Shown here: positions 1 to 54,734 of the stretch, piece after piece
Numbering within the stretch: position 1 is the stretch's first letter
How the letters are laid out: the number at the start of each line of letters is the position of its first letter
NCBI GenBank assembly: GCA_024276825.1
Contig: JAJRWI010000071.1
Coordinates: 1 to 54,734, forward strand
Origin: an archaeon
GTDB taxonomy: Archaea > Asgardarchaeota > Thorarchaeia > Thorarchaeales > Thorarchaeaceae
Reading direction: 5' to 3'
Length of the DNA stretch: 54,734 nt
Program-made: the position numbers and the translations under genes
Notes under the pieces: generated by a model
The model's database searches: none
What the model was told of the DNA's origin: nothing
The model's input: the letters and a program-made list of their open reading frames with translations, nothing else

Positions 1-662
1 CACCAGGTCCGAAAAGCTACTTCGAGAACTATTATGGGGGAGTACAGCCCCTAATAATAGATATTACGGAAACTTTTGACATAGTTCATGCGCAGACAAA
101 CAGGGAGCAGTTCTCAATCAAGAAGGTTGAAGGCGTTTGGTCGGGCGTTGAGATATCATGGGTCAGCAACATTCAGAAATACTTCAAGGGACTAACAAAT
201 TCAATCCAGTATTTGACAGTTCCAAACAGCCCCTTGATCAAAATGGTCTGGAAAGTCAAGAATGAAACAACATCTCCCCTGAACCTGTTGATGTCATATT
301 TTGTTGATGTGGCATTCAATGGTGAAATGCATGATTTGACCACAATAACTTGGTCCGACAGTGAGAGAGTGTCCGTAAGAATCGGTCAGATCCCCTATTT
401 CATAATTCCTACTTCTAAATACATTTGGACAAGGAGGAATAATTCAAATGAGAGTGTCGCATTCATCAAGGGCAATAGGTCAGCACTGCTTGCTTCACTT
501 CAAATCAGTGATTTTCTTGCAATGATGCTACTTGACTATCAGCCATTACTTCTTCCGGGCGATGAACATGAAATGACCTTTTACTTACTGATGGATTCAA
601 AAAGTGAGGATGAAGTGATGAAAATAGCCAATGCTTTGAATGAGGACTGGACATATGATTAA
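1..662 (+). CDS. hypothetical protein, 5'-truncated by window edge
   Basis: The frame of ORF 213..662 is open back to position 3 (PGPKSYFENYYGGVQP...). The stop overlaps the next gene's start. Confidence 0.6.
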   Translation, partial: PGPKSYFENYYGGVQPLIIDITETFDIVHAQTNREQFSIKKVEGVWSGVEISWVSNIQKYFKGLTNSIQYLTVPNSPLIKMVWKVKNETTSPLNLLMSYFVDVAFNGEMHDLTTITWSDSERVSVRIGQIPYFIIPTSKYIWTRRNNSNESVAFIKGNRSALLASLQISDFLAMMLLDYQPLLLPGDEHEMTFYLLMDSKSEDEVMKIANALNEDWTYD

Positions 663-1536
663 GTACGAAGGATCAATCTGGAGACCCCCAAGTGAGGCTC
701 GCAGCCTAATTCTCCAAGCAACGGTTGGGTGTTCCCATAACGCCTGTACATTCTGTGTTTCATACAAGGACAGAAAGTATAGGATACGTGGTGCTTCGGG
801 AATTAAAGAGGATCTTCAGAGGCTTCCCAAGAACTACAAGGCAGGAGTAAGACGTGTTTTTCTGGCAGATGGGAATGCTCTCTCAATGCCTACAGATGAG
901 CTTCTGAATGTCTTGCGTATTCTGAATCAGGAACTGCCCGGCCTTGAGCGAGTTGGTGTTTATGGATATGCTAAGGATGTGCGTGAAAAGGGCATTGGCG
1001 ACCTCAAGGACCTTCATCAGGCAGGTCTCGGAATTGTTTATCTTGGCCTTGAAACCGGTGATGATGAGCTACTACGATGGTCAAGGAAAGGAGTTACTAC
1101 CAAAGAGAATATCTCCGCATCGCTCAAGATTAGAAAGGCTGGAATACCCCTGTCATTGACAATCATATTAGGACTTGGAGGCATTGAACATTCGGAAAGG
1201 CATGCAAGGGCAACTGCTGATGCATTAAATGCCATTGATCCAGAATATGTTGGGGCATTAACACTCATGATTGCAAAGGGCACCCCATTGCATGAGCTTG
1301 TTCAGCAGGGCAAGTTCAGGCCAATGAATGCCATGGAGATTCTTATAGAATTGAGGACATTGATAAATGGGCTTCAACTCACAAATTGCATCTTTAGGAC
1401 CAATCATGCATCAAACTACTTGCCGCTGGGTGGCACTCTAAGCAAGGATAAGCAGGCCATTTTGGACATTCTCGATGAGGTGATCAGATCAGGTGATAAA
1501 ACCAGTCTTCGACCAGAGTATTATCGCGGTCTTTGA
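655..1536 (+). CDS. radical SAM protein
   Basis: GCSHNACTFC (CxxxCxxC), RRVFLADGNAL, YLGLETG, FRTNHASNYL. ATG at 655 overlaps the upstream stop. Confidence 0.85.
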   Translation: MIKYEGSIWRPPSEARSLILQATVGCSHNACTFCVSYKDRKYRIRGASGIKEDLQRLPKNYKAGVRRVFLADGNALSMPTDELLNVLRILNQELPGLERVGVYGYAKDVREKGIGDLKDLHQAGLGIVYLGLETGDDELLRWSRKGVTTKENISASLKIRKAGIPLSLTIILGLGGIEHSERHARATADALNAIDPEYVGALTLMIAKGTPLHELVQQGKFRPMNAMEILIELRTLINGLQLTNCIFRTNHASNYLPLGGTLSKDKQAILDILDEVIRSGDKTSLRPEYYRGL

Positions 1537-1580
1537 GTACCAGATAGCATAATATATTAATTATGATGATTGTTTGATGA

Positions 1581-1606
1581 GTCCACCCCATCCTGAATGT
1601 GGGGAC
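1581..1606. terminator. GC-rich hairpin between convergent genes, possible terminator
   Basis: CCCCA(1586-1590)/TGGGG(1600-1604), alternatively GTCC/GGAC, located between two convergent stops. Confidence 0.3.
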
Positions 1607-1643
1607 GCGGCAACTGCGGCAATTGGCAAATTTGGAGTAAACG

Positions 1644-2708
1644 TTAGGACTTAGAAATCTCAGGAAAGTATCTGTCCATAAATAGTGAAATCCAGGTGAA
1701 GAAGTCCGTAAAAAGTGTCTTCAGTTCGAGAAGGTCAAGCCTGTCCCTAAGAATCATATCAATTACAGCTTTTCGCAGGAATGGATAGTAGTGCGGCAAT
1801 GGCAATACGTTCAATGGGAAGTGCTTATGCTGAGTCATGAAGATGTTCACCCTTTCGACCCATCTTGCATTGATAGCATCCTCGGAATATGTAGACGGGT
1901 CCTCAATCATTATGGAGTCCAGTTCTGCCATGATTGGTGAGAAGATCTCCCTCTGGACCTGATCGAAGGAATATCCCTCATTCCTATAGGAGGAATCAGT
2001 TGCATATTTTGAGTAGAGAGTTGCAAGGTCATCGGAGCCAGCTACTGTATAGAGACCTCTTCTTCGACTAAACACCTTTGAAACTTCCGAGGTTAGTGTA
2101 CGGGCCTTTTCCAATATAGAGAACACATGAATGAAATGCTTCTTGTCCCAATCATCCATATTGAATACTTCTTTATACTTGCCAATTGTCGTACGATATT
2201 CCTTCGGCAGTCTTAATTCATGAGGACTTGTCATGCTCCATATGTTTAGAAACGTGAAGGGGGCAAACTCAATTCTAGTATTATCATCCGGTCGATAACT
2301 TGGAAAGCAATAGTTGCCATCAACAATAATAATGTCGGGCTGAAACATGGGTGTTCCCTTTTGTTCAGAAAATGCAACAACCGAATCAGTAATCATGGAA
2401 ACAACTTGTGAAGGGGTGAGTGGTTGAAAGGATCGTGAGCGTACGAGGTGGATCTTGTCGCTTAGTGGAAGATAATAAGCAGTTCCGACTGAGTCCATTG
2501 TAAAGGCATTCTCAAAGGCAGAGTTGGACTCGTAGTTCAAATGCTGCATTGCATTGAAAAAGTCCTGATTGACATGGTTGATATCAATCACCAGCACCCT
2601 CTTCGAAGGGGATTGGGACAGAGCCCAGAGAGCAATGTTCACGGCAACAGGTGTCTTTCCGCTACCGCCCTTATTGCTTGTCACAATGAATGTGATTGGT
2701 TTGTTCAT
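1644..2708 (-). CDS. divergent MinD/ParA-family P-loop NTPase
   Basis: Deviant Walker A SNKGGSGKT, RVLVID strand, DIIIVD Walker B. The C-terminal half is atypical. Confidence 0.7.
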   Translation of the reverse strand: MNKPITFIVTSNKGGSGKTPVAVNIALWALSQSPSKRVLVIDINHVNQDFFNAMQHLNYESNSAFENAFTMDSVGTAYYLPLSDKIHLVRSRSFQPLTPSQVVSMITDSVVAFSEQKGTPMFQPDIIIVDGNYCFPSYRPDDNTRIEFAPFTFLNIWSMTSPHELRLPKEYRTTIGKYKEVFNMDDWDKKHFIHVFSILEKARTLTSEVSKVFSRRRGLYTVAGSDDLATLYSKYATDSSYRNEGYSFDQVQREIFSPIMAELDSIMIEDPSTYSEDAINARWVERVNIFMTQHKHFPLNVLPLPHYYPFLRKAVIDMILRDRLDLLELKTLFTDFFTWISLFMDRYFPEISKS

Positions 2709-2718
2709 TCGATCACCT

Positions 2719-3651
2719 CTAACCTCCTAACCACCCAAAAATGAAGTCCAATATCACGCCCCATCCTAGATTCAACACCACATCAGTAATGACTTGCATA
2801 ATCACCACGCCAATGAATGCAAACATGACCTTCTTGATGATCTTGTTCGGGGTTGACATTCGTTTGAGGTCACTGATGGCTTCATCTATGAGTTTGATCT
2901 GCGTTTCTAATTCAGGAATCGCAATTTCAAGCTTTGCTACAGAGTAAGGCAGTGACTTTGCTTTCAGAGCATCTTTAAGAATGGCGACATTATTGCTCCA
3001 CATGACCAGATACTTTCTCAATGTCTGGGACACTCTTGCTCTGTTCTCTTCAATCATGTACTCATACTTTCTCGTTTCATACACCACAACTTTGATGACA
3101 CTGATCAGAACTATCATCGTACCAAAGCTGGTCGCACTGGAGAGAAAGAATCCAGCACTTAGAATTATATTGTTTGGAAAGAACTCCTGAAGTATCGAGA
3201 ACCCCTGATATCCGCTGATTCTATATAGTGCCACAAAGAAGAGCAGCTTTATTGTCAAATAGAGCCGTGATACACTCATTCTATACCAAGATACTGTGGG
3301 CTCGCCACCAGCACTGAAGGATTTTCGGATGAATACTGAGAAGATTATTCCTGCAGTATTTAATATGAAGAAGAATGACATGAGCACGAGACCTAGACCC
3401 AGAGCCAAGCGGATCCATCCTGTTACTTGGAGAACACCGAGGGCCACAGCCTCAATTGCATGTTGCATTGCTATGAAATCAAATGAATATAGTGCATCAA
3501 AAATAGCAGCAGTCAATTCTTCATGGGTTAATAAATATCCCAAAAAGAACACGCTGTATGAGAGAACAGAAACAATCGAGCCAATGTGAGCAGCAAGAAA
3601 GAATTTTTCGAGTCGGTCATCAGTGGGGGTTCGATGGTTTGGGCCGCTCAT
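2719..3651 (-). CDS. polytopic membrane protein with C-terminal coiled-coil
   Basis: About 5-6 hydrophobic segments plus a heptad-like helical stretch (IPELETQIKLIDEAISDLKRM). Lies 10 bp upstream of the MinD-like gene. Confidence 0.6.
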   Translation of the reverse strand: MSGPNHRTPTDDRLEKFFLAAHIGSIVSVLSYSVFFLGYLLTHEELTAAIFDALYSFDFIAMQHAIEAVALGVLQVTGWIRLALGLGLVLMSFFFILNTAGIIFSVFIRKSFSAGGEPTVSWYRMSVSRLYLTIKLLFFVALYRISGYQGFSILQEFFPNNIILSAGFFLSSATSFGTMIVLISVIKVVVYETRKYEYMIEENRARVSQTLRKYLVMWSNNVAILKDALKAKSLPYSVAKLEIAIPELETQIKLIDEAISDLKRMSTPNKIIKKVMFAFIGVVIMQVITDVVLNLGWGVILDFIFGWLGG

Positions 3652-3788
3652 TAATATATCTCCCTGAAGGGCGATTTGGTTCTCTATTATGCGCTATTAT
3701 TTAGTATATAGTAATTTGGTGTGTAGATTGTACATTTTGTCAGACCATTCACTTTAATTTCGGGATTAATGCTCAATTTTCAGGTGCG

Positions 3789-4715
3789 TTGCAATTGCGA
3801 AGACTTGGCTACTACCTTCTATTGATGGTAGGTATGCTTTTCTGGGGTGGTAGTTGGGTCTCGGGAGACATCATAGTCACTCTGTCGACTCCAATGATTA
3901 TTGGTTTCTTCAGGTTTCTTACTGCCAGCATGTTCTTTCTGCCTGTGCTACTTGTCAAAAACGGGCTCTCAAGGTCAGTATCCTTTGAGAAGGTGAAATA
4001 TTCCATCTTTCTCGGAATGACAGGAATATTTGGATATGGCATGTTCTTTCTTGTTGGAATGGGCTTTACCACTTCAGCTCAGGGTGCAATAATCGCAGGT
4101 ATGAATCCGATCACCGTCAGTCTTATCGCTCACATTGTTCATGGTGAGAGATTGAAAAAGCGCTGGCAGTATAGCGGATTCATCCTCAGCTTTGCAGGAG
4201 TTGTGTTGGTTGTTGGTGTGCAGGTCTTAATTGAATTCAGAATGGACTATCTGCTTGGTAATCTATTGATCCTGTGTGCTATGGGAACATGGGGCATTTA
4301 CTCGTCCATTGGAAAAGCTGCCATGAAGACAATGTCCTCGCTTGAAGCGACTGCAGGAGGCGTATTCACAGGCACATTGTTCTTTGGAATGGGGGCGCTT
4401 ATTGAAGGCCTTAATGGCGCAACACTCTCATTTGATCCACTCTTCTGGTTCAATATATTCTATCTGGGCTTCGCAGTGACATTCTTGGGATTCATGTTCT
4501 ATTTCATCGGCGTGAACAATCTTAATGCATCAAATGCAGCTGCGTTCATTAACTTCGTTCCAGTCTTTGGTGTCGCACTCTCAATTATAATCCTTCATGA
4601 AGTGATTCACTGGACATTCCTTGTGGGACTTATGCTGATTATTGGAGGGGTTTCCATAGTGAATGCATTCCCAAGCAGGGATACATCTAAAGAGAAGAGT
4701 AATGAACTAGAGTAG
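3789..4715 (+). CDS. DMT/EamA-family transporter
   Basis: About 10 TM segments, LFWGGSW, FFRFLTA, two EamA-like halves, FINFVPVFGV..ILHE. Confidence 0.9.
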   Translation: MQLRRLGYYLLLMVGMLFWGGSWVSGDIIVTLSTPMIIGFFRFLTASMFFLPVLLVKNGLSRSVSFEKVKYSIFLGMTGIFGYGMFFLVGMGFTTSAQGAIIAGMNPITVSLIAHIVHGERLKKRWQYSGFILSFAGVVLVVGVQVLIEFRMDYLLGNLLILCAMGTWGIYSSIGKAAMKTMSSLEATAGGVFTGTLFFGMGALIEGLNGATLSFDPLFWFNIFYLGFAVTFLGFMFYFIGVNNLNASNAAAFINFVPVFGVALSIIILHEVIHWTFLVGLMLIIGGVSIVNAFPSRDTSKEKSNELE

Positions 4716-4721
4716 AATGGC

Positions 4722-5240
4722 TCATACTTGGACTCTGAACTCTTCTTTTATCCTCTTGCTAACCTTCATCTTGTGAACTCGTACGACAGCTCGTATCTTG
4801 CCTATGCTGTTCACCACCTCATTTATCTCATCATCAGTAGCGCAGCAGAGGTGCACAAGAAGATCGAACTCCCCGTAAATCTGATGCACACATTTTACCC
4901 CTATGAGGTTTGCAATCTTCATACCCACAGCCTCAATGTCAGCATTTGGTTGAAGGTACACCATGAGCCAGATATGATCCTTGAAACCTATTTTCTCACA
5001 TGCCACAATCGCAGAGTAGCCCTGAATCACACCAATCTTCTCAAGCCTTCCCACACGTTTACTCACTGTGGCAACACTAATGCCCAACTTCTTAGCTATT
5101 TCATTAAATGAGGCTCTTCCATCATTCTGCAATTCCCACACTATTTTTAGATCAATCTCATCAAGATAGTCTATCTTCTTCAATATCTCTTCAATCTCTT
5201 CTTTGGACCTAAGGAATGGAAATTTCGTCTTCTGACTCAA
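4722..5240 (-). CDS. Lrp/AsnC-family transcriptional regulator (Cys-rich effector domain)
   Basis: LDEIDLKIVWELQNDGRASFNEIAKKLGISVATVSKRVGRLEKIGVIQGY HTH, followed by a RAM domain with GEFDLLV. Confidence 0.92.
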   Translation of the reverse strand: MSQKTKFPFLRSKEEIEEILKKIDYLDEIDLKIVWELQNDGRASFNEIAKKLGISVATVSKRVGRLEKIGVIQGYSAIVACEKIGFKDHIWLMVYLQPNADIEAVGMKIANLIGVKCVHQIYGEFDLLVHLCCATDDEINEVVNSIGKIRAVVRVHKMKVSKRIKEEFRVQV

Positions 5241-5307
5241 TTGTCAACACGTCCGATGAATACTTGTTTATTTTGTCCATTATAAATGAATGATTGTTTA
5301 CTTTTTA

Positions 5308-5351
5308 TTGCGAATCGCAAATGTTTATATACCCACCTATTGAATCGCAAA
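5308..5351 (+). promoter_or_regulatory. hdr-operon promoter with palindromic operator
   Basis: Palindrome TTGCGA-A-TCGCAA (5308-5320), TATA-like TTTATATA (5324-5331), and a second GAATCGCAAA copy at 5342-5351 (30 bp period). Confidence 0.6.
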
Positions 5352-5381
5352 GTTGCTCCAATCAGAGTTTGACGGAGCAAG

Positions 5382-5747
5382 GTGAAATCAATGTCGAAGA
5401 AGATTACACTCATTATAGCAACACCACCCTATGATAAGATAGGTGCCTTTACAGGTGCACGAATTGCTCTTACAGCCGCCATGGAAGACATAAACACTAC
5501 GGTTATCCTCATGGAGGACGGAGTGTATGCGGCTCTCGAGGGGCAAGAGTCCACACAGTTCTTCAAGACAGTCCAACTGCTTGAGGACTTCAAGGATGCT
5601 GGCGGAAGAATCCTTGTCTGTGGACTCTGTTTGAAGGAGAGAGGCATACCTCAAGATAAAGTAATTGATGGTATTGAAGTCATCGATATTCACAAGCTTG
5701 TCAGCACAATGGCTGAGAGCGATCAGACAGTATTCTTTGGTGCATAG
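5382..5747 (+). CDS. DsrE-family sulfurtransferase
   Basis: IATPPY, LMEDGVYAA, VCGLCLKERGI. Likely start is ATG 5391. Confidence 0.85.
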   Translation: MKSMSKKITLIIATPPYDKIGAFTGARIALTAAMEDINTTVILMEDGVYAALEGQESTQFFKTVQLLEDFKDAGGRILVCGLCLKERGIPQDKVIDGIEVIDIHKLVSTMAESDQTVFFGA

Positions 5748-5762
5748 GAGAGGGGTCTTCAA

Positions 5763-6296
5763 ATGTCAAGTAGCTCTTTTCCCAACCCTGTTAGGGTATT
5801 GCGTAGAGGAGAGCGCGATGAGGAAATCATCAAAGCACTCAAGAATGAGGGTTTTGATATCAATGCCTGTATGCAATGTGGGACTTGCACTGCTTCTTGT
5901 CTGTCAGGGAGATGGACCGCTCTCACTGTGAGAAAAGTGATGAGAAAAGCCGCTCTTGGAGACTCCAGTGTTCTGGAGAGTTCAGACATCTGGATGTGCA
6001 CCACCTGCTATAACTGCTATGACAGGTGTCCTCGAGACCTAAAGGTCACAGATGCCATAATCGTGCTCAGAAATCTTGCATCTGCTCGCGGGTTCATCCA
6101 TAAGAACCATCGCAAGGTGGTGCAGATTCTTGCAAAGACAGGGCATGCTGTGCCAATAAACGACAAGATACAGCAGGTCAGGAAAGAGCTGGGACTCCCA
6201 AAGATTCCGCCGACCCTTGCCAAATACCCTGAAGAGCGAGAGCTACTTGCCAAGACTCTATTCCAGCTCGCACCAGAGGAGGGGGATGAGCAATGA
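5763..6296 (+). CDS. hdrC: heterodisulfide reductase subunit C
   Basis: CMQCGTCTASC and WMCTTCYNCYDRCP 2x[4Fe-4S] motifs, TGHAVP. Confidence 0.92.
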   Translation: MSSSSFPNPVRVLRRGERDEEIIKALKNEGFDINACMQCGTCTASCLSGRWTALTVRKVMRKAALGDSSVLESSDIWMCTTCYNCYDRCPRDLKVTDAIIVLRNLASARGFIHKNHRKVVQILAKTGHAVPINDKIQQVRKELGLPKIPPTLAKYPEERELLAKTLFQLAPEEGDEQ

Positions 6297-7177
6297 ATAC
6301 CGGATACTCATTCTTTCTTGGGTGCATAATGCCCAATAGATATCCAGCTATTGAGTCAGCAACACGATTCGTCCTAGAAAGGCTTGGAATCAATGTTCAG
6401 GAGATGGAGCGTGCAGGTTGCTGTCCGGCTCCTGGAGTATTCAGATCATTCAATAAACCCGATTGGATGGTAGCGGCTGCAAGGAATATAGCCATTGCAG
6501 AAGCCAATGGTTCTCCCCTCCTCACTGTCTGCAACGGGTGCTTTGGAACATTATTTGATGTGAACCATGCTTTGAAGCATGATGAGGAACTAAGAAAGAA
6601 GGTTAATGAGAAACTTGAGAAACTGGGATACCATGTCAAAGCAGATGGAGAAGTCAGGCATATCGCACAGGTACTCGGCTTTGACATAGGGCCCTCAGGA
6701 ATTCAGCAATATCTGAAGAGGAAGGTGAAACTAAAGGCTGCAATCCATTATGGATGTCATTTTCTGCGTCCTTTTCATCTAAAGCAGATCGACGATCCTG
6801 AAGACCCCAGAATATTAGAGGACTATTTTGAAGCTCTTGGCGTTGAGAGTCTTAACTATCGTGGAAGACTACTCTGTTGCGGAGCAGGGGGTGGAGTCAA
6901 GGGAGCTCATGCTGAAGAGTCTATGAAAATGCTTCTGGAAAAGATGGAGGGAATTGCTGAAAGTGGGGCGGAAGCAATCCTAGACATATGTCCATTCTGC
7001 CACCTGCAGTTTGATGGCGGACAAAAGATTCTGAATGAAAAATACGGGACTGACTTCCATATCCCTGTGATCCATATCTCACAGTTAACTGCTTTCTGCA
7101 TGGGGGAGAACGAGATTGGAATGAAATACCAAGTCATCGCACCTGAGTTCAGGCTGGAGGTGAGAAACCCTGACTGA
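6293..7177 (+). CDS. hdrB: heterodisulfide reductase subunit B
   Basis: FLGCIMPNRYP, GCCPAPG, CNGC, HYGCH, CCGAGGG, CPFCHLQFD (two CCG domains, methanogen type). Confidence 0.95.
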   Translation: MNTGYSFFLGCIMPNRYPAIESATRFVLERLGINVQEMERAGCCPAPGVFRSFNKPDWMVAAARNIAIAEANGSPLLTVCNGCFGTLFDVNHALKHDEELRKKVNEKLEKLGYHVKADGEVRHIAQVLGFDIGPSGIQQYLKRKVKLKAAIHYGCHFLRPFHLKQIDDPEDPRILEDYFEALGVESLNYRGRLLCCGAGGGVKGAHAEESMKMLLEKMEGIAESGAEAILDICPFCHLQFDGGQKILNEKYGTDFHIPVIHISQLTAFCMGENEIGMKYQVIAPEFRLEVRNPD

Positions 7178-9146
7178 CAAAGAGAACGAAAGGCCTCGAA
7201 TCGGAGTGTTCGTCTGCCACTGTGGTGAGAACATAGCTGGCAAATTGGACGTGGAGGAAGTGGCAGAGTTTGCTGCAGGACTTCCGAATGTGGAGTTCTC
7301 CACCGATAATCTATTCATGTGTTCGAAACAGGGTGTGGAACTTCTTAAGGAAGCGGTTAGAAGGCATAAACTGAATCGAACTGTGGTAGCATCTTGTTCT
7401 GTTGAACAGCACTGGCCCACCTTTGCAAGAGCTGTCGAGGAAATGGGACTCAACCCACACATGCATGAGCAGGTCAACATTCGAGAGTGGGTGTCATGGG
7501 TTACGAATGATTGGGACAACGCCACTGAGAAAGCGAAAAGTGCGGTGGCAGCAGGAGTAAAAATGGCTGCTTTAAAAGAGCCCATAGAAACCCAAAAGCT
7601 CGATGTTGTGAAGAAGGTCATGGTTATTGGTGCAGGTGTTGCAGGTCTCAGGGCAGCAATGGACCTTGCAGAACTGGGCATACCTGTTGTCCTAGTTGAG
7701 AAGGAGCCATCAATTGGTGGCCACATGACCATGTTGAACAAGACCTTTCCAACTGACGAGTGTCCCATGTGTACATTGAGCCCTCTCCTAAATGGCGTTG
7801 CGAATCATCCTGACATAGAGATTCTGACATTGAGTGAGGTTTCAAAAGTGGAAGGGTCTGTTGGCAACTTTGTTGTGGAGGTTACCACCAAACCACGTTA
7901 TGTGCATGACAACTGCACCTCTTGTGGTCGTTGCTCAGAGGTGTGTCCTGTTGAGTTTCCCAATGAGTGGGACATGGGCTTTGGCATGAGAAAGGCAATC
8001 TATAAGCCATATCCTCAGGCAATACCTTCAACCTTCACAAGGGACAAGAAGCATTGCATAGAATGCGGGCTCTGCGAGATAGTATGTCCCGTGCAGGCAG
8101 TCGACTTCTCAATGAAGAAGGAAAAAAGGGAGTTCAATGTGGGAGCTATTGTAGTTGCCACAGGATACGAACAATATGACCCTGTGGAGATCACAGCTTA
8201 TCATTATGATCACCCCAACATCATTACTCAATTAGAACTAGAGAGGATGCTTGCTCCTACAACTCTAACAAAGGGGAAGATCCTCCGACCTTCCGATGGA
8301 AAAGTGCCGGAGTCGGTTGTAATCATTCAATGTGTAGGTTCTCGAAATGACCAAGTGGGCAATGCCTACTGTACTGGTGTTTGCTGCATGTACGCCCTGA
8401 AGAATGCAGGGATAATTAAGGAGCATCTTCCCAACACGGATGTTTACATATGTTACATTGACATAAGAGCACCAGGCCTTTACTATGAGGAGTACTACAA
8501 GAAGGCACAGGAAAAGGGGATAATATTCATCAGAGGACGTCCATCAAATATCGAGCCTGATCCATATGAAGAAAAGCTTACAGTGTTTGTTGAGGATACA
8601 TTCACAGGAGAACCCGTCGAGATTGAAGCGGACATGGTGATTCTGTCTGCAGGAATGATTGCACCCAAAGGCTTTGGAAAGCTCGGAGGAAAGCTGGGAC
8701 TTTTAAGGGCCAAAGAGGGATTCGCAAAGGAGTACCACATCAAGATGGGTCCAATGAGATCCAGTAGGGAGGGCGTCTTGCTTGCAGGCACAATTCAGGG
8801 GCCAAGGGATATAACAAAGACTGTTGCACATGCAGGAGCTGCAGCATCAGCAGCGGCACAGATACTTGTTAAGGGTTTTCTGGAGAAGCGTCTTGATACT
8901 GCAATCGTTGACAAAGACCTTTGCATCAAATGCCTTGCATGTTCGACTGTTTGCAATCCTGGTGCGATTGATGTTGATGTGGATGGATATGCCTTTGTCA
9001 ATGACACAGCGTGCAAGAGTTGTGGCACTTGTGCAGGTGCTTGTCCGACAGGGGCAATCCAGATCAGAAACTTCAGAGATGCACAATTGAAAGAAGAAGT
9101 CATAGGACTTCTCGAATACAACAGACTGGTGGGTGCTGCACAATGA
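7170..9146 (+). CDS. hdrA: heterodisulfide reductase subunit A (probable CTG start)
   Basis: RIGVFVCHCG, GAGVAG FAD motif, KTFPTDEC, inserted and C-terminal ferredoxin motifs, LELERM, QCVGSR, CCMYALK. The frame is closed upstream by TGA at 7161; SD GGAGGTGA 7156-7163 lies 6 nt before CTG 7170. Confidence 0.93.
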   Translation: MTDKENERPRIGVFVCHCGENIAGKLDVEEVAEFAAGLPNVEFSTDNLFMCSKQGVELLKEAVRRHKLNRTVVASCSVEQHWPTFARAVEEMGLNPHMHEQVNIREWVSWVTNDWDNATEKAKSAVAAGVKMAALKEPIETQKLDVVKKVMVIGAGVAGLRAAMDLAELGIPVVLVEKEPSIGGHMTMLNKTFPTDECPMCTLSPLLNGVANHPDIEILTLSEVSKVEGSVGNFVVEVTTKPRYVHDNCTSCGRCSEVCPVEFPNEWDMGFGMRKAIYKPYPQAIPSTFTRDKKHCIECGLCEIVCPVQAVDFSMKKEKREFNVGAIVVATGYEQYDPVEITAYHYDHPNIITQLELERMLAPTTLTKGKILRPSDGKVPESVVIIQCVGSRNDQVGNAYCTGVCCMYALKNAGIIKEHLPNTDVYICYIDIRAPGLYYEEYYKKAQEKGIIFIRGRPSNIEPDPYEEKLTVFVEDTFTGEPVEIEADMVILSAGMIAPKGFGKLGGKLGLLRAKEGFAKEYHIKMGPMRSSREGVLLAGTIQGPRDITKTVAHAGAAASAAAQILVKGFLEKRLDTAIVDKDLCIKCLACSTVCNPGAIDVDVDGYAFVNDTACKSCGTCAGACPTGAIQIRNFRDAQLKEEVIGLLEYNRLVGAAQ

Positions 9147-9538
9147 TAATTGCATTTGCTTGCGAAAACTGCGCACAGGGCTCTGCAAACACAGCAGGCG
9201 TGCTGAGAATGAAATATGATCATCGCATCAAAATTGTAAGAGTGCCATGTGCTGGGAGAGTCGGTCCCAGACAGATAATAGAGGCTCTGAATAATGGTGC
9301 AGACTCTGTAGCGATCATTGGTTGTTGCTTTGGTGCCTGTCATTACAATGATGGCAACCTGATCACTCTTCGAAGGGTCAAGGCAATGAAGAGGATGTTC
9401 GAGGAGCTTGGCTTTGATCCTGACATGGTGAATATGTACACTGCAAGAGCTGCTGAAGGCGACACTATTGTTGGTGATTTTGAAGATATGAGTGCCAAGA
9501 CAGATGCTATGTTGAGTAAGGAGGTTTCAAATGAATGA
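9143..9538 (+). CDS. mvhD: MvhD/FlpD-family [2Fe-2S] subunit
   Basis: IIAFACENC, RVPCAGRV, GCCFGACHY..GN. ATG 9143 overlaps the hdrA stop (ATGA). Confidence 0.9.
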   Translation: MIIAFACENCAQGSANTAGVLRMKYDHRIKIVRVPCAGRVGPRQIIEALNNGADSVAIIGCCFGACHYNDGNLITLRRVKAMKRMFEELGFDPDMVNMYTARAAEGDTIVGDFEDMSAKTDAMLSKEVSNE

Positions 9539-10794
9539 GTAAAATGAAGGTCCTTGTCAGGCAACTCAATGGCTGCAACCGGTGTGCTTGGCATCTACTG
9601 GCACTCGAGAGTTTTGATAGCATTTCACTTATCGGACACAGTCTGTTAGGAAATAATGATAACAATGAGAGAGTAGATGCAGTGATCCTCACTGGATTTG
9701 CAACCCGCAAAGACAGGGAGATGCTAGAAGGTTTCAGAGATAGGGCCGATCTAATTGCTTTATTCGGTACTTGTCCCTATACGGGTGGCATTTTTGGGCT
9801 TGCAAATCAACGTGGAGCATCAGTTCTCCCTGTTGAAGACCTTATTAAAGTAGACATGAATATCGCAGGGTGTCCACCAGGCGTTGGCACTTTAATCGAA
9901 ACACTCACGAAAGGCACTTCAACATTAATGAGCCCTCTCTGTTCGACCTGTAACCGAGAGTTTCAAAAGCAGTATCTCAAAGAGATTATCCATACTCCCT
10001 CATGGGATGATTCCACCACCTGTTTCAACAATCAAGGCCTTCCTTGTAGTGGTGTGGTTTCTGCTGAATGTGCTCAACGTTGCATAGACTTCAACACACC
10101 CTGTAGAGGATGTGTACCTAATGTCAATGATTCTGGACCTGGAGCTTTGGGATACTTCACCTCTCTGGCAGGACAGATGGATGTTGATACAAAGGCTACT
10201 GAATGGACTACTGATATGCTTGGGGACAAGCCCGATGAGATCACGAAAGGAATTCCTGATGTTGTTGGCACATTCTTTAGATATACATTAGCTCACGATT
10301 TTAAGAGAGCAGGGAGATTACCAACAACAGGTGGCCTTTGTTCAGACATAATGACGGGACGTTTGATTCAGGAGGCCCCTCAGATTGCTGCAACAATATA
10401 TGGTTCTCGGGGAATCTCGGTGGCATTGACTCTGATTGAGGCATATGAAAATGCAATTGGAGTGGAGCCATCGGAAAAGACAAGAGAGATACGCAGTGAA
10501 TTGAGAAAGATTCAGGCAACATGGACTAAATTGGAGAGAAAGCCCGATAGTAAGCGCTTTGCAGAAATTGTCAAGGCGCTCAAGACCTTTGCAGGAAATG
10601 AGGTGCTCTCCAATGTTTACTTTTCAGGATTCAAGGTTCCACTAAAGGATGTCGAATACACATTCGATGCATATTCCATCAGAGAGATTGATTGGAAGGC
10701 CGCATCAGGATATGCTGAAGATGAAAACTGTAAGGTCAGCATAACTGTAGATGATAGAGGGATAATTAGGGAGTGGTCTTGTGAGCTTCGATGA
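9535..10794 (+). CDS. MvhG-like hydrogenase small-subunit homolog with C-terminal extension resembling a degenerate large subunit
   Basis: GCNRC, GTCPYTGGI, GCPP, CSTC, CFNNQGLPCSG...CIDFNTPCRGC, DVVGTFFRY. The extension GRLIQEAPQIAATIYGSR...AYENAIGVEP resembles the large-subunit L1 region without its Cys ligands. Confidence 0.75.
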   Translation: MSKMKVLVRQLNGCNRCAWHLLALESFDSISLIGHSLLGNNDNNERVDAVILTGFATRKDREMLEGFRDRADLIALFGTCPYTGGIFGLANQRGASVLPVEDLIKVDMNIAGCPPGVGTLIETLTKGTSTLMSPLCSTCNREFQKQYLKEIIHTPSWDDSTTCFNNQGLPCSGVVSAECAQRCIDFNTPCRGCVPNVNDSGPGALGYFTSLAGQMDVDTKATEWTTDMLGDKPDEITKGIPDVVGTFFRYTLAHDFKRAGRLPTTGGLCSDIMTGRLIQEAPQIAATIYGSRGISVALTLIEAYENAIGVEPSEKTREIRSELRKIQATWTKLERKPDSKRFAEIVKALKTFAGNEVLSNVYFSGFKVPLKDVEYTFDAYSIREIDWKAASGYAEDENCKVSITVDDRGIIREWSCELR

Positions 10795-11824
10795 ACTAAA
10801 TGCACATGTGATAGATGCAGGACTATGCGAGGGTTGTGGGCTCTGTGTGGGTGCCTGCAAAGCAATAACCATAGAAGAAGGAGTTCCGCAACTTACAGGG
10901 AGATGTGTCCTGAAATCAGGTGCAAATGAGTGCGGACTCTGCTTCGAATTATGTCCACAGGCACATCCTGAAACCATTCAGGAAGATGTGATTGATAGTG
11001 TCATTACTGCTGTCTCGGTGAGGACCAAGGATAAGACAATTGCAGAAAAAACATCAAATGGTGGATTCGTAACCACTCTTTTCAAATATCTTCTTGAAAA
11101 AAGCAAGGTAAATGCAATTGTCGCAACAACGGGCGAGAAATACGCACCCCAAGGAACTGTTATCGATGACCTAAAGGAGCTTGATGAAACCATTGGCACC
11201 AGGTATTCTGAGTCTGGCGTAATGATAAGTCTCTTTGATGCAATTCGCAAACACAGGAGTAGAGTTGCAGTGGTTGGACTCCCTTGCGAACTTCGTGGTG
11301 TGTCCAGACTGGAACAGCGTATTAGTACAAATGTCATCAAGATTGGACTGTTTTGCACAAACAATCAGAGGGTTGATAAGAACGGAAAAAAGGTCAAGAT
11401 GAGCTCATGTGAGCACTGTACCGATTTCATAGCGACTCATGCTGACATTTCTGCTGGATTTGCAGGCAGTCAAAAAGGATTCACCTCGGTCATTGCTCTG
11501 ACTAACAAGGGCAATGAACTCTTGAATGAGTTGTTAAATGCTGAACTCTTTGAAACCGCAGAGGTCAGTTTTGACAAGATCAAAGCCGCACAAGCACGCA
11601 AGTTGAAGCGTGAAGCAGCTGAGATCACGCCCTCCCTGAGGGAGCGTGTTTTTGAGGAACTGAAACAATCAGGTCCTCTTGAAATAAAGACCTTGGCAGC
11701 GAGGCTCAACGCCCCATCTGATAAGGTCTTATATCATGTGCTTGTCCTTCAAGATCTTGGCAATGTGATACCTGTTGAGGACAAGCAGGACCCATATTCA
11801 ATATCATGGCAAGCAATCATGTAA
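10781..11824 (+). CDS. FrhB/FdhB-family (F420-interacting beta subunit-like) protein with N-terminal ferredoxin and C-terminal wHTH-like tail
   Basis: CEGCGLCVGAC, CGLCFELCP, NGGFVT, GTRY, VGLPCE, IGLFC, CEHCTDF, ADISAG. Confidence 0.8.
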   Translation: MSFDELNAHVIDAGLCEGCGLCVGACKAITIEEGVPQLTGRCVLKSGANECGLCFELCPQAHPETIQEDVIDSVITAVSVRTKDKTIAEKTSNGGFVTTLFKYLLEKSKVNAIVATTGEKYAPQGTVIDDLKELDETIGTRYSESGVMISLFDAIRKHRSRVAVVGLPCELRGVSRLEQRISTNVIKIGLFCTNNQRVDKNGKKVKMSSCEHCTDFIATHADISAGFAGSQKGFTSVIALTNKGNELLNELLNAELFETAEVSFDKIKAAQARKLKREAAEITPSLRERVFEELKQSGPLEIKTLAARLNAPSDKVLYHVLVLQDLGNVIPVEDKQDPYSISWQAIM

Positions 11825-11839
11825 AAGGAGTGAAAGAAA

Positions 11840-12073
11840 ATGGATTATGATGAAGAACTCGATGTACGTGGACAAGTATGTCCTTATCCAGCACTTAGAA
11901 CCAAAAAGGCTCTCATGAAGATGGCACCTGGTAAGGTCTTGAGAGTACTCATTGATCATCCACCTGCTGTTGACTCTGTTCAGCGGGAGATTGCAAAGAC
12001 CAAGAATGAGTTTCTTGGTGTTGAGGAAGAGGATGATGATGAGTGGGCGTTATACTTCAGGTGCGTGAAGTAG
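11840..12073 (+). CDS. tusA: TusA/SirA-family sulfur carrier
   Basis: LDVRGQVCPYP motif, 77 aa. Confidence 0.92.
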   Translation: MDYDEELDVRGQVCPYPALRTKKALMKMAPGKVLRVLIDHPPAVDSVQREIAKTKNEFLGVEEEDDDEWALYFRCVK

Positions 12074-12083
12074 GCGAGAGACC

Positions 12084-12452
12084 TTGGCAAAACTTGCATT
12101 TGTGGTTCAGACGGAGCCCTACAAGTTCGAGGCAATTGATACTATGTTGAATATGATTGATGCAGCTAAGAGGGCAGGACACGAGATACTCGGAGTGTTC
12201 TTTTTTGGCTCTGGTGTCTATTCATTGCAGAAGCACATAGATCCTGGAGTCACCGTACGAAACCTCATTGAGAAGATCAAAGAAAAAGTCGCTTCTGAAG
12301 GGGTCACCCTCATTGGCTGCACTACATGGATGTCAATGGATGGGATCTGCAATGAGAATAGAATGGAAGGTGTCAAGGTTGAAGGTCTCGGTGCACTGAC
12401 CGAGATTGCTGTTAAAGCAGACAAGCTGATTGTCTTTGGTCCTGGAGTGTGA
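12084..12452 (+). CDS. dsrE: DsrE/TusD-like protein
   Basis: QTEPY, GVFFFGSGVY, Cys in IGCTTW, EGLGALTEI..ADKLIVF. Confidence 0.78.
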   Translation: MAKLAFVVQTEPYKFEAIDTMLNMIDAAKRAGHEILGVFFFGSGVYSLQKHIDPGVTVRNLIEKIKEKVASEGVTLIGCTTWMSMDGICNENRMEGVKVEGLGALTEIAVKADKLIVFGPGV

Positions 12453-12823
12453 TGGCAATGAAATCAATTCTAATATGTTGCGATAAATCACCTCATGGAA
12501 CCAATATAACAGCGGAAGCTCTCAGGATTGCCTCGGGATTTCTGGGCCTTGGACCAACAATTGACTGCAAGATTGTATTTGATGAGGATGCAGTGTATTT
12601 CCTTGTCAAGAACACTAATACTGGTGGTCTTAAAGTAGATCCGCTCACTGAACCCCTAGAACTCCTCGATTTGGTGGATGCAGAGATCTTTGTGATTGAG
12701 AGAGCATTGAAAGAACGCGGTCTTACCAGAGAAGACTTGATCGACTACTCAAATCTGAACATCATTACAACAGCAGAGTTAGCTCGCATTGTCATGGGGG
12801 TTTCTACAGCATTTCACATGTGA
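12449..12823 (+). CDS. dsrF: DsrF/TusC-like protein
   Basis: KSPHGT...EALRIASG, FDEDAVYFL, ALKERGL. Confidence 0.78.
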   Translation: MMAMKSILICCDKSPHGTNITAEALRIASGFLGLGPTIDCKIVFDEDAVYFLVKNTNTGGLKVDPLTEPLELLDLVDAEIFVIERALKERGLTREDLIDYSNLNIITTAELARIVMGVSTAFHM

Positions 12824-12839
12824 TGCAGGAGGTACTACA

Positions 12840-13175
12840 ATGAAACTTGACCTGCTCTATCTATTTGGGTTTAGTCCGAGAATAACTGATAGACTCAACA
12901 AACTTCAGGGGTTCATATCTCATCAAATAAAGGCTGGAAAGACCGTGGGCATTGCATTTCTCCATGATGGTGTTGTCGGAGCTGGTCCAGGTGGCAGTTG
13001 TCCTGACTCGGTCATTGGCATACTCAAGAATGGAGTTAGGATCTTTGCCTTGGGACCTGACCTCGATGCAAGGGGTTTCAAAGACAAACAGTTGGAGAAA
13101 GGAATTCAGAGAATCAATTATGATGAGCTGATGCAACTCATTGTTGATTCAACTACTCTATGTTCATGGATGTGA
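12840..13175 (+). CDS. dsrH: DsrH/TusB-like protein
   Basis: FLHDGVV, ALGPDLDARG, INYDELMQLIV..W. ATG 12840 follows SD GGAGGT. Confidence 0.75.
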   Translation: MKLDLLYLFGFSPRITDRLNKLQGFISHQIKAGKTVGIAFLHDGVVGAGPGGSCPDSVIGILKNGVRIFALGPDLDARGFKDKQLEKGIQRINYDELMQLIVDSTTLCSWM

Positions 13176-13227
13176 AAGAATGACTTATAGGGAATATCAA
13201 GGATTCTATACAAGTTAGATAATTAGG

Positions 13228-13644
13228 GTGGACAAAATGACTGAGAAAATCTATGTTATCAGTTGCAGCCAAGATCTGGCTGGAATGGGGATTGATAGAA
13301 TGCGAAAGTCTGTTGAGGGACTTGAAGAGGCAGAAATCGCATTAGACTGGAGCAGGGTGCGTATTGTTCCTGTTATAGCCGCAGAAAAGACTGCATTTCA
13401 AGAGAATGAAACACACATTGTTCAGATCAAACCAATCAAGATCCCTGCTTATGCCATTGTCTTCCAATCATTTTATGGAGTCAATGGAATGGGACACCTG
13501 TTTTGCATTGGAGCTCTAACTTTCAAGAGATATGATGAGGAGAGGGAGGCTCATGTTGCAATGTTTCAGTCGAGAATAAGAGCCTCAGTACTACCAGGTG
13601 ACCTCCTTGGTCAAGTCCTGATAGTACCAGCGAAACGCACATGA
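13228..13644 (+). CDS. DUF22-like archaeal protein
   Basis: PVIAAEK...IKPIKIP...GHL...VLPGDLLGQVLIVP pattern resembles archaeal DUF22. Confidence 0.55.
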   Translation: MDKMTEKIYVISCSQDLAGMGIDRMRKSVEGLEEAEIALDWSRVRIVPVIAAEKTAFQENETHIVQIKPIKIPAYAIVFQSFYGVNGMGHLFCIGALTFKRYDEEREAHVAMFQSRIRASVLPGDLLGQVLIVPAKRT

Positions 13645-13646
13645 CA

Positions 13647-13946
13647 TCATGCTGTTATGACTTTGTCATATTGTTCCATAATCAGATCGACCATTCCTGA
13701 ATAGTCGACCAACTCAGCGGGAATGACCAATCGGTCAGAAATCCCGCGCTCCTCAATATGATCTTTTAATGCATAGACCTTTACTGCGAGGTCTTTCAAT
13801 TCTGCTGAGTGTGGACAACCCTTATCTAGAAGGTATGTCCCATCCTGAACTAATAGCAGCGCTATTTCTTGATTCGCCTTTTTTAGAGACTCGGTTATCT
13901 CTCTAAGGGTTTCACATTCATGAGATAGCCAGATTAGATACTTCAT
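13647..13946 (-). CDS. dsrH: DsrH/TusB-like protein (second copy)
   Basis: LLLVQDGTY, VYALKDHIEERGI, VDYSGMVDLI. Confidence 0.82.
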   Translation of the reverse strand: MKYLIWLSHECETLREITESLKKANQEIALLLVQDGTYLLDKGCPHSAELKDLAVKVYALKDHIEERGISDRLVIPAELVDYSGMVDLIMEQYDKVITA

Positions 13947-13957
13947 TTCATATCCTC

Positions 13958-14317
13958 CTAAAATGTAATTACGACCTCATTTTCAATAAAGGCCTTAGCA
14001 ATTCCATTTTCATCTAGAATTTCTACACCTTCAAAGATCTCGTCGTCAGAGATACCTCGTTCCTCCAGAGACCTCTTGCTAACTGTTATCCGTCCATCAA
14101 AACTCTCGTATGTGGATTTGAACATCATAATGGGCTTTGCGTCCATGTTCTTCAGTAGAGCATACACGCCATCACCCATGAACAACATCTGCGGCTCATG
14201 GTCCATTCCAATCATGCCAACTGCTGCACGCCAACCCTCAAAGTTGATAATCTTTCCAAACGGTCTGCTTCGAATAAGAACCAATACTTTTCGCTCTGTA
14301 AACTCCATTATCATCAC
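13958..14317 (-). CDS. dsrF: DsrF/TusC-like protein (second copy)
   Basis: RSRPFG..EGWRAAVG, FMGDGVYAL, SLEERGI. Confidence 0.82.
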   Translation of the reverse strand: MMIMEFTERKVLVLIRSRPFGKIINFEGWRAAVGMIGMDHEPQMLFMGDGVYALLKNMDAKPIMMFKSTYESFDGRITVSKRSLEERGISDDEIFEGVEILDENGIAKAFIENEVVITF

Positions 14318-14683
14318 CTATAATGAGAATGTTATGAATCTGTCAACCTCACCAATAATCTCTGCAAACTCTGTGAGTCCCGAAACCTCTACAACATCGA
14401 CGAAGTCAGAACCAGTTTGATCAAAGCCGCGAGCAGCGGTGCATAGGCCACAGGCTTGGAATTCAGCACCGAGATCAGCCAGTTCTTGTAAACGTTGGTT
14501 CATTGGCACATCAGGGTCTGGTTCCTGATCCAGCTTTGCATTGTTGACTCCATCTACAAACAGAAAGATCTTGACTCCATACCCCTTCTCGAGAGCAGTC
14601 CTTGCCAATTCGTATAAGGTATGGCTGTTTTGGTATGTATATGGAGATGATAGTAAAAGAAATCCTAATATTTTCTTCTCCAT
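14318..14683 (-). CDS. dsrE: DsrE/TusD-like protein (second triad)
   Basis: SSPY, IFLFVDGV, ACGLCTAARG, SGLTEFAEII. Confidence 0.85.
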   Translation of the reverse strand: MEKKILGFLLLSSPYTYQNSHTLYELARTALEKGYGVKIFLFVDGVNNAKLDQEPDPDVPMNQRLQELADLGAEFQACGLCTAARGFDQTGSDFVDVVEVSGLTEFAEIIGEVDRFITFSL

Positions 14684-14852
14684 GATTGTTTCACCGTAGA
14701 TATTTCAGCAAAACAAGGGGATTAAAAATTTGTCCAAATGGATAATTCAAGTGTACACAATCGAACACTAATTGGAATTAAAGTCTATCTTCTGAAACTT
14801 CCCCGAGGTCATGCTTGTACGACCTTGAGCATATCATGTTATGATGTTTATG

Positions 14853-15083
14853 CTAGCTGATCTTTTCCATCTGAACATTGAGTATTGCATCACAATATTG
14901 ACACATAATACTTGTAGGCCCAGCCCATTTGAGATTGTTTCCATCTATTGCAGCTCCGCAGTTGTCGCATTTTTGTGGAATACGTGGGATTAGCAATGTG
15001 GGACTTGTGCTGATTGATGATGATCTCCTGTCAGTCTTCTTTCTTTTCTTTGCTTTTTTTATTATCCTTGTTCCGCAGCCCAT
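14853..15083 (-). CDS. small Zn-ribbon protein (start uncertain)
   Basis: CDNCGA...CQYCD with a basic N-terminus. The longer ORF call overlaps copB and its promoter. Confidence 0.45.
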   Translation of the reverse strand: MGCGTRIIKKAKKRKKTDRRSSSISTSPTLLIPRIPQKCDNCGAAIDGNNLKWAGPTSIMCQYCDAILNVQMEKIS

Positions 15084-15133
15084 TATCTTCGCCTGATTGT
15101 TGATTTTCGCACCAGACTTGGTGTCAATGTAGA

Positions 15134-15179
15134 ATAGGTACAAAACAATACCTATAAATATATCGATGTAGATATATTT
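15134..15179. promoter_or_regulatory. tandem palindromes upstream of copB, candidate operator
   Basis: ATAGGTA-N8-TACCTAT (15134-15155) and AAATATATC-N6-GATATATTT (15156-15179). Confidence 0.4.
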
Positions 15180-15254
15180 TTTAAGATAGAACGGGTGAGA
15201 TACGCAAGACTCTGTCATAGTGCATTCATAATCGTTCATCGGGTGTGTGGTAAA

Positions 15255-17261
15255 ATGGAGCACAAGCACGATCACAAAGCAATGGGCCATGAGGACAAGA
15301 AGATAAGTCATCATGAGATGATGGCACTGGACTTCAAAAAGAGGTTCATAATATCGATGATTCTCACGCCCCCAGTGGTACTTCTCTCACCGCTGGTGAG
15401 AACTTTACTAGGACTTGATTTTCTATCATTCCCTGGAGACCTATTTGTACTCTTTGGGATTTCCACTATGGTATATATCTATGGCGGCTATCCATTTCTC
15501 AAAGGCCTTGTTAAAGAAGTAAGAAAACGAAATCTTGGAATGATGACATTAATCGGTGTAGCCATCTCGATTGCATATTTCTACAGTGCAGCGGTTGTAT
15601 TTGGACTTGAAGGCTCGATGTTTTTCTGGGAGCTAGTGACACTAATTGATATTATGCTGGTCGGTCATTGGATTGAAATGCGATCTGTAATGGGTGCATC
15701 ACGTGCACTAGAAGCACTTGTTAAACTACTACCAACAACAGCGCATCTACTGATTGATGATGATGGTACTACAAAGGAAGTTCCCACTTCAGAACTGAAA
15801 AAGGGTGACCTTGTTCTAATCAAGCCTGGTGAGAGAATCCCTTCTGATGGTGTTATTGTCAGAGGACAGACAAGTATGGATGAGTCAATGATAACAGGCG
15901 AGTCAAAGCCCGTTGAGAAGGGTCCAGGTGACATAGTAATTGGCGGGGCCATCAATGGCGATGGTAGTACAGTTGTGAAGATTACCAAGACTGGCAGCGA
16001 AACCTATCTTGCTCAAGTGATTGATCTAGTAAAAGAGGCTCAAGAGAGTCGGTCAAGAACACAGGATCTTGCTAATCGTGCTGCGTTCATATTGACTATC
16101 ATTGCACTTGTTGCAGGCTCTCTCACACTGAGCATATGGCTGACTGTAGGTCAAAACCTGCAGTTTGGAATTGAGCGCGCTGTCACTGTCATGGTCATCA
16201 CCTGTCCTCATGCATTAGGTCTTGCAGTTCCTCTGGTTGTTTCAGTATCAACATCGATATCGGCTCAGAATGGCTTGCTTGTGCGTGATAGAGCAGCCTT
16301 TGAACGTGCCCGCAACCTGCAGGCTATTGTGTTTGATAAGACAGGCACACTCACAGAGGGAAAATTCTCGGTTGTAGATGTTGTCACTTTTGGAAGCCTT
16401 AATGAAACCGATGTGCTAAGCTTTGCTGCGTCCATTGAAACCAATTCGGAACATCCGATTGCACAAGGAATTGTTCGTGGTGCTAAGGAGCGTAATGTCA
16501 AGATAAAGCAGGTGTCGAAGTTTAAGGCAATTCCAGGGAAAGGAGCATCAGGAGAGGTTGAAGGAAGACGAGTGTTGGTCGTTAGTCCAGGATATCTCAA
16601 GGAGCATGGAATGTTGCCCTCTAGCGAGAAGCTTGATGAATTGTCCCAGAAGGGACACACAGTTGTTTACGTTCTTATTGACGATAAGCTTGTAGGAGCC
16701 TTGGCTCTTGCTGATGTAATTAGATCAGAGTCTAAAGTCGCAATTTCAAGGCTTAAAGAGATGGGAATAAAATGCATGATGTTGACGGGTGATAATCGGC
16801 ATGTTGCTCAATGGGTCGCTGAAGAACTTGACCTTGATGACTATTTTGCTGAAGTTCTCCCCCATGAAAAATCAGAAAAGATCAAGGAGATACAAGCACG
16901 CGGCCTAATAGTTGCAATGGTTGGAGATGGAGTGAATGATGCCCCAGCTCTCGCTCAAGCTGATATCGGAATCGCGATCGGTGCTGGGACTGATGTGGCC
17001 ATTGAAACTGCGGATATCATTTTGGTCAAGAATGATCCCAACGATGCAGTGGCAATACTTGGCCTTTCCAAGGCAACATATACTAAGATGGTTCAAAACT
17101 TGCTATGGGCCACAGGATATAATGCAGCTGCAATACCTCTTGCAGCGGGAGTATTGTATTCATTCGGAATACTACTTAGTCCTGCAATGGGAGCAGTGCT
17201 TATGTCTCTGAGTACGGTCATTGTAGCAATAAATGCGCGACTTCTCAAGTTCAAGGAGTAG
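15255..17261 (+). CDS. copB: copper-exporting P1B-type ATPase (CPH type)
   Basis: His-rich N-terminus, TGES, ITCPHALGLA, DKTGT, SEHP, GDGVNDAP, YN and MSLS motifs. Confidence 0.93.
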   Translation: MEHKHDHKAMGHEDKKISHHEMMALDFKKRFIISMILTPPVVLLSPLVRTLLGLDFLSFPGDLFVLFGISTMVYIYGGYPFLKGLVKEVRKRNLGMMTLIGVAISIAYFYSAAVVFGLEGSMFFWELVTLIDIMLVGHWIEMRSVMGASRALEALVKLLPTTAHLLIDDDGTTKEVPTSELKKGDLVLIKPGERIPSDGVIVRGQTSMDESMITGESKPVEKGPGDIVIGGAINGDGSTVVKITKTGSETYLAQVIDLVKEAQESRSRTQDLANRAAFILTIIALVAGSLTLSIWLTVGQNLQFGIERAVTVMVITCPHALGLAVPLVVSVSTSISAQNGLLVRDRAAFERARNLQAIVFDKTGTLTEGKFSVVDVVTFGSLNETDVLSFAASIETNSEHPIAQGIVRGAKERNVKIKQVSKFKAIPGKGASGEVEGRRVLVVSPGYLKEHGMLPSSEKLDELSQKGHTVVYVLIDDKLVGALALADVIRSESKVAISRLKEMGIKCMMLTGDNRHVAQWVAEELDLDDYFAEVLPHEKSEKIKEIQARGLIVAMVGDGVNDAPALAQADIGIAIGAGTDVAIETADIILVKNDPNDAVAILGLSKATYTKMVQNLLWATGYNAAAIPLAAGVLYSFGILLSPAMGAVLMSLSTVIVAINARLLKFKE

Positions 17262-17292
17262 TACGAAACATCATGAGTGAAGGAATTGAATA

Positions 17293-18297
17293 ATGGCAAT
17301 TCATGAATATAGCAATAAATCGATAATAGTTGTTGCATGTGGACTAATCATGTTTGGATTGATGACAACTGGTTCAGTACAGGCCCTGACTCTCGATAAT
17401 CCTAGCTATGTCCTTGATCCGATTAACATAACAGCATATCTTAACAGTGATGGAACAACCTCAATCAGTCTTAGGGCCAGGGTCATCAATATTGGCAGTG
17501 AACCCATCAGTTCAATCGATATCCGCATAGACTCACTTGATATAACTCTAGTCAAGTCGACCATTAATGGACAGACTATGGACTCATCCTTGTCGGTGAT
17601 GGACAAACACACAATGATCACAATCTATAATCAAAAGGAGTTGGCAGTAAACGATTCAGTATGGATTAGCGCTGAACTTGTTTCAAACGACCTTCAGTTT
17701 AGTTTTGAGAACATTGTGGACATTGATTATCAATCAGCGAGCCTTGTATTTTACATGAAGCCTCATACATTCATCTCAAACTTTACATTCACAGCCATTC
17801 TGCCCAGCCATGCCATACTCATGCAGGAGTCTGTCATACCGCTATTTCCTAGATCCAATAACAACTTCACTGATGGAACAAATATGGGCTTCAGCTGGTT
17901 TGTTCAAGAACTTTATCCGGGACAGGAACGTGTCTTTATTGTAAGATATCAAATGTTCATTCCAGAACAAGCAACTGTTCAGAGTGATATTCTGACTTCT
18001 TCCTTTTTTATGATGATTGGGGCAATAATTGGAATTGCTATTGCTATGTCAGGACCCCGCGTGCTTTCAAAAATCAGACAACAGGGGTCAATGAATTATG
18101 TAGGCCTCACAACGGAAGAGGGGGCCATTCTAAGGGTCATCGAGCAACACGACGGAAAGTTCACCCAAAAGGAACTATATCGACAGTTGAATATTTCCGA
18201 GTCGAAACTTAGCTTGATATTAAGCGGTCTCGAAGAGCGTGAGATAATCAAAAGAGTTCGAAAAGGCCGTCAAAATACAATCTATGTGGTAAAATAA
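17293..18297 (+). CDS. membrane-anchored protein: extracellular domain, TM and cytoplasmic wHTH
   Basis: Signal-like N-terminus, beta-rich domain, TM near aa 236-254, LTTEEGAIL...QKELYRQLNISESKLSLILSGLEEREIIKRVRKGRQN. Confidence 0.75.
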   Translation: MAIHEYSNKSIIVVACGLIMFGLMTTGSVQALTLDNPSYVLDPINITAYLNSDGTTSISLRARVINIGSEPISSIDIRIDSLDITLVKSTINGQTMDSSLSVMDKHTMITIYNQKELAVNDSVWISAELVSNDLQFSFENIVDIDYQSASLVFYMKPHTFISNFTFTAILPSHAILMQESVIPLFPRSNNNFTDGTNMGFSWFVQELYPGQERVFIVRYQMFIPEQATVQSDILTSSFFMMIGAIIGIAIAMSGPRVLSKIRQQGSMNYVGLTTEEGAILRVIEQHDGKFTQKELYRQLNISESKLSLILSGLEEREIIKRVRKGRQNTIYVVK

Positions 18298-18329
18298 GAT
18301 GAATCAAATTATTAGATTATTGGAATATT

Positions 18330-18857
18330 ATGTCATATACAAATACCCCTCAAAACAGAGTAAAATGGAAATATTGGAGATTGAATGGATTGAGTGAAAA
18401 TTCAACAGAACAGAGCATGAGTGACATTCTATCGGACTTTTCGCAATTCTATATCCTGTTATTGCTTAGTGAGGGCCCAATTCATGGATATGGATTAATC
18501 AAGGAGTTCAAGAAGAGAACAGGCAAGACTCTAAGCGCAGGCACAATCTATCCTTTTCTGCAAAAGCTTGAAGAACAAGGTCTTGTTAAGCGATCAGAAA
18601 AGGCTGTTGGCAAAAAGCCGAAGATTATATATTCGCTAACTGCAAAGGGCAAGAAATTCACCGATGCGCTATTCAAAAGATTTGCAGCAATAACGGCTTC
18701 AGCAATAGAACCAAGTCTGCAAACCTGTTCCAGTTGTGGTGTACGAATTTACGAGGGAGGATACATTGAAGAGATAGATGGTCGAAAAATGGCCTTCTGT
18801 TGCGTTCATTGCGCAGCTGCATTCAAGGAGCATCAAGGTCACTCTCATCATTCATAG
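18330..18857 (+). CDS. PadR-family regulator with C-terminal TRASH metal-binding domain
   Basis: GPIHGYGLI..SAGTIYPFLQKLE..YSLTAKG, then CSSCG...FCCVHC and a His-rich tail. The true start is probably downstream (~18417). Confidence 0.85.
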   Translation: MSYTNTPQNRVKWKYWRLNGLSENSTEQSMSDILSDFSQFYILLLLSEGPIHGYGLIKEFKKRTGKTLSAGTIYPFLQKLEEQGLVKRSEKAVGKKPKIIYSLTAKGKKFTDALFKRFAAITASAIEPSLQTCSSCGVRIYEGGYIEEIDGRKMAFCCVHCAAAFKEHQGHSHHS

Positions 18858-18867
18858 GGCCATTTTT

Positions 18868-18913
18868 AAAAAAAAAAAAAAAGATGAAGAGGCAGTGAGA
18901 AAAGCACTGCCTC
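18868..18913 (-). terminator. hairpin + U-tract terminator
   Basis: Perfect 9 bp stem GAGGCAGTG/CACTGCCTC (18889-18913), followed on the minus strand by T15 (A-run 18868-18882). Confidence 0.7.
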
Positions 18914-18923
18914 AAACAAAGGA

Positions 18924-20141
18924 CTAGCGTCTTTTGATCACTACTGCTGCAATGCCAATTATTGCAATTACTGCAACACTTGTTAATATCACAAAAGAGC
19001 CGGACATGTTCACAATTGGGCCAGCACCTTCAACTAATCCAATTGAAGGATCATGAACTAGGCTTCCATTATTGAAGTTGGGATATGCGAGAAAAACGGA
19101 TAATCCCATGCCAGTAGGATTGTATGAAGCAGTCACATTGACCATCTCAGTTTCACCGCCAACATGATTTATGATGGCCTTGTTCATCCATCTGTAATAG
19201 CCCTGCTCATTGCCGGTTGTGGTATCCACAAATTCAATCTCCTGCATATGGGATTCCATGATGTCTTCAAAGCGAGACTCATTCCCATAATTGGAGGTCC
19301 AGTCCATCTGTGATATCCCAGTCACATTCCGAGTGCGTTCATGAGTTCTATACATGTGAGTCTGTTGAAGCATGTGGTTCATTGCCATATTCTCACGAAG
19401 CATTGTCTGAATGGCTACACGAGTGTTGTTATTGGTAAATGGGAAATTCCCAATCTCGATGTCAACCTTGAGTTCAGACCCGCCCTCTATAGTGTAGAGA
19501 GCATTTGTGCCATCAGAAGCAGTAATGTTTCCAACATAATCGTTGGTATATATGTGTGCCCAGAATTGCAAAGTTACATTCTCAAAACGATCGATATCAT
19601 CTGAACTATTGCAGTATATTGGGGCCATCATATCCATGCCATGCATCTCGTGCTCTTCGCCCTCATCATCGACATGAATTCCACTCTTGGTATACTTTAA
19701 CCAGATCTCGGTCACATCACCATTGTCATTTAGTATCTCACCAGTCTGAATTGTCCACTCATATGCACCTAAAGGAGCAGCGTAGAGCAACTCATTATAC
19801 TGAAAGGCACCATCATCATTCGTGTCATTAAACTCGGTTATCATTGTATAGGCCATCATGAATCGGGCCATACTGCCATTAATATCGTTGTTGTACCAGA
19901 AATGGAACACCGGCATTTCCTTGACTGCCATTACTGTGATAACATCGGAGTTTATCCAAATGGCCTCATCATCCATCATGTAATCAGTCATATGATCCCC
20001 ACCGGGCATTCCTGGAAATGGAGTGATGGGCATTCCCATGTGATCATTATCACCATCGCCATGGGCACTTACTGGAAATGCTAGAACTCCAAGTGCAAGA
20101 ACTGAAAGCACTAACAGTGCAAACATTGATTTTTGTTTCAT
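18924..20141 (-). CDS. secreted, C-terminally anchored Met/His-rich protein
   Basis: Signal peptide (VSA|H), HMGM/HMTDYMM/HEMHGMDMM clusters, HDPSIG, TM and KRR tail. Confidence 0.75.
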   Translation of the reverse strand: MKQKSMFALLVLSVLALGVLAFPVSAHGDGDNDHMGMPITPFPGMPGGDHMTDYMMDDEAIWINSDVITVMAVKEMPVFHFWYNNDINGSMARFMMAYTMITEFNDTNDDGAFQYNELLYAAPLGAYEWTIQTGEILNDNGDVTEIWLKYTKSGIHVDDEGEEHEMHGMDMMAPIYCNSSDDIDRFENVTLQFWAHIYTNDYVGNITASDGTNALYTIEGGSELKVDIEIGNFPFTNNNTRVAIQTMLRENMAMNHMLQQTHMYRTHERTRNVTGISQMDWTSNYGNESRFEDIMESHMQEIEFVDTTTGNEQGYYRWMNKAIINHVGGETEMVNVTASYNPTGMGLSVFLAYPNFNNGSLVHDPSIGLVEGAGPIVNMSGSFVILTSVAVIAIIGIAAVVIKRR

Positions 20142-20507
20142 GGTCTTTTCACCAAGTCAGAAGATTTGGAGTTGGTATATAATGACTCTGAATCAAAATC
20201 AAAAAGGGTGGTTTGTAAAAGGAGTATCAATGCCCAATTGCTTGAAAAACGATTTATAAACCCTTTTCATTCTTTTAATGGCAGTCATTTGAATAGCAGT
20301 TTAACGAGTGATATTGGGAATTAACCAGTGATTACAAATATCTGATGGGTAATTAATTACGTACATTATCAACAGGTTCAAATTCATATATATGAGATAT
20401 TGATTCTGCGATATGCGAAAATGAACAATAGATTATGATTCAATATGAAACCAATTGATTCATATTTTATCTATTAATATGCTCTAATGATAAGGGAGTG
20501 AGAAAAG

Positions 20508-21584
20508 GTGTGCGACATAGTTCTTGAATATAAATTGAGAAATGGCAAGAAAGGTAAGGTTGAATTTGATACTGAAGATACTATACTGGACCTAGAGCAT
20601 AAGAATATAGTGGAGATTGATCTTAAGCCGCTCGAGGGATGCGGAAATCTAGAGGAGTTGAATCTCAATGCGAACTTCATTGAGTTTATTGACCTTACTC
20701 CATTGATTAAGTGTGAGAATCTTAAGATACTGCGACTCAATAAGAATGCATTGAAGACGATTGATATCAAGCCACTAAGTGAGCTTCGCTATTTGCAGAT
20801 ACTAGAGATCGGATCAAATGAGTTAGAAAACATCGATCTCACTCCATTGAAAAAATGCTCGAAGCTTGAAAGGCTTAGAATCTTTAACAATCATCTTAGA
20901 GAGATTGATCTCGCTCCGTTAAAGAATTGCATAGGACTTGAATATTTAGAGCTAGAGAGTAATATGCTCACAGATATTGACCTTAGGCCGCTTTCTAAAT
21001 GCACTGCGCTTGTTCAATTGAATCTGATGTATAACAAGTTAAAGACAATTGACCTCACTCCAATAAAAAATGCTACAGACCTGAAGTTTATCTATCTTCA
21101 GCATAACGAGCTTGAGAGCATTGACTTAAGTCCACTTAGTAAATGCATCCAGTTAAGAATTCTTCAGTTGGGAGGAAACAAGATTGAGAACATTGATCTA
21201 AGTCCTCTCTCGAAATGCATCGAGCTACGAAGGATAGGACTGGCGGTTAATCGTTTGCGTTCAGTCGACCTATATCCCCTATCAAATGCCATACATATCT
21301 TTAGCATTGATTTGGCAAGGAACCGATTGAATGAAATTGATCTGACCCCTCTGGCAGGATGGACCGCACTTGAGGAATTGTTCCTTTATAGTGAACATCC
21401 AAATGAGGAGAATGAGTTTCAAGTTCTTGATATTAGTCCACTGTTTAATTGTGAGTCTCTTGAAGACATTACTATTCCACCTGAAACGCAGCTTGTAGCA
21501 AAAGCTTCCTTGAGGAATAGAAAGGAAGTTCCCGATATCATTATGGAGTTTATAGAGGAAGATAGAATAGAATGGATTGAATAG
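20508..21584 (+). CDS. leucine-rich repeat protein
   Basis: About 12 tandem 22-aa repeats IDLxPLxxCxxLxxLxLxxNxL. Confidence 0.92.
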   Translation: MCDIVLEYKLRNGKKGKVEFDTEDTILDLEHKNIVEIDLKPLEGCGNLEELNLNANFIEFIDLTPLIKCENLKILRLNKNALKTIDIKPLSELRYLQILEIGSNELENIDLTPLKKCSKLERLRIFNNHLREIDLAPLKNCIGLEYLELESNMLTDIDLRPLSKCTALVQLNLMYNKLKTIDLTPIKNATDLKFIYLQHNELESIDLSPLSKCIQLRILQLGGNKIENIDLSPLSKCIELRRIGLAVNRLRSVDLYPLSNAIHIFSIDLARNRLNEIDLTPLAGWTALEELFLYSEHPNEENEFQVLDISPLFNCESLEDITIPPETQLVAKASLRNRKEVPDIIMEFIEEDRIEWIE

Positions 21585-21632
21585 CATGTTCATATTATTC
21601 ATAATCAAATGCAATTCAAAGGAGATTTGAAA

Positions 21633-22277
21633 ATGGTAGTCGAATTAGATGACGCAACAAAGGAACAAGTCTTGGAATTATTTGGACAGCTTGAGCATGA
21701 TGTAAAAATTCACCTGTTTATTGAAGAACACGACTGTCTATATTGTGGAGATACGCGAGATCTCGTGGAGCAAGTAGCTGAGCTCTCGGATAAAATAGAG
21801 GTCGTTATTTATAAGGAAGCACTTGGCACAGATGTCGCGCGAGACCTTGGAGTCAAGTATCATCCAGCTACTATTATCCATGGTGAGAAGCCATACAAAG
21901 TGCGATTCTATGGAATTCCAGCAGGACACGAGTTCTCAGCATTAGTAGGATCAATCATTGATGTTTCCACTGGAAAACCTGCACTTGAGGGCGGCATTAT
22001 TGAGGACATTAAAAGTATTGATAAGCCTGTGCACCTGCAAGTGTTCACAACGCCCACATGTCCATATTGTCCCGCCATGGTCAGACTGGCACATCAAGCA
22101 GCCATATTGAACCCACTGATTGAAGCAGACATGATTGAAGCATTGGAATTTCAAGAACTGTCCAAGAAGTATCAGGTCTTTGGTGTGCCAAAGACAGTAA
22201 TCAATGAAACAGTTTCTGTGGAGGGCCTGATCCCTCCAGAGCTCTTTGTGGAGAAACTCTTTGAAGCAGTGGATTAG
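21633..22277 (+). CDS. protein disulfide oxidoreductase (PDO / AhpF N-terminal-like)
   Basis: Two thioredoxin units with CLYC and CPYC, YGIPAGHEF, GVPK. Confidence 0.88.
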   Translation: MVVELDDATKEQVLELFGQLEHDVKIHLFIEEHDCLYCGDTRDLVEQVAELSDKIEVVIYKEALGTDVARDLGVKYHPATIIHGEKPYKVRFYGIPAGHEFSALVGSIIDVSTGKPALEGGIIEDIKSIDKPVHLQVFTTPTCPYCPAMVRLAHQAAILNPLIEADMIEALEFQELSKKYQVFGVPKTVINETVSVEGLIPPELFVEKLFEAVD

Positions 22278-22319
22278 AAATATTAATGCCTAGGAATTCA
22301 TCCTAGGCTCTCGATTTTA

Positions 22320-23264
22320 TTAAAACGCCTCCTCTTGACGACATGACATGATGAACTCATGCTCATTGACATAGAGATAGGCCTGATATGCTGCATGAAC
22401 GCCCTCTGCAACACCTGTGATTGCCTGTTTGAAGATACTGTCAACAACATCGCCAGCGGCAAAAACACCTTCAACATTTGTCTTGCTTGTTCTGTCAATC
22501 ATTATCTCGCCTTTCTCATTTGTCTTCACACCCAATTTCTTTGCAAGCTCAGAATGGGGTATCCCACCAATTGCTACAAAGACACCGTCAAGAGAGAGCA
22601 GATTGGATCCATTATGGGGATTGTCTAGGCGTACGCCAGTCACTCGATCATCCCCTATGATCTCAGTAATGTTAGTCTTGGTGATGACTTCTATTTTTGG
22701 CTCCTTCTCAATTCTCCTTGCATTCACTGGTTCAGGCCGAATCTTTTCGCGTCTATAAATGATGTATACCTTTTTGCAGTATTTAGCGAGAAGCAAGGCC
22801 TCCTTTGCAGCACTGTCACTGCCACCAATGACAGCAACAACTTTGCCTTTGAACAAGGGGGCATTACAAAGAGCACAATAACTGACACCTCGATTCTTGA
22901 ATTTGTCATGGCCTGGAACTTCAAGTTCCCGTTCTTTCATCCCAGTCGCGAAGATTAGCGACCTAGCAAAAAATGTCTTGTCTTCGGTAATGACATAGAA
23001 GAAATTGTCTTCAGTACGAAAGACATCCATAACAATTCCCTGTTCAATATAGGTTGGATAGTCAAGGGCATGTGCCTTGATTTTTTCAGCAAGTTCTTTC
23101 CCGGTTAATTGAATGAAGCCTGGATAATTCGCCACATCATCAGTGAGAGTTATGGTCCCACCATCAATCTCTCCAATCACTGCAACTGATAAGTCAAGAC
23201 GAGCAGCATACATTGCAGAGGCATAACCTGTCACCCCACTACCTATAACAGCCACATCATACAT
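22320..23264 (-). CDS. trxB: thioredoxin-disulfide reductase
   Basis: GSGVTG, NYPG, GVSYCALC, IGGSDSA, GVFAAGD, QAITG. Confidence 0.88.
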   Translation of the reverse strand: MYDVAVIGSGVTGYASAMYAARLDLSVAVIGEIDGGTITLTDDVANYPGFIQLTGKELAEKIKAHALDYPTYIEQGIVMDVFRTEDNFFYVITEDKTFFARSLIFATGMKERELEVPGHDKFKNRGVSYCALCNAPLFKGKVVAVIGGSDSAAKEALLLAKYCKKVYIIYRREKIRPEPVNARRIEKEPKIEVITKTNITEIIGDDRVTGVRLDNPHNGSNLLSLDGVFVAIGGIPHSELAKKLGVKTNEKGEIMIDRTSKTNVEGVFAAGDVVDSIFKQAITGVAEGVHAAYQAYLYVNEHEFIMSCRQEEAF

Positions 23265-23267
23265 TTT

Positions 23268-23525
23268 CTAACCCCCTATTAATCTGCTAATTCTTCGTTC
23301 CACTCGTTTCCCAAAACCAACAAATACCGAATTATCAAGTTCAATTACCGGTATTGCCTTCTGACGCGTCTTCTCCTGGATCTCCTCAAAATATTTGGGA
23401 TCATCTAATACGCAAATCTCATTGAAACTTATTCCCTTTGAAGATAGGAATTCTTTCAATCTTTTGGAATGGGGACACTGAGGTGCTGTATAAATTGTGA
23501 TCTTCGCCATCTCATCACGCTCCAT
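23268..23525 (-). CDS. glutaredoxin-like (NrdH/YruB type, CPHS)
   Basis: IYTAPQCPHS, QKAIPVI, VGF. Confidence 0.8.
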   Translation of the reverse strand: MERDEMAKITIYTAPQCPHSKRLKEFLSSKGISFNEICVLDDPKYFEEIQEKTRQKAIPVIELDNSVFVGFGKRVERRISRLIGG

Positions 23526-23655
23526 GCAAATTATTAATGTCAGCTTATCTTATAAGTTGATTTTGACCAGAAAAAATCAAAATCCCAATCCATTTAAAAG
23601 TGAATTAACACTTGTAATTATGGCCAAGGAGGACAAACTAAGATTTGAGGACTGA

Positions 23656-25239
23656 TTGATGGAAATTGAGGACAGAAAAAACGTAAAATCGTATTCTCTT
23701 GAATTCTCGCAGGAGGATACATTTCGAGTCCTAGCAGAGGCATCAGTCCAGTCCTCGACGGTACAAGACCTTTGCAATCGCTTTTTACAGGGCCTTTTGA
23801 AGGTATTAAATTTTGAATACGGAATTATTAGGCTTAAGAATGAACATGCTAATGCTTTGGATTTAATCATGCAATATGGTTTCAACGAGAAGTCAATTCC
23901 GAAGTCCATAGAGATTGGCAGGTTTGAAGAAACTGGTTTCTATGAGTCACATGTAGCAATGAGCATGAAGCCTCTGTTCATTCCTGAACCCGATATTGAT
24001 CCAATTTTATACAAGTATCCAAAAATGTTGGTATCTCATGATGTGCACTCGGTGACTACTTGGCCCATGATATGCTCAGATGAAGTAATAGGAACAGTTT
24101 GTGTGGCCACAAAACGGCGCGTGGAGTATCCAGATTCAGCAAAGCAGTTCTTCAGTACAATAATATCACTATTCAGTACTGCATTAAAAAACAAAATGGT
24201 GGAAATTAAGAGCAAGCACAGGGAGGCTCTTCAAAGAGAGATACTTACCTCGTTTCATGGCACTTTAATCATATTAACTGACAACAAATTGAATATAATT
24301 GATAGTTGGTTCGATAAGAAACTGCTTCATTCCTATGATATTAGTACCAATCGGTTGAAAGACTTGAACGTAATGGACCTGTGGAACCCGAACAGAAAGA
24401 AACCACTTGCTTGGTTTGTTCGCAAAGTCATTCATTCGAAAAGACCAATGCGAAATGAGTTCAAAGGGCTATTTCCAAAAGGCTTCTTCTGGTTTGATGT
24501 GACTATTTCCCCAGTGTCGGGCGCTGGTGCTACACCAGAATATGTTGTGATATTTATTCAGGACATCACTCATTTAAAGTCAATTGAGGAGAAGTTGAGG
24601 AGTTCATATAAAGACTTGGAGCTCTATACATCCCTGCTTAAACATGATATGCTGAATGATCTTCAGGTGCTACTCTCTCTCTTTGAGTCAATCGAAATGT
24701 TGCATCCAAAGGACCTACGAGTTGTTGAGCTGGTTAAAGACTCAAGGAGTTCAATCGATAAAATGCAAAAGATGCTAGAAATTATAGATGTCAAGCGTCT
24801 GGACACCAAGATTAACCTGATTCAAATCATTCGAAGTGCAATCAATGAGTTCAAAAGAACCTTTGTCAAGATCAATTTAACAGTGGATGAAGAGGTCAGG
24901 GAGCATGAGATTACAGTGGGCAGACTTTTCCAGTTCGTCATTAGTAATATCATAAGAAATGCAGCGAAATATGCAGGCAGCGAACCAACAATTGACATTC
25001 ATGTATATATTCAGAAAGACTCCGTTGTGGTTGATCTAATAGACGATGGACCCGGAATCCCAAAACACATTAGAAATCGACTATTTAACAAGGGTGTTTC
25101 AACCAGGGGAACAGGCCTTGGACTCTATTTGTGTCGCAAAGTCATTGAAGGGTATAAAGGCACACTGACTCTTATTCCAGAGAAAGAGCTGGCTAGGGGA
25201 GCAGGGTTCAGAATAGTCTTGCCTTTGGAAAAGCGTTAG
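23656..25239 (+). CDS. GAF-PAS sensor histidine kinase
   Basis: GAF-like region, PAS (WFDVTISPV...IQDIT), H-box LKHDMLNDLQ, N-box NIIRNAAKYA, DDGPGI, GTGLGL. Confidence 0.9.
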   Translation: MMEIEDRKNVKSYSLEFSQEDTFRVLAEASVQSSTVQDLCNRFLQGLLKVLNFEYGIIRLKNEHANALDLIMQYGFNEKSIPKSIEIGRFEETGFYESHVAMSMKPLFIPEPDIDPILYKYPKMLVSHDVHSVTTWPMICSDEVIGTVCVATKRRVEYPDSAKQFFSTIISLFSTALKNKMVEIKSKHREALQREILTSFHGTLIILTDNKLNIIDSWFDKKLLHSYDISTNRLKDLNVMDLWNPNRKKPLAWFVRKVIHSKRPMRNEFKGLFPKGFFWFDVTISPVSGAGATPEYVVIFIQDITHLKSIEEKLRSSYKDLELYTSLLKHDMLNDLQVLLSLFESIEMLHPKDLRVVELVKDSRSSIDKMQKMLEIIDVKRLDTKINLIQIIRSAINEFKRTFVKINLTVDEEVREHEITVGRLFQFVISNIIRNAAKYAGSEPTIDIHVYIQKDSVVVDLIDDGPGIPKHIRNRLFNKGVSTRGTGLGLYLCRKVIEGYKGTLTLIPEKELARGAGFRIVLPLEKR

Positions 25240-25249
25240 TATGACTTCT

Positions 25250-25786
25250 TTAAGCGTATTTTTCCAACATATTCTTGAATTTGTAGTCCAATTGTTCAAT
25301 TCCAACTCCAGTCTTTGCAGAGATCATGGCATAATCAGTGCCGAATCTTTCACAAAAGGCATCAATCTCAGACTGAATGAGTGAGAAATCTCCAGCAATC
25401 AAATCGATCTTATTCGCAACGAGAATGAATCTATCACCATCTTGGGGAAACTCAAAGCCCGCATGTTCCTCAACCAGTGGTACCCAATAGTTATAGAGAC
25501 TGTCCATACTTGCAAGATATGAAACATCAAAGAAGAAAAGTCCAATCTTGGAACCACGGATCATATCTTTTAGAATGTCAATAAATCTTCGCTGTCCGCC
25601 AAAATCCCATAATGATAAAACAGCTTTAGATCCGTTGGACAAAGAAATCGTCTTCGTGTCAAAACTAGCGCCCACTGTGGTCTTTAATAATGATGGATCC
25701 GGAAAAGTGCCTTTAGTCCAACGAGTCACAAACGAGGTCTTGCCAACCTCTGAATCCCCCAGGACTATTGTTTTGATTATTGCCAT
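25250..25786 (-). CDS. Rab/Ras-like small GTPase
   Basis: G1 GDSEVGKT, G2 TVG, G3 WDFGGQ, G4 NKID, G5 SAK. No C-terminal prenylation motif. Confidence 0.93.
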   Translation of the reverse strand: MAIIKTIVLGDSEVGKTSFVTRWTKGTFPDPSLLKTTVGASFDTKTISLSNGSKAVLSLWDFGGQRRFIDILKDMIRGSKIGLFFFDVSYLASMDSLYNYWVPLVEEHAGFEFPQDGDRFILVANKIDLIAGDFSLIQSEIDAFCERFGTDYAMISAKTGVGIEQLDYKFKNMLEKYA

Positions 25787-25812
25787 TACTGATTCTCGCC
25801 TCTCCTTCTAGA

Positions 25813-27156
25813 TCACCTTGCTATTCTTGTCTTTGGACTGCTGACTAGCATTCCGATGCCTCCAGAAATCATGAGGACTGCAAGAATGTCCAATGGTAAT
25901 AAATCAGCAAACATTGTCACTAATCCCAGAAACAATGCTGAAAGCATGAATATCACAAATCGTGCCCCTGCACGTGTTGAGCCCAGTCTATGAAGCTTGA
26001 AACTTAATCGTGAGAATTGAATAAGGGCAATTAGAATTAGAATCATTAAAAATGGATACAATAGATTCAGCGAGTAAGGGGAAGTTCGTTCCAGTCTTAC
26101 AAACGGATGTCCCAGGGTCAACAATGTAAAGCCCACAGCAATGATTATCTCACGTGATATAGTTCTTACCCTATAGGATGAAGTTGCAGAAATTGCTGCC
26201 ATTAGGAATGCACTCACTGCAAGAATTCCAAAGAACCAATCTATGAACAAAATATTCTCATCCCAAACGCCGGCACTGCTCTTGTATATTGCAAAGTTTG
26301 ATGCGTGAGTTACGACTAGCAGTCCGATTGAGAACAGTGTAATGGAAATATATATTGGAGTAACAGCTTTGGTTTCAGTGTATTGCTCAATGAAAAAGTC
26401 GAGAGGGAATACTGTACTTATTCCCGCAAAAGAGGCTAACATTGAAAACACAAGAATCTCAAACTCTCCACTTGCAAAAGCGGCCACAGAGGAGGCTATG
26501 CCAAAGTTGAGAGAGAAAAAGAGAATCGATAGAGTAATAATATATCGCCATGGTCGAAGCAGCGATGCCAAAATTGCGGCAATCACGACAAATGATGCAA
26601 TATCTAATAGATAATATTCTGGATTTGTTGTCATAATGCCAGAACTTCCAATCAAGTAGGCAAGAAAGAATAAAATCAGCACTGATAATAGAGATGCTGT
26701 GAAGGGATTTGGAGATTCCTTCACAAGGTAAATAGCAAGAGCCAAGGAGAGAATGGAAAACAATGCCATACTTATTATGAATGGTATTCTGGTTATTGGC
26801 AAAATATAGGTGTATATCAATGAATCAAGTAATCCAACAATTGCAATCATAATGATGATATTTTTTGCCTGCTTCATTTTCTTTTCTGTCTTTACTATTA
26901 ATGATAATTCAGAGAGCAGAAGTAATGTTAGGACTAACATGGAGGCATTCACAATCAGCCTTTTGTCAATATATGCAACAATGGGTATGGCAATCAAGGG
27001 GATTGCGGCCAGACTAAAGTAAATCAGGGAGAACTTTGTTGGGGCATTTAGTTGATCGTAGATATCCCGCAATCGTTTTGAGAATATCGCAAGTCCAATA
27101 GCAGCAAATAGGCCTGCTGTCAAACCGCTAATCATTAGTGCTAGTTCAAAGTCCAT
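25813..27156 (-). CDS. polytopic membrane protein (~13-14 TM), unknown function
   Basis: Almost entirely hydrophobic segments with short loops; lies in the GTPase operon. Confidence 0.7.
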   Translation of the reverse strand: MDFELALMISGLTAGLFAAIGLAIFSKRLRDIYDQLNAPTKFSLIYFSLAAIPLIAIPIVAYIDKRLIVNASMLVLTLLLLSELSLIVKTEKKMKQAKNIIIMIAIVGLLDSLIYTYILPITRIPFIISMALFSILSLALAIYLVKESPNPFTASLLSVLILFFLAYLIGSSGIMTTNPEYYLLDIASFVVIAAILASLLRPWRYIITLSILFFSLNFGIASSVAAFASGEFEILVFSMLASFAGISTVFPLDFFIEQYTETKAVTPIYISITLFSIGLLVVTHASNFAIYKSSAGVWDENILFIDWFFGILAVSAFLMAAISATSSYRVRTISREIIIAVGFTLLTLGHPFVRLERTSPYSLNLLYPFLMILILIALIQFSRLSFKLHRLGSTRAGARFVIFMLSALFLGLVTMFADLLPLDILAVLMISGGIGMLVSSPKTRIAR

Positions 27157-27172
27157 CTAACATCACTCCCCA

Positions 27173-27541
27173 TTATCTCCAGAGGTCACCAATTTCCTTG
27201 CCTCTTTGCTTAACAATACTTTCCAGTTTTGAGGACAGCGCTTCGCCAGAGATTTCTATATCATCTAGAACAGCTTTTAATGCTTCGCCAGTTTCATTCT
27301 CGTTATCGCCCTCGCATATAATAAGAAATGGCTCTTTCTGACAGTAGCCAATGACACCCTGTTCGGATTTCATGAATCTGGGCTTATCTGGTTTGGATCT
27401 CCCCATTTCAAGGGCTGCTGAAACGAGTTGGATGATTCCAGTTAGCATGGCAATTCGCTCTTGGTCGAATCCCTCAATCGGATAAATCACAGTAGGTGCC
27501 ATATCATCTAGTTGAACTTTAACAACCATTCGAATTGCCAT
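27173..27541 (-). CDS. longin/roadblock-like protein
   Basis: beta-beta-alpha(MLTGIIQLVSAALE)-beta-beta-beta-alpha pattern, 122 aa. Confidence 0.55.
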   Translation of the reverse strand: MAIRMVVKVQLDDMAPTVIYPIEGFDQERIAMLTGIIQLVSAALEMGRSKPDKPRFMKSEQGVIGYCQKEPFLIICEGDNENETGEALKAVLDDIEISGEALSSKLESIVKQRGKEIGDLWR

Positions 27542-27543
27542 AT

Positions 27544-27822
27544 CTAACCCCCTCCAAAAGTGCTCCGAAGCCAGTCAATTTCACTGACTTTTGATTTTTC
27601 ATTGCCATTGATGTCAATTGGAACCATTACATCACGAATACCAAGTTCTTCGTTTCTAAAGTAGAGCGTCACCAGCAATTCGTGCCCATTCTCACATTTT
27701 GCAATGAGTGTGGGTGAGCGACCTTCATTCTTGATCTGCTTCTTTATGCTTTCGACTTCGTCATTACTTAGAGTGATTTTAGCGGGCGAAGAACACTTGG
27801 GACATGAAAATGCAAGTTCCAT
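27544..27822 (-). CDS. small Zn-finger protein
   Basis: CPKC...CENGH. Confidence 0.6.
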   Translation of the reverse strand: MELAFSCPKCSSPAKITLSNDEVESIKKQIKNEGRSPTLIAKCENGHELLVTLYFRNEELGIRDVMVPIDINGNEKSKVSEIDWLRSTFGGG

Positions 27823-28166
27823 AGTACCAACTCGGTCTGGAACAATCGAATAATAGTTCTCTATTTTAGGCTTGTGTGTTTAGACGGGTCTAATTGAACC
27901 AAGATAATTTCTTGCAAAATGCCTCTAAAATCTGCAATTTAGCGGTTGTACATAAATGCGTAGAGCTTGAACAAAGTTGATCACTCATCAAATAAAGAAC
28001 TAATTAAAGGTCTGCAATCATGTGAGTTTATCAGATGTCTTGTAAGACTCACTTATGAGAAGTGCTCAGTGTCATTTTCTGGGCAACAAGACTCAAACAT
28101 TCAAGACGGTCCAATTAGAAATGAACGGCATCATTCGCACTCTTGAAAGGCATACACTTCTCAATT

Positions 28167-28679
28167 CTAGGATGTTCTCATCCGCAAATAGAGTCGCTTC
28201 TTACATGCTAAGGGTCCTGCGTGAAGAATCTCCATGCCAACGGGTTCATCTATGATTCCTTCAAGCATACCACAGAGATATCCATTTGTGAGGTAGCAGA
28301 TTGGTCCACCTTGCTCCAGGCCATGTTCTGCAACAGCAGTTCTAATTGGACATTCTCTGATTATCACATCATATGAGGGCTGTCCATATTCATCTATGTA
28401 GGAATAAGTATCAGTGTCTTTGTGAATGCGTAGCTCAATAGACCAGACATCTTCATAGGCTTTATTCAGTTCATGGATTGCCTGAAGTAAATTGTTTGTC
28501 TTGGGCATGTCTTCAGCAAGGATACGGCCTTCTTCAACGCCAATATTGAAAATGATTCCTTTTGCTGAAGGACCCAGCAAATGCTCGATTCCCTTGTTAA
28601 TAGTAGTTAGTAGAGCTAGATATTGCTCCATCTTTCGCTTTTCTCGGTCTGTTGAATGAAGCATAGTCTTTGAGAACAA
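28167..28679 (-). CDS. V4R-domain protein
   Basis: FNIGVEEG, ECPIR, PICYLTNGYLCGML, distal Cys. Confidence 0.72.
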   Translation of the reverse strand: MFSKTMLHSTDREKRKMEQYLALLTTINKGIEHLLGPSAKGIIFNIGVEEGRILAEDMPKTNNLLQAIHELNKAYEDVWSIELRIHKDTDTYSYIDEYGQPSYDVIIRECPIRTAVAEHGLEQGGPICYLTNGYLCGMLEGIIDEPVGMEILHAGPLACKKRLYLRMRTS

Positions 28680-28840
28680 ATCAACAATATAATCAATTCT
28701 ATTGTGCCAAATTCAGTAAAAAGCACTACTTTGAATAAAATAGCGCTGGTTGAGGCTATTAATTTCGTTAGAAGCACATTGTATTTTAGGGGCATATACG
28801 TGAATTGTTATTATCAATCTGCGCGAGTGTGGCTTAGAAA

Positions 28841-29851
28841 ATGGCGAAAAAGATCTATGATACAATAATAATTGGCGGGGGACCCGCAGGCTGCTCTGCG
28901 GCACTTCACCTTGCATATCAGAAAAGAGATGTGCTTGTTCTTGATCGTGGAACATCGCCAATGCATTTTCACACGAACACAATTATGAACTTCGCTGGAG
29001 GATCAATGTATAATGAGGGACGAGCACTTCTTCGTCAGTTGAGTACAAACGCCAAAGCTGCAGGTGCCAAATTTCGAGCAGCCAATGTGACCAAGGTATT
29101 AGGCTCTTATCCTGAATTCATAATTCAAACCGAACCCAGTTATCGCACAAAAGACAAGTCAGTATATCGAGCAAGGACAATAATCTTTGCAACAGGAACT
29201 GCAAGAAAGCATCCGAGGGTTAATGGTAAATGGCGGTTATGGCTTCCAGTTGCCAATGTTGGCAATGGGGCATTTTATTGCCCTGATTGTGAGGCACCAC
29301 TCTGCCGTGGGAAGAGCGTATTGGTTATCAACACGGGTACCGTAGGCAGTGCTCTTCACATTGCTAATGCAGTCAGCAGGTTCACCAAGAAGATACACAT
29401 TCTAATGACCGAAGACGCCTACATCCCTATTGAAGAACAAGATCTTTCAAGACTTGACAATTCACCATTTTCATGGACGAGGGGAAAAATTAAGTCAATC
29501 TATTTTGGATTGCCAGGCAAAGTACAATCCGTTGAGCTCGAGTCTGGTAAGCGACTGAGAGCCAATGTGTTCTTTGTAGCATTTGTTGCAGAGCCTCGCT
29601 CAGAACTCGCTCAAATGATTGGCGTAGAGGTCGATGAACGCGGAAATATTATCACAGACAAGCGTGGAAAGACCAATGTTGAGGGTGTCTGGGCGGCCGG
29701 TGATGTGAGACCAATTACTCAACAGATTGCAATGGCTATTGGAACTGGAAACTATGCAGCATTGATGATCAACCAATTTCTTGGCAACAAGTATGAGGAG
29801 AAGGGTGAATTCGATCACCCTGAGATGCGAGAGATTCCATTCATGGAATAA
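28841..29851 (+). CDS. thioredoxin reductase-like FAD oxidoreductase
   Basis: GGGPAG, FATG, YCPDCE, GVWAAGD, QIAMAIGTG. The NAD(P)H-binding motif is atypical (NTGTVG). Confidence 0.82.
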   Translation: MAKKIYDTIIIGGGPAGCSAALHLAYQKRDVLVLDRGTSPMHFHTNTIMNFAGGSMYNEGRALLRQLSTNAKAAGAKFRAANVTKVLGSYPEFIIQTEPSYRTKDKSVYRARTIIFATGTARKHPRVNGKWRLWLPVANVGNGAFYCPDCEAPLCRGKSVLVINTGTVGSALHIANAVSRFTKKIHILMTEDAYIPIEEQDLSRLDNSPFSWTRGKIKSIYFGLPGKVQSVELESGKRLRANVFFVAFVAEPRSELAQMIGVEVDERGNIITDKRGKTNVEGVWAAGDVRPITQQIAMAIGTGNYAALMINQFLGNKYEEKGEFDHPEMREIPFME

Positions 29852-29885
29852 TACATTGCCACACATCAATTATGGATAAGATCGC

Positions 29886-29917
29886 CTAATCAAGACAGGT
29901 CTTTCCAGATTTTAACC
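29886..29917 (-). pseudogene. displaced original 3' end of iorB (GLKSGKTCLD*)
   Basis: Joins in frame to iorB at the GGTT core when the element is removed and the segment re-inverted. Confidence 0.65.
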
Positions 29918-30101
29918 GTTCTTGTAAATTGGACATTCTTGGACATCTCAGTCCCGTCCGCCCAGGAACGGCACTGGGCACATTTCAGACTTTGATCTCT
30001 GATGAGACTATTTAGACCCCTCTCAATCTTGCTGTATATCATTAGATGTTCTTTTGATTGGTGTCCAACTCTGTCCTAGCTCTATGCATCTACGCGCAAC
30101 C
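29914..30101 (+). mobile_element. ~185 bp non-autonomous insertion element, copy 1
   Basis: Reverse complement of 46219-46407 with 3 substitutions and 1 indel. Bounded by AACC direct repeats; has subterminal GGACA-repeat inverted motifs. Confidence 0.88.
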
Positions 30102-30936
30102 CACAAGCATTTTGATATGGACAAAGATTGGCTATATAGCGATGATAACAGCTTTGGTTGGCTTTTTTGTGGCTCTTGAGAGGATACTCCCATACGAGAC
30201 GCGCAATGTTTTTGTCTATCTTTGTATTTTATCAATAATTGTCACCATTTTCATTCCATTCGAATTGATGACTTATATAGCACTTTTTGCAAGTGGCCTT
30301 ACTTTTGTTATTCTATTGCTGTTTTTCATGCATTACTTTCGAATTACATCTAGCGAGATAAAGTCAGCAATGCGTTTAATTCTTGTGGGATTCGTTATTG
30401 GTTTTATTGCGTACATTGGAAGAAGTGATCTCATCTATTCCTCACTTGGGCCTGAATTCTAAACAATTGCCGCTTTACTCCTAGTTGTTGGACTACTCAT
30501 CCTCGGAACTGCTGCATTCGGTGGACCTGCACTTGACGAACTTGACTGGGACAATCAGTTGTTAGAGCTCTATGTTATTCATAACAATGGTTTATTGCTT
30601 TATTATCACGCATTTGTGCATACTGTTAATTTGGATGAGCATCTAACAGCTGCAGGAATTGCGGGCATTCAGTCTCTCCTTCAAGAAATTATTCAATCAC
30701 CTAGTGGACTAAGCTCATTGTCTATTGGCGAGATCAATATTATGTTCGCTCATGGTGAATGCTTCACTGGAGTGTTAATCACAAAACGGGCCTATCGTGT
30801 ACTTTTGGCTAAAATTAAGGACTTTGTTGAACTATTTCAAATTGTGCTCGGTCCCGACATTTAAGATGTAGTTGCATCTGTAAAAGAACTCACAGGCACT
30901 GAAGAACTAGTAGATTTAATTTTCACAACTGAATAA
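30102..30936 (+). pseudogene. 3' part of a split 7TM-longin gene with two premature TAA stops
   Basis: One frame runs through TAA 30460-62 and TAA 30862-64 to TAA 30934-36. TM helices are followed by a longin-like domain (DEHLTAAGIAGIQSLLQE). The N-terminus is at 46404-46627(-). Confidence 0.85.
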
Positions 30937-31052
30937 TTCCAAGTCTACTTAATGGGTGAATTAATTTTTGCTGAACACGAATCAGTTTTATTTGTATCAC
31001 AAGATATACTTTGCAAGGTACTATTCATAAAAAAGAGGTCAGTGAACAATAA

Positions 31053-32123
31053 ATGACAATTGCTTCAACTATCATGTTTTTGGCATCACTTGCGGAATTA
31101 ATTGCATTCATAATTTCATTTAAGGGTTATATACAAAAACGATACCCTCATTTCAAATACATGTCTGTTATCTGGCTCTCCTTATTCATGAGTAACTTTG
31201 TTTTAGGCATAGCCTATGTGACTATGGACTCTTCATTATATCGTATTGGGATGATACTCTCTGCTCCAATAGGTTTTGCAATGATGGGACTTGTTGACAC
31301 TATATCTCAAGAAAAGATTAGATACGAGAGCCTATTCATCAACTCTGTGATATTGACATCGTTTTTCATATTCATCTTAGAAGCAGGCTCAGTTGTGCAA
31401 AACACCACAATACTTGGTGAAACAACACTCGCTCTCAGTGGAAATGCCATGATTGCTACAAGTATTGTATTTCTCTATGCAGGTCTCCTTTGGGTCTTTT
31501 TTATGGCCAAGATTCACATTCATGCTCCAAAGAGTATCAAGAAAATCTCTAAGATCAATCTAATGGGTGCAATAATTGCAGCACCTGGATCTATCGTTGC
31601 ATTTAGCACTGGATTCATCTGGATCTTTCCTGGTACCGACTTCTTACTAATTGGAATAGGTGGAATTGCATGTGCTTATTCATTCCACAAACAGCCTAAG
31701 CTTGGATATGTTCTGCCATTCAAGACCTATCGCTTGATCTGTGTAAACTCTATCAGCGGCACATCATTCTATAAATACGACTGGGACTCACGTGGCATTG
31801 TGGATGAAGCTCTGTTATCGGGAGCATTGCAAGGTATCAGCCTAATCTTAAAAGAGAGTATTCAGAAGGGCGAAATTCAAGAAATCAGATTTGATGAGGG
31901 TATTCTCATGTTTCATAGAATTCCTGAAAACAATATACTGTTTGCCCTCCTCGTGTCAAAACCCAGTTCGATACTTAAAGAAAGCCTTGAGCATTTTGGA
32001 ACTACATTTGTCAAACAATATCACAAAGTCATCGAAAGTGACCTTGTTGATCTTAACGAATTCGCTGATGCTGATTTCATTGTCGAAGCGACATTTCCGT
32101 ATGTTCCTCAATACAGCTCCTGA
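31053..32123 (+). CDS. 7TM membrane protein with C-terminal longin/roadblock-like domain
   Basis: About 7 TM segments, then LICVNSISGTSFYKYDW...DEALLSGALQGISLILKE...F...F. Confidence 0.75.
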   Translation: MTIASTIMFLASLAELIAFIISFKGYIQKRYPHFKYMSVIWLSLFMSNFVLGIAYVTMDSSLYRIGMILSAPIGFAMMGLVDTISQEKIRYESLFINSVILTSFFIFILEAGSVVQNTTILGETTLALSGNAMIATSIVFLYAGLLWVFFMAKIHIHAPKSIKKISKINLMGAIIAAPGSIVAFSTGFIWIFPGTDFLLIGIGGIACAYSFHKQPKLGYVLPFKTYRLICVNSISGTSFYKYDWDSRGIVDEALLSGALQGISLILKESIQKGEIQEIRFDEGILMFHRIPENNILFALLVSKPSSILKESLEHFGTTFVKQYHKVIESDLVDLNEFADADFIVEATFPYVPQYSS

Positions 32124-32256
32124 CTCGATACATTATGAATATGTATCCTTTGAAATATAGCTATACTCCAAACTACCATTATAGTGGTCCAATTATTCAT
32201 TAATATGAAAGCTGGATTAATGAGTGTCAATATGAATCAAATGCATTTGATATGGA

Positions 32257-33696
32257 GTGATATTAATGAGTGTCCACCGTGATGATAAAAGAGCCTTCGG
32301 TGAACACTTGACACCAATTCAAATATTTAAGAAATACATTCTGCCAAATATCAAAAGTCATTTGAAAAATTACGTCTGGGTCGATCTTTTTGCTGGTGAG
32401 GGAAACCTGATCCTGCCCATTCTTGAATTAATCCCAATGAAACAACGAGCATCATTCTTTGAAAGGCATATGTTTCTATTTGACACCCAGAAAAAACAGG
32501 TTGAACTAGCAATATCCAATGCAGTAAATCTTGGAGTTCCTACGGATGTGGCCAATAATAACATACAACAAAGAGACACACTACGTGATTACCCTGATTT
32601 TTTGTTAAGCCTCGATAAGCCAATTTTCCATATAACTAATCCCCCCTACCTATACATAGGATACATAGTGAAACATAAAAGAACTCAGAAATACTTGGAT
32701 TATTTTACTGGCTGTAATAAGGGATATCAAGATCTGTATCAACTTGCATTAATGAATGACCTCAGACATAATATTTGCAACATGATATACGTGATCCCCT
32801 CAAATTTTCTGTTTGGTTCTTCAGTATCCAATAAAATTCGTATGGACTTTCTCAAGCACTATTTGATTCAGAAAGCTGTAATCTTTGAACAACGTATTTT
32901 TGAACATACAGGTACAAATGTGATTATCTGTTTTTTTAAAAGGAAACAACAGCCAAGGCATGAGAGTTTAAGATTTGAAGGAGTAAAGATTAACAATGGC
33001 ACAATGAAGAAGATCTATACTCTTAATCCAAATAGCCATTATCGTACAGGTGACGAGTTTAATCAATTCATAAGAACGTTTCAAACAGAGAAACCACTGA
33101 GAGTCAAGTTTTATCTGACTACCGAAGAAATTGAAGCGAATAGGGGTGACCACGAGGTTGAGGTGATTGATGCCAATGCTTTCAATGGTAATCAATACAT
33201 GAAAATGACAATTCGAGTAAACAAGGAATTATGTGAGAAGATCAAAGCCAACCCACTCTTCATCAGGACAGTAGATACAGGTAGCGTACAAGGGAGGGTT
33301 GGGCTATATTGTGTTCAGGATGTATTTGGTGTTGATGGAATTTTAGTGACCAAAGCCAAATATAGAACTCATCCAATACAAGTGTTCATAGAACCAGACT
33401 TGAAGATTGATGATCTTGTCCTGCTGAGAGATTACTTCAACCTGTTATTAGAGCACTTTCGACAAGAAACTGATAGTGAATTCATGACCACTTACAAATA
33501 CTCAAACAGTAAATACACGAGGAAATTCTTTGGTCTCACACAAACAAGGAAATTGATTGAAACTTTTCCTATACTTAGCATCACCGATGATGAGCAGAAC
33601 CACCTTGTTCGTTTGATTCAAAAAAGAAATACTGATGAACTAATCCAGTTTGTTATGGCAATAAATGAAATAGGAAAACTGGACAATTGGATCTAA
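32257..33696 (+). CDS. amino (N6A/N4C) DNA methyltransferase, motif I before motif IV, orphan
   Basis: VDLFAGEG (motif I), TNPPY (motif IV), YQDLYQL, VIPSNFL, IFEHTGT. Confidence 0.85.
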   Translation: MILMSVHRDDKRAFGEHLTPIQIFKKYILPNIKSHLKNYVWVDLFAGEGNLILPILELIPMKQRASFFERHMFLFDTQKKQVELAISNAVNLGVPTDVANNNIQQRDTLRDYPDFLLSLDKPIFHITNPPYLYIGYIVKHKRTQKYLDYFTGCNKGYQDLYQLALMNDLRHNICNMIYVIPSNFLFGSSVSNKIRMDFLKHYLIQKAVIFEQRIFEHTGTNVIICFFKRKQQPRHESLRFEGVKINNGTMKKIYTLNPNSHYRTGDEFNQFIRTFQTEKPLRVKFYLTTEEIEANRGDHEVEVIDANAFNGNQYMKMTIRVNKELCEKIKANPLFIRTVDTGSVQGRVGLYCVQDVFGVDGILVTKAKYRTHPIQVFIEPDLKIDDLVLLRDYFNLLLEHFRQETDSEFMTTYKYSNSKYTRKFFGLTQTRKLIETFPILSITDDEQNHLVRLIQKRNTDELIQFVMAINEIGKLDNWI

Positions 33697-33850
33697 GAAA
33701 CACGCTATCTGTTATCACAAACATAAGAAACGCTGAAGCAGTGTCGGAATCAACAGATCTTATTCATGTCATTCAAACGAATAAGAATCAAATCAATTGC
33801 TTTGAACCGCATAGTATTAAACCTTCATTTAGAAAGTAATTCAGATTACC

Positions 33851-34378
33851 ATGAGGCCCCCAAATTATGCACTACTTTTCATGATAATACTTGCATGCAT
33901 CATTCCATCAATTGCTAAAGGTAATGACTTCCATCCGAATCAGTATGGTCTAGCACAAGATACTCTGAGACCAACAATAGAATATTGGAACATTAGTGTT
34001 TCTGTCTATCAAGGATTGGATTTTGAGGTTTCAGCATATATCTGGGATTCAGAGTCTGGGGTTGAGAATGCCACACTTCATATTCGAAATTCTACTTCAT
34101 TCGAATGGATATATGAAATGATATTCAATGGGTCTCATTACGTGACAGCAGTTCCTGCCCTACAACCTGGTGATGTTTATCGGCTACAAATTCTTGCCTT
34201 TGATAAGGCTGGTAATTCAGCAACCTCATATGTGCGAACAATTGACCTTTCACAAACAACTACATCCATTCCTGAATGGGCCACCTTTCCGATTGTAGTT
34301 TCATCAAGTCTGACCTTCATGCTTGTGATAATAATTATTGCATGGATCATCAAAAAAAGGCAATCAGAGGCTGACTAA
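33851..34378 (+). CDS. secreted Ig-like protein with C-terminal TM anchor
   Basis: Signal peptide, DSESGVENATL, AFDKAGN, TM and KKR tail. Confidence 0.7.
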   Translation: MRPPNYALLFMIILACIIPSIAKGNDFHPNQYGLAQDTLRPTIEYWNISVSVYQGLDFEVSAYIWDSESGVENATLHIRNSTSFEWIYEMIFNGSHYVTAVPALQPGDVYRLQILAFDKAGNSATSYVRTIDLSQTTTSIPEWATFPIVVSSSLTFMLVIIIIAWIIKKRQSEAD

Positions 34379-34483
34379 TTTTTGCTTTGAACCAAAGGAT
34401 TGTTGTAGAATGGCGCAATTTCTGGATGATTCATCCATTATAATTAAAATACTTGCGAAAATGAAAATGATGGAGATGCATGG

Positions 34484-37243
34484 ATGTTCAAGTATGCTCT
34501 GAAGCGAGTTATTCGTGGATACAAGCTCTTTCTTGCTCTGACTATTGGTGTTCTGGTTGCAACAACATTTGTTTCTAGTCTTGTTGCTTCCGCTGACATT
34601 CAAACTATGAGTATAATGAATGAGGCTCTTGATAGGTTCACCTATGATGCTCGCATTCAGGCAAACAATGTCACATGGAACAATCAAGAGTGGGATGATC
34701 TTCAGGCAATAATGGAAAATCTGACTGAAGTTGATAACCTTGACCGCTACTCTTCAGTGCCTTATATGGTCAATTCTACAAAATTTAATGTGTATGGGAT
34801 TGAGCGGGACAGCGCAGTGTGGGACTCTTTCAGCTTATTGAATGGGAGTAGCAGTCTCAATGCGAATGAGACTTATGTGATTGCAAGCTCAGTCAATGCC
34901 TCTCTATTCTCCATTAATGACATTATCGAAGTGCCAATCGTATTGAAGACGACGACACCACCCTTTTATTCGACAACCTATGTCAATCTCACAATTGCGG
35001 GATTTGTTGAAATTTCCGAATCTACGGCATACCTTTTGAATCCCCCACGATTTCTTGACTTTGGATTTATTCAGATAGAGATAGGGAACTGGAAAGACTA
35101 CAATCTTCTGGTCACTGATTGGGACCTGACATTTCGTCCCTTAATCGAGTATTATTCTAACCTAGACAATGTCACTGGCATGCAGATGTCAATGGGATAT
35201 CTTTGCCAGTTGAATAGAGACCTTCTGGTCAACCCTTATGATGTGGGTGGCACTGCAACAAATATTGCAGACGCTCTCTCAAAGATTGAGGATAGAACTT
35301 CTCTATACAACACTAAAATCACAAATCTAGTCGGTCCAACTCTATCACTCTTGACATTGACATCAGGTGTCTTGATTCTTGCCTATGTTGCTCTCTCTGT
35401 TCCAATAATATTCATGAGCTGGTACTCGTCCACAATGCTTAGTGAGGTCACTTACAACTTACGAAGACGCGAGTTTGGCCTTCTACAGACCAAGGGCTTT
35501 GGGCCAGGGGTCATTAAACGTATGTTGACGTTTGAGGGTGTGATTGTTGGAGTAATTGCTGGTGTGTCGGGACTACTCATTGGGACATATTTGGCCCATC
35601 TGATCGCTGGAGTATCAGCTGAAGTGCCTATGATGCTACTATCAACCAATTGGGGAAATGCAATTGCTGTTATCATATTTGGTGTGATACTATCAGTCTG
35701 GTCAGTGCGAGGTCCAGCAGACAGGGCCTCAAAATTAGAGCCTCTTGAATGTCTGAAGCAGTATATTCTCGTTGAAGAACAGAGAGAATATCGAAAACTT
35801 CTGCCACGAATTGCTCTTGTCCTTGGAACATACAAGCTGATTGTATGGCTGCTCGGCATAAATATGAATCTACTGATGGTATCAGCTTTGCGGACAAGTT
35901 TCATTCTGTTTATCGCAATGATGATTTGGAGCCCAATTGATGGATTCCTAAACTTTGCAGGCCCAATCTTGTTTCTGTACGGCATAACAAAAATTACAAT
36001 TCGTGGATCTGAGAGTTTTCAGGCAGCGATCATGCGTGCAGGACGCAGATTCTTCGGAGCCTTTGGAGTTCTTGCAACAAGAAATGTCAAACGCAATCCA
36101 TCACGTAATGCGGCACTGGTCTTTGTATTGTCGCTTATTGTTTCTTACGGCGTTTTCAGCGTTGGCGGTCTCTTCAGCGATCAAGATAGAATTGTGAGAA
36201 CCTTCTACTATGAGGTTGGGTCCGATGTTAGTGCTGTATTCTCAGCAGGTACAAACATGACAAGTGTCATCACAACCATTAATGGTATTGATGGGGTTAA
36301 TGAGGTCACAATTGAATATCAGACCACAATGAGCACAACGCGGGGTGCTTTACCTGTTCGAGGAATAGATGCGGAAGAATGGCAAAAGACGGCTTACTTT
36401 GAAGAGGACTGGTTCTCAGGGCAGTCATTCAATGACATGTTTGACAACTTCACTGGCGATGTCATCATTCTCTCGGTGTCAGTTGCTAGGGACCTTGAAC
36501 TCCGTGTTGGAAACAAGGTCACCGTGAGAAATCCTGTTAACAGTGAGGTATATCAGCTTGAGATAATCGGACTTGTTGGTTATGTGAGTCCTCTTGAGGA
36601 GTTTGTTGGACGATTTACTTTTACAGGTTCTTATCCCTCCTATGTTCCATTTGATTTTCTCAACAGAACAGGCATCACTGATGTTTCAGAAGCTCATGCC
36701 TTGATTAAGACAAGTCCTGGAGTCAACGGTACAGTAATAGAGGATGAGATCACCTCGCGGTTTCCCGATGTTCAGGACACCGACTCGGTCACCTCTCGAC
36801 TTGCTGAGGCCGAGGGGATATCTTATCAGGCTGCATCGATCAGGGCCCGATGGCTTGGCATAATTTTTGCTGGTGTACTTGCAATAATTGGTTCAGGACT
36901 TGTAGTGGCACTAACATTGAAAGAGAAAGAGTATGAAACTGTTCTTTTGGCTGTTCGTGGATTCACCAGAGGTCAGATTCTCAAGGTCCTCTTTGGTGAA
37001 GTCATGATTATGGTGCTCTTTGCAATGATTCTGGGAACTCTGACTGGATTCATTCAGCTATTCGGGGACCTAGCCAATACGAGTCAGAACCTGCAATCAT
37101 TAGTGAGACCTAGAATTGTAATGGACCCCATGTCTCTTCTGGGGATGATGTCACTCGTTATTTGCGTGTTTCTTTCATCCTTAATTCCAGTGCTTTTTGC
37201 ATCACGACTCTCTGAGGAGCGGATCAACATTCTTCGTGAGTAG
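34484..37243 (+). CDS. ABC exporter permease, tandem FtsX/MacB-type
   Basis: Two large extracellular domains with many N-x-S/T sequons, RRREFGLLQTKG and KEYETVLLAVRG FtsX motifs. Confidence 0.88.
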   Translation: MFKYALKRVIRGYKLFLALTIGVLVATTFVSSLVASADIQTMSIMNEALDRFTYDARIQANNVTWNNQEWDDLQAIMENLTEVDNLDRYSSVPYMVNSTKFNVYGIERDSAVWDSFSLLNGSSSLNANETYVIASSVNASLFSINDIIEVPIVLKTTTPPFYSTTYVNLTIAGFVEISESTAYLLNPPRFLDFGFIQIEIGNWKDYNLLVTDWDLTFRPLIEYYSNLDNVTGMQMSMGYLCQLNRDLLVNPYDVGGTATNIADALSKIEDRTSLYNTKITNLVGPTLSLLTLTSGVLILAYVALSVPIIFMSWYSSTMLSEVTYNLRRREFGLLQTKGFGPGVIKRMLTFEGVIVGVIAGVSGLLIGTYLAHLIAGVSAEVPMMLLSTNWGNAIAVIIFGVILSVWSVRGPADRASKLEPLECLKQYILVEEQREYRKLLPRIALVLGTYKLIVWLLGINMNLLMVSALRTSFILFIAMMIWSPIDGFLNFAGPILFLYGITKITIRGSESFQAAIMRAGRRFFGAFGVLATRNVKRNPSRNAALVFVLSLIVSYGVFSVGGLFSDQDRIVRTFYYEVGSDVSAVFSAGTNMTSVITTINGIDGVNEVTIEYQTTMSTTRGALPVRGIDAEEWQKTAYFEEDWFSGQSFNDMFDNFTGDVIILSVSVARDLELRVGNKVTVRNPVNSEVYQLEIIGLVGYVSPLEEFVGRFTFTGSYPSYVPFDFLNRTGITDVSEAHALIKTSPGVNGTVIEDEITSRFPDVQDTDSVTSRLAEAEGISYQAASIRARWLGIIFAGVLAIIGSGLVVALTLKEKEYETVLLAVRGFTRGQILKVLFGEVMIMVLFAMILGTLTGFIQLFGDLANTSQNLQSLVRPRIVMDPMSLLGMMSLVICVFLSSLIPVLFASRLSEERINILRE

Positions 37244-38137
37244 GTGAATAAAATGGTGAGTTATATCGAGACAAAAGATCTTGTGAAGATTTACAAACTT
37301 GGCAATGTTGAAGTTCAGGCCCTACGCGGCCTATCAATGAAGGTAGAGCAGGGAGAAGTCATCTCAATTGTTGGACCTTCTGGATCTGGAAAGACCACTC
37401 TGCTTAACATACTGGGCGGTCTTACAAAGGCAACCGCTGGCCGAACATGGATCGAGGGAAAAGAGATCACCAATGCCACACCGGGCCAATTAGGATATCT
37501 CAGACAGAGAATGGTCGGTCATGTGTTTCAGACCCTCAATCTGATACCTACACTCACTGCCTACGAGAATGTTGAACTTCCAATGCTTGCTATTAAGATG
37601 CCGGCATCTCAACGCAAGAAACGTGTGGAGGAACTATTGAATGCAGTAGGTCTTGAATTGCGTATGAAACACAAACCAGATGAACTGAGTGGGGGTGAAA
37701 AGCAACGTGTTGCCATTGCAGCTGCTCTGGCTAATGACCCTCCTATTCTGATATGTGATGAGCCTACTGGAGACCTTGATACAGACACTGGAGCGAAGAT
37801 CGTCCGCTTTTTGTTAGACATCAATAAAGAGATGGGCAAGACCATTATTATGGTGACTCACGATCCTGGAATAGCCCGTCTAACCGACCGAATCTATCGA
37901 ATCATGGATGGCAAAATAATCTCAATTCAAAAACCCAGTGAATCTGAAGAGTCTAATGTACAAATGATGGTCCAAATGTACAAAGACAGACTTGCTGAAA
38001 CCAATGCCGAACTTGAGGAGCTTCAAGTTTTGTTCAATGAGAAACGAATTAGTCCTGAACACTTTGCAGAACGCTGGCACAACCTGAAACAGACCAAGAA
38101 GTTTCTGGAACTTGAATTGCACAGGATGGGGTTCTGA
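37244..38137 (+). CDS. ABC transporter ATP-binding protein (LolD/MacB type)
   Basis: GPSGSGKTT, LSGGEKQRVAIA, DEPTGDLD, VTHD, C-terminal coiled-coil extension. Confidence 0.93.
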   Translation: MNKMVSYIETKDLVKIYKLGNVEVQALRGLSMKVEQGEVISIVGPSGSGKTTLLNILGGLTKATAGRTWIEGKEITNATPGQLGYLRQRMVGHVFQTLNLIPTLTAYENVELPMLAIKMPASQRKKRVEELLNAVGLELRMKHKPDELSGGEKQRVAIAAALANDPPILICDEPTGDLDTDTGAKIVRFLLDINKEMGKTIIMVTHDPGIARLTDRIYRIMDGKIISIQKPSESEESNVQMMVQMYKDRLAETNAELEELQVLFNEKRISPEHFAERWHNLKQTKKFLELELHRMGF

Positions 38138-38144
38138 TAGTCCA

Positions 38145-40103
38145 TTATTGACTATTGGTAATAATCTCTTTGAATAGGTTTCTTGCATCGATTGGTTGCA
38201 CGATGCCTTCACAACACTTCTCCAGTTCAGTTGTGTAGGTGGTTTCAAATTTCTCCAAAAACTGGCGCAGCTTTGTCCTTGCATCAAATGTGTCTTTGTC
38301 TGCTAATAATGCACAAGTCACATATCTTCCTTGCTCCAGCAAGACTGCAATGTCTTGGTGGATAATTGATTGCAACGCCCCTTTCGTGTCTTCCCTCAAT
38401 TCCTTAGTGAAAGATGAAACTGCTGTGATAAGTCCCGCCACAAGTGATGGGTCGCTAGTAATGCTTTTGTCAATGTAATCTGAAAACACCTCAATGCCTA
38501 TTTCTTTCATTATTGTGATTATTCCAAAGACCTTATACTCGATCTTTCTTGCCTTTGCTGTAGGGACTACAATCTGCTTGATGAATGACCGAAACCTTGA
38601 GATAATTGTTGGTCTTGATTCGACTTGAGAAAGCCCATCAATGGCTGTTGCCACTTTTTCACGCAATACATCCACTTGTGATTCATCACATAGTTTAAGG
38701 GCATTATCCAAATACTGATGTGCGGAATCCATGTCACCTTGAAACTTTGAAAGTTCAGCTCGTAATATGTAGACTTGTATCAACAGTGCTGCCAAGTCTT
38801 GCTCATCTGCAATCTGTTCAATCTGTGATAGAGTCCTGCTCACACTCAACAAGTACTCATCATCAGAACTTTCAAGTGAATAAGCAAGTTCTGCCTCTGC
38901 AAGGTTGAACAAGATCTGCAATATATGATAAATACTTCCAAGGCCCTCAACTAGCTTCAGTCCTTTTTTAAAGGCCAGAATCGCATCTTTATACCGCCCC
39001 CTCTCTTTGTTTAATATTCCTCGAACAAGATAATATCTGCCCTGTTCTTTCTTAGAACCTATCTCAAAGGCATATTGTCCTCCAGTTTCAAGATATTCAA
39101 ATGCATCATCATATTGTCCATTCAAGATCAGGGCGCGGGCCATCTCAATGAAAGGTGCTGGCATTTTGTCAGAAGATTTCTTTGCAATCTCAACAGACTG
39201 CTTTGCATACTCGAGTGCTTTCTCATTATCGCCAATGGCACCGTAAAGAATTGCTATGTTCATTAGTGGAGTTTGGAGCCCGATATCACTCTCCTCCCGA
39301 TTCTCGATCGACATTTTATAGTATCTAATAGCATTGTCATACTCACCAGTTGCAACATAATTAAAGCCTAGGTTGTTATATATGCTTGACCTTGTAATTT
39401 TTACTCCGAGGATCTTTTGTAAATCCAGCGCCCTTTGATTCAGCATGATTGATTCCTTGGGATCCTGCACTACAAGTGCCAGTGTCATTATCGCAACAAA
39501 TTGAATGACCATATCATTTGCTTTCACTGCGAGTTGCAAAGCTTCCTCAGCATCTTTTCGGGCATTATCATAGTCTTCAAGTTGATATCGAGTCAGTGCT
39601 CTATTTACAAGAACATTCATTCTAAATGGCTCCAACTCTGGGCTGGACTGACAGTATTTCAATGCCCTCTCAAAATCTTTCAATGACGAATTGCTCTCAG
39701 TTATAGCCCCCCTTAGGATTAACATCTCAATGGCAAGAGCTTCATCAAATGGGTCCTCAATGATCTTATCCAATACCTGCATTATTTCATCCTTGTCAAG
39801 AATCCGTTGAACATACCAGATTGCCCATGATAACCATGCCTGAATCTCCTTGTAACTTTCATATTTCGAACCAAGACGAAGGCCGCTATTGAAGTCTCTT
39901 GCTTGGAATATCATTCTCATTGAGAAGATTACAATGTCCTTAGATACTTCTGTCGAACACACATATTCAGTCAGTTTTTCGGAGAGATCACTTAGATTCT
40001 TTGCTTTTTCAATGAACTCCTTGATGATTCTTTGTGAACTCTCTGATAGAAATGGAAAATACTTCGAAAATGAAGAATACAACTCCATTATTGGAACGCC
40101 CAT
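38145..40103 (-). CDS. TPR protein with C-terminal longin-like domain
   Basis: TPRs (YNNLGFNYVATGEYDNAIRYY etc.) followed by DPSLVAGLITAVSSFTKE...FLEKFE. Confidence 0.82.
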   Translation of the reverse strand: MGVPIMELYSSFSKYFPFLSESSQRIIKEFIEKAKNLSDLSEKLTEYVCSTEVSKDIVIFSMRMIFQARDFNSGLRLGSKYESYKEIQAWLSWAIWYVQRILDKDEIMQVLDKIIEDPFDEALAIEMLILRGAITESNSSLKDFERALKYCQSSPELEPFRMNVLVNRALTRYQLEDYDNARKDAEEALQLAVKANDMVIQFVAIMTLALVVQDPKESIMLNQRALDLQKILGVKITRSSIYNNLGFNYVATGEYDNAIRYYKMSIENREESDIGLQTPLMNIAILYGAIGDNEKALEYAKQSVEIAKKSSDKMPAPFIEMARALILNGQYDDAFEYLETGGQYAFEIGSKKEQGRYYLVRGILNKERGRYKDAILAFKKGLKLVEGLGSIYHILQILFNLAEAELAYSLESSDDEYLLSVSRTLSQIEQIADEQDLAALLIQVYILRAELSKFQGDMDSAHQYLDNALKLCDESQVDVLREKVATAIDGLSQVESRPTIISRFRSFIKQIVVPTAKARKIEYKVFGIITIMKEIGIEVFSDYIDKSITSDPSLVAGLITAVSSFTKELREDTKGALQSIIHQDIAVLLEQGRYVTCALLADKDTFDARTKLRQFLEKFETTYTTELEKCCEGIVQPIDARNLFKEIITNSQ

Positions 40104-40178
40104 TCTTGTTTGATACTCATAAGGTCATAATACAAGTTAATATTTTTGTCCTTATATCCTGATATCAGTGAAAATTGT

Positions 40179-40961
40179 TCATGCCCGAGCTAACAAGGAC
40201 ATGATCTGTTTCTGATGTTTCTCTGTCAATTTCTTCAATGCGCTCTTTATTATCCATCGAGTGTTTTTTGATTGTCCCTGCTTGGCCCACTTGATTAAGA
40301 ACTCCGCGACTTCATTCTCGTTTGCTTTTGATATTTCACGAAGAATCCATGCAACTGCTTTCCTTACATCAGTTTCATCATCATCCATCACGAGCCCAAG
40401 AATCTCGAAGACCTTCCAAGTGACATTGAGTTTCTTATAGCATCTAAGAGTCACCACTCCAAATCGTCTGATCCACTTGTTCTCACTGCGAATCCAGCTC
40501 TCAGATAATGGGAGCACAAGGTCGTGGTTCTTCGAAGCAACTGGTTCAACTCCAAACATTGCAAGATTGTCACAAACTGCCCAGTTGTCAATACCATCAA
40601 CAATGGCCGAGATGATCTTCAATGTGATATCGGGAAACTTGGGGCCGAATCTCTCAAGGCTCTTACCAACAATTTGTCTTGACTCGAATGAACCTTCATT
40701 CCAGAGTGCAAAAAGCAGATCGGAGGTGAATTCTGGATATCTGAGGATGAACCTTCCAATCTCAGATGCAATGATTCTTAGAGTGGGAATTGAAACTCCA
40801 TAGCTCTTCTCCTTGTTGGGAATCACTCTGTCATAGTTTCGGCCTTTCTCATCTTTAGAAATGACTTGAAATAGGCCCTTGAATTTTCCAATGCATTGGG
40901 AATTATGTTTCACACATTCAAGAATATCATTCACACGAATCTTGATCTCTTTTCTGTCCAC
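40179..40961 (-). CDS. DNA alkylation repair protein (AlkD-like HEAT repeat)
   Basis: YGVSIPTLR, FESR, IDNWAVCD, WIRRFG, VRKAVAWILRE. Confidence 0.85.
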   Translation of the reverse strand: MDRKEIKIRVNDILECVKHNSQCIGKFKGLFQVISKDEKGRNYDRVIPNKEKSYGVSIPTLRIIASEIGRFILRYPEFTSDLLFALWNEGSFESRQIVGKSLERFGPKFPDITLKIISAIVDGIDNWAVCDNLAMFGVEPVASKNHDLVLPLSESWIRSENKWIRRFGVVTLRCYKKLNVTWKVFEILGLVMDDDETDVRKAVAWILREISKANENEVAEFLIKWAKQGQSKNTRWIIKSALKKLTEKHQKQIMSLLARA

Positions 40962-41230
40962 GCGAATCCCTCTTAGATTGAATTGCAGTTGTATTGCTAA
41001 TGAGTCTTGTTTCTTTTTCTATTTGAAAGGAAGTTGGCAATTAACAATACCATATTAATTGCATAACTTTACTATCCTAAATGATGGTTATACATCCTGC
41101 TGGTGCATTTAGTAATTGTGAACAACATTCTTGAATGATTGTGTTTGGATCTTGAAACAGAATAATCAAGTTGTCTTAAACTGCTTGAAAAGCAAAATAT
41201 TGACTATATATTCGATAAGGGGATATTTCA

Positions 41231-42115
41231 ATGAAACGACCATTGGTGTTTATTCATGGTGGAGCCACTCGATTCAAAGAAGAGTTTCACAATGATATCA
41301 TCAAAGCTGTTGAGAGGGCAGCAAAGATTGGTTTCTGTACGCTTGAAAGGGGTGGTTCTGGACTTGATGCTGCAGAGGCCGCAATTCGTTCTCTTGAAGC
41401 GACCACATTATTTACAGCTGGAAAAGGAGCTGAGCCTAATCTCATTGGTGATGTCGAACTAGACTCAATGATAATGGACGGCAATCGTTTAGAGAGTGGT
41501 GCGGTCATGGCAGTGAAAGGCATCACACATCCCATCTCTCTTGCTAGATATGTGCTAGAACGAACTCCTGTGATGCAGATTGCAGGCGATAGTGCAAGCT
41601 GGCTTTATAGGCAGATGATTGACGAGGGCTATCGCGATGAAGAATTCAGTGGTGATACAAAGGGCCCTTCAATCTCAGAGGGATGTGACACAGTTGGATG
41701 CATTGTTGTGGACAAGCTTGGAAGAATCACATCAGCGTCATCTACAAGCGGCTGGCGTGGAAAACTGCCCGGTAGAGTAGGTGACTCAGCGATAATCGGT
41801 GCGGGAGTGTATGCGAATGAGGTTGCAGGCGCATCATGCACTGGAAAGGGTGAACAGATTCTTCGCATTGTGATGGGAAGAATGGCAGTCTACTATGTGG
41901 AGGAGGGTTTCTCAGTTGTTGACTCATGTAACAAGATCATGAGGGTTTTGCGTGAGAAGACAACTGGTCAGGCCGGTCTTATAATGGCTGATAAGAATGG
42001 GAATGTTGGCCTTGGATTTGACACACCTCACATGCCCATAGCAATTGCGAATAATGGCAAGGTGATTTATTCATCCATGGCCCCTCACGACTTTGTTGAA
42101 GCACAGCCCATTTAG
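41231..42115 (+). CDS. isoaspartyl peptidase / L-asparaginase (Ntn hydrolase)
   Basis: IHGGA, ELDSMIMDG, D|TVG autocleavage site, STSG, GRVGDS, CTGKGE. Confidence 0.92.
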   Translation: MKRPLVFIHGGATRFKEEFHNDIIKAVERAAKIGFCTLERGGSGLDAAEAAIRSLEATTLFTAGKGAEPNLIGDVELDSMIMDGNRLESGAVMAVKGITHPISLARYVLERTPVMQIAGDSASWLYRQMIDEGYRDEEFSGDTKGPSISEGCDTVGCIVVDKLGRITSASSTSGWRGKLPGRVGDSAIIGAGVYANEVAGASCTGKGEQILRIVMGRMAVYYVEEGFSVVDSCNKIMRVLREKTTGQAGLIMADKNGNVGLGFDTPHMPIAIANNGKVIYSSMAPHDFVEAQPI

Positions 42116-42144
42116 ATGCAATAATAAGTATAGTTAGCTTCCAA

Positions 42145-42573
42145 TTGCTAGTGAACCATATGCCATCACGGATCTCAAGCAGAAGGAGTGTGGATATTGA
42201 ACAATGTCCAGTGTTCATTGCAGCACGAATTCTTGGTAAGAAATGGGCAATACTCATCCTTCAAGAAATGATGATGCCTGAGGCTGAAGATGGACTCCGA
42301 TTCAGTGAGATCCAGCGGCATTTAGACTGGATCACACCCAAAGTTCTCAGTAAGCGACTGAAAGAGCTTGTTTCTGAGGGCATTCTGAACAGACATGTAG
42401 ACTCCTCAGTCATCCCCCCACGAGTGACATACACATTGACCGATAAAGGCCTTGCATTGAAGGAGATCATCGTCCTAATGCAGCAGTGGGGAAAGAAACA
42501 TGGTGGGGATGCAGCATCTGCATGCTATGGAATGGACTTCACACATTGCCGAATATGCAGGCGATACTCATAA
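42145..42573 (+). CDS. HxlR-family wHTH regulator
   Basis: CPV..AARILGKKW, RFSEI, ITPKVLSKRLKEL, PPRVTYTLTDKG, Cys-rich tail. Confidence 0.88.
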   Translation: MLVNHMPSRISSRRSVDIEQCPVFIAARILGKKWAILILQEMMMPEAEDGLRFSEIQRHLDWITPKVLSKRLKELVSEGILNRHVDSSVIPPRVTYTLTDKGLALKEIIVLMQQWGKKHGGDAASACYGMDFTHCRICRRYS

Positions 42574-43095
42574 CTATGAGTTCTGCTGAACTGCAGCATG
42601 CTGCTCTATTAAGAACAGAATTTCTTCCTCTATTGTTGGTTTTATCCTGGGCTTTGTCTTGATTCTCGCTATCTCCTCACCAGAATTTCTATCGAATATG
42701 AGAATTGTCGGACTGCTTGTTATCCCGAATATGTCTACTTCCTTTGGACTGGGTGGGACTGCCCAATGAACGCCATGACGGGCTCTAGGACCAGGTTTCT
42801 TCATTCCACCTAACGCTCTGATTCTAATTCCCAATCGTTCCTCAAGCAATGCTAGAACAGGAACAGCATTTCTGGCATCTCCACACCAGTCAGCAAACAG
42901 GACAACAATCTCATATTGCTCCCTATAGTTCTGAAGTTTTTCTATCACATCGCTCTTTAACTGGTAATTCTCTTTGACCTTCATAAAGGCATGCTTGTAA
43001 ATCCTGCCCATTTGTTCAATATATTCGCTACATGTTGCGCAATCTTCTGAAACATCCATTAGTTTGGGCATATCATTCTCCTCTCTCATCAACAT
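42574..43095 (-). CDS. thioredoxin-family protein (WCGD type)
   Basis: FADWCGDA, SPTILIFD..GEEIAR. Start is probably MPKL after GAGGAG. Confidence 0.78.
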   Translation of the reverse strand: MLMREENDMPKLMDVSEDCATCSEYIEQMGRIYKHAFMKVKENYQLKSDVIEKLQNYREQYEIVVLFADWCGDARNAVPVLALLEERLGIRIRALGGMKKPGPRARHGVHWAVPPSPKEVDIFGITSSPTILIFDRNSGEEIARIKTKPRIKPTIEEEILFLIEQHAAVQQNS

Positions 43096-43574
43096 ACAAT
43101 ATCGTTTCCTCTTTGTGCTTTCTGTCTTTGTAATGGTGCTGTCTTGATCATTGTAATGACCTCTCGAAGTCCTGAGTCATGTCTTTTCTCATCATCCTTT
43201 AGACGTTGAAAAATGGCCTTTGCGAGTGGGTCTTCCAATTCGTGTAATGCCTGCGAAAGAAGTTCTATCATTTCACCCTCCTTTGCTAATACAGACTTCA
43301 GAATATTCTCGAGCTTGATTCTGTCAATGTATCGTTGTACTTTTGCACTCCAAGAATCGCAAGGTGTAGTGCTTATGATTTCAAGCATTCCTTGCAAGAG
43401 ATTTTTATGCCTCCATGTGTCCAACCTCAATTCCATCAGGATGAGCCTTACAGCGGGCTCAGATACACTCTCTTCTGCTAGCGAGAGCTCATTTAGGGTT
43501 TCTTCCTCAACCTCGATTTGTCTTTCGATTATTGCGATCAACTTCTCATTTTTATCAGACATGATTCTAACCAA
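43089..43574 (-). CDS. ferritin-like / rubrerythrin-like four-helix protein
   Basis: QIEVEEE, DTWRH, KEGEM, DDEKRHD di-metal-like motifs. Confidence 0.65.
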   Translation of the reverse strand: MVRIMSDKNEKLIAIIERQIEVEEETLNELSLAEESVSEPAVRLILMELRLDTWRHKNLLQGMLEIISTTPCDSWSAKVQRYIDRIKLENILKSVLAKEGEMIELLSQALHELEDPLAKAIFQRLKDDEKRHDSGLREVITMIKTAPLQRQKAQRGNDIVC

Positions 43575-43715
43575 GACTCTTAACTATAATTAAGTTATTA
43601 AGGATATTTATTCGGCAAAAATGGGGGCCACTCAAAAACTGGTAAAAATGATTAGTGCCAAAACAAAGCCTTATGTTGAACAATGGTCAATGATATGTAA
43701 TATAGGTGTGAGAGA

Positions 43716-45620
43716 ATGACTATTGGTGATGTTGCAAGGAAGGAATCAGGCAAGGCTCTATTACTTTCCAATGAAGCAATAGTTCGTGGTGCCTTAGAGG
43801 CTGATGTGAAAGTAGTAGCGTTCTATCCAGGCTCACCAGTTTCTGAGATCATGGACACATTTGAGTTGTTGCTTGATGATTTCGATCTAAAAATGGAGAT
43901 ATCCATTAATGAGAAGGTCGCATTGGAAACAGTGGCTGGAGCTTCAATGGCTGGAGTACGGGCCTTCACAGCCATGAAGAGTGTGGGAATGAATGTCGCG
44001 AGTGACTCAATGTTTAGCATTGCTTACACGGGTGTCAATGCTGGATGTGTGTGCCTGATTGCGGATGACCCATACGCTCACTCTTCACAATCTGAACAGG
44101 ATGGCCGCTACTTTGGCGAGGCGGCCTATGTTCCAATGATGGAACCTGCAAACCCTCAAGAAGCCAAAGAGATGCTAAAATCTGCCTTTGAAATCTCTGA
44201 GAAATATAGGACACTTGTTATTGTAAGGACAACAACCAGAGTCAATCATCAACGTGGAATTGTAGAACTTGACCCTCTGAACAGGACTTCTTTCAAGAAG
44301 AATCGATGGAATGATGTGCGAGGACAATACTTTACCGTGGGACCAGTTGCAAGAATGCTAAAGAGGAAGTTATTGGAGAAAAACACGGCAATCAAAAGGG
44401 AGTTTGAAAATTGTCCGTTTAATTTCATTAAGGACGGTGACGGCCGCATAGGAATAATCACTGCTGGAGTCTGCTATTCACATACTCTCGAGGCGCTTCG
44501 TAATCTTAAGATAGATCTTCCAATCTTAAAGATTGGAACAATCTATCCGTTACCAGAAAAGATGATTGTTAACTTTCTCAGAGGGCTGGACAGAGTGATT
44601 ATCATTGAAGAACTGTCCCCATATCTTGAAACACGGATAGCTGCAATCTCCAAGTATGCAAGTCCATCTGTTGGAATCTATGGGAAGAAGAGCGGCCATT
44701 TCTCCGAGATGCTCGAATACAATGTGCCTATTGTCGAAAAGGTCATTGCCACCGTTATGAGAATGAACCCTTCAATAGATTATGATGCCATTCTTGAGCG
44801 GGCACGAAAGCTAAAAGAGTCATTGCCTGAGAGAGCACCGATATTCTGTCCCGGCTGCCCTCATAGGGGAACATTCTGGGCATTGCGGCAGGCGCTGACA
44901 AAGCTGAAACTGTGTGATAAAGATGGAAATGTAAAGTTTGTGTTCAACAATGACATTGGTTGCTATAGCATGGCGTTTCTGCCTCCGAACAATTTCAGTG
45001 ACTCTATGCTGGCGATGGGTGCATCGCTTGGAATCTCTGCAGGAATGAACCTTGTACTCGAAGACAAGATTATTGCAATGATTGGTGACAGTACTATGTA
45101 TCATGCATCATTGCCTGGGATAGTCAATCTCATTCATCACAATTCAAATGTCACACTCTTTGTTCTTGATAATTCGGTCACTGCAATGACAGGGCAGCAG
45201 TTCAATCCAAACTCGCCCTATGATGCTGGTGGCAGGGCCGCAAGGAAGATCAACATGGAAAAGTTGTTTGAAGCACTGGGTGCTGACAGTGTGAGCGTAA
45301 TAGATCCATATAACACACGCGATTGCATCCAGCCAATTGCTGATGCTATCGAGCGAGATGGGTTCAATGTGGTGATCTCAAGGCGCGAGTGTGCATTATA
45401 TGGCGATCGGCTAAAAAAGAGAGCGGGCAAGAGGATAGTCCCATCTGTGAATGACCCTGAGATCTGCCGTAATATATACGCATGCGTGAAAGAGTTCTAT
45501 TGTCCTGCAATAATGGTCGATGAATCTACTGGCAAGATGGTAATCCTGAGAGACCTCTGTGATGGCTGTCTGGAGTGTAGACAAGTTTGCCCTGTTGACG
45601 CCCCACGAAGAGGAGAGTGA
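43716..45620 (+). CDS. iorA: indolepyruvate:ferredoxin oxidoreductase alpha subunit
   Basis: NEAIVRGA, YPGSP, NEKVALE, SSQSEQD, FCPGCPHR, DIGCY, GDST, DNSVTAMTG, C-terminal ferredoxin. Confidence 0.95.
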   Translation: MTIGDVARKESGKALLLSNEAIVRGALEADVKVVAFYPGSPVSEIMDTFELLLDDFDLKMEISINEKVALETVAGASMAGVRAFTAMKSVGMNVASDSMFSIAYTGVNAGCVCLIADDPYAHSSQSEQDGRYFGEAAYVPMMEPANPQEAKEMLKSAFEISEKYRTLVIVRTTTRVNHQRGIVELDPLNRTSFKKNRWNDVRGQYFTVGPVARMLKRKLLEKNTAIKREFENCPFNFIKDGDGRIGIITAGVCYSHTLEALRNLKIDLPILKIGTIYPLPEKMIVNFLRGLDRVIIIEELSPYLETRIAAISKYASPSVGIYGKKSGHFSEMLEYNVPIVEKVIATVMRMNPSIDYDAILERARKLKESLPERAPIFCPGCPHRGTFWALRQALTKLKLCDKDGNVKFVFNNDIGCYSMAFLPPNNFSDSMLAMGASLGISAGMNLVLEDKIIAMIGDSTMYHASLPGIVNLIHHNSNVTLFVLDNSVTAMTGQQFNPNSPYDAGGRAARKINMEKLFEALGADSVSVIDPYNTRDCIQPIADAIERDGFNVVISRRECALYGDRLKKRAGKRIVPSVNDPEICRNIYACVKEFYCPAIMVDESTGKMVILRDLCDGCLECRQVCPVDAPRRGE

Positions 45621-45623
45621 TGG

Positions 45624-46238
45624 ATGATGACGAAAACATACAACATCATTTTTTGCGGAGTTGGCGGACAAGGTCTGATGCTGCTATCTGCAATTCTGAG
45701 TAAAGCGGCAATCAATGCTGGGCTGAATGTTATCACTGGTGAACAGCACGGTCTCTCACAAAGGCAAGGTTCAATCTATGTTCACTTTAGAATTGGTGAT
45801 GTTATCTCGCCACTGATCCCATATGGAACTGCTGACATGATGATTGCAATGGAAGCCACTGAAACTTTACGATACATCGAATATCTAAAGGACGATGGCG
45901 TAATAATCATGAGCAATCGGATAATGCATTCTGTCATTGAAACTGAGCAGGTCGCTCTTGATAAGACAGGTGCTACAAAATATCTCACTGTTGATGATAT
46001 TGTTGTAAAACTGAATGAGGTCACCAGACGTGTTATCCTTCTTGATTCTTTGGAACTCGCCAATAAGGCAGGCAACCCACTAACTGAAAACTCCGTTCTC
46101 ATTGGTGCTGCCCTTGCATCTGAGGACTTTCCAATTCCAGAGGATGCTATCAAGAACGCCATTCGTGAATTGGTCCCAAAGAAGACAATAGATGCAAATC
46201 TAGAAGCATTCAGACTTGGGTTGCGCGTAGATGCATAG
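45624..46238 (+). CDS. iorB: indolepyruvate:ferredoxin oxidoreductase beta subunit (last residues supplied by the inserted element)
   Basis: GVGGQG, EQHGLSQRQGS, NSVLIGA, NLEAFRLG. The terminal RVDA* is encoded within element copy 2. Confidence 0.93.
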   Translation: MMTKTYNIIFCGVGGQGLMLLSAILSKAAINAGLNVITGEQHGLSQRQGSIYVHFRIGDVISPLIPYGTADMMIAMEATETLRYIEYLKDDGVIIMSNRIMHSVIETEQVALDKTGATKYLTVDDIVVKLNEVTRRVILLDSLELANKAGNPLTENSVLIGAALASEDFPIPEDAIKNAIRELVPKKTIDANLEAFRLGLRVDA

Positions 46239-46407
46239 AGCTAGGACAGAGTTGGAGACCAATCAAAAGAACATCTAATGATATACAGCAAGATTGAGAG
46301 GGGTCTAAATAGTCTCATCAGAGATCAAAGTCTGAAACGTGCCCAGTGCTGTTCCTGGGCGGACGGGACTGAGATGTCCAAGAATGTCCAATTTACAATG
46401 AACGGTT
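46219..46407 (-). mobile_element. ~185 bp non-autonomous insertion element, copy 2 (inverted)
   Basis: Near-identical reverse complement of 29914-30101; bounded by GGTT (AACC on the minus strand) at both ends. Confidence 0.88.
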
Positions 46408-46627
46408 CAGTGAAATAGAAATCAGCCATGATAAATGAGAACGAATTCATCGCCATGCCAAACATGAACACAGCCCATGCAAGTCTGAAATCCACAATTT
46501 TTCTTATAGAGCTTCGAAACCATTGACCGATGAAGAGTGCGACAAACAGGAGTGAATACAAAATCACTCCAGAATCCAGGATCAGGATTATATCACTAGT
46601 CAGACTTGGCGTGTCTAGAATTGGCAT
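46404..46627 (-). pseudogene. 5' fragment (~75 codons) of the split 7TM-longin gene
   Basis: Two TM helices ending ...ADFYFTEP at the element core; continues in frame with TSILIWTK at 30103. Confidence 0.82.
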
Positions 46628-46954
46628 GGATCCAAATTACTATTCATTCAGTTTGGACATATTGACGGTAGATTTTGCAGCATAGGAGTTCTATTTGAAT
46701 TAACGAACTCATTGAATCATTCATGTGGTTATCAAATAGAATTTAATAGCCATTACTGCTAATTGTTGTTGTTCTTTGATAATATGTTGATCAACACATA
46801 ACCCTGAATTCTACAATTTTGCGTCAAGAAAATCCAAATCGAGTATCCCGAGAATTTGTGATTAGCCCAAAGGGGAATAAATTACGAAGAGAAGTGTCAA
46901 TTGATATGAGATAGAACTGATATGTTGCATTAATAATCACTCAGATGATTGACA

Positions 46955-47158
46955 GAGAATAAGGTGGGTAAGGGGACCTGCAGACAACGCAGTGCGGCCG
47001 CGCCATTCGGCCTGCCAAGGATCTCTTGGTCAGCCCACCTATTGTTTTTCGCACCGCGTTCCAGATGTTGATTTTTCAAGACATCTGCAAGACGGCCCAC
47101 CGCACGCCAAAGTGGACTGTCGATCTGCATGGTCGAAAGTTCCCTTACCCTTGTTTTC
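46955..47158. ncRNA. unidentified highly structured GC-rich element (putative ncRNA)
   Basis: Nested stems GGGTAAGGG/CCCTTACCC, GACC-TGCAGA/TCTGCA-T-GGTC, AACGCAGTGCG/CGCACCGCGTT, plus four hairpins, within AT-rich intergenic DNA. Confidence 0.55.
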
Positions 47159-47549
47159 GTTGTTTTGGTTATGCTCTTTTTCTATAAGACCTTTGGTAAT
47201 GAAAGCAGTTATTTGTCTTATATCTTACTATGAAATATGATAACATGTTAGATTGATTACTTTCATATAAAAAAACTATTGGTCTGTATATCTTAAAAAT
47301 GTCCAGTATGATTCAGGTGGCCATGATATCAGAATAGATTAATTGTTCAAAAAGACAGATTTGGGTTATTAAGACTTAAATCCCTTTAATGAGATAATAT
47401 TCTGCAGTTCGATCCAAGCAGACTACCTAGCAAGACCGGAAATGAGGGCGGTTCAGAGTAACCAAAAGATCCCATCAGTCGAAGGTCCAGAATCATATCA
47501 TTGGGGATAGTGAAGAGGTTGAGCCTGAAAAGACGGGGTACAGGAAATA

Positions 47550-49229
47550 ATGTATGAGTTATTTGTATATTCAGCTTTGTTAATCTATGTTGCTTCATTA
47601 TATATAGGACTTCAAAAGAAACCAAGAAGGGATTCAATATTATTTCTCGCCTTGCTATTTGGCATATTATTAGCAACAAGTCAGATCATATGGTATTTGC
47701 AAATTAATCATTCAGGTTCATTCATTCTGAATAATATTGTTCATATTGTTGAATATCCAATCACTACATTCGAAATCTTGCTTGGTTTGAGAATGTTTCA
47801 TTACAGTGCGATTTCAAGAGTTAAGGGCACTAACAGGTATGCCCATCCATTCTTTATAGTAGTCACTATGATTTCAATTGGAATTGTCGAGATTCTAGAT
47901 TTCATCTCATCAGATTATTTTGTTATCGCCAATGCCGCGATTTTGCTCTCGCTAATACTATTCAGTTTTGTTGGATATTATGCAGTGTTGTTTAGAAATA
48001 ATCCATATGCAAAAGCACCAGTTGACCACGAAAGGGGAATTCAAATTATTATCACGGGATTTGTGATTCTGATTATTGGGATGATCATAATTGAGGGGGT
48101 GTTCTTGAATTTTGAACTTGGGATAATAATGGAATTATTCTCTATCATGATTATATTCTTTGGAGGAATTATTTCAGCCACACCGACATTCATAGATGTC
48201 TTTTCAAAACTGAAAATGGGAACTATAATCGTAGATATCAGTGGAGAAATAAAGCTAGTGAAGTTCATTGATACAAGGCATGAGAGTTTCCATGATGACA
48301 AGTCGGTCAAAACAGCCACTGCCATAATTGCAAAAATAGCAGATGAGATAGATCATGTGTTTGAAACTGGTCAAGACTATGAGATACCGTTTATTGAACT
48401 TGAACAGTTGGATTCGGACAGATTATACAAGATTGATATATTACCGCATCAATCTGGGCTGTCAAATAGGCCAATCTCAATCCTAATTATTATTTCAGAT
48501 GTCACTTCATCAGTGACTGAGATGGAAACTGAGAAACTAGCAGACCTCTTAGAAAAATATATTGAAGAAAAGGATTATGCAAACCTATTCTTGGATGTAA
48601 TTAGTCATGATATGGGGAACCTCCTGCAGGGACTAATTTTGTCATTTGAGATATTTCATGAGATAAAGGACTTTAGTGTTATCACAGAGTTGATGGCGAG
48701 CTTGGAAAAGAAAGTAAGGCGTTCGAAGAGTCTGCTAAATGAGATAAAGATGATTGCAAATGTAAAAACAAAGCCCAAGGAGTTCAAGAGAATTAATGTG
48801 GCATATGCAATCGTTGCAGCAGCCAAAGAGGTCCAAGATAGTATTTGTGATGCTGAAATCTTTCTGGACATCAAGCAAATCGGACCACAAACTAAAGTCT
48901 TGGCAGATGAGTTAATAAAACTTGGATTTATTGGGATAATCCAATTTTGTGCCAATGTCCACACAGACACGAGTTATTTAGAAGTCAGCATCCATTCTCT
49001 GGAAAATGAGAAGAAGGTAGCAATTGAAATTAAAGACACAAACTTGAGAATTCCAATATCAAGTATGGACCTTTTGTTTAATGAGGACGCAAGAATTCAA
49101 TTATCCATTGAAAGTATAGGACTGATACTCGCAAAACGGGTCTTTCGTAGATTTAATGGTGAAATTACAATTCAGGCTGAAGAAGACGGCACTAATTTCT
49201 TGATAAAACTGCCAATGGCACATTTGTAA
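47550..49229 (+). CDS. membrane-bound histidine-kinase-like protein with degenerate ATPase domain
   Basis: About 7 TM segments, PAS-like region, H-box SHDMGNLLQ; the N/G1/G2 boxes are degenerate (IIQFCAN, DTNLRIP, ESIGL). Confidence 0.7.
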   Translation: MYELFVYSALLIYVASLYIGLQKKPRRDSILFLALLFGILLATSQIIWYLQINHSGSFILNNIVHIVEYPITTFEILLGLRMFHYSAISRVKGTNRYAHPFFIVVTMISIGIVEILDFISSDYFVIANAAILLSLILFSFVGYYAVLFRNNPYAKAPVDHERGIQIIITGFVILIIGMIIIEGVFLNFELGIIMELFSIMIIFFGGIISATPTFIDVFSKLKMGTIIVDISGEIKLVKFIDTRHESFHDDKSVKTATAIIAKIADEIDHVFETGQDYEIPFIELEQLDSDRLYKIDILPHQSGLSNRPISILIIISDVTSSVTEMETEKLADLLEKYIEEKDYANLFLDVISHDMGNLLQGLILSFEIFHEIKDFSVITELMASLEKKVRRSKSLLNEIKMIANVKTKPKEFKRINVAYAIVAAAKEVQDSICDAEIFLDIKQIGPQTKVLADELIKLGFIGIIQFCANVHTDTSYLEVSIHSLENEKKVAIEIKDTNLRIPISSMDLLFNEDARIQLSIESIGLILAKRVFRRFNGEITIQAEEDGTNFLIKLPMAHL

Positions 49230-49306
49230 GCCAAATTCAGAAGTTCTAAAGTTTGCTATATATGAATATTGATATTAAATAATCAATCCAAACAGCAAAG
49301 TCAGCC

Positions 49307-49732
49307 TTATAGAAAGGGCCTGAACATCTCTAGCAATTCATTATCACTCAAAATATTCTGGACCATCCACAGGTCATTATAATCATCCCAAGGAAAATAT
49401 GGGTGGTTTCGAGTCTGTTCAGTCGGCACGTACATCCATGCATTGGCAAGTATGTTGTCGACAAGAATAAGGATTCTTGTAATAATTCTCGAATATAGAC
49501 CCTGTTTTACTCCCTCAATATGATCGAGATGATTGATCTCGTCTTCAGGAACTTCAAATGAGAGGGCTAAGAATGATGATGTTTCATCCTTAATAGCAAA
49601 TGGAAATCGTGCCATTTCAGGATTGTATACACGCCTGTATTCAAGCACTCTGCATATTTTACAGTTTTCGTGTTGCTTCCAAATTCCATTTGTGATAAAT
49701 GTACCATATCCTACAACAAGCATTTCAACCAT
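49307..49732 (-). CDS. gamma-glutamylcyclotransferase (GGCT/AIG2-like) family protein
   Basis: VGYGTF, LDHIEG..GLY.R, AWMYV. Start set at MVEM, downstream of the terminator. Confidence 0.75.
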   Translation of the reverse strand: MVEMLVVGYGTFITNGIWKQHENCKICRVLEYRRVYNPEMARFPFAIKDETSSFLALSFEVPEDEINHLDHIEGVKQGLYSRIITRILILVDNILANAWMYVPTEQTRNHPYFPWDDYNDLWMVQNILSDNELLEMFRPFL

Positions 49733-49769
49733 ATACTGTCCCATCAATATTAATGAAACTTGTTTTCTT

Positions 49770-49809
49770 AAAAAAGAAGGAGAGCCCCCCAAAAAATATA
49801 TTGAGGGGC
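49770..49809 (-). terminator. hairpin + U-tract terminator of the FG-GAP gene
   Basis: Minus strand GCCCCTCAA-N8-TTGGGGGGC (one G-U pair), followed by a pyrimidine run ending in TTTTTT. Confidence 0.6.
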
Positions 49810-49820
49810 ATGATTTTAGA

Positions 49821-52800
49821 CTAAAATCCACGTTTCTTTCTGACAACCAATGGGATCAATATCAAAACAACTATTAGAGGTGATCCAATGATAAGCACAG
49901 TCGCTACAAACTGGTCAGTCCCTGATTGCTGAGCCAAGAATAAAGGCAGAGGTGGAGTAGTCCCCTTTGTTATGAGGTAAATGGTAGTGTCTGAGTAATA
50001 GAGAGCGTCCAGATCACCAACACCATCAAACTGCCCCATGATAAACTCAGACTCAACATAATCGAGCTGCCAGACACCGATTATCTTGTTGGGTCCAACA
50101 CTGTACATCATTAGTCTATCTCTGTATAAAAGTGCAAAGTCATCACCAGGGTTGCTATCGATGCTGCCAAAGATCTCGTAAGTGGCTTGAGTATTATCCA
50201 GTTCATATCTCCAGACCTCAGAGAATGTGGGAACTGAATAACCAACAAGACCAACATCAATCATATTCACAATGACCTCATCGTATTCACTGCCTGCAAC
50301 ATCAGCAAGACTCAAGTCAGTAATAGTGTGATTCATGTACACACTCCAAAGTAGAGTGTTGAATTCCCATGTACTGACAAGACCAGATGAATAGGCAATA
50401 GCCACATCATCAATAGCATCGCCATCAAAGTCACCAGACTCCACATCAACAATTGAATATGGAGAGTAAGAGGGATACAGGAGGAGGTAGGTTCCATCAC
50501 CCTCATATAGTCGGATAATTCCCAATGGTCCAGGTCGATAGCCACTGATTAAAAGATCAGCATTGGTGTCACCATTGAAGTATCCAGTCAGTACTTTCTC
50601 AGGAGTGTAATTCGTAATGTTGCTGGAGGACATGAATTTGAATTCACCAAGATTGTTGTAGAACATGATGTATGTAGTACCAATTGAGTCGCGATAGACA
50701 ACCGCATATTCATTCCCTGTGATTGATGATCTAAAGTCAGCTATGGCCACAAACCTGATCTCATCCCCACTAGGAGCGACTTCTTTGATATCAGAGAGTT
50801 GCGAACCATCTGCCCCGTCAAGCCCAAGAGCAATATAGCTAATTGGACTTGTTGTCGTGTCTTTGATGATACAGAGGAGATCCGCATCACTATTGCCCTG
50901 AAGGTCTCCGAAGGTGATGTCTGTAACCACTCCAGGGACATTCGTTTCCCAGATTATCTTGGGATATATGGGGTCGTATAGTCGTAGGATGTGATTGTCA
51001 GTGGCTACAGCAATCTCAGTATCGCCATCACCATCGATGTCATAGGACCAGACACCTGTGATACTTGTGGTCAGAGGGTTGTCTATAGTGATATTCCAAT
51101 ACAGATTCATGTATGAGAATGCCTTACCAGGAGGCTCCTCCCATGGAACCACACCTGCAAACATCAAAATATCGCCTGCACTATCTTCAATTCCACCGAT
51201 CTCTGATATCCCATCGCCATCCAGATCAGCTGCAATCGAGTTCTGATATGAAACTGATTCAATAGCAAATAAGAACACAATTCCTGTTAATGTATCCAGA
51301 GCAGCAACTGTTCCATCAGATGTGGTGAACACTATTCCAGTTCTGCCATCCTGAAATGTTCCAAGTGTTGAGTAAGTTATGCTTCCAGTGCCAGGGTAGT
51401 CATACTCCCAAACAATGCGACCAGAAAGAATCTCTTCATAGTAGATCTTAGAACCACCCACCATGATTGCCTCGAATACATTATCGGCATCGAAGTCTTC
51501 AACAAACAACTGCAAACTTATGGAGGTCATCCTGTGTGTGGAATTATATCTGATTGATTGATTATTGGTATCTATGACCCATAGTTGTTCATTGGCCAGA
51601 AAAATTTCATCATATCCATCACCATTCAGATCTGCCACTCGAGGTATCTGTGTATATTGGGCCATATCCACATTGATATGAAATAGAACCTCACCAGATG
51701 TGCCATTGAAAACAGTGAGTGTGCCATTTCCATGCAAGACTGCAATGTCCATCTTTTCACTGTCACTGAAATGACCTGTTGCAATCGCACCTGATGAATA
51801 CAACACAGGTAGATCAGTTGTGTAATAGACATTACCGCTTAATGATACAACCGATACTTGATTGTCAGACTGGGACACAATTACCTCATTGTATTCATCA
51901 CCGAGGACATCGCCAAATCCAACGATGTTGAATGAAACAGCTCCAGTGCCGGTGAAGTTCTTGTGCCAGACATCTACGCCAGTCTTTGCATTTATGAGGG
52001 TCACATTGGCCCATGGTTGTGAGATTGCCATTCTTCCAACAGCAAGATAGACGTCACTACTGTTCGCTGAACCTAGTGCTATGTCAATCCAAGAGACAAA
52101 GTCCGAGTGCTGTGTGTTCGACCATAATAGGGTGCCGTCATCATCATATGCATAGACACCGCCATCAATATCACCCTTGATCATCTCATCCTTGCCATCA
52201 TCATCTAGATCATATACAACCACATTCTGGTACGGACTCCCGAGCAGGTTTGTCCCACCTGATGCAGCCCAGACAGACTTGCTATGCAATAGACCGATCC
52301 TGTCTTGTGCAGAGTTATCAATCTCTAGAACAAAGACCTCACCATTCTTACTAGATATGGCAATATCTTCATAGCCGTTGCCATTCGTATCATAAACACT
52401 GACTCCAGTCACTTCATAGGGCATGTCTCTTGAGAGGTAGACCTCTTCGTGCTCCATGAAATTGACCCCAGTATGTGTTATCTCATAGACACCCACTTTT
52501 TGGTCAAAACCTGTGATGACTTCACGTCGTCCATCACCGTCAGTGTCCCCAACATCCATATCCACAACAGAACGGATGTTGAAATGTGTGAATCTAGATG
52601 ACGGGTTTATGCCATAGAGTAAATCAGCGCTCTCAACGAATTTTCTGGCAAAGTAGGGTCCGTAATCATGAGTGATGTCTGCATCTGATAATGGCGTCCC
52701 TGTCCTACTCCAGAAGTCAAAAGCGAAAGTGTACATGAACCCGCCACCATCCAAGCCCATGACAACAGGACTGAGGGCCATTGGAGCATACATGCGAATA

Positions 52801-54734
52801 GATTCGTTGTAGTAGTAATGAACAGACCCACCAAGGGTCTCAACACGTATGAAATATTGGGGATAGGTTGCCAAAGGCTCGCTTTTGTGCCAAGTCATCA
52901 AAGTCTTGCTATAACTCATTTGGATTGTGTCCTCAATTTCGGCCTCAATATTCTCATACACAACCATAAGAGACCCTTCGGGATCATCAAGTTGACCAAG
53001 TCTCGGGTTCACCTCATTGTCGTATGACGATGTAGCCAAGTATGCAGAACTGTCTTCCCAGATGAAGGAGCTATTGCTTGTCACTACATAGATGTCAAGG
53101 TCTGTCTTTGGAAGTGTTTCGTTGAGAGCTGAGATGGCAAGAGCATAGCCACCATCATGCATGATAAGAAGGTCAAAGGACTGGAGTGTGTATTTATCAT
53201 AGTTCCTGAATCGGATGGTTCCTCCAAAATTCCAAGAACCACTCCAGCTGCTCAAAGTCCAATAATTAACAGTGTTTCCAGGAGTGTATATATAGGCAAT
53301 TCCAAGAGAAGTACCAATGCTGAATAATGTTGGAAATTCATAAAAGTCAGCACTGAATGTGCGCTTTGGTGCAGACCAGGATGAGCCACCGACTGTCTGT
53401 CTGGATATCCACACATCATATTGATTACTAGAACCATCGTATATCTCTGTCTTCCAGACAAGATACAATGTGCTGTTGGTTGGATGATAAAAGAGCGAGG
53501 GTTCTGCCTCCCAATGAAGTGTTCCAGAGGGATATATGCCAGAGTAGTAATTGGTGTCAAACAACTGAGTAGCTGGTAACCAAATATCTAGTGGAGCATA
53601 GTAATACTTGCCCCATAACACATCATTCTGACAAAATACCATGAAAGTGTAATCATGGGTCACTGGCCAGTAAGCAATGTCACTCTGGCCTCTATTCGAT
53701 AGGAAATATTGGTCGGCCACCGCTCGTGTTGACGCAATCGGAATTATTGGATAGTTAGGAGATGAAGTCACTATCTCCATTTTCACGTAGTCGTTAGCAG
53801 TGGTGTTCCATTCCCAGACATCGAAACCATAGTTGTGTCCAATAATGATCTCTTGGAACGAGTCATAGTCTTGGTCATCAAGGACTATACTGGTGACAGG
53901 GTTCCATGTTACAACTTCTGAGGGAGCCTCCCAGACTTTCTTGAAGCTGACACCTGACCACTCATAGATGAATAAGAAGCCATCCTCGCGGATCTGAGTC
54001 GTATTGATTCTTCCGCCAATAATGAGGTCTCTGAATCCATCTTCATCTGTATCGCATAGGGTCATAGCTTGAATCCATGCTTCTTTGAAGTCGTCATTGT
54101 CGCCATTGCCCACAAGGTAATAGCGACCCTCAAGTGATGTGCCCATGAAGTATTCTTCTGAGGTGTTCCATGCATTGAATGGAACATTGTATACGAAGAG
54201 GTATGGCCCTGCTGCAACCAAGAGTTCATTCTCATTATTAAGATCAAAGTCATCGCCAGCACCAAGAGCTGTGATCTCGGAAACTCTGTCCCAGTTGTCA
54301 TGACTGGCTTGAGGAGAATCTCGAAGGTCTATCGAATAGGCAAGCTCATAGGTGTCATCGATTCCTGTGTCTTCAAATATGTATACCTGCAGGTTTGCAG
54401 CAGCAATCAGCTCCTTCAGACCATCACCATCAATGTCCGTGCCTGCAAGGACCTGAGTCACATGGTCCCATATGACTCGATTAAAAGTACCACTGATACC
54501 CTCAAGTTCCTCCCACATGTATGGACTAGTATCGCTGACAACTGTATGATTGATATCAAATGAACGAAATGCCCGTTTGTAGGTATTGTTCACCATATGC
54601 TCGAATATATAGACATTATTGTCATAGTCGCCAACGATGACCTCTCCTTTTCCATCGTTATCAATATCACCGGTTTTGACAGTCAGTGTCCATTCGTTTA
54701 TGTCACGTTCTGTATTCCACGAGTCCATAATATG
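49821..54734 (-). CDS. very large FG-GAP/VCBS-repeat cell-surface protein (5'-truncated by window edge)
   Basis: More than 1635 aa, many DxDxDG Ca-binding motifs (GDIDNDG, DIDGDG, DTDGDG, DLNGDG, DLDGDG), PQQ-like W repeats, C-terminal TM and RKKR. The frame is open to the window end. Confidence 0.88.
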   Translation of the reverse strand, partial: HIMDSWNTERDINEWTLTVKTGDIDNDGKGEVIVGDYDNNVYIFEHMVNNTYKRAFRSFDINHTVVSDTSPYMWEELEGISGTFNRVIWDHVTQVLAGTDIDGDGLKELIAAANLQVYIFEDTGIDDTYELAYSIDLRDSPQASHDNWDRVSEITALGAGDDFDLNNENELLVAAGPYLFVYNVPFNAWNTSEEYFMGTSLEGRYYLVGNGDNDDFKEAWIQAMTLCDTDEDGFRDLIIGGRINTTQIREDGFLFIYEWSGVSFKKVWEAPSEVVTWNPVTSIVLDDQDYDSFQEIIIGHNYGFDVWEWNTTANDYVKMEIVTSSPNYPIIPIASTRAVADQYFLSNRGQSDIAYWPVTHDYTFMVFCQNDVLWGKYYYAPLDIWLPATQLFDTNYYSGIYPSGTLHWEAEPSLFYHPTNSTLYLVWKTEIYDGSSNQYDVWISRQTVGGSSWSAPKRTFSADFYEFPTLFSIGTSLGIAYIYTPGNTVNYWTLSSWSGSWNFGGTIRFRNYDKYTLQSFDLLIMHDGGYALAISALNETLPKTDLDIYVVTSNSSFIWEDSSAYLATSSYDNEVNPRLGQLDDPEGSLMVVYENIEAEIEDTIQMSYSKTLMTWHKSEPLATYPQYFIRVETLGGSVHYYYNESIRMYAPMALSPVVMGLDGGGFMYTFAFDFWSRTGTPLSDADITHDYGPYFARKFVESADLLYGINPSSRFTHFNIRSVVDMDVGDTDGDGRREVITGFDQKVGVYEITHTGVNFMEHEEVYLSRDMPYEVTGVSVYDTNGNGYEDIAISSKNGEVFVLEIDNSAQDRIGLLHSKSVWAASGGTNLLGSPYQNVVVYDLDDDGKDEMIKGDIDGGVYAYDDDGTLLWSNTQHSDFVSWIDIALGSANSSDVYLAVGRMAISQPWANVTLINAKTGVDVWHKNFTGTGAVSFNIVGFGDVLGDEYNEVIVSQSDNQVSVVSLSGNVYYTTDLPVLYSSGAIATGHFSDSEKMDIAVLHGNGTLTVFNGTSGEVLFHINVDMAQYTQIPRVADLNGDGYDEIFLANEQLWVIDTNNQSIRYNSTHRMTSISLQLFVEDFDADNVFEAIMVGGSKIYYEEILSGRIVWEYDYPGTGSITYSTLGTFQDGRTGIVFTTSDGTVAALDTLTGIVFLFAIESVSYQNSIAADLDGDGISEIGGIEDSAGDILMFAGVVPWEEPPGKAFSYMNLYWNITIDNPLTTSITGVWSYDIDGDGDTEIAVATDNHILRLYDPIYPKIIWETNVPGVVTDITFGDLQGNSDADLLCIIKDTTTSPISYIALGLDGADGSQLSDIKEVAPSGDEIRFVAIADFRSSITGNEYAVVYRDSIGTTYIMFYNNLGEFKFMSSSNITNYTPEKVLTGYFNGDTNADLLISGYRPGPLGIIRLYEGDGTYLLLYPSYSPYSIVDVESGDFDGDAIDDVAIAYSSGLVSTWEFNTLLWSVYMNHTITDLSLADVAGSEYDEVIVNMIDVGLVGYSVPTFSEVWRYELDNTQATYEIFGSIDSNPGDDFALLYRDRLMMYSVGPNKIIGVWQLDYVESEFIMGQFDGVGDLDALYYSDTTIYLITKGTTPPLPLFLAQQSGTDQFVATVLIIGSPLIVVLILIPLVVRKKRGF

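Follow-up and report, generated by a model that had tools for sequence, protein, structure and literature searches.

The operon described here joins an HdrABC core to a hydrogenase remnant that has lost its nickel site and to a set of sulfur carriers. In our estimate, there is about an even chance that its products form a soluble, electron-bifurcating HdrABC complex with a dead hydrogenase, in which the substrate would be sulfane sulfur delivered by the carriers, and H2S would be released. The genome examined was that of an Asgard archaeon and was 98.3% complete; the window, i.e., the whole stretch of DNA that was analyzed, was 54,734 nucleotides long.

Gene content and limits of the operon

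The operon spanned positions 5382 to 13644 of the window on the plus strand, and it was regarded as a single unit because neighboring genes overlap or are separated by 10-52 nt. The Pfam analysis gave the order dsrE-hdrC-hdrB-hdrA-mvhD-mvhG*-frhB-like-tusA-dsrE-dsrF-dsrH-DUF22, met by a second, convergent triad on the minus strand (DsrE_c, 14318-14683; DsrF_c, 13958-14317; DsrH_c, 13647-13946). This is the packed run with a head-on dsrEFH triad described in the initial annotation, and its count of carriers, i.e., TusA, three DsrE, two DsrF, and two DsrH, was also borne out by Pfam. Upstream of the operon and divergent from it lies a gene for an Lrp/AsnC-family regulator with HTH_24 and AsnC_trans_reg domains (4722-5240, minus strand), and many relatives, of the Thor as well as the Loki type, have an Lrp homologue next to the cluster. 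The last gene of the operon encodes a DUF22 protein (13228-13644; PF01629, 29 bits); none of the 20 related loci examined contained a homologue of it, and it is outside the conserved core.

The start of hdrA (7170-9146; 7206-9146 for the ORF matched by Pfam) is uncertain: the frame opens at 7164, after a TGA at 7161, and translation must begin upstream of the GTG at 7206, either at the CTG at 7170 or at another non-canonical codon. In the orthologue of one related locus (L017), an ATG is found 11 codons ahead of the R-I-G-V-F-V-C-H-C-G motif. For mvhD (9143-9538, in an ORF of 9011-9538), the most likely start is the ATG at 9143, which overlaps the hdrA stop, and for dsrH of the operon's own triad, here called triad b (DsrH_b, 12840-13175, in an ORF from 12789), it is the ATG at 12840.

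Hydrogenase remnant, electron input, and HdrABC core

The mvhG* gene (9535-10794; Oxidored_q6, hydrogenase small subunit) encodes a protein of 419 aa, named MvhGx, in which an MvhG-type small subunit (aa 1-260) is followed by a 155-aa remnant of a [NiFe] large subunit (aa 265-419). The small-subunit part matched the structure 5odc_E with a Z of 16.7, and MvhG in the phmmer search with 1e-15. The C-terminal part matched FrhA (6qgt_A; Z 14.5, rmsd 2.5, 154 aligned) and 4kl8_L (Z 14.0), and the hhalign comparison with the genome's own MvhA paralogues gave a probability of 90.7% and an E of 1.3e-6. Twelve Cys are conserved in MvhGx (alignment A1), sufficient for three clusters. In the same alignment, the stub contained no invariant Cys; the nickel-binding motifs RxCGxC and DPCxxC were missing, and the BLASTP alignment of the L1 region showed A-T-I-Y-G-S in place of R-I-C-G-I-C. 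The Ni site of the large-subunit remnant is lost. Among 1.84 billion representatives, this C-terminal extension was confined to this small family.

No intact mvhA had been noticed in the window, and in agreement, no [NiFe] large subunit was found on its contig; matches to this family were found on contigs C2, C15, C24, and C80. An intact large subunit encoded elsewhere might therefore pair in trans with MvhGx and leave the complex a hydrogenase, and the four proximal-cluster Cys retained in MvhGx are in line with this. Nevertheless, we consider it extremely improbable, since the fused stub has the fold of a large subunit and fills its position, the large-subunit genes examined on C15 and C24 each adjoin their own small-subunit gene, and an FrhB-type input was always encoded directly after MvhGx among the loci examined.

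In the window, that input is a short form of an FrhB-like flavo-iron-sulfur protein (10781-11824; FrhB_N and FrhB_C, PF04422/PF04432), composed of an N-terminal 2x[4Fe-4S] domain, FrhB_N, a truncated FrhB_C, and a C-terminal winged helix. The closest solved chains were 8rja_E, 8riu_B, and the F420-dependent sulfite reductase 7npa; both 8rja_E and 8riu_B are titled 'Coenzyme F420 hydrogenase/dehydrogenase, beta subunit C terminus'. In alignment A5, the FrhB loop had 14 aa in the window, about 50 aa in Methermicoccus, and about 475 aa in the Loki type, where it holds a GltD-like module. An NAD(P)H-type GltD module was present within this loop in 52 of the 56 relatives, and the protein in the window belongs to the minority short form without it; the distribution of the module suggests that NAD(P)H is the donor in most relatives. 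The input of F420H2 proposed in the initial annotation was not supported in view of this module, the loss of the approximately 50-aa loop of a normal FrhB, and the search of the 98%-complete genome, where neither CofH (TIGR03551) nor CofD (PF01933) was matched, so that F420 biosynthesis looks absent. The genome contains three CofE-like genes, and F420 may be supplied by salvage; F420H2 is, however, unlikely as the donor here.

MvhD/FlpD (PF02662, 128 bits, at residues 46-165 of the long ORF) is the [2Fe-2S] connector to HdrA. The latter has an N-terminal domain, an FAD domain, an inserted ferredoxin, and a C-terminal ferredoxin, with four Fer4 stretches, and the LELERM and CCMYALK segments were both found in it. 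Its assignment to the bifurcating methanogen type, and not to the sHdr type, proved sound: residues 10-651 aligned to 3-651 of 9sfi_A with 674 bits, and 5odc_A gave 654 bits, whereas the sHdrA structure 6tjr aligned to the core only (residues 327-565, 134 bits). There is a single hdrC/hdrB pair in the cluster. HdrC (5763-6296), a 2x[4Fe-4S] subunit with Fer4 dicluster matches, has eight invariant Cys in two 4-Cys motifs (alignment A3). HdrB (6293-7177) has two CCG domains, the sites of non-cubane clusters (PF02754, two stretches, 119 bits), and every CCG cysteine is invariant (alignment A2).

Sulfur carriers and the proposed substrate of HdrB

The carriers retain their catalytic residues. In DsrE_a (5382-5747; PF02635, 70 bits), encoded directly upstream of hdrC, the motif C-G-[LM]-C-x-K-E-R-G is invariant among orthologues. 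TusA (11840-12073; PF01206, 78 bits), encoded directly downstream of the frhB-like gene and part of an operon-specific subfamily, has an invariant Cys14 in C-P-x-P, and its C-terminal Cys75 is not invariant. In DsrE_b (12084-12452; Pfam DsrE), Cys79 of G-C-[TS]-T-W is invariant, as is the catalytic Cys of the Loki-type DrsE_2; no invariant Cys was found in the orthologue alignments of DsrF and DsrH (DsrF_b, 12449-12823, Pfam DsrE/F; DsrH_b, Pfam DsrH). Triad b is, accordingly, built like a DsrEFH/TusBCD heterohexamer, with three adjacent paralogous genes and the active Cys in the E subunit. Its members scored 46, 40, and 38 bits against the NCBIfam models TusD, TusC, and TusB, all under the cut-offs of 89, 94, and 49 bits, and DsrH_c was the sole protein over the TusB/DsrH cut-off (59.8 vs. 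49.2 bits). The genome has six DsrE-family genes, of which five are in this cluster. A separate tusA-iscS-iscU set is found elsewhere in the genome, indicating that housekeeping sulfur is covered without the operon. No match to DsrC/TusE (PF04358), the cognate acceptor of DsrEFH/TusBCD, was found in the genome, and neither was a YeeE/TsuA-type sulfur importer, whose absence speaks against the reading proposed below.

Conservation of the module extends to 56 Asgard species, among them P. syntrophicum MK-D1 and L. ossiferum, both in culture, and the same gene order in 56 species-level genomes places the arrangement far beyond chance. All 37 assessable loci had a DsrE-type gene no more than 1.3 kb upstream of hdrC, tusA followed frhB at a distance of up to 600 bp in 45 of 50 assessable loci, and the DsrEFH triad was present in 28 of the 30 loci with enough flank; the second convergent triad was also present in some Loki-type loci (L059, L089, and L095). 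Moreover, a Methermicoccus-related metagenome contig (L019), whose LysRS shares 93% identity with the M. shengliensis protein, encodes a protein of the MvhGx family with two dsrE upstream and tusA downstream. The carriers thus stand beside hdr in Thor-type and Loki-type Asgard archaea and in Methermicoccus, as the earlier reading demanded of relatives. In the HdrB tree, the cluster orthologues formed one clade (support 100/98), apart from seven paralogues of the same genome. Within this clade, Methermicoccus, Thor, and Loki branches were resolved, with the Methermicoccus-related HdrB as sister to the Asgard clade. This suggests that the module and its carriers are old and were inherited together.

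As for the host, neither McrA (PF02249) nor ComA (PF02679), of the ComA route to coenzyme M, was matched in the 98.3%-complete genome, indicating that the organism is not a methanogen, as had been supposed. The lack of dsrAB noted in the window extends to the whole genome, where no sulfite reductase (NIR_SIR) was matched. The lack of a lipoate-binding protein, also claimed for the window, stands for the 18 ORFs at 3789-15314, i.e., the cluster and its immediate neighbors, in which no GCV_H domain was found.

Taking these data together, we propose a complex descended from the methanogen-type MvhAGD-HdrABC machine, with its hydrogenase dead. Electrons would enter at the FrhB-like flavo-iron-sulfur protein and then run through the three [4Fe-4S] clusters of MvhGx, where the fused large-subunit stub would serve as a scaffold only. 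One electron would go uphill to ferredoxin via the ferredoxin domains of HdrA, and the other, via HdrC, would reach the two non-cubane clusters of HdrB, where an S-S bond would be cleaved. Because both Mcr and the ComA route to coenzyme M are missing and carriers with conserved catalytic Cys are attached, the substrate is most likely sulfane sulfur from these carriers, either a carrier persulfide or a derived small per- or polysulfide, which would be reduced to H2S. With zero-valent sulfur as the high-potential acceptor, a mid-potential donor would be able to reduce ferredoxin. However, we estimate that, unless sulfide levels stay low, the potential of the persulfide/H2S couple is rather low for a bifurcation driven by NAD(P)H.

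Protein-bound sulfur is the target of CCG-domain proteins in DsrK/DsrC and sHdr. Where a CCG enzyme is known to act on a protein, this substrate enters by a flexible arm, which is the tail of DsrC or the lipoate on LbpA, and the active site of HdrB is buried in the methanogen enzyme. Here, an arm-bearing substrate protein was not encountered, either as a DsrC/TusE match in the genome or as a GCV_H domain in the cluster, and with a buried site this counts against direct action on a protein persulfide. Hence, of the earlier suggestion that HdrB acts on a TusA/DsrE persulfide, the conserved carriers beside hdr and their invariant catalytic Cys stood firm, and direct action is a tentative part of the proposal; judged from the sequences, direct reduction of carrier-delivered sulfane sulfur by HdrB has somewhat less than an even chance.

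The same lack of an encoded arm would suit a small-molecule (hetero)disulfide as the substrate, i.e., CoM-S-S-CoB in Methermicoccus and some thiol pair in Asgard archaea, with the carriers in a side function, such as sulfur supply for a thiol cofactor, repair, or regulation. This is plausible, given that genuine CoM-S-S-CoB reductases matched HdrB with 293-314 bits and about 55% identity (314 bits for the methanogen HdrB 8rvv_B). The Methermicoccus module has been interpreted as a ferredoxin-dependent F420:CoM-S-S-CoB oxidoreductase, in a host that has CoM and CoB. Nonetheless, we regard this alternative as unlikely, because McrA and ComA were unmatched in the genome, the carriers stay attached in all three lineages, including where one input module has replaced another, and CoM-S-S-CoB is already served in Methermicoccus by HdrA1B1C1 and HdrDE (Kurth et al. 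2021, PMC8630106).

The flow could also be reversed, with HdrB oxidizing sulfide or a thiol in a confurcation involving reduced ferredoxin and loading the resulting persulfide onto TusA/DsrE. The loaded persulfide would then be used for biosynthesis or, as sulfur oxidizers do with their sHdr systems, for sulfur oxidation. Oxidative pathways are the best-known setting of TusA/DsrE relays (PMC11094781), the Asgard Mvh-Hdr was treated as electron-confurcating by Imachi et al., and electron transfer from reduced ferredoxin plus sulfide to NAD(P)H is energetically favorable by our own estimate. This direction is, however, distinctly unlikely: HdrA is not of the short sHdr type, the cluster is devoid of LbpA, neither sulfite reductase nor DsrC was matched in the genome, and biosynthetic persulfide is covered by the genome's own tusA-iscS-iscU set.

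Finally, the relay might carry selenium, e.g., as a selenotrisulfide or perselenide reduced to selenide for SelD in selenoprotein-rich archaea. The best NCBIfam match of the operon TusA was the YedF N-domain ('selenium metabolism protein', 42 bits), DsrE_a weakly matched the YedF C-domain, and the SelD of this genome is of the Sec type, with an in-frame TGA. Both YedF matches were under the cut-off, though, and HdrA carries a Cys where the alignment with 9sfi_A prints X, which we take to be selenocysteine. In addition, SelD was found in 84 of the 86 genomes of the family and full-length MvhGx, by which the cluster can be recognized, in just 7, so selenium use is independent of the cluster, and we rate a selenium relay as very improbable.

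If HdrB does reduce carrier-delivered sulfane sulfur directly, Asgard archaea and Methermicoccus would run a sulfur-dependent bifurcation in which NAD(P)H, or some other donor of medium potential, supplies the electrons for reduced ferredoxin. For Hdr in non-methanogens, this would reveal the 'heterodisulfide' that has long been missing, and hydrogen-sulfur syntrophy models of eukaryogenesis would gain a biochemical basis.

Comparison with known Hdr systems

Against MvhAGD-HdrABC of hydrogenotrophic methanogens (PDB 5ODC, 9SW2, 9SFI), homology covers the whole of HdrA, HdrB, HdrC, MvhD, and the MvhG part, all cluster cysteines are shared, and so is the order hdrCBA-mvhD-mvhG. The differences are that MvhA is reduced here to the Ni-free 155-aa stub fused to MvhG, that an FrhB-like input is added and sulfur-carrier genes are attached, and that the host has no Mcr or ComA match.

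The design is shared with Elp-Hdr of Methanothermobacter marburgensis (ElpABC-HdrABC), known from biochemistry and cryo-EM, which uses F420H2 and CoM-S-S-CoB and also has a dead remnant as a wire, an FrhB/FdhB-family donor site, an MvhD connector, and the HdrABC bifurcating core; it is therefore a precedent for a dead catalytic subunit with an FrhB-type input and MvhD feeding HdrABC (PMC12350162). Likewise, an FrhB/FdhB-family subunit, MvhD, and a dead FeS remnant were found here beside hdrABC, the makeup of an Elp- or FrhBG-type donor arm. The remnant derives from formate dehydrogenase FdhA in Elp but from the hydrogenase large subunit in this operon, where, in addition, sulfur carriers are co-encoded and CofH and CofD were unmatched.

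The Methermicoccus shengliensis complex named FrhBG-HdrA2B2C2, putative and not purified, is homologous with a matching order, HdrC2-B2-A2-MvhD-FrhG-FrhB1, and was read as the F420:CoM-S-S-CoB oxidoreductase mentioned above; sulfur carriers are not discussed in the main text of that study (Kurth et al. 2021, PMC8630106). Its host is a methanogen and its FrhB1 has a complete FrhB_C domain, in contrast to the proteins described here. With sHdr-LbpA, the operon shares the genetic link of an Hdr-like complex to TusA and DsrE-family sulfur transferases (PMC6067878, PMC11094781), but the short non-bifurcating sHdrA, the hdrC1B1A-hyp-C2B2 layout, and LbpA in the cluster are all missing.

The mention of Flx-Hdr for Asgard archaea is due to Imachi et al. 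The arrangement found here differs from FlxABCD-HdrABC and from DsrMK in that the arrangement of the input modules shows no homology, and the substrate of those systems is DsrC with its two-Cys arm, for which this genome gave no DsrC/TusE match. In FlxABCD-HdrABC and in DsrMK/DsrC of sulfate reducers, a CCG-domain subunit reduces a sulfur-carrier protein, as established or proposed, and NADH is the donor of Flx-Hdr.

The suggestion of a new system was overstated, as the hdr-mvhD-mvhG-frhB block was already listed for MK-D1 (Imachi 2020) and named in Methermicoccus (Kurth 2021), and TusA/DsrE-bound persulfides were proposed as Hdr substrates in a 2025 preprint. The operon is a real, conserved variant of known Hdr systems.

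Organization and distribution of the gene cluster

The ORF listing and Pfam scans upheld the genes placed at 5382-14683 by the initial annotation. On the forward strand, Pfam recognized DsrE_a (5382-5747), HdrC (5763-6296), HdrB (6293-7177), HdrA (frame opening at 7164 and ending at 9146), MvhD (most likely from ATG 9143 to 9538), MvhGx, a small-subunit-like protein of 419 aa (9535-10794), an FrhB-like protein (10781-11824), TusA (11840-12073), the triad DsrE_b, DsrF_b and DsrH_b (12084-13175), and a DUF22 protein (13228-13644). A second triad, DsrE_c, DsrF_c and DsrH_c, was recognized on the reverse strand (14683-13647), converging on the first, and a gene for an Lrp/AsnC regulator (4722-5240, reverse strand) diverges from the run. 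Since the forward genes overlap by 4-14 nt or are separated by gaps of 10-52 nt, they were taken as one operon. Within 7156-7208, the conserved N-terminal Cys motif of hdrA begins before GTG 7206, with no ATG, GTG or TTG upstream. Because the reading frame is open from 7164 on, following TGA 7161, and the motif precedes GTG 7206, the start codon, as read from the sequence, must be non-canonical, a candidate being CTG 7170; GGAGGTGA sits 6 nt before this CTG. In the orthologue of L017, a locus from a Thorarchaeota relative, an ordinary ATG precedes the motif by 11 codons. Upstream of the convergent triad and on the same strand, a 153-aa ORF (14853-15314, reverse strand) was observed, hydrophobic in a stretch near its N terminus and closing with a zinc-ribbon-like CxxC...CxxC; no Pfam match to it was found.

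The assembly spans 2.94 Mb and is 98.3% complete, and the closest matches to MvhGx and HdrB carry the name Thorarchaeota. Of 400 Asgard genomes, roughly 85 had full-length MvhGx, which was common in the large Loki-type family. In the window's own family it was found in 7/86 genomes and was absent from both same-genus genomes (86-88% complete), a patchiness suggestive of loss on several occasions or of recent transfer within Thor-type lineages. When the distribution was scanned with a single genome for each species, 56 loci came up, including those of Promethearchaeum syntrophicum MK-D1, Ca. Harpocratesius and Ca. Sigynarchaeum; all were from Asgard, an outcome that reflects the limit of the pattern search, which missed Methermicoccus. 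The cluster was likewise present in L. ossiferum.

The Loki-type order was Lrp<>tusA-dsrE-dsrF-dsrH-drsE2-hdrCBA-mvhD-mvhGx-frhB::gltD-tusA, and the Thor-type order was Lrp<>dsrE-hdrCBA-mvhD-mvhGx-frhB-tusA(-dsrEFH). A 263-kb metagenome contig (L019), whose class-I LysRS showed 93% identity to that of Methermicoccus shengliensis, contained dsrE-dsrE-hdrCBA-mvhD-mvhGx-frhB-tusA. Carrier genes adjoined hdr in all three settings. Among the Asgard loci, all 37 that could be assessed had a DsrE-type gene ≤1.3 kb upstream of hdrC, 45/50 had TusA ≤600 bp downstream of frhB, and 28/30 had a DsrEFH triad. In MK-D1 (L115 and L063, NZ_CP042905.2, ~652-672 kb), a second, divergent hdrABC set lies on the far side of the carrier cassette, so that one set of tusA-dsrEF(H)-drsE2 genes has an Hdr operon on either side.

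A probable hydrogenase-derived donor arm on a methanogen-type Hdr core

Residues 5-256 of MvhGx align with MvhG, and the protein has 12 conserved Cys, as many as three [4Fe-4S] clusters require. The last 155 residues are well conserved within the MvhGx family, and a BLASTP comparison with the genome's own MvhA aligned this C-terminal part with the L1 region (E 2e-4), where A-T-I-Y-G-S stands in place of the nickel-binding R-I-C-G-I-C. In agreement, hhalign against the same MvhA gave 90.7% probability and E 1.3e-6 over 103 columns. In an AlphaFold model of pLDDT 75, with both end domains around 90, residues 265-419 matched FrhA (6qgt_A) with Z 14.5 and rmsd 2.5 Å over 154 aligned residues, as well as other large-subunit-type chains (4kl8_L, Z 14.0; NuoD-type, about 11.6), and residues 2-260 matched small subunits (5odc_E, Z 16.7). 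The large-subunit kinship surfaced only in the BLASTP and hhalign comparisons with the genome's own MvhA and in a VIA-wide search; phmmer with the extension against PDB sequences gave nothing meaningful, and Foldseek with the whole model listed small subunits and no large subunit. A profile search of 1.84 billion representatives returned 21 proteins at E ≤ 1e-30, all of them MvhGx family members or fragments, and the extension had no other occurrence among the best 150 matches. We concluded that the hydrogenase arm is dead. Genes for [NiFe] large subunits are located on other contigs of the genome, and one of their products could in principle act in trans with MvhGx; however, those examined on contigs C15 and C24 each have their own adjoining small-subunit gene, and we regard this arrangement as scarcely credible.

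The claim that HdrA is not of the sHdr type was borne out, as it aligned from one end to the other with HdrA structures of methanogens (674 bits with 9sfi_A and 654 bits with 5odc_A), whereas sHdrA of sulfur oxidisers (6tjr) matched in the flavin core only, with 134 bits. HdrB scored 293-314 bits with four of five solved methanogen HdrB chains and 241 bits with the fifth, 7bkb_B, and the cluster cysteines of HdrB and HdrC were all invariant among orthologues. On these alignments, the Hdr core is of the methanogen type. Asgard genomes hold many Hdr paralogues whose roles are guessed; that of the window has some nine HdrA and at least eight HdrB/C, to which the window copies show 32-45% identity, below their identity to the methanogen enzymes. 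The HdrBs of the cluster grouped in one clade (100/98) of a maximum-likelihood tree, apart from the genome's seven paralogues; a Methermicoccus sequence was the sister of the whole Asgard set (99/98), within which Thor and Loki split into separate branches.

The FrhB-like protein begins with a 2x[4Fe-4S] domain and ends in a winged helix; it also has FrhB_N and the four FrhB-cluster Cys. Its closest solved relatives were the FrhB-like part of F420-dependent sulfite reductase and two chains, 8rja_E and 8riu_B, that bear the title 'Coenzyme F420 hydrogenase/dehydrogenase, beta subunit C terminus'. The second and third cluster Cys are separated by a loop whose size differs between lineage types. 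The window and its Thor-type relatives have 14 aa there, the Methermicoccus form has about 50 aa, as in a normal FrhB_C, and Loki-type relatives have about 475 aa, in which the loop holds a GltD/NfnB-like Fer4_20 plus Pyr_redox_2 module predicted to serve NAD(P)H. The GltD form accounted for 52 of the 56 loci and the short form for the other four. The input module is swappable, with the FrhB loop as the socket for exchanging donors. F420H2, initially put forward as the input, is an unlikely donor in the window's genome, since neither CofH nor CofD had a match there, though three CofE-like (F420 ligase family) genes were observed (G000 C63:68252, C67:1978 and C41:8718); their presence without CofH and CofD suggests deazaflavin salvage or another ligase role. 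The winged helix (HTH_24-like, C-terminal ~75 aa, window ~11600-11824) was present in all three lineage types, always directly before tusA; docking of TusA, docking of MvhGx and DNA binding are candidate roles. The FrhB-like gene of Ca. Harpocratesius repetitus (L062:9065-9493) encodes only 142 aa, a ferredoxin domain and the winged helix, followed by tusA. We read it as a minimal variant that occurs naturally or else as a gene in decay.

Sulfur carriers and the candidate HdrB substrate

The TusA encoded after frhB belongs to a distinct subfamily with 55-94% identity across lineages, in which Cys14 of C-P-x-P is invariant; its C-terminal Cys75 was not conserved among orthologues. Invariance also held for Cys80 and Cys83 of the DsrE_a CxxC, for DsrE_b Cys79 and for the only Cys in Loki-type DrsE_2; DsrF and DsrH had no invariant Cys. 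A DsrC-like two-Cys carrier substrate, suggested by the CxxC of DsrE_a, was rejected as a general solution, the Loki-type counterpart having a single Cys. By NCBIfam, the DsrEFH triads are distant TusBCD/DsrEFH relatives, mostly under cut-offs. Five of the six DsrE-family genes of the genome are within this cluster, and its three TusA genes are found in the operon, in a tusA-iscS-iscU set and in a PAS-kinase module. The latter (L126, G000:C67:6083-9072) reads dsrE, a small polytopic membrane protein (131-134 aa), tusA and a PAS histidine kinase; in L017 (13682-16747) it directly adjoins the Hdr cluster, and it may serve the Hdr-carrier system as a sensor or uptake accessory.

HdrABC is widespread outside methanogens, where its substrate is a long-standing question. 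The feature described here is real and conserved, and the mechanism we infer from it is that a nickel-free, hydrogenase-derived arm would pass electrons from the FrhB-like protein through MvhGx and MvhD to a bifurcating HdrABC, whose HdrB would act on sulfane sulfur brought by TusA/DsrE carriers as its S-S substrate. We give this model as a whole roughly an even chance. The architecture is strongly supported, and carrier-borne sulfur is the best-supported candidate substrate, judging from the absence of the usual one, the conserved synteny and the conserved carrier cysteines. In the genome search, no match was found to McrA, ComA, NIR_SIR-type sulfite reductase, DsrC/TusE or the YeeE/TsuA importer. 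A real weakness of the substrate part is that no swinging arm able to reach the buried HdrB site is encoded, and a small-molecule disulfide might instead occupy that site, which we consider unlikely. The prediction for HdrB, HdrC and TusA as a complex scored 0.00, a value obtained without control runs that weighs neither way on binding. Operation of the whole system in reverse, so that persulfide would be formed, appears rather improbable.

The carriers could also handle selenium, as operon TusA matched the YedF N-domain ('selenium metabolism protein') with 42 bits versus 24 for TusA, and DsrE_a weakly matched the YedF C-domain, all under cut-offs. However, SelD was present in 84/86 family genomes and the cluster in 7/86, and we hold this role to be very doubtful. 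The SelD gene itself (G000:C81:22492-23322, reverse strand) has one in-frame TGA, the selenocysteine form, as in most genomes of the family, indicating that the lineage uses selenoproteins. The preferred model, with sulfane sulfur as substrate, offers a concrete hypothesis on a non-methanogen Hdr substrate, pointed to by the genes themselves, and can be tested at the bench because the cluster is present in cultured MK-D1, L. ossiferum and a cultured methanogen.

Comparison with described systems

The novelty initially claimed stood in part, as the module had been partly catalogued and the key idea floated before. M. shengliensis carries the same block as HdrC2B2A2-MvhD-FrhG-FrhB1, named FrhBG-HdrA2B2C2 and described as a putative ferredoxin-dependent F420:CoM-S-S-CoB oxidoreductase (Kurth et al., PMC8630106). 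Together with L019, this shows the carriers accompanying the Hdr subtype also in a methanogen, one that has other Hdr enzymes for CoM-S-S-CoB. In the MK-D1 gene table of Imachi et al., SirA/TusA, TusD, TusC, TusB, COG2210 and Lrp genes flank the block, all transcribed at 182-348 RPKM, and the sulfur link was not drawn. Our literature searches found no description of the MvhG-MvhA-stub fusion, of a donor-socket role for the FrhB loop or of the conserved carrier tie; those on Asgard HdrABC with TusA and sulfur and on Lokiarchaeota DsrE/TusA gave nothing relevant and one unrelated selenium paper. A parallel is Elp-Hdr of Methanothermobacter marburgensis, in which biochemistry and cryo-EM revealed a truncated, cofactor-less FdhA together with an FdhB/FrhB-type subunit and an MvhD homologue, an arm that can stand in for Mvh as the donor (Nomura et al. 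2025, PMC12350162). As in Elp, a catalytic metallo-subunit has decayed to a wire while the bifurcating core was kept, and MvhGx is a second, independent case.

Follow-up and report, generated by a model that had tools for sequence, protein, structure and literature searches.

What arrangement of genes preceded the present one around iorB in this archaeal contig, and what broke iorB and a second gene 16 kb away? An earlier note on the window (the whole 54,734-nt stretch analysed, GCA_024276825.1 JAJRWI010000071.1:1-54734) had proposed that the block between two inverted copies of an insertion element is inverted and that two genes are thereby split reciprocally, a proposal now supported by orthologue alignments spanning both junctions and by synteny. 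A search for inverted repeats of at least 40 nt between positions 28000 and 48500 returned exactly one pair, whose arms (29922-30103 and 46217-46398) are 182 nt long, 98% complementary and separated by 16113 nt. This pair belongs to two copies of an IS607-derived, non-autonomous mini-transposon (see below): M1, at 29914-30101 on the plus strand, which has AACC at both ends and an element proper at 29918-30101, and M2, at 46219-46407 on the minus strand, which is inverted relative to M1 and has its element proper at 46219-46403. M1 is written from RE to LE on the plus strand and would thus be assigned to the minus strand in the LE-to-RE convention of IS607. With a single core counted, the element measures 184-185 nt (~185 bp). 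When both copies were aligned together with flanks of 30-50 nt, the 3 substitutions and single 1-nt indel that had been read between them were recovered (98.4% identity, longest exact common run 80 nt), and their likeness ends sharply at AACC on either side, these ends coinciding with the gene junctions. M1 and M2 are mutual nearest relatives, with 98.4% identity to each other versus 93-97% to other copies. The block that they bound (30102-46218, 16.1 kb) contains the C-terminal part of a 7TM/longin-like gene and a 7TM paralogue, followed by genes for an N6 DNA methylase, an ABC transporter, a TPR protein, an alkylation-repair protein, an asparaginase, a thioredoxin-like protein and a rubrerythrin-like protein, and by iorA and the body of iorB.

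The clearest evidence comes from iorB. Its body (45624-46238, plus strand; Pfam POR) runs for 199 native codons to position 46220, enters M2 after ...AFRLG and terminates after five element-encoded codons (LRVDA, then stop). The detached 3' end, nine codons reading LKSGKTCLD before the stop, lies at 29886-29917 on the minus strand, where it directly abuts M1. When 45624-46220 is joined to the reverse complement of 29886-29917, the protein reads ...AFRLGLKSGKTCLD up to the stop, and the C-termini of 10 orthologues (61-74% identity) read ...AFELGLKAGASCLRE, ...AFDLGLEAGGTCLGT and similar, likewise followed by the stop. Because these C-termini match the detached nine codons, the latter are the true end of iorB, and the in-frame reconstruction suggested earlier is accurate to the nucleotide. 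The neighbouring genes are iorA (43716-45620, plus strand), which encodes the alpha subunit of an indolepyruvate/2-oxoacid:ferredoxin oxidoreductase and lies inside the inverted block, and a thioredoxin-reductase-like pyridine-nucleotide disulfide oxidoreductase (28841-29851, plus strand), which in relatives is found directly downstream of iorB and co-directional with it.

The second broken gene is the 7TM/longin-like gene, of which the N-terminal 74 codons (46404-46627, minus strand) abut M2 and the C-terminal part (30100-30936, plus strand) abuts M1. Joined with one core copy (46408-46627 on the minus strand plus 30098 onward), the gene aligns as a single tblastn segment covering residues 1-328, with 61.6% identity to the homologue of a same-genus genome and 48-54% to others, and the alignment is gap-free at the junction. 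Against six homologues the halves meet without gap or overlap, and one homologue has an identical DFYFTEPT spanning the junction. The C-terminal part carries two in-frame TAA codons, one at 30460-30462 in place of a conserved Tyr and the other at 30862-30864, past which the frame continues to a C-terminus resembling that of the homologues (352-354 aa). The reconstruction of a gene of ~352 codons thus holds as far as the gap-free joining of its halves is concerned, but its length requires readthrough of both TAA codons, which mark the gene, to judge from its sequence, as a decaying pseudogene. As for what it encoded, no Pfam domains were found in the gene. In the structure predicted for the same-genus homologue, which is intact, about seven membrane helices precede an alpha/beta domain (mean pLDDT 72). 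Even the best matches of this model in the PDB are weak (E 2e-3 to 4e-2); they involve longin/roadblock proteins for the C-terminal domain (AP sigma and mu subunits, Mon1-Ccz1, MglB, Ragulator) and rhodopsins and GPCRs for the helical part. The name 7TM-longin given to the gene from its sequence is consistent with these model matches and, since they are weak, is plausible but not firm.

How much weight can the joining of the halves bear? Two coding flanks picked at random have a one-in-three chance of sharing a frame, and being in frame is therefore a weak criterion by itself; orthologue collinearity, rather than frame continuity, settles both gene-split cases. A genome-wide hunt for further element-mediated rearrangements through flank joining and open frames was uninformative for the same reason, a third of joins being in frame by chance. 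At M1 and M2 the exchange is reciprocal: in comparison with orthologues of iorB and of the 7TM gene, each gene has one half beside either copy, and the two halves fit together exactly. The statement that flipping the block restores two genes can be retained in the sense that both splits are exact, but not as a restoration of function, as the 7TM gene has two nonsense codons and each gene would keep an element.

Gene order was compared with about 14 related loci, from 6 same-family genomes (one of them same-genus and single-contig) and 8 metagenome contigs. With genes named by position, the order in relatives is 22320(-) [25250(-) 27173(-)] iorA(+) iorB(+) reductase(+), continuing with 43089(+) 42574(+) 42145(-) 41231(-) 37244(-) 34484(-). 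The window instead has 27173(-), reductase(+), the iorB tail(-), M1 and the 7TM C-part on the left, then ... 34484(+) 37244(+) 41231(+) 42145(+) 42574(-) 43089(-), and at the right end iorA(+), the iorB body(+), M2 and the 7TM N-part(-). A conserved gene block (33851-43574) is hence reversed with respect to the left flank in the window and has the opposite arrangement in the ~14 related loci, which is what an inversion between M1 and M2 would produce. In an adjacency analysis, the two junctions bounded by elements make up a closed 2-cycle, and since this cycle is separate, it represents one inversion independent of the remaining changes.

These remaining changes form a 3-cycle at 27173/iorA, iorB/reductase and reductase/43089. 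Undoing the inversion yields 27173(-), reductase(+), iorB(-), iorA(-), 43089(+), which is still two steps short of the ancestral order. The expectation that iorB would become convergent with the reductase is thus correct for the immediate precursor, whereas the ancestral order is iorA-iorB-reductase, all co-directional. As the un-inverted order is not ancestral, the iorAB/reductase segment must have undergone further rearrangements; the two extra steps could be two inversions, or an excision of iorAB with inverted re-insertion. The junctions of these extra steps lie in unique sequence and are therefore real whatever the assembler did at repeats. At the 27173/reductase synteny breakpoint sits M0 (27944-28126, minus strand), a third copy of the element family with about 72% similarity to M1 and M2, beside an accessory gene at 28167-28679. 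The distribution of this accessory gene is sporadic.

The element itself can be traced through its copies elsewhere in the genome (82 contigs, 2.94 Mb, 98.3% complete, metagenome-type assembly). It has 42-51 BLAST matches there, and each end motif has ~48 matches, mostly 179-187 nt apart; with dozens of genomic copies, the repeat pair is no chance match. A 20-mer of the element end also occurs in several Candidatus Thorarchaeota genomes and thereby points to the lineage of the host. The most telling copy is a 567-bp relative at C81:166260-166827, whose ends are the same. Beside the ...GCGCAACC end it encodes the N-half of a transposase of IS607 type (NF033518, E 1e-22; a MerR-type HTH followed by YARVSS), the loss of the other half explaining why the match stays under the curated cut-off, and it also encodes a TnpB C-terminal zinc-ribbon remnant (PF07282) that runs into the GTTCATTG... 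end. In agreement with this parentage, the ends of the element are asymmetric, with no terminal inverted repeats, and the flanks of 30 copies contain no target duplication. In these copies the left flank has C at -1 in 29/30 and at -2 in 24/30, and the AACC in which the element ends is followed in the right flank by C at +1 in 26/30. Two TTGGACA units lie at each end of the element. Read in IS607 orientation, the target is (G)GG-T with GG at both junctions, and each of the two reconstructed empty sites contains just one GG, an exact match to the junction and target traits published for the IS607 family (PMC6188088). The AACC previously proposed as the core is hence confirmed as the boundary of similarity, but the core proper is the GG crossover dinucleotide; the accompanying TT is common to the left end of the element and both targets by coincidence. 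Altogether, the element is a gene-less, non-autonomous derivative of an IS607-family transposon, present in ~50 copies.

Other parents were considered and rejected. The only IS110 transposase gene of the genome lies in a 1.7-kb element (C81:172801-174510) that shares these ends; however, positions 1-146 of the mini-transposon are collinear with one side of this larger element and the last ~34 nt of the mini-transposon with the other side, and the larger element is therefore a mini-transposon copy interrupted by IS110. An IS200/IS605 (Y1) origin is contradicted by the lack of a Y1 transposase and by the IS607 type of the tnpA remnant; neither Y1 nor tyrosine recombinase genes were detected in the whole assembly. 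A bridge-RNA or guide role was likewise set aside: apart from (G)GG-T, nothing in the flanks is conserved as a target, and RNAalifold applied to all copies gave no convincing global fold. Rfam and tRNA scans of the window returned no matches. A search for resolvase-type genes (PF00239) in the 98%-complete, non-closed assembly gave no match, and thus no autonomous partner is seen. As the assembly contains no intact transposase of the family, the copies are probably immobile at present.

Taken with the split genes and the synteny, these properties make it probable that M1 and M2 inserted independently and that homologous recombination by the host then inverted the 16.1 kb between them. Under this scenario, two ~185-bp IS607-family elements would have entered GG sites in separate events, one nine codons ahead of the iorB stop and the second after codon 74 of the 7TM/longin-like gene, giving copies of opposite orientation 16 kb apart before the inversion. 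RadA-type host recombination between them, acting across ~185 nt at 98.4% identity, would then have flipped the 16.1 kb and left each copy flanked by half of each gene. In support of such a step, inversions between inverted segments are documented in archaea with stretches of identity down to 104 bp (PMC5495485). IS607 transposition is conservative and proceeds without target duplication (PMC6188088), and no such enzyme is found in the assembly; insertions plus homologous recombination are favoured for these reasons. The earlier note had offered two routes, and the first, two insertions and then recombination, is the one retained, whereas intramolecular transposition is disfavoured, being at odds with a conservative mechanism and with a genome in which no family transposase is left. 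The final structure, a-M-c' ... b'-M'-d, would be identical for recombined insertions and for intramolecular copying, and the sequence cannot separate homologous recombination from recombinase exchange at equivalent positions, being compatible with both. The closeness of M1 and M2 fits a recent single-source insertion as well as recombinational homogenisation and favours neither. The repeats, the family to which they belong, the two reciprocal gene splits and the reversal of the block with respect to relatives are demonstrated; we infer that recombination rather than a transposase was the agent, and that the contig represents the true chromosome.

This last point matters, since the reality of the inversion depends on the contig being correct, and the orientation is taken from a single contig in an assembly of metagenome type. 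The strongest competing explanation, an unlikely one that nevertheless deserves attention, is that two simple insertions sit in the un-inverted order and that the assembler joined the wrong repeat exits. An assembly of 82 contigs of metagenome type is the setting in which this could occur, the copies share 98.4% identity and exceed typical short reads in length, and the un-inverted order is one step nearer to that of the relatives. Moreover, independent assemblies with which to compare the contig are lacking among the collections searched: exact-protein look-ups of the iorB::element fusion and of the reductase, aimed at same-species sequence, gave no match, and the closest iorB among public metagenome contigs reaches 75% identity. 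Against such an artefact, the copies have four private differences and share no identical run above 80 nt, so that reads of at least 100 nt or k-mers above 80 would be expected to link the flanks correctly. An unresolved repeat usually breaks a contig rather than flipping a segment, and this assembly passes through dozens of other copies of the element. Finally, the nearby junctions in unique sequence prove that genuine rearrangements have occurred in the region.

A bolder reading goes beyond a single inversion by homologous recombination. With three copies of the element and three rearrangement steps from the order in ~14 relatives, the 20-kb region could be a hotspot of repeated IS607-derived reshuffling in which M1 and M2 may still flip, possibly with a serine transposase acting in trans. 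We regard this as a long shot. If it were true, gene-less IS607 derivatives would be active drivers of Asgard genome architecture.

Improbable, too, is the involvement of a since-lost IS607 serine transposase, either through strand exchange between the copies or through a single intramolecular event that created the second copy and inverted the block. M1 and M2 being mutual nearest relatives agrees with this, and the structural study of IS607 notes that subunit rotation in a paired-end complex would yield an intramolecular inversion (PMC6188088). However, if the LE of one copy were exchanged with the RE of the other, the outcome would not be two complete copies with reciprocal gene halves, the movement of IS607 is described as conservative and free of target duplication, and the family gene is absent from the assembly apart from its N-terminal remnant. 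A programmed invertible segment, i.e., a phase-variation switch toggling expression, is hardly credible: inverted repeats do bound the segment and a first reading proposed that it might still flip, but genes of invertase or integrase families were not found in the window or in the whole genome, the repeats belong to a transposon family of ~50 copies, the two genes stay interrupted in either orientation with identical truncated products (iorB plus the same five element codons), and the 7TM gene carries two further nonsense codons, so that flipping can repair neither gene.

The inversion retained here, by recombination between two inserted elements, has no obvious function, and it is a new instance of a known, ordinary type of rearrangement, neither a new mechanism nor a regulatory switch. 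Its value lies in its being a nucleotide-resolved, mobile-element-bounded inversion in an uncultured Asgard archaeon (Thorarchaeota), a group whose genome dynamics are known almost solely through metagenome assemblies. It illustrates how gene-less IS607 derivatives present in ~50 copies inactivate genes and supply substrates for rearrangement, and the locus marks a place where assemblies of this lineage merit long-read checking.

Among known systems, the resemblance to invertons (Hin/Gin and Fim-type) is limited to a segment bounded by inverted repeats, for which two orientations are possible; the present locus differs in having no recombinase gene and no promoter or gene-fusion logic, in drawing its repeats from a dispersed transposon family, and in enclosing a 16-kb cargo of unrelated housekeeping genes. 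The element is like IS607, IS1535 and ISC1926 (PMC6188088) in having no terminal inverted repeats or duplication, GG junctions and short motifs inside both ends, and its longer relative here retains the N-half of a MerR-HTH/serine transposase and the C-end of TnpB; unlike those elements, the copies are gene-less and reside in an assembly without an intact transposase of the family. The rearrangement itself is closest to IS- or MITE-mediated inversions, in which inverted copies lie exactly at the breakpoints and flanks are exchanged reciprocally without a dedicated invertase. Examples in PMC5495485 are an IS-mediated inversion in Lactococcus lactis, which that paper cites, and inversions in Thermococcus nautili between paralogous segments of inverted orientation; as in the latter case, the length of the repeat is within the range that recombines in archaea. 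What sets the present case apart from those of L. lactis and T. nautili is that its repeats are ~185 bp long and gene-less rather than full IS, that it was deduced from one assembly together with synteny rather than directly observed, and that its host is an uncultured Asgard archaeon.

The gene order of iorA and iorB, which encode the subunits of an indolepyruvate/2-oxoacid:ferredoxin oxidoreductase, and of the neighboring pyridine-nucleotide disulfide reductase (28841-29851, + strand) also departs from that of related genomes. Across 27173-29917 and 43575-46220 of the window, it differs from the arrangement at ~14 related loci, a rearrangement that arose independently of the 16-kb inversion. 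The ancestral order is iorA-iorB-reductase, with all three genes co-directional. Undoing the inversion leaves the reductase followed by an inverted iorB-iorA pair, and returning from there to the ancestral order needs two more steps. The synteny breakpoint between gene 27173 and the reductase coincides with a diverged third copy of the IS607-derived element family (27944-28126, - strand; ~72% similar). Adjoining this copy is an accessory gene (28167-28679, - strand) present in only 2 of the 15 same-family genomes searched and in 4 of 25 relatives overall, where it occupies a different locus.

The 7TM/longin-like gene split by the inversion carries two in-frame TAA codons, the first (30460-30462) replacing a Tyr conserved in homologues and the second (30862-30864) falling at a Glu/Asn position. 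Both are read as signs of pseudogene decay rather than of recoding. Further along, a low-GC stretch (31053-33696; 35-38%) contains an N6 DNA methylase and a distantly related 7TM paralogue, which shares 19% identity with the homologues. No counterpart of this stretch was found among the related loci examined, and it may be an acquired island.

A search for tyrosine recombinases (PF00589) returned zero matches across the whole 98%-complete assembly, whereas the family was detected in 14/14 control genomes. A recombinase of the XerA type may have diverged beyond detection or may lie in unassembled sequence.

Elsewhere in this genome, the sole IS110-family transposase gene sits within a copy of the IS607-derived element (C81:172801-174510, equivalent to L100:2802-4511), where it lies among the subterminal repeats. 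Also on this contig is a 567-bp element derivative with tnpA and tnpB remnants (166260-166827). All element copies share a conserved hairpin with the loop GAACGGCA (e.g., 29957-29976 and 46344-46363 in the window), whose stem varies from copy to copy through compensatory changes (CCAG/CTGG, CCAC/GTGG and CCTG/CAGG). This hairpin overlaps the final tnpB codons of the 567-bp relative, a position suggesting that it may be the remnant of a TnpB guide-RNA scaffold or, alternatively, a transposase-binding structure.

Follow-up and report, generated by a model that had tools for sequence, protein, structure and literature searches.

A multicopy miniature element in a Thorarchaeota genome, very probably a gene-less derivative of an IS607-family transposon

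Introduction

Elements of the IS607 family have no inverted terminal repeats and do not duplicate their target (Chen et al., PMC6188088). A GG dinucleotide is present at their termini and in the target, (G)GG being preferred, and their ends carry imperfect subterminal inverted repeats together with short, helically phased direct-repeat motifs that are bound by TnpA (PMC6188088). In an IS607-type element from Clostridium, the GG core is strict and the 5'-TGGG-3' target is also the TAM of TnpB (Zedaveinyte et al., PMC10690162). The omega-RNA scaffold of that element ends in ..UCGG, and the C at position -3 protects the element from self-cleavage. The same study demonstrated experimentally precise donor joints, circular intermediates and the mobilization by TnpA, in trans, of mini-elements devoid of genes (PMC10690162). 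In Asgard archaea, TnpB loci associated with aCas1 have been reported (Cas1H-Asgard-1 and Cas1H-Asgard-2), and aCas1 was proposed as their transposase (Altae-Tran et al. 2023, PMC10691335).

The short Thorarchaeota repeat described here shares a series of features with IS607, IS1535 and ISC1926 (PMC6188088) and with the Clostridium botulinum IStron (PMC10690162). These are the lack of terminal inverted repeats and of target duplication, GG at the junctions and in the target, a preference for (T)GGG, an unequally spaced subterminal inverted repeat, direct repeats about 10 bp apart and a right end in ..CGG. The likeness extends to position -3, with a G beside the left end versus a C inside the right end, and, in the wider Thorarchaeota family, to a TnpA composed of a MerR-type HTH and a serine recombinase domain and to a TnpB gene whose 3' end overlaps the right end. 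Since each of these sequence-level points matches published IS607 elements, we file the repeat as a non-autonomous member of the IS607 family. What sets it apart from the described elements is that it is a naturally gene-less derivative, 184-186 nt long, which an Asgard archaeon harbors in about 50 copies, and that its GGACA motif and end sequences are its own.

Non-autonomous derivatives of IS200/IS605 elements, such as the tnpA-less IStrons of C. difficile (PMC10690162), are likewise short, gene-less remnants associated with TnpB in which the right end still holds the guide-RNA scaffold. Transposition of these derivatives involves single strands, hairpins at the ends and a Y1 transposase, and their insertion sites lie 3' of a TA-rich tetra- or pentanucleotide, whereas the Thorarchaeota element has the ends of a serine-recombinase transposon and a G-rich target. 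Our literature search found no paper describing natural IS607-derived miniature elements in archaea. As a newly found instance of a familiar class of selfish DNA, the repeat is well supported and ordinary.

Results and Discussion

Copies in the window and in the genome

The window, i.e. the whole stretch of 54,734 nucleotides that was analysed, contains the following copies. Ends are named in the conventional tnpA-to-tnpB orientation, which, from the gene order of a sister element on contig C81 (see below), is the reverse of the strand used in the preliminary description. For copy A this is the minus strand, with the left end at 30101 and the right end at 29916.

Copy A, 29916..30101, minus strand: miniature element, very probably IS607-derived, made of a 182-nt body plus a GG core for each junction; intergenic
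Copy B, 46219..46405, plus strand: left-end core at 46219-46220 (TGGG at 46217-46220), right-end core at 46404-46405
Copy C, 27944..28128, plus strand in conventional orientation: intergenic; profile E 2.3e-23, model positions 1-187

Copies A and B are inverted relative to each other and 98% identical over 182 nt, which suggests that they moved fairly recently. The preliminary description had already recognized the second copy on the opposite strand (46217-46407), and the flanks diverge just outside AACC...AACCCA. Copy C is old and diverged (about 65-75% identical). Copies A and C bracket positions 28129-29915 in inverted orientation.

Each copy had been placed within a host gene, which does not hold for copy A. 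Copy B lies inside the overlapping 3' ends of two convergent ORFs, 45624-46238 on the plus strand and 46325-46627 on the minus strand, and alters both C-termini. Its excision in silico changes the tail of the plus-strand ORF from ..EAFRLGLRVDA to ..EAFRLGFSEIEISHDK and shortens the minus-strand ORF, about 25 residues of which come from the element. Annotation of the family, with its roughly 50 copies, should thus improve gene calls in Thorarchaeota MAGs, as exemplified by the two C-termini rewritten by copy B.

We searched the 2.94-Mb assembly (82 contigs) for further copies, as the preliminary description had proposed. Blastn with the 188-base element gave 57 matches. A profile built from the copies gave 62, among them about 45 near-full ones and 29 that extend from end to end. 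The repeat is thus far beyond chance, with about 50 copies that make up roughly 0.3% of the genome. Copy length stays at about 181-189 nt even at 63-75% identity, and the copies fall into several young sets (four copies each, about 90-99% identical) and many old singletons. An ORF of at least 150 aa spans 2 of the 29 reconstructed empty sites, compared with 75% of random positions: the copies avoid genes, which is selection against gene disruption.

A two-nucleotide GG core and a (T)GGG target

The ends of copy A comprise the following features.

Left-end core GG, 30100..30101, minus strand: preceded on the minus strand by TG (30102-30103), giving TGGG, a target/TAM-like motif
Left-end subterminal repeats, 30060..30078, minus strand: two GGACA 10 nt apart, kept in 35 copies; full-length tnpA genes of other Thorarchaeota genera have them upstream in the same position
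Right-end repeats, 29929..29959, minus strand: two GGACA (29931-29935 and 29941-29945, plus-strand reading), then two GTCC in opposite sense (29951-29954 and 29956-29959)
Right-end core dinucleotide, 29916..29917, minus strand: the element ends in ...AACGG on the minus strand

We tabulated 42 left and 47 right junctions in conventional orientation. At the left junction, random sequence is followed by G (36/42), G (40/42), G or A (37 and 5, respectively) and then TTGCGCGTAGAT, so that it can be summarized as n-G(36/42)-GG-TTGCGCG; position -2 is T in 17, A in 12, G in 10 and C in 3 cases. The right junction reads ..ACAATGAA, C (39/47), G (43/47), G or A (38 and 9), a pyrimidine in 47/47 and then random sequence, i.e. 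..GAAC-GG-Y(47/47). The pyrimidine that follows the right core is T in 37 and C in 10 cases, and never a purine. Only the 2-nt GG, or CC on the opposite strand, is common to left and right junctions, and no other base is duplicated. Insertion favours (T)G-GG-Y and leaves the target unduplicated; copies A and B both read TGGG, and GG is all that the two flanks have in common in each of the 29 end-to-end copies. This natural set of IS607 junctions, from a distant archaeal lineage, reproduces the experimentally defined GG core and TGGG target.

Terminal inverted repeats are absent, the termini being TTGCGCGTAGAT... at the left versus ...ACAATGAAC at the right (TTGCGCG... versus ...ATGAAC). Instead, an imperfect subterminal inverted repeat is formed by two 19-mers (29929-29947 and the reverse complement of 30060-30078) that match at 14 of 19 positions and lie 11 and 19 nt, respectively, from the cores. 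Each holds two GGACA units 10 nt apart, and all of these values agree with those first given. Across 35 copies, GGACA pairs spaced by 10-11 nt are found at both ends. The GGACA and GTCC repeats are putative binding sites of the MerR-type DNA-binding domain of TnpA.

The junction table revises the core and target of the preliminary description. The AACC that it took for the core is present at 29914-29917 and 30098-30101, but only CC is constant, other copies having TACC, TGCC, CACC or AATC, and the core is 2 nt long. On the strand used there, the AACC at one end is made of the element's own GCAA beside CC, and at the other of a target purine and a chance base beside CC. Similarly, the target given as AACCCA is CCC(A), i.e. 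(T)GGG plus a pyrimidine, as read from the 42 left and 47 right junctions. The empty sites had been reconstructed from cross-paired flanks; the true ones are ttttAACCCAcaag for copy A and actgAACCCAagtc for copy B.

A nested insertion (C33:117213-117571) provides a paralogous empty site. There, a young copy (117325-117510, minus strand) is inserted in a hairpin arm of an old copy, and removal of the young body and of one core restores the family consensus GTGCCCAG exactly. The target is CTGGGC on the strand of the young copy, that is, TGGG followed by a pyrimidine. The nested site thus confirms the 2-nt core and the absence of target duplication. Variable target duplications, which would have pointed to an ordinary DDE MITE, appear neither here nor across the junction table.

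In two genomes of the same genus, homology ends exactly at the left boundary of copy B (G001) and at its right boundary (G002). Both boundaries are thereby confirmed separately; a contiguous empty site was not found in these two genomes, which are about 70% identical and rearranged. Exact-match scans of metagenome contigs for the two reconstructed empty sites gave 0 matches. Finally, agreement between left and right GA/GG core variants within one copy is not above chance, and a mismatch of the two cores in old copies fits decay.

Relation to full-length IS607-type transposons

The family, described at first as unrecognized, is identified as IS607 by a sister element with the same ends and by full-length relatives. 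The longer copies with the same ends that the preliminary description had suggested looking for are represented by this sister, a 575-bp element that encloses the N-terminus of TnpA and the C-terminus of TnpB (G000:C81:166255-166829; L032 1425-1999, minus strand). Read in conventional orientation, it begins with GG-GTAGCGCGTAGATG.., followed by two GACA-type units and by an ATG about 70 nt in. The ORF encodes a MerR-type HTH (Pfam HTH_17, E 3e-10) and, behind it, a truncated resolvase catalytic domain of which the first part is left (YARVSS; E 1e-3). These are fused to the C-terminal 60 residues of TnpB (Cas12f1-like TNB domain, E 3e-7). The coding sequence then enters the other end, ..TGTCCAA..TGTCCAATTTACAATGAACGG. 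Judged from these ends and gene remnants, the sister is an internally deleted IS607-type element, and by the same comparison the miniature copies are that element with everything between the ends removed. The 188-base repeat is thus very probably a gene-less, MITE-like miniature derivative of a Thorarchaeota IS607-family transposon. This bears out the initial view of a non-autonomous mobile element with no transposase ORF and no true terminal inverted repeats. A similar fusion of a tnpA 5' part to a tnpB 3' part was seen in another genus (L056, about 1430-2158).

TnpA homologues were detected in 30 of the 85 genomes of the Thorarchaeota family. Many are fragments, and the intact proteins comprise about 200 aa with an HTH and a resolvase domain (E 7e-20). 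Every tnpA examined is preceded by the same layout over about 70 nt upstream of its ATG: GGGTTG.., ACAGC, two (T/A)GACA about 10 nt apart, about 25 nt, and the ATG. The right-end 65-75 nt are conserved across many genera, where they are the 3' end of genes for TnpB of 712-766 aa. The tnpB stop codon lies inside the right end and can fall within the terminal AATGAACGG, and the last ~75 nt of the miniature element align with tnpB 3' ends from four genera. At least 7 loci harbor a complete unit of 8.1-9.3 kb consisting of the left end, tnpA, a giant ORF or other cargo, tnpB and the right end, with different neighbours each time.

Full-length relatives: L069 (G005:C53), L070 (G021:C7), L116, L120, L126, L130 and L115

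No intact TnpA is encoded in the assembly, which is 98.3% complete and fragmented. A resolvase-family search of the assembly gave no match, and a TnpA profile retrieved from it only the truncated C81 copy and decayed HTH scraps. Neither the cognate TnpB nor the giant ORF was found in the assembly. It follows that the copies are orphans, except if the parent reaches the cell on another replicon or went unassembled; a multi-copy parent may have escaped assembly, given the fragmentation.

Two further observations were made in this genome. MerR-HTH fragments with in-frame stops, at G000:C47:108-275, C28:81929-82105, C36:108-269 and C4:71443-71556, are probably remnants of another IS607 lineage. 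A 549-aa TnpB-like gene (G000:C24:45302-46951; L031 340-1989) was considered as the cognate and rejected, as it has no GGACA ends and is unrelated. It lies directly downstream of the 3' end of a tRNA.

Model for mobilization

The miniature element retains about 85-90 nt from the left end of its parent, including two phased GGACA units to which the MerR-type domain of the serine recombinase TnpA would bind. From the right end it has kept about 100 nt, comprising further GGACA/GTCC sites and probably the last structured part of the TnpB omega RNA. TnpA supplied in trans would bind the repeats and pair the two ends. Strand exchange at the GG of each junction would then release a double-stranded circle and leave a scarless donor site, and precise excision is what is expected of an IS607-type TnpA. 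Integration of the circle would take place at a further GG, with (T)GGG plus a pyrimidine as the favoured site, and would duplicate no target sequence. An RNA transcribed from the right end into the flank could in addition let a cognate TnpB cut the emptied sites. The earlier proposal that the element is moved at the DNA level, by a recombinase exchanging strands at a short core, is very probably correct.

A covarying hairpin and a possible right-end RNA

The right part of copy A holds two further features.

Hairpin GCCCAG/CTGGGC, 29960..29979, minus strand: covaries; its homologue in tnpB is the last stem-loop of the 3' end
TATA-like box TCTAAATA, 30009..30016, minus strand: about 100 nt upstream of the right end; similar motif in 17/35 copies

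Two internal hairpins had been noted, and both stems are present in the sequence (29960-29965/29974-29979 and 29985-29989/29998-30002). The second one, TCAGA/TCTGA, is not kept in other subfamilies. The GCCCAG/CTGGGC hairpin, in contrast, covaries. Covariation analysis, proposed at the outset, revealed compensatory changes in 3 of 6 pairs among 35 non-coding copies: pair 157/175 is CG in 19, UA in 11 and UG in 4 copies, pair 160/172 is AU in 30 and UA in 4, and pair 161/171 is GC in 19 and CG in 7. None of 500 shuffles reached the observed score, and slid controls scored far lower. The same stem is found in tnpB 3' ends of other genera, where the 3' arm tracks changes of the 5' arm via a glycine wobble position. 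An enclosing helix, nGGAG...CTCCn, also covaries in relatives across genera; in the copies of this genome it is not recognizable in the same register. Comparison of wobble pairs between strands gave 16 GU versus 9 AC, which does not clearly favour either strand.

Folding of the whole alignment with RNAalifold yielded almost no consensus structure (-1 kcal/mol), with only the GCCCAG/CTGGGC hairpin standing, and the left end has no supported hairpin. An Rfam scan of positions 29800-30250 returned only a chance snoRNA match (E 9.4) and no matching family. No known step of serine recombination requires a hairpin of this type. From its homology and covariation, the hairpin is probably the tail of an omega-RNA scaffold, and the TATA-like box is a possible internal promoter for a right-end RNA.

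Short non-coding elements of other Thorarchaeota genera (L209, L210, L213, L214, L216-L219 and L221-L223) have a TATA-like box 124-135 nt upstream of the right end and three apparent helices (e.g. GAGGTC/GACCTC, nGGAG/CTCCn and CCCAG/CTGGG) with many compensatory changes. In sequence they look like a self-promoted omega-RNA-type gene.

These features raise the question of whether the copies are primarily stand-alone omega-RNA genes, transcribed from the internal TATA box into the flank for a TnpB acting in trans in homing or regulation, their spread being a by-product. The covariation of the right-end structure in non-coding copies speaks for this, as do the TATA-like box, which 17 of 35 copies carry at ~100 nt from the right end and the elements of other genera at 124-135 nt, and the terminal ..ACGG, since IS607 omega-RNA scaffolds end likewise (PMC10690162). 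However, the cognate TnpB is absent from the assembly, only the last ~75 nt of the tnpB 3' region are kept, and the outer helix is not evident here. Moreover, conservation is just as strong at the left end, where the TnpA sites lie, as at the right, a pattern that points to selection for transposition. We thus regard this explanation as unlikely. A related proposal appears equally doubtful: each miniature copy would act as a guide-RNA gene with its own promoter and take its right flank as guide, and TnpB from the 8.5-kb Cas1-like/TnpB parent could re-install excised copies, perhaps steered to the ~50 sites. If true, an Asgard archaeon would harbor a gene-less element that homes by means of a guide RNA. 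The preferred reading remains a miniature transposon that keeps both ends of its IS607-type parent.

Other candidate mobilizing enzymes

The preliminary description had named three candidate families. Among them, IS607 with a GG core is upheld by the gene remnants of the C81 sister and by the junctions, and IS110 is not, as its sole copy sits inside an element. Nothing in the searches made, which covered resolvase, TnpB, IS110 and Y1 genes, pointed to the third candidate, a tyrosine recombinase. A mobilizer of the IS110/IS1111 type, i.e. a DEDD recombinase with a bridge/seek RNA, or a single-strand element of the IS200/IS605 type with a Y1 enzyme, would equally account for the short core shared by the junctions and for the lack of terminal inverted repeats and of target duplication, and one IS110 gene is indeed present in the genome. 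However, this sole IS110 (C81:173767-174150) lies within a copy and is not flanked by the element ends, the internal remnants in the sister element are those of a serine recombinase and TnpB, and the genome has no Y1_Tnp match, the left end being devoid of a hairpin. Mobilization by either enzyme is therefore very improbable.

The IS110 insertion (G000:C81:172800-174510, with a 460-aa frame) is located between the two left-end GGACA units (..AGACAAA|AGTTGGACA..). A second copy of the miniature element (G000:C36:16072-16582) carries at the identical site a 321-bp 5' fragment of the same IS110, 94% identical. Since IS110 is inserted in copies of the element at one site, it is a parasite of the element and not its driver.

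An ordinary MITE of a DDE transposase, with terminal inverted repeats and a fixed-length target duplication, would also be small, multicopy, mostly intergenic and endowed with subterminal inverted motifs, but is hardly credible, given the unrelated termini, flanks that share only GG in 29/29 end-to-end copies and a C33 nested insertion that duplicates nothing beyond the core.

Link to Asgard Cas1-like/TnpB loci

The full-length relatives resemble the published Cas1H-Asgard loci, as they are 8.1-9.3 kb long and encode an oversized TnpB (712-766 aa) beside a giant ORF (1239-1874 aa). The giant ORF is on the strand opposite to tnpA, has no Pfam match and contains a PD-(D/E)xK-like motif, ..VDL..LEIKTKTG. 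Its likeness to Cas1 gave no signal with Pfam, PDB sequences, a PDB profile or hhalign against canonical Thorarchaeota Cas1. When a model of its N-terminal domain (pLDDT 68) was submitted to Foldseek, the top 18 matches were all Cas1 (best E 0.035, TM 0.31-0.35), and in this model the giant ORF may weakly resemble Cas1.

In contrast to the proposal of aCas1 as the transposase, an IS607 TnpA is indicated here by the ends, by the GG core and by the neighbouring HTH-resolvase gene. Through the element ends, the published Asgard Cas1-like/TnpB loci would be linked to an IS607 serine recombinase as the mobilizing enzyme in place of Cas1, which is testable. The cargo differs in L115, where it consists of 1432, 337 and 245 aa.

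Follow-up and report, generated by a model that had tools for sequence, protein, structure and literature searches.

A new single-copy, four-armed RNA family of Thorarchaeota with a probable tRNA-type intron

What is a GC-rich, highly foldable element doing in the AT-rich DNA between two divergent genes of a Thorarchaeota genome? Eukaryotes have no closer known relatives than the Asgard archaea, whose non-coding RNA content is, to our knowledge, almost unexplored. We examined the element within its window, the whole stretch of 54,734 nt that was analysed (contig JAJRWI010000071.1). The first-pass annotation had described a GC-rich island there and left several options for it: a novel non-coding RNA, a cis-regulator, or a structured repeat element. 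The island is borne out, with a GC content of 0.53-0.56 across positions 46950-47149 and of 0.22-0.38 in the flanks. Against shuffled sequences, the folding z-scores of the element are -4.5 (plus strand) and -5.2 (minus strand); for neither strand did any of 200 shuffles fold as well. The flanking genes had been described as divergent membrane sensors; they are divergent, but sensor-like features could be shown for the right-hand gene only. The locus is arranged as follows.

46325-46627, minus strand: broken membrane-protein gene; the ORF codes for the N-terminal 100 residues
46961-47153, minus strand: whole RNA gene, an end-to-end match to our full-length family model R2 (109.8 bits, E 2.4e-22), 193 nt with its insert and ~164 nt without it
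47550-49229, plus strand: multi-pass histidine-kinase-like gene, the right flank

No known RNA accounts for the element. A search of the whole window against Rfam 15 at gathering score gave no match, and with E up to 10 allowed, the element region returned only a chance match to PrrF. The same permissive search (E up to 10) of insert-free homologues taken from four genomes turned up nothing but a chance miRNA match, and ARAGORN found 0 tRNA or tmRNA genes in the element. The first-pass annotation had recognised no tRNA, SRP, RNase P, ribozyme or known riboswitch consensus and had named a known-family match as grounds for refutation; the lack of such a match speaks in its favour. RNase P RNA and SRP RNA of the same genome were found on other contigs (C24, 169 bits, and C36, 120 bits, respectively), and therefore the element is neither of these; it shares no similarity with them beyond 7-9-mers. 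We also rejected three further candidates. For a Y RNA or YrlA, no TROVE (Ro60) protein match was found in the genome, and control genomes were positive. For a heavily interrupted tRNA gene, there were no remnants of a T-loop or D-loop, and the supposedly extra sequence is the most conserved part. For a tmRNA-like tag frame in the large loop, there was no conserved stop codon or reading frame. Elsewhere in the genome, allowing introns in ARAGORN gave a possibly spurious 'tRNA-Stop(tta)' call of 248 nt (contig C18, 20192-20439).

By BLAST, G002, another species of the genus, has a 72%-identical copy, and G014, from another genus, a shorter one. We built a core covariance model of 80 positions from the two best-conserved hairpins, and it found exactly one strong match in 68 of the 86 genomes of one Thorarchaeota family. 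The carriers cover 16 of 16 genera and include 21 of 23 high-quality genomes; one of the 68 has an additional weak partial match. The full-length family model R2 (158 positions, 42 pairs; 39 full-length copies aligned) gave a match in 24 of 26 sampled genomes of the family and at 76 of the 76 loci that were checked (49 + 27, a few from the same genomes). Among 125 genomes from 26 other Asgard families it matched in none, and weak core-model matches in three other Asgard families failed the full model. A two-motif pattern scan extended the search to the genomes of 185,579 species and to viral contigs. Its bacterial matches (mostly in GC-rich genomes) and its two viral-contig matches all fail the model, and those that pass come only from Thorarchaeota-type MAGs, the named ones being Candidatus Thorarchaeota archaeon, including SMTZ1-45. 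Within the genomes searched, the RNA appears to be confined to one Thorarchaeota family. The 2.9-Mb genome that holds the window (G000) has a single copy, and the 68 carriers have one full match apiece. Because the element is single copy, the repeat or insertion-sequence reading is refuted. The family has no model in Rfam 15, and we found no description of it in the literature searched. We conclude that this is a new single-copy four-armed RNA family of Thorarchaeota that is absent from the searched RNA catalogues.

Among the family genomes that lack a detectable copy are three notable ones: G001, a single-contig genome of the same genus, and G011 and G012, which are 93% and 97% complete. A search of G001 for a diverged copy gave only a chance match inside a coding region. 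Because of these three genomes, the RNA may be dispensable, although it is near-universal in the family. Two loci show altered copies. About 40 nt downstream of the RNA in G007 (L047:1680-1702) lies a partial copy of the large loop, AAAACAUUAGGAGGUGGCGCGGC, followed by a T-rich tract of its own; it looks like the remnant of a local duplication. At the G084 locus (L033:1450-1600) the whole 3' half is absent, and ...CAAAUCAUUA is followed by the downstream flank at the short repeat CATTA, reflecting either a real deletion or an assembly artefact.

It had been stated that wobble pairs do not fix the strand of the RNA. The homologues overturn this. In the G002 copy, several positions that read as C-A mismatches on the plus strand are G-U pairs on the minus strand, and across 48 distinct homologue sequences there are 207 G-U pairs and 24 A-C pairs. 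These counts rule out a plus-strand RNA and place the gene on the window's minus strand.

Read on this strand, the gene has a predicted start and a predicted end. A BRE/TATA-like motif is centred ~35 nt before the first paired G in nearly all of the 39 aligned homologues. From the usual archaeal spacing between TATA box and start, transcription is predicted to begin near 47160, giving a leader of ~10 nt (~47151-47160). At the other end, the sequence GCCCACC is invariant and is followed by U or C in 39 of 39 homologues, never by A. Directly 3' of the last helix comes a pyrimidine- or T-rich tract, whose first 16 nt average ~77% pyrimidine across the 39 homologues and which is probably an archaeal terminator.

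47182-47194, minus strand: predicted promoter, BRE-like AAAGG and TATA-like CTTATAG, AAAGGUCUUAUAG; same distance in nearly all homologues
46950-46965, minus strand: tail, the invariant single-stranded ACC after P1, then the tract UUAUUCUCUGUC; the end-to-end model match stops at 46961

The secondary structure is strongly supported by covariation. In the family alignment, 94.4% of pair cells form pairs, a share that drops to 34-42% once partners are shifted by 1-3 columns. Compensatory changes on both sides occur in 33 of 42 pairs, and 0 of 500 shuffles reached the observed scores, so covariation, proposed earlier as a check, is plentiful. The closing stems and arms that had been claimed were all found where they had been placed, and P1, P2, P3, P4 and P5 covary among homologues. 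(MAFFT with RNAalifold on three sequences had given poor structures.) From 5' to 3', the window copy is built of these parts.

47142-47150, minus strand: P1 5' strand GGGUAAGGG, pairing with 46966-74
47135-47141, minus strand: 5' bulge AACUUUC, 7 nt
47123-47134, minus strand: P1b (GACC), a bulged A and the P2 5' strand (UGCAGAU), with partners at 46975-85
47091-47121, minus strand: P3 hairpin (GACGGCCCAC/GTGGACTGTC), a strongly covarying stem
47101-47111, minus strand: P3 loop UUUGGCGUGCG, nearly invariant
47062-47087, minus strand: P4 hairpin (CAGATGT/ACATCTG) with an A-rich loop; the family consensus loop is CAAAAUA
47050-47060, minus strand: P5 5' strand AACGCGGUGCG, with an invariant junction GG just before it
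47035-47049, minus strand: large loop L5, first part, with UAGGUGG at its end
47006-47034, minus strand: 29-nt insert GCUGACCAAGAGAUCCUUGGCAGGCCGAA, a probable tRNA-type (bulge-helix-bulge) intron
46997-47005, minus strand: second part of large loop L5, UGGCGCGGC, beginning with the invariant heptamer UGGCGCG
46966-46996, minus strand: 3' strands of P5 (46986-96), P2 (46979-85), P1b (46975-78) and P1 (46966-74)

P1 begins with an invariant GGG, and its fourth base is C in 36 of 39 homologues and U in the window copy. The P3 stem illustrates the covariation, with one example pair occurring as CG 12, UA 12, GC 11 and AU 3 times. P2, P3, P4 and P5 join in a tight four-way junction with linkers of ~1, 3, 1 and 0 nt, and the large P5 loop reads CAAAA..AUUAGGUGGUGGCGCGGCAA in most homologues. 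Two inner hairpins of the earlier description, CCAAG/CTTGG and GGCCG/CGGCC, do pair but fall outside the conserved RNA: the first lies inside the 29-nt insert and the second straddles its 3' edge. The complementarity noted between AGGTGGG and CCCACCT is also real. The core of this match, GGUGG/CCACC, does not vary within the family; it would join GGUGG in the large loop to a CCACC running from the end of P1 into the tail. Because both sides are invariant, covariation neither supports nor rejects this contact. An analysis of mutual information among unpaired columns revealed an extension of P1 and no pseudoknot. Overall, a single-copy, covarying RNA with its own predicted promoter and no Rfam match supports the non-coding RNA option.

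The window copy is unusually long. Typical copies measure 152-169 nt, the window copy 193 nt, the G002 copy 223 nt and that of G088, from another genus, 184 nt; all of the additional sequence in these three lies within the large loop. It is made up of four inserts of 29-30 nt, which are found in 3 of 68 carrier genomes (three species, two genera) at two adjacent GG^UGG sites. The window insert is 29 nt long and follows UAGGUGG, the G088 insert is 30 nt long and follows UUAGG, and the two 30-nt inserts of G002 follow UUAGG and the next UGG, respectively. In all three genomes, removing each insert leaves UAGGUGGUGGCGCGGC exactly, as in insert-free homologues.

The inserts also share a fold. In all four, a central helix forms between four exon bases and four bases near the 3' end of the insert, with 3 of 4 pairs and an outer A-G mismatch. 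At the first site AUUA faces UAAG and at the second AGGU faces GCCG, so the intron strand varies with the site. In every insert, 3-nt bulges occur in matching register on both sides, and a hairpin with a loop of 5 nt lies inside; the window insert has GG|G and AA|U as bulges and CUG-A-CCAAG / CUUGG-CAG as hairpin. The inner helices have 3 to 10 pairs, except in G088 (1 pair and a mismatch), and the outer helix is weak, with 1-3 pairs. Shuffled inserts or arbitrary 30-nt placements had these features in 0.5-1.4% of cases. A permissive bulge-helix-bulge scan was too noisy, and the motif became clear once G088 gave the exact insertion site.

We read the window insert as a probable tRNA-type intron, because its removal restores the loop exactly and because it shares a relaxed bulge-helix-bulge frame with the three 30-nt inserts of two other species. 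We do not put it more firmly because relaxed motifs of this kind are frequent by chance when placement is loose (2026 preprint, 10.64898/2026.10.13.758758). A less likely but serious alternative is that the insert is an extra hairpin retained in the mature RNA of the genus, an expansion of a tolerant loop. The chance frequency of relaxed motifs would fit this, as would the three-pair central helix, the weak outer helix and a strict scan for four-pair bulge-helix-bulge motifs, which found none at the insert edges. Simple loop expansion does not sit well with four separate inserts that each restore an otherwise invariant 16-nt loop exactly, with the two that stand in tandem at the repeated GG^UGG sites of G002, or with the homologous insert in another genus, 16 of whose 17 species are without an insert or a detected copy. 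The change of the intron-side strand of the central helix with the site also argues against it.

The probable intron resembles archaeal bulge-helix-bulge introns of tRNA, rRNA and cbf5 mRNA, in so far as the preprint relates the account of Marck and Grosjean (2003, cited in 10.64898/2026.10.13.758758). Shared are the size (29-30 nt), a short central helix with a 3-nt bulge on each of its two strands, a hairpin inside, a conserved host sequence that is restored precisely, and a patchy occurrence among close relatives. Unlike the introns of that account, the insert sits in a host that is neither tRNA nor rRNA, its splicing is predicted, and its central helix has 3 pairs and an A-G mismatch, not 4 pairs.

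What might such an RNA do? The reading that we favour, and consider probable, is that of a free-standing minus-strand gene for a stable, trans-acting RNA that would be matured, at least in part, by tRNA-type enzymes and would bind one conserved partner through its loops. Its own BRE/TATA promoter would drive transcription, and the T-rich tract after the terminal helix would end the transcript. The precursor in this genome would carry the 29-nt insert in its largest loop, which the splicing endonuclease and a ligase would excise, joining UAGGUGG to UGGCGCGG and giving a mature RNA of ~156-164 nt. Other tRNA-maturation enzymes might conceivably trim the RNA, as the GGGC/GCCC-ACC end and the ~10-nt leader faintly hint. 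As a stable RNA, the mature form would most likely act in trans. Two nearly invariant G-rich loops (UUUGGCGUGCGG and UAGGUGGUGGCGCGGC) would serve, together with the tight junction, as its working surfaces, and the single conserved partner that they bind could about equally well be a protein or a C-rich RNA.

It is also possible, although unlikely, that the RNA is a base-pairing regulatory sRNA, whose two G-rich loops act as seeds for C-rich stretches of mRNA leaders and so control translation. In its favour, the invariant motifs of the two exposed loops, UGGCGUGCGG and UGGCGCGGC, are nearly identical. The large loop also contains a Shine-Dalgarno-like AGGUGGU that could pair with 7 bases of the genome's 16S 3' end, GGAUCACCUCCU, a complementarity that we take as only a resemblance. 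The target searches speak against such a regulator. The genome contains few exact loop complements, and these fall within coding regions or next to a 33-codon ORF; with wobble allowed, complementary sites are no commoner than for shuffled loops. When 86 genomes were scanned for a perfect 14-nt complement of the large loop, only the gene itself was found in each of the 10 genomes listed. Moreover, the elaborate invariant junction exceeds what a carrier of seeds needs. Among known archaeal RNAs, the sRNA154-type sRNAs of Methanosarcina mazei are likewise stable small RNAs with a repeated motif on two loops; unlike them, the RNA described here has a closed four-way junction and not a chain of hairpins, has no sequence relation to them, and gave an empty target search.

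Features shared with tRNAs raise the question of a tRNA mimic, whose acceptor-like end would be recognised by RNase P, the CCA-adding enzyme or a synthetase, making it a decoy or an amino-acid carrier. The terminal helix starts with GGGC and ends with GCCC-A-CC, as in several tRNAs of the same genome, tRNA-Arg(tcg) among them (GGGCGCG...CGCGCCC-A-CCA). The four-way junction is cloverleaf-like, with four covarying helices and linkers of 0-3 bases, as in tRNAs and tRNA-like RNAs (RF00005; tmRNA and bacterial YrlA domains). Promoter, short leader and T-tract follow the layout of a tRNA gene, and the small inserts are of the tRNA-intron, bulge-helix-bulge-like type. The likeness to a cloverleaf is one of topology only. 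The terminal helix is 9-11 bp long, compared with the 7-bp tRNA stem, and is followed by a second helix, and the arms are about twice as long as those of tRNA. We compared the loops with the tRNA consensus for the T-loop, D-loop and 7-nt anticodon loop, and none (UUUGGCGUGCG, CAAAAUA and the 26-nt loop with UAGGUGGUGGCGCGGC) fits. There is no match to tRNA or tmRNA models, no tag reading frame and no Ro (TROVE) protein. The genome's tRNA genes encode CCA, but here the invariant ACC is followed by U or C and CCA is never encoded. (By ARAGORN, nearly all tRNA genes of the genome encode the 3' CCA.) On balance, we regard a tRNA mimic as improbable. Just as doubtful is a fuller form of the idea, in which leader removal, splicing and CCA completion would yield an oversized tRNA-shaped RNA that is charged for non-ribosomal use or titrates a tRNA-binding factor as a decoy. 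If true, an RNA of such a pathway would be the first of its type in archaea.

The gene neighbourhood bears on whether the RNA acts in cis. Among 41 loci from other genera, a gene for a ~190-residue secreted protein lies downstream on the same strand in ~27, and further downstream on that strand an FtsX-type permease gene is found in 20 of 41. The secreted protein has the motif QDTLRPEISAWG and no Pfam family; the conserved pair of genes is seen at loci L009, L013-L017, L020-L023, L039, L040, L043, L044, L046 and L048. The two genes each have their own CTAATTAAGG-like TATA box, and the conserved downstream gene has a BRE/TATA ~30-40 nt before its start codon. This synteny is missing in the genus of the present genome and in several others. 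That the element is a cis-acting leader or riboswitch of a neighbouring gene is therefore very improbable: the two same-strand genes speak for it, but the RNA is ended by a T-rich tract, the downstream gene has its own BRE/TATA, the RNA sequence remains conserved in this genome and in several genera that lack the synteny, and in the window the next minus-strand ORF starts 330 nt away and its gene is broken. The cis-regulator proposed in the first-pass annotation is likewise unlikely, because a predicted promoter and a T-rich end belong to the RNA itself and the adjacent genes vary from genus to genus. Because synteny is absent in several genera in which the RNA remains conserved, we argue for action in trans.

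The trans-acting RNA that we favour finds its closest company among orphan structured non-coding RNAs such as OLE, raiA and ROOL (Weinberg et al. 2010, PMC2864571). Like these, it is lineage-restricted, single-copy and strongly covarying, has invariant loops and junctions, and is partially linked to membrane-protein genes. Unlike OLE and ROOL, it is archaeal (Asgard) and much smaller, is unrelated to them in sequence and structure, and has probable introns.

The window copy adds to the family a probable intron, a two-site pattern of inserts and negative tests for mRNA targets. The inserts show small introns settling at repeated sites of one loop and, if they are spliced, the archaeal tRNA-splicing endonuclease would gain a new substrate class in this RNA, in addition to tRNA, rRNA and cbf5 mRNA. 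The gene layout tells the exact splice junction to seek in metatranscriptomes, and the covariance model provides annotators with a marker gene for the family. Finally, a single-copy RNA with invariant loops that has been retained across 16 genera must have a cellular job in these Thorarchaeota.
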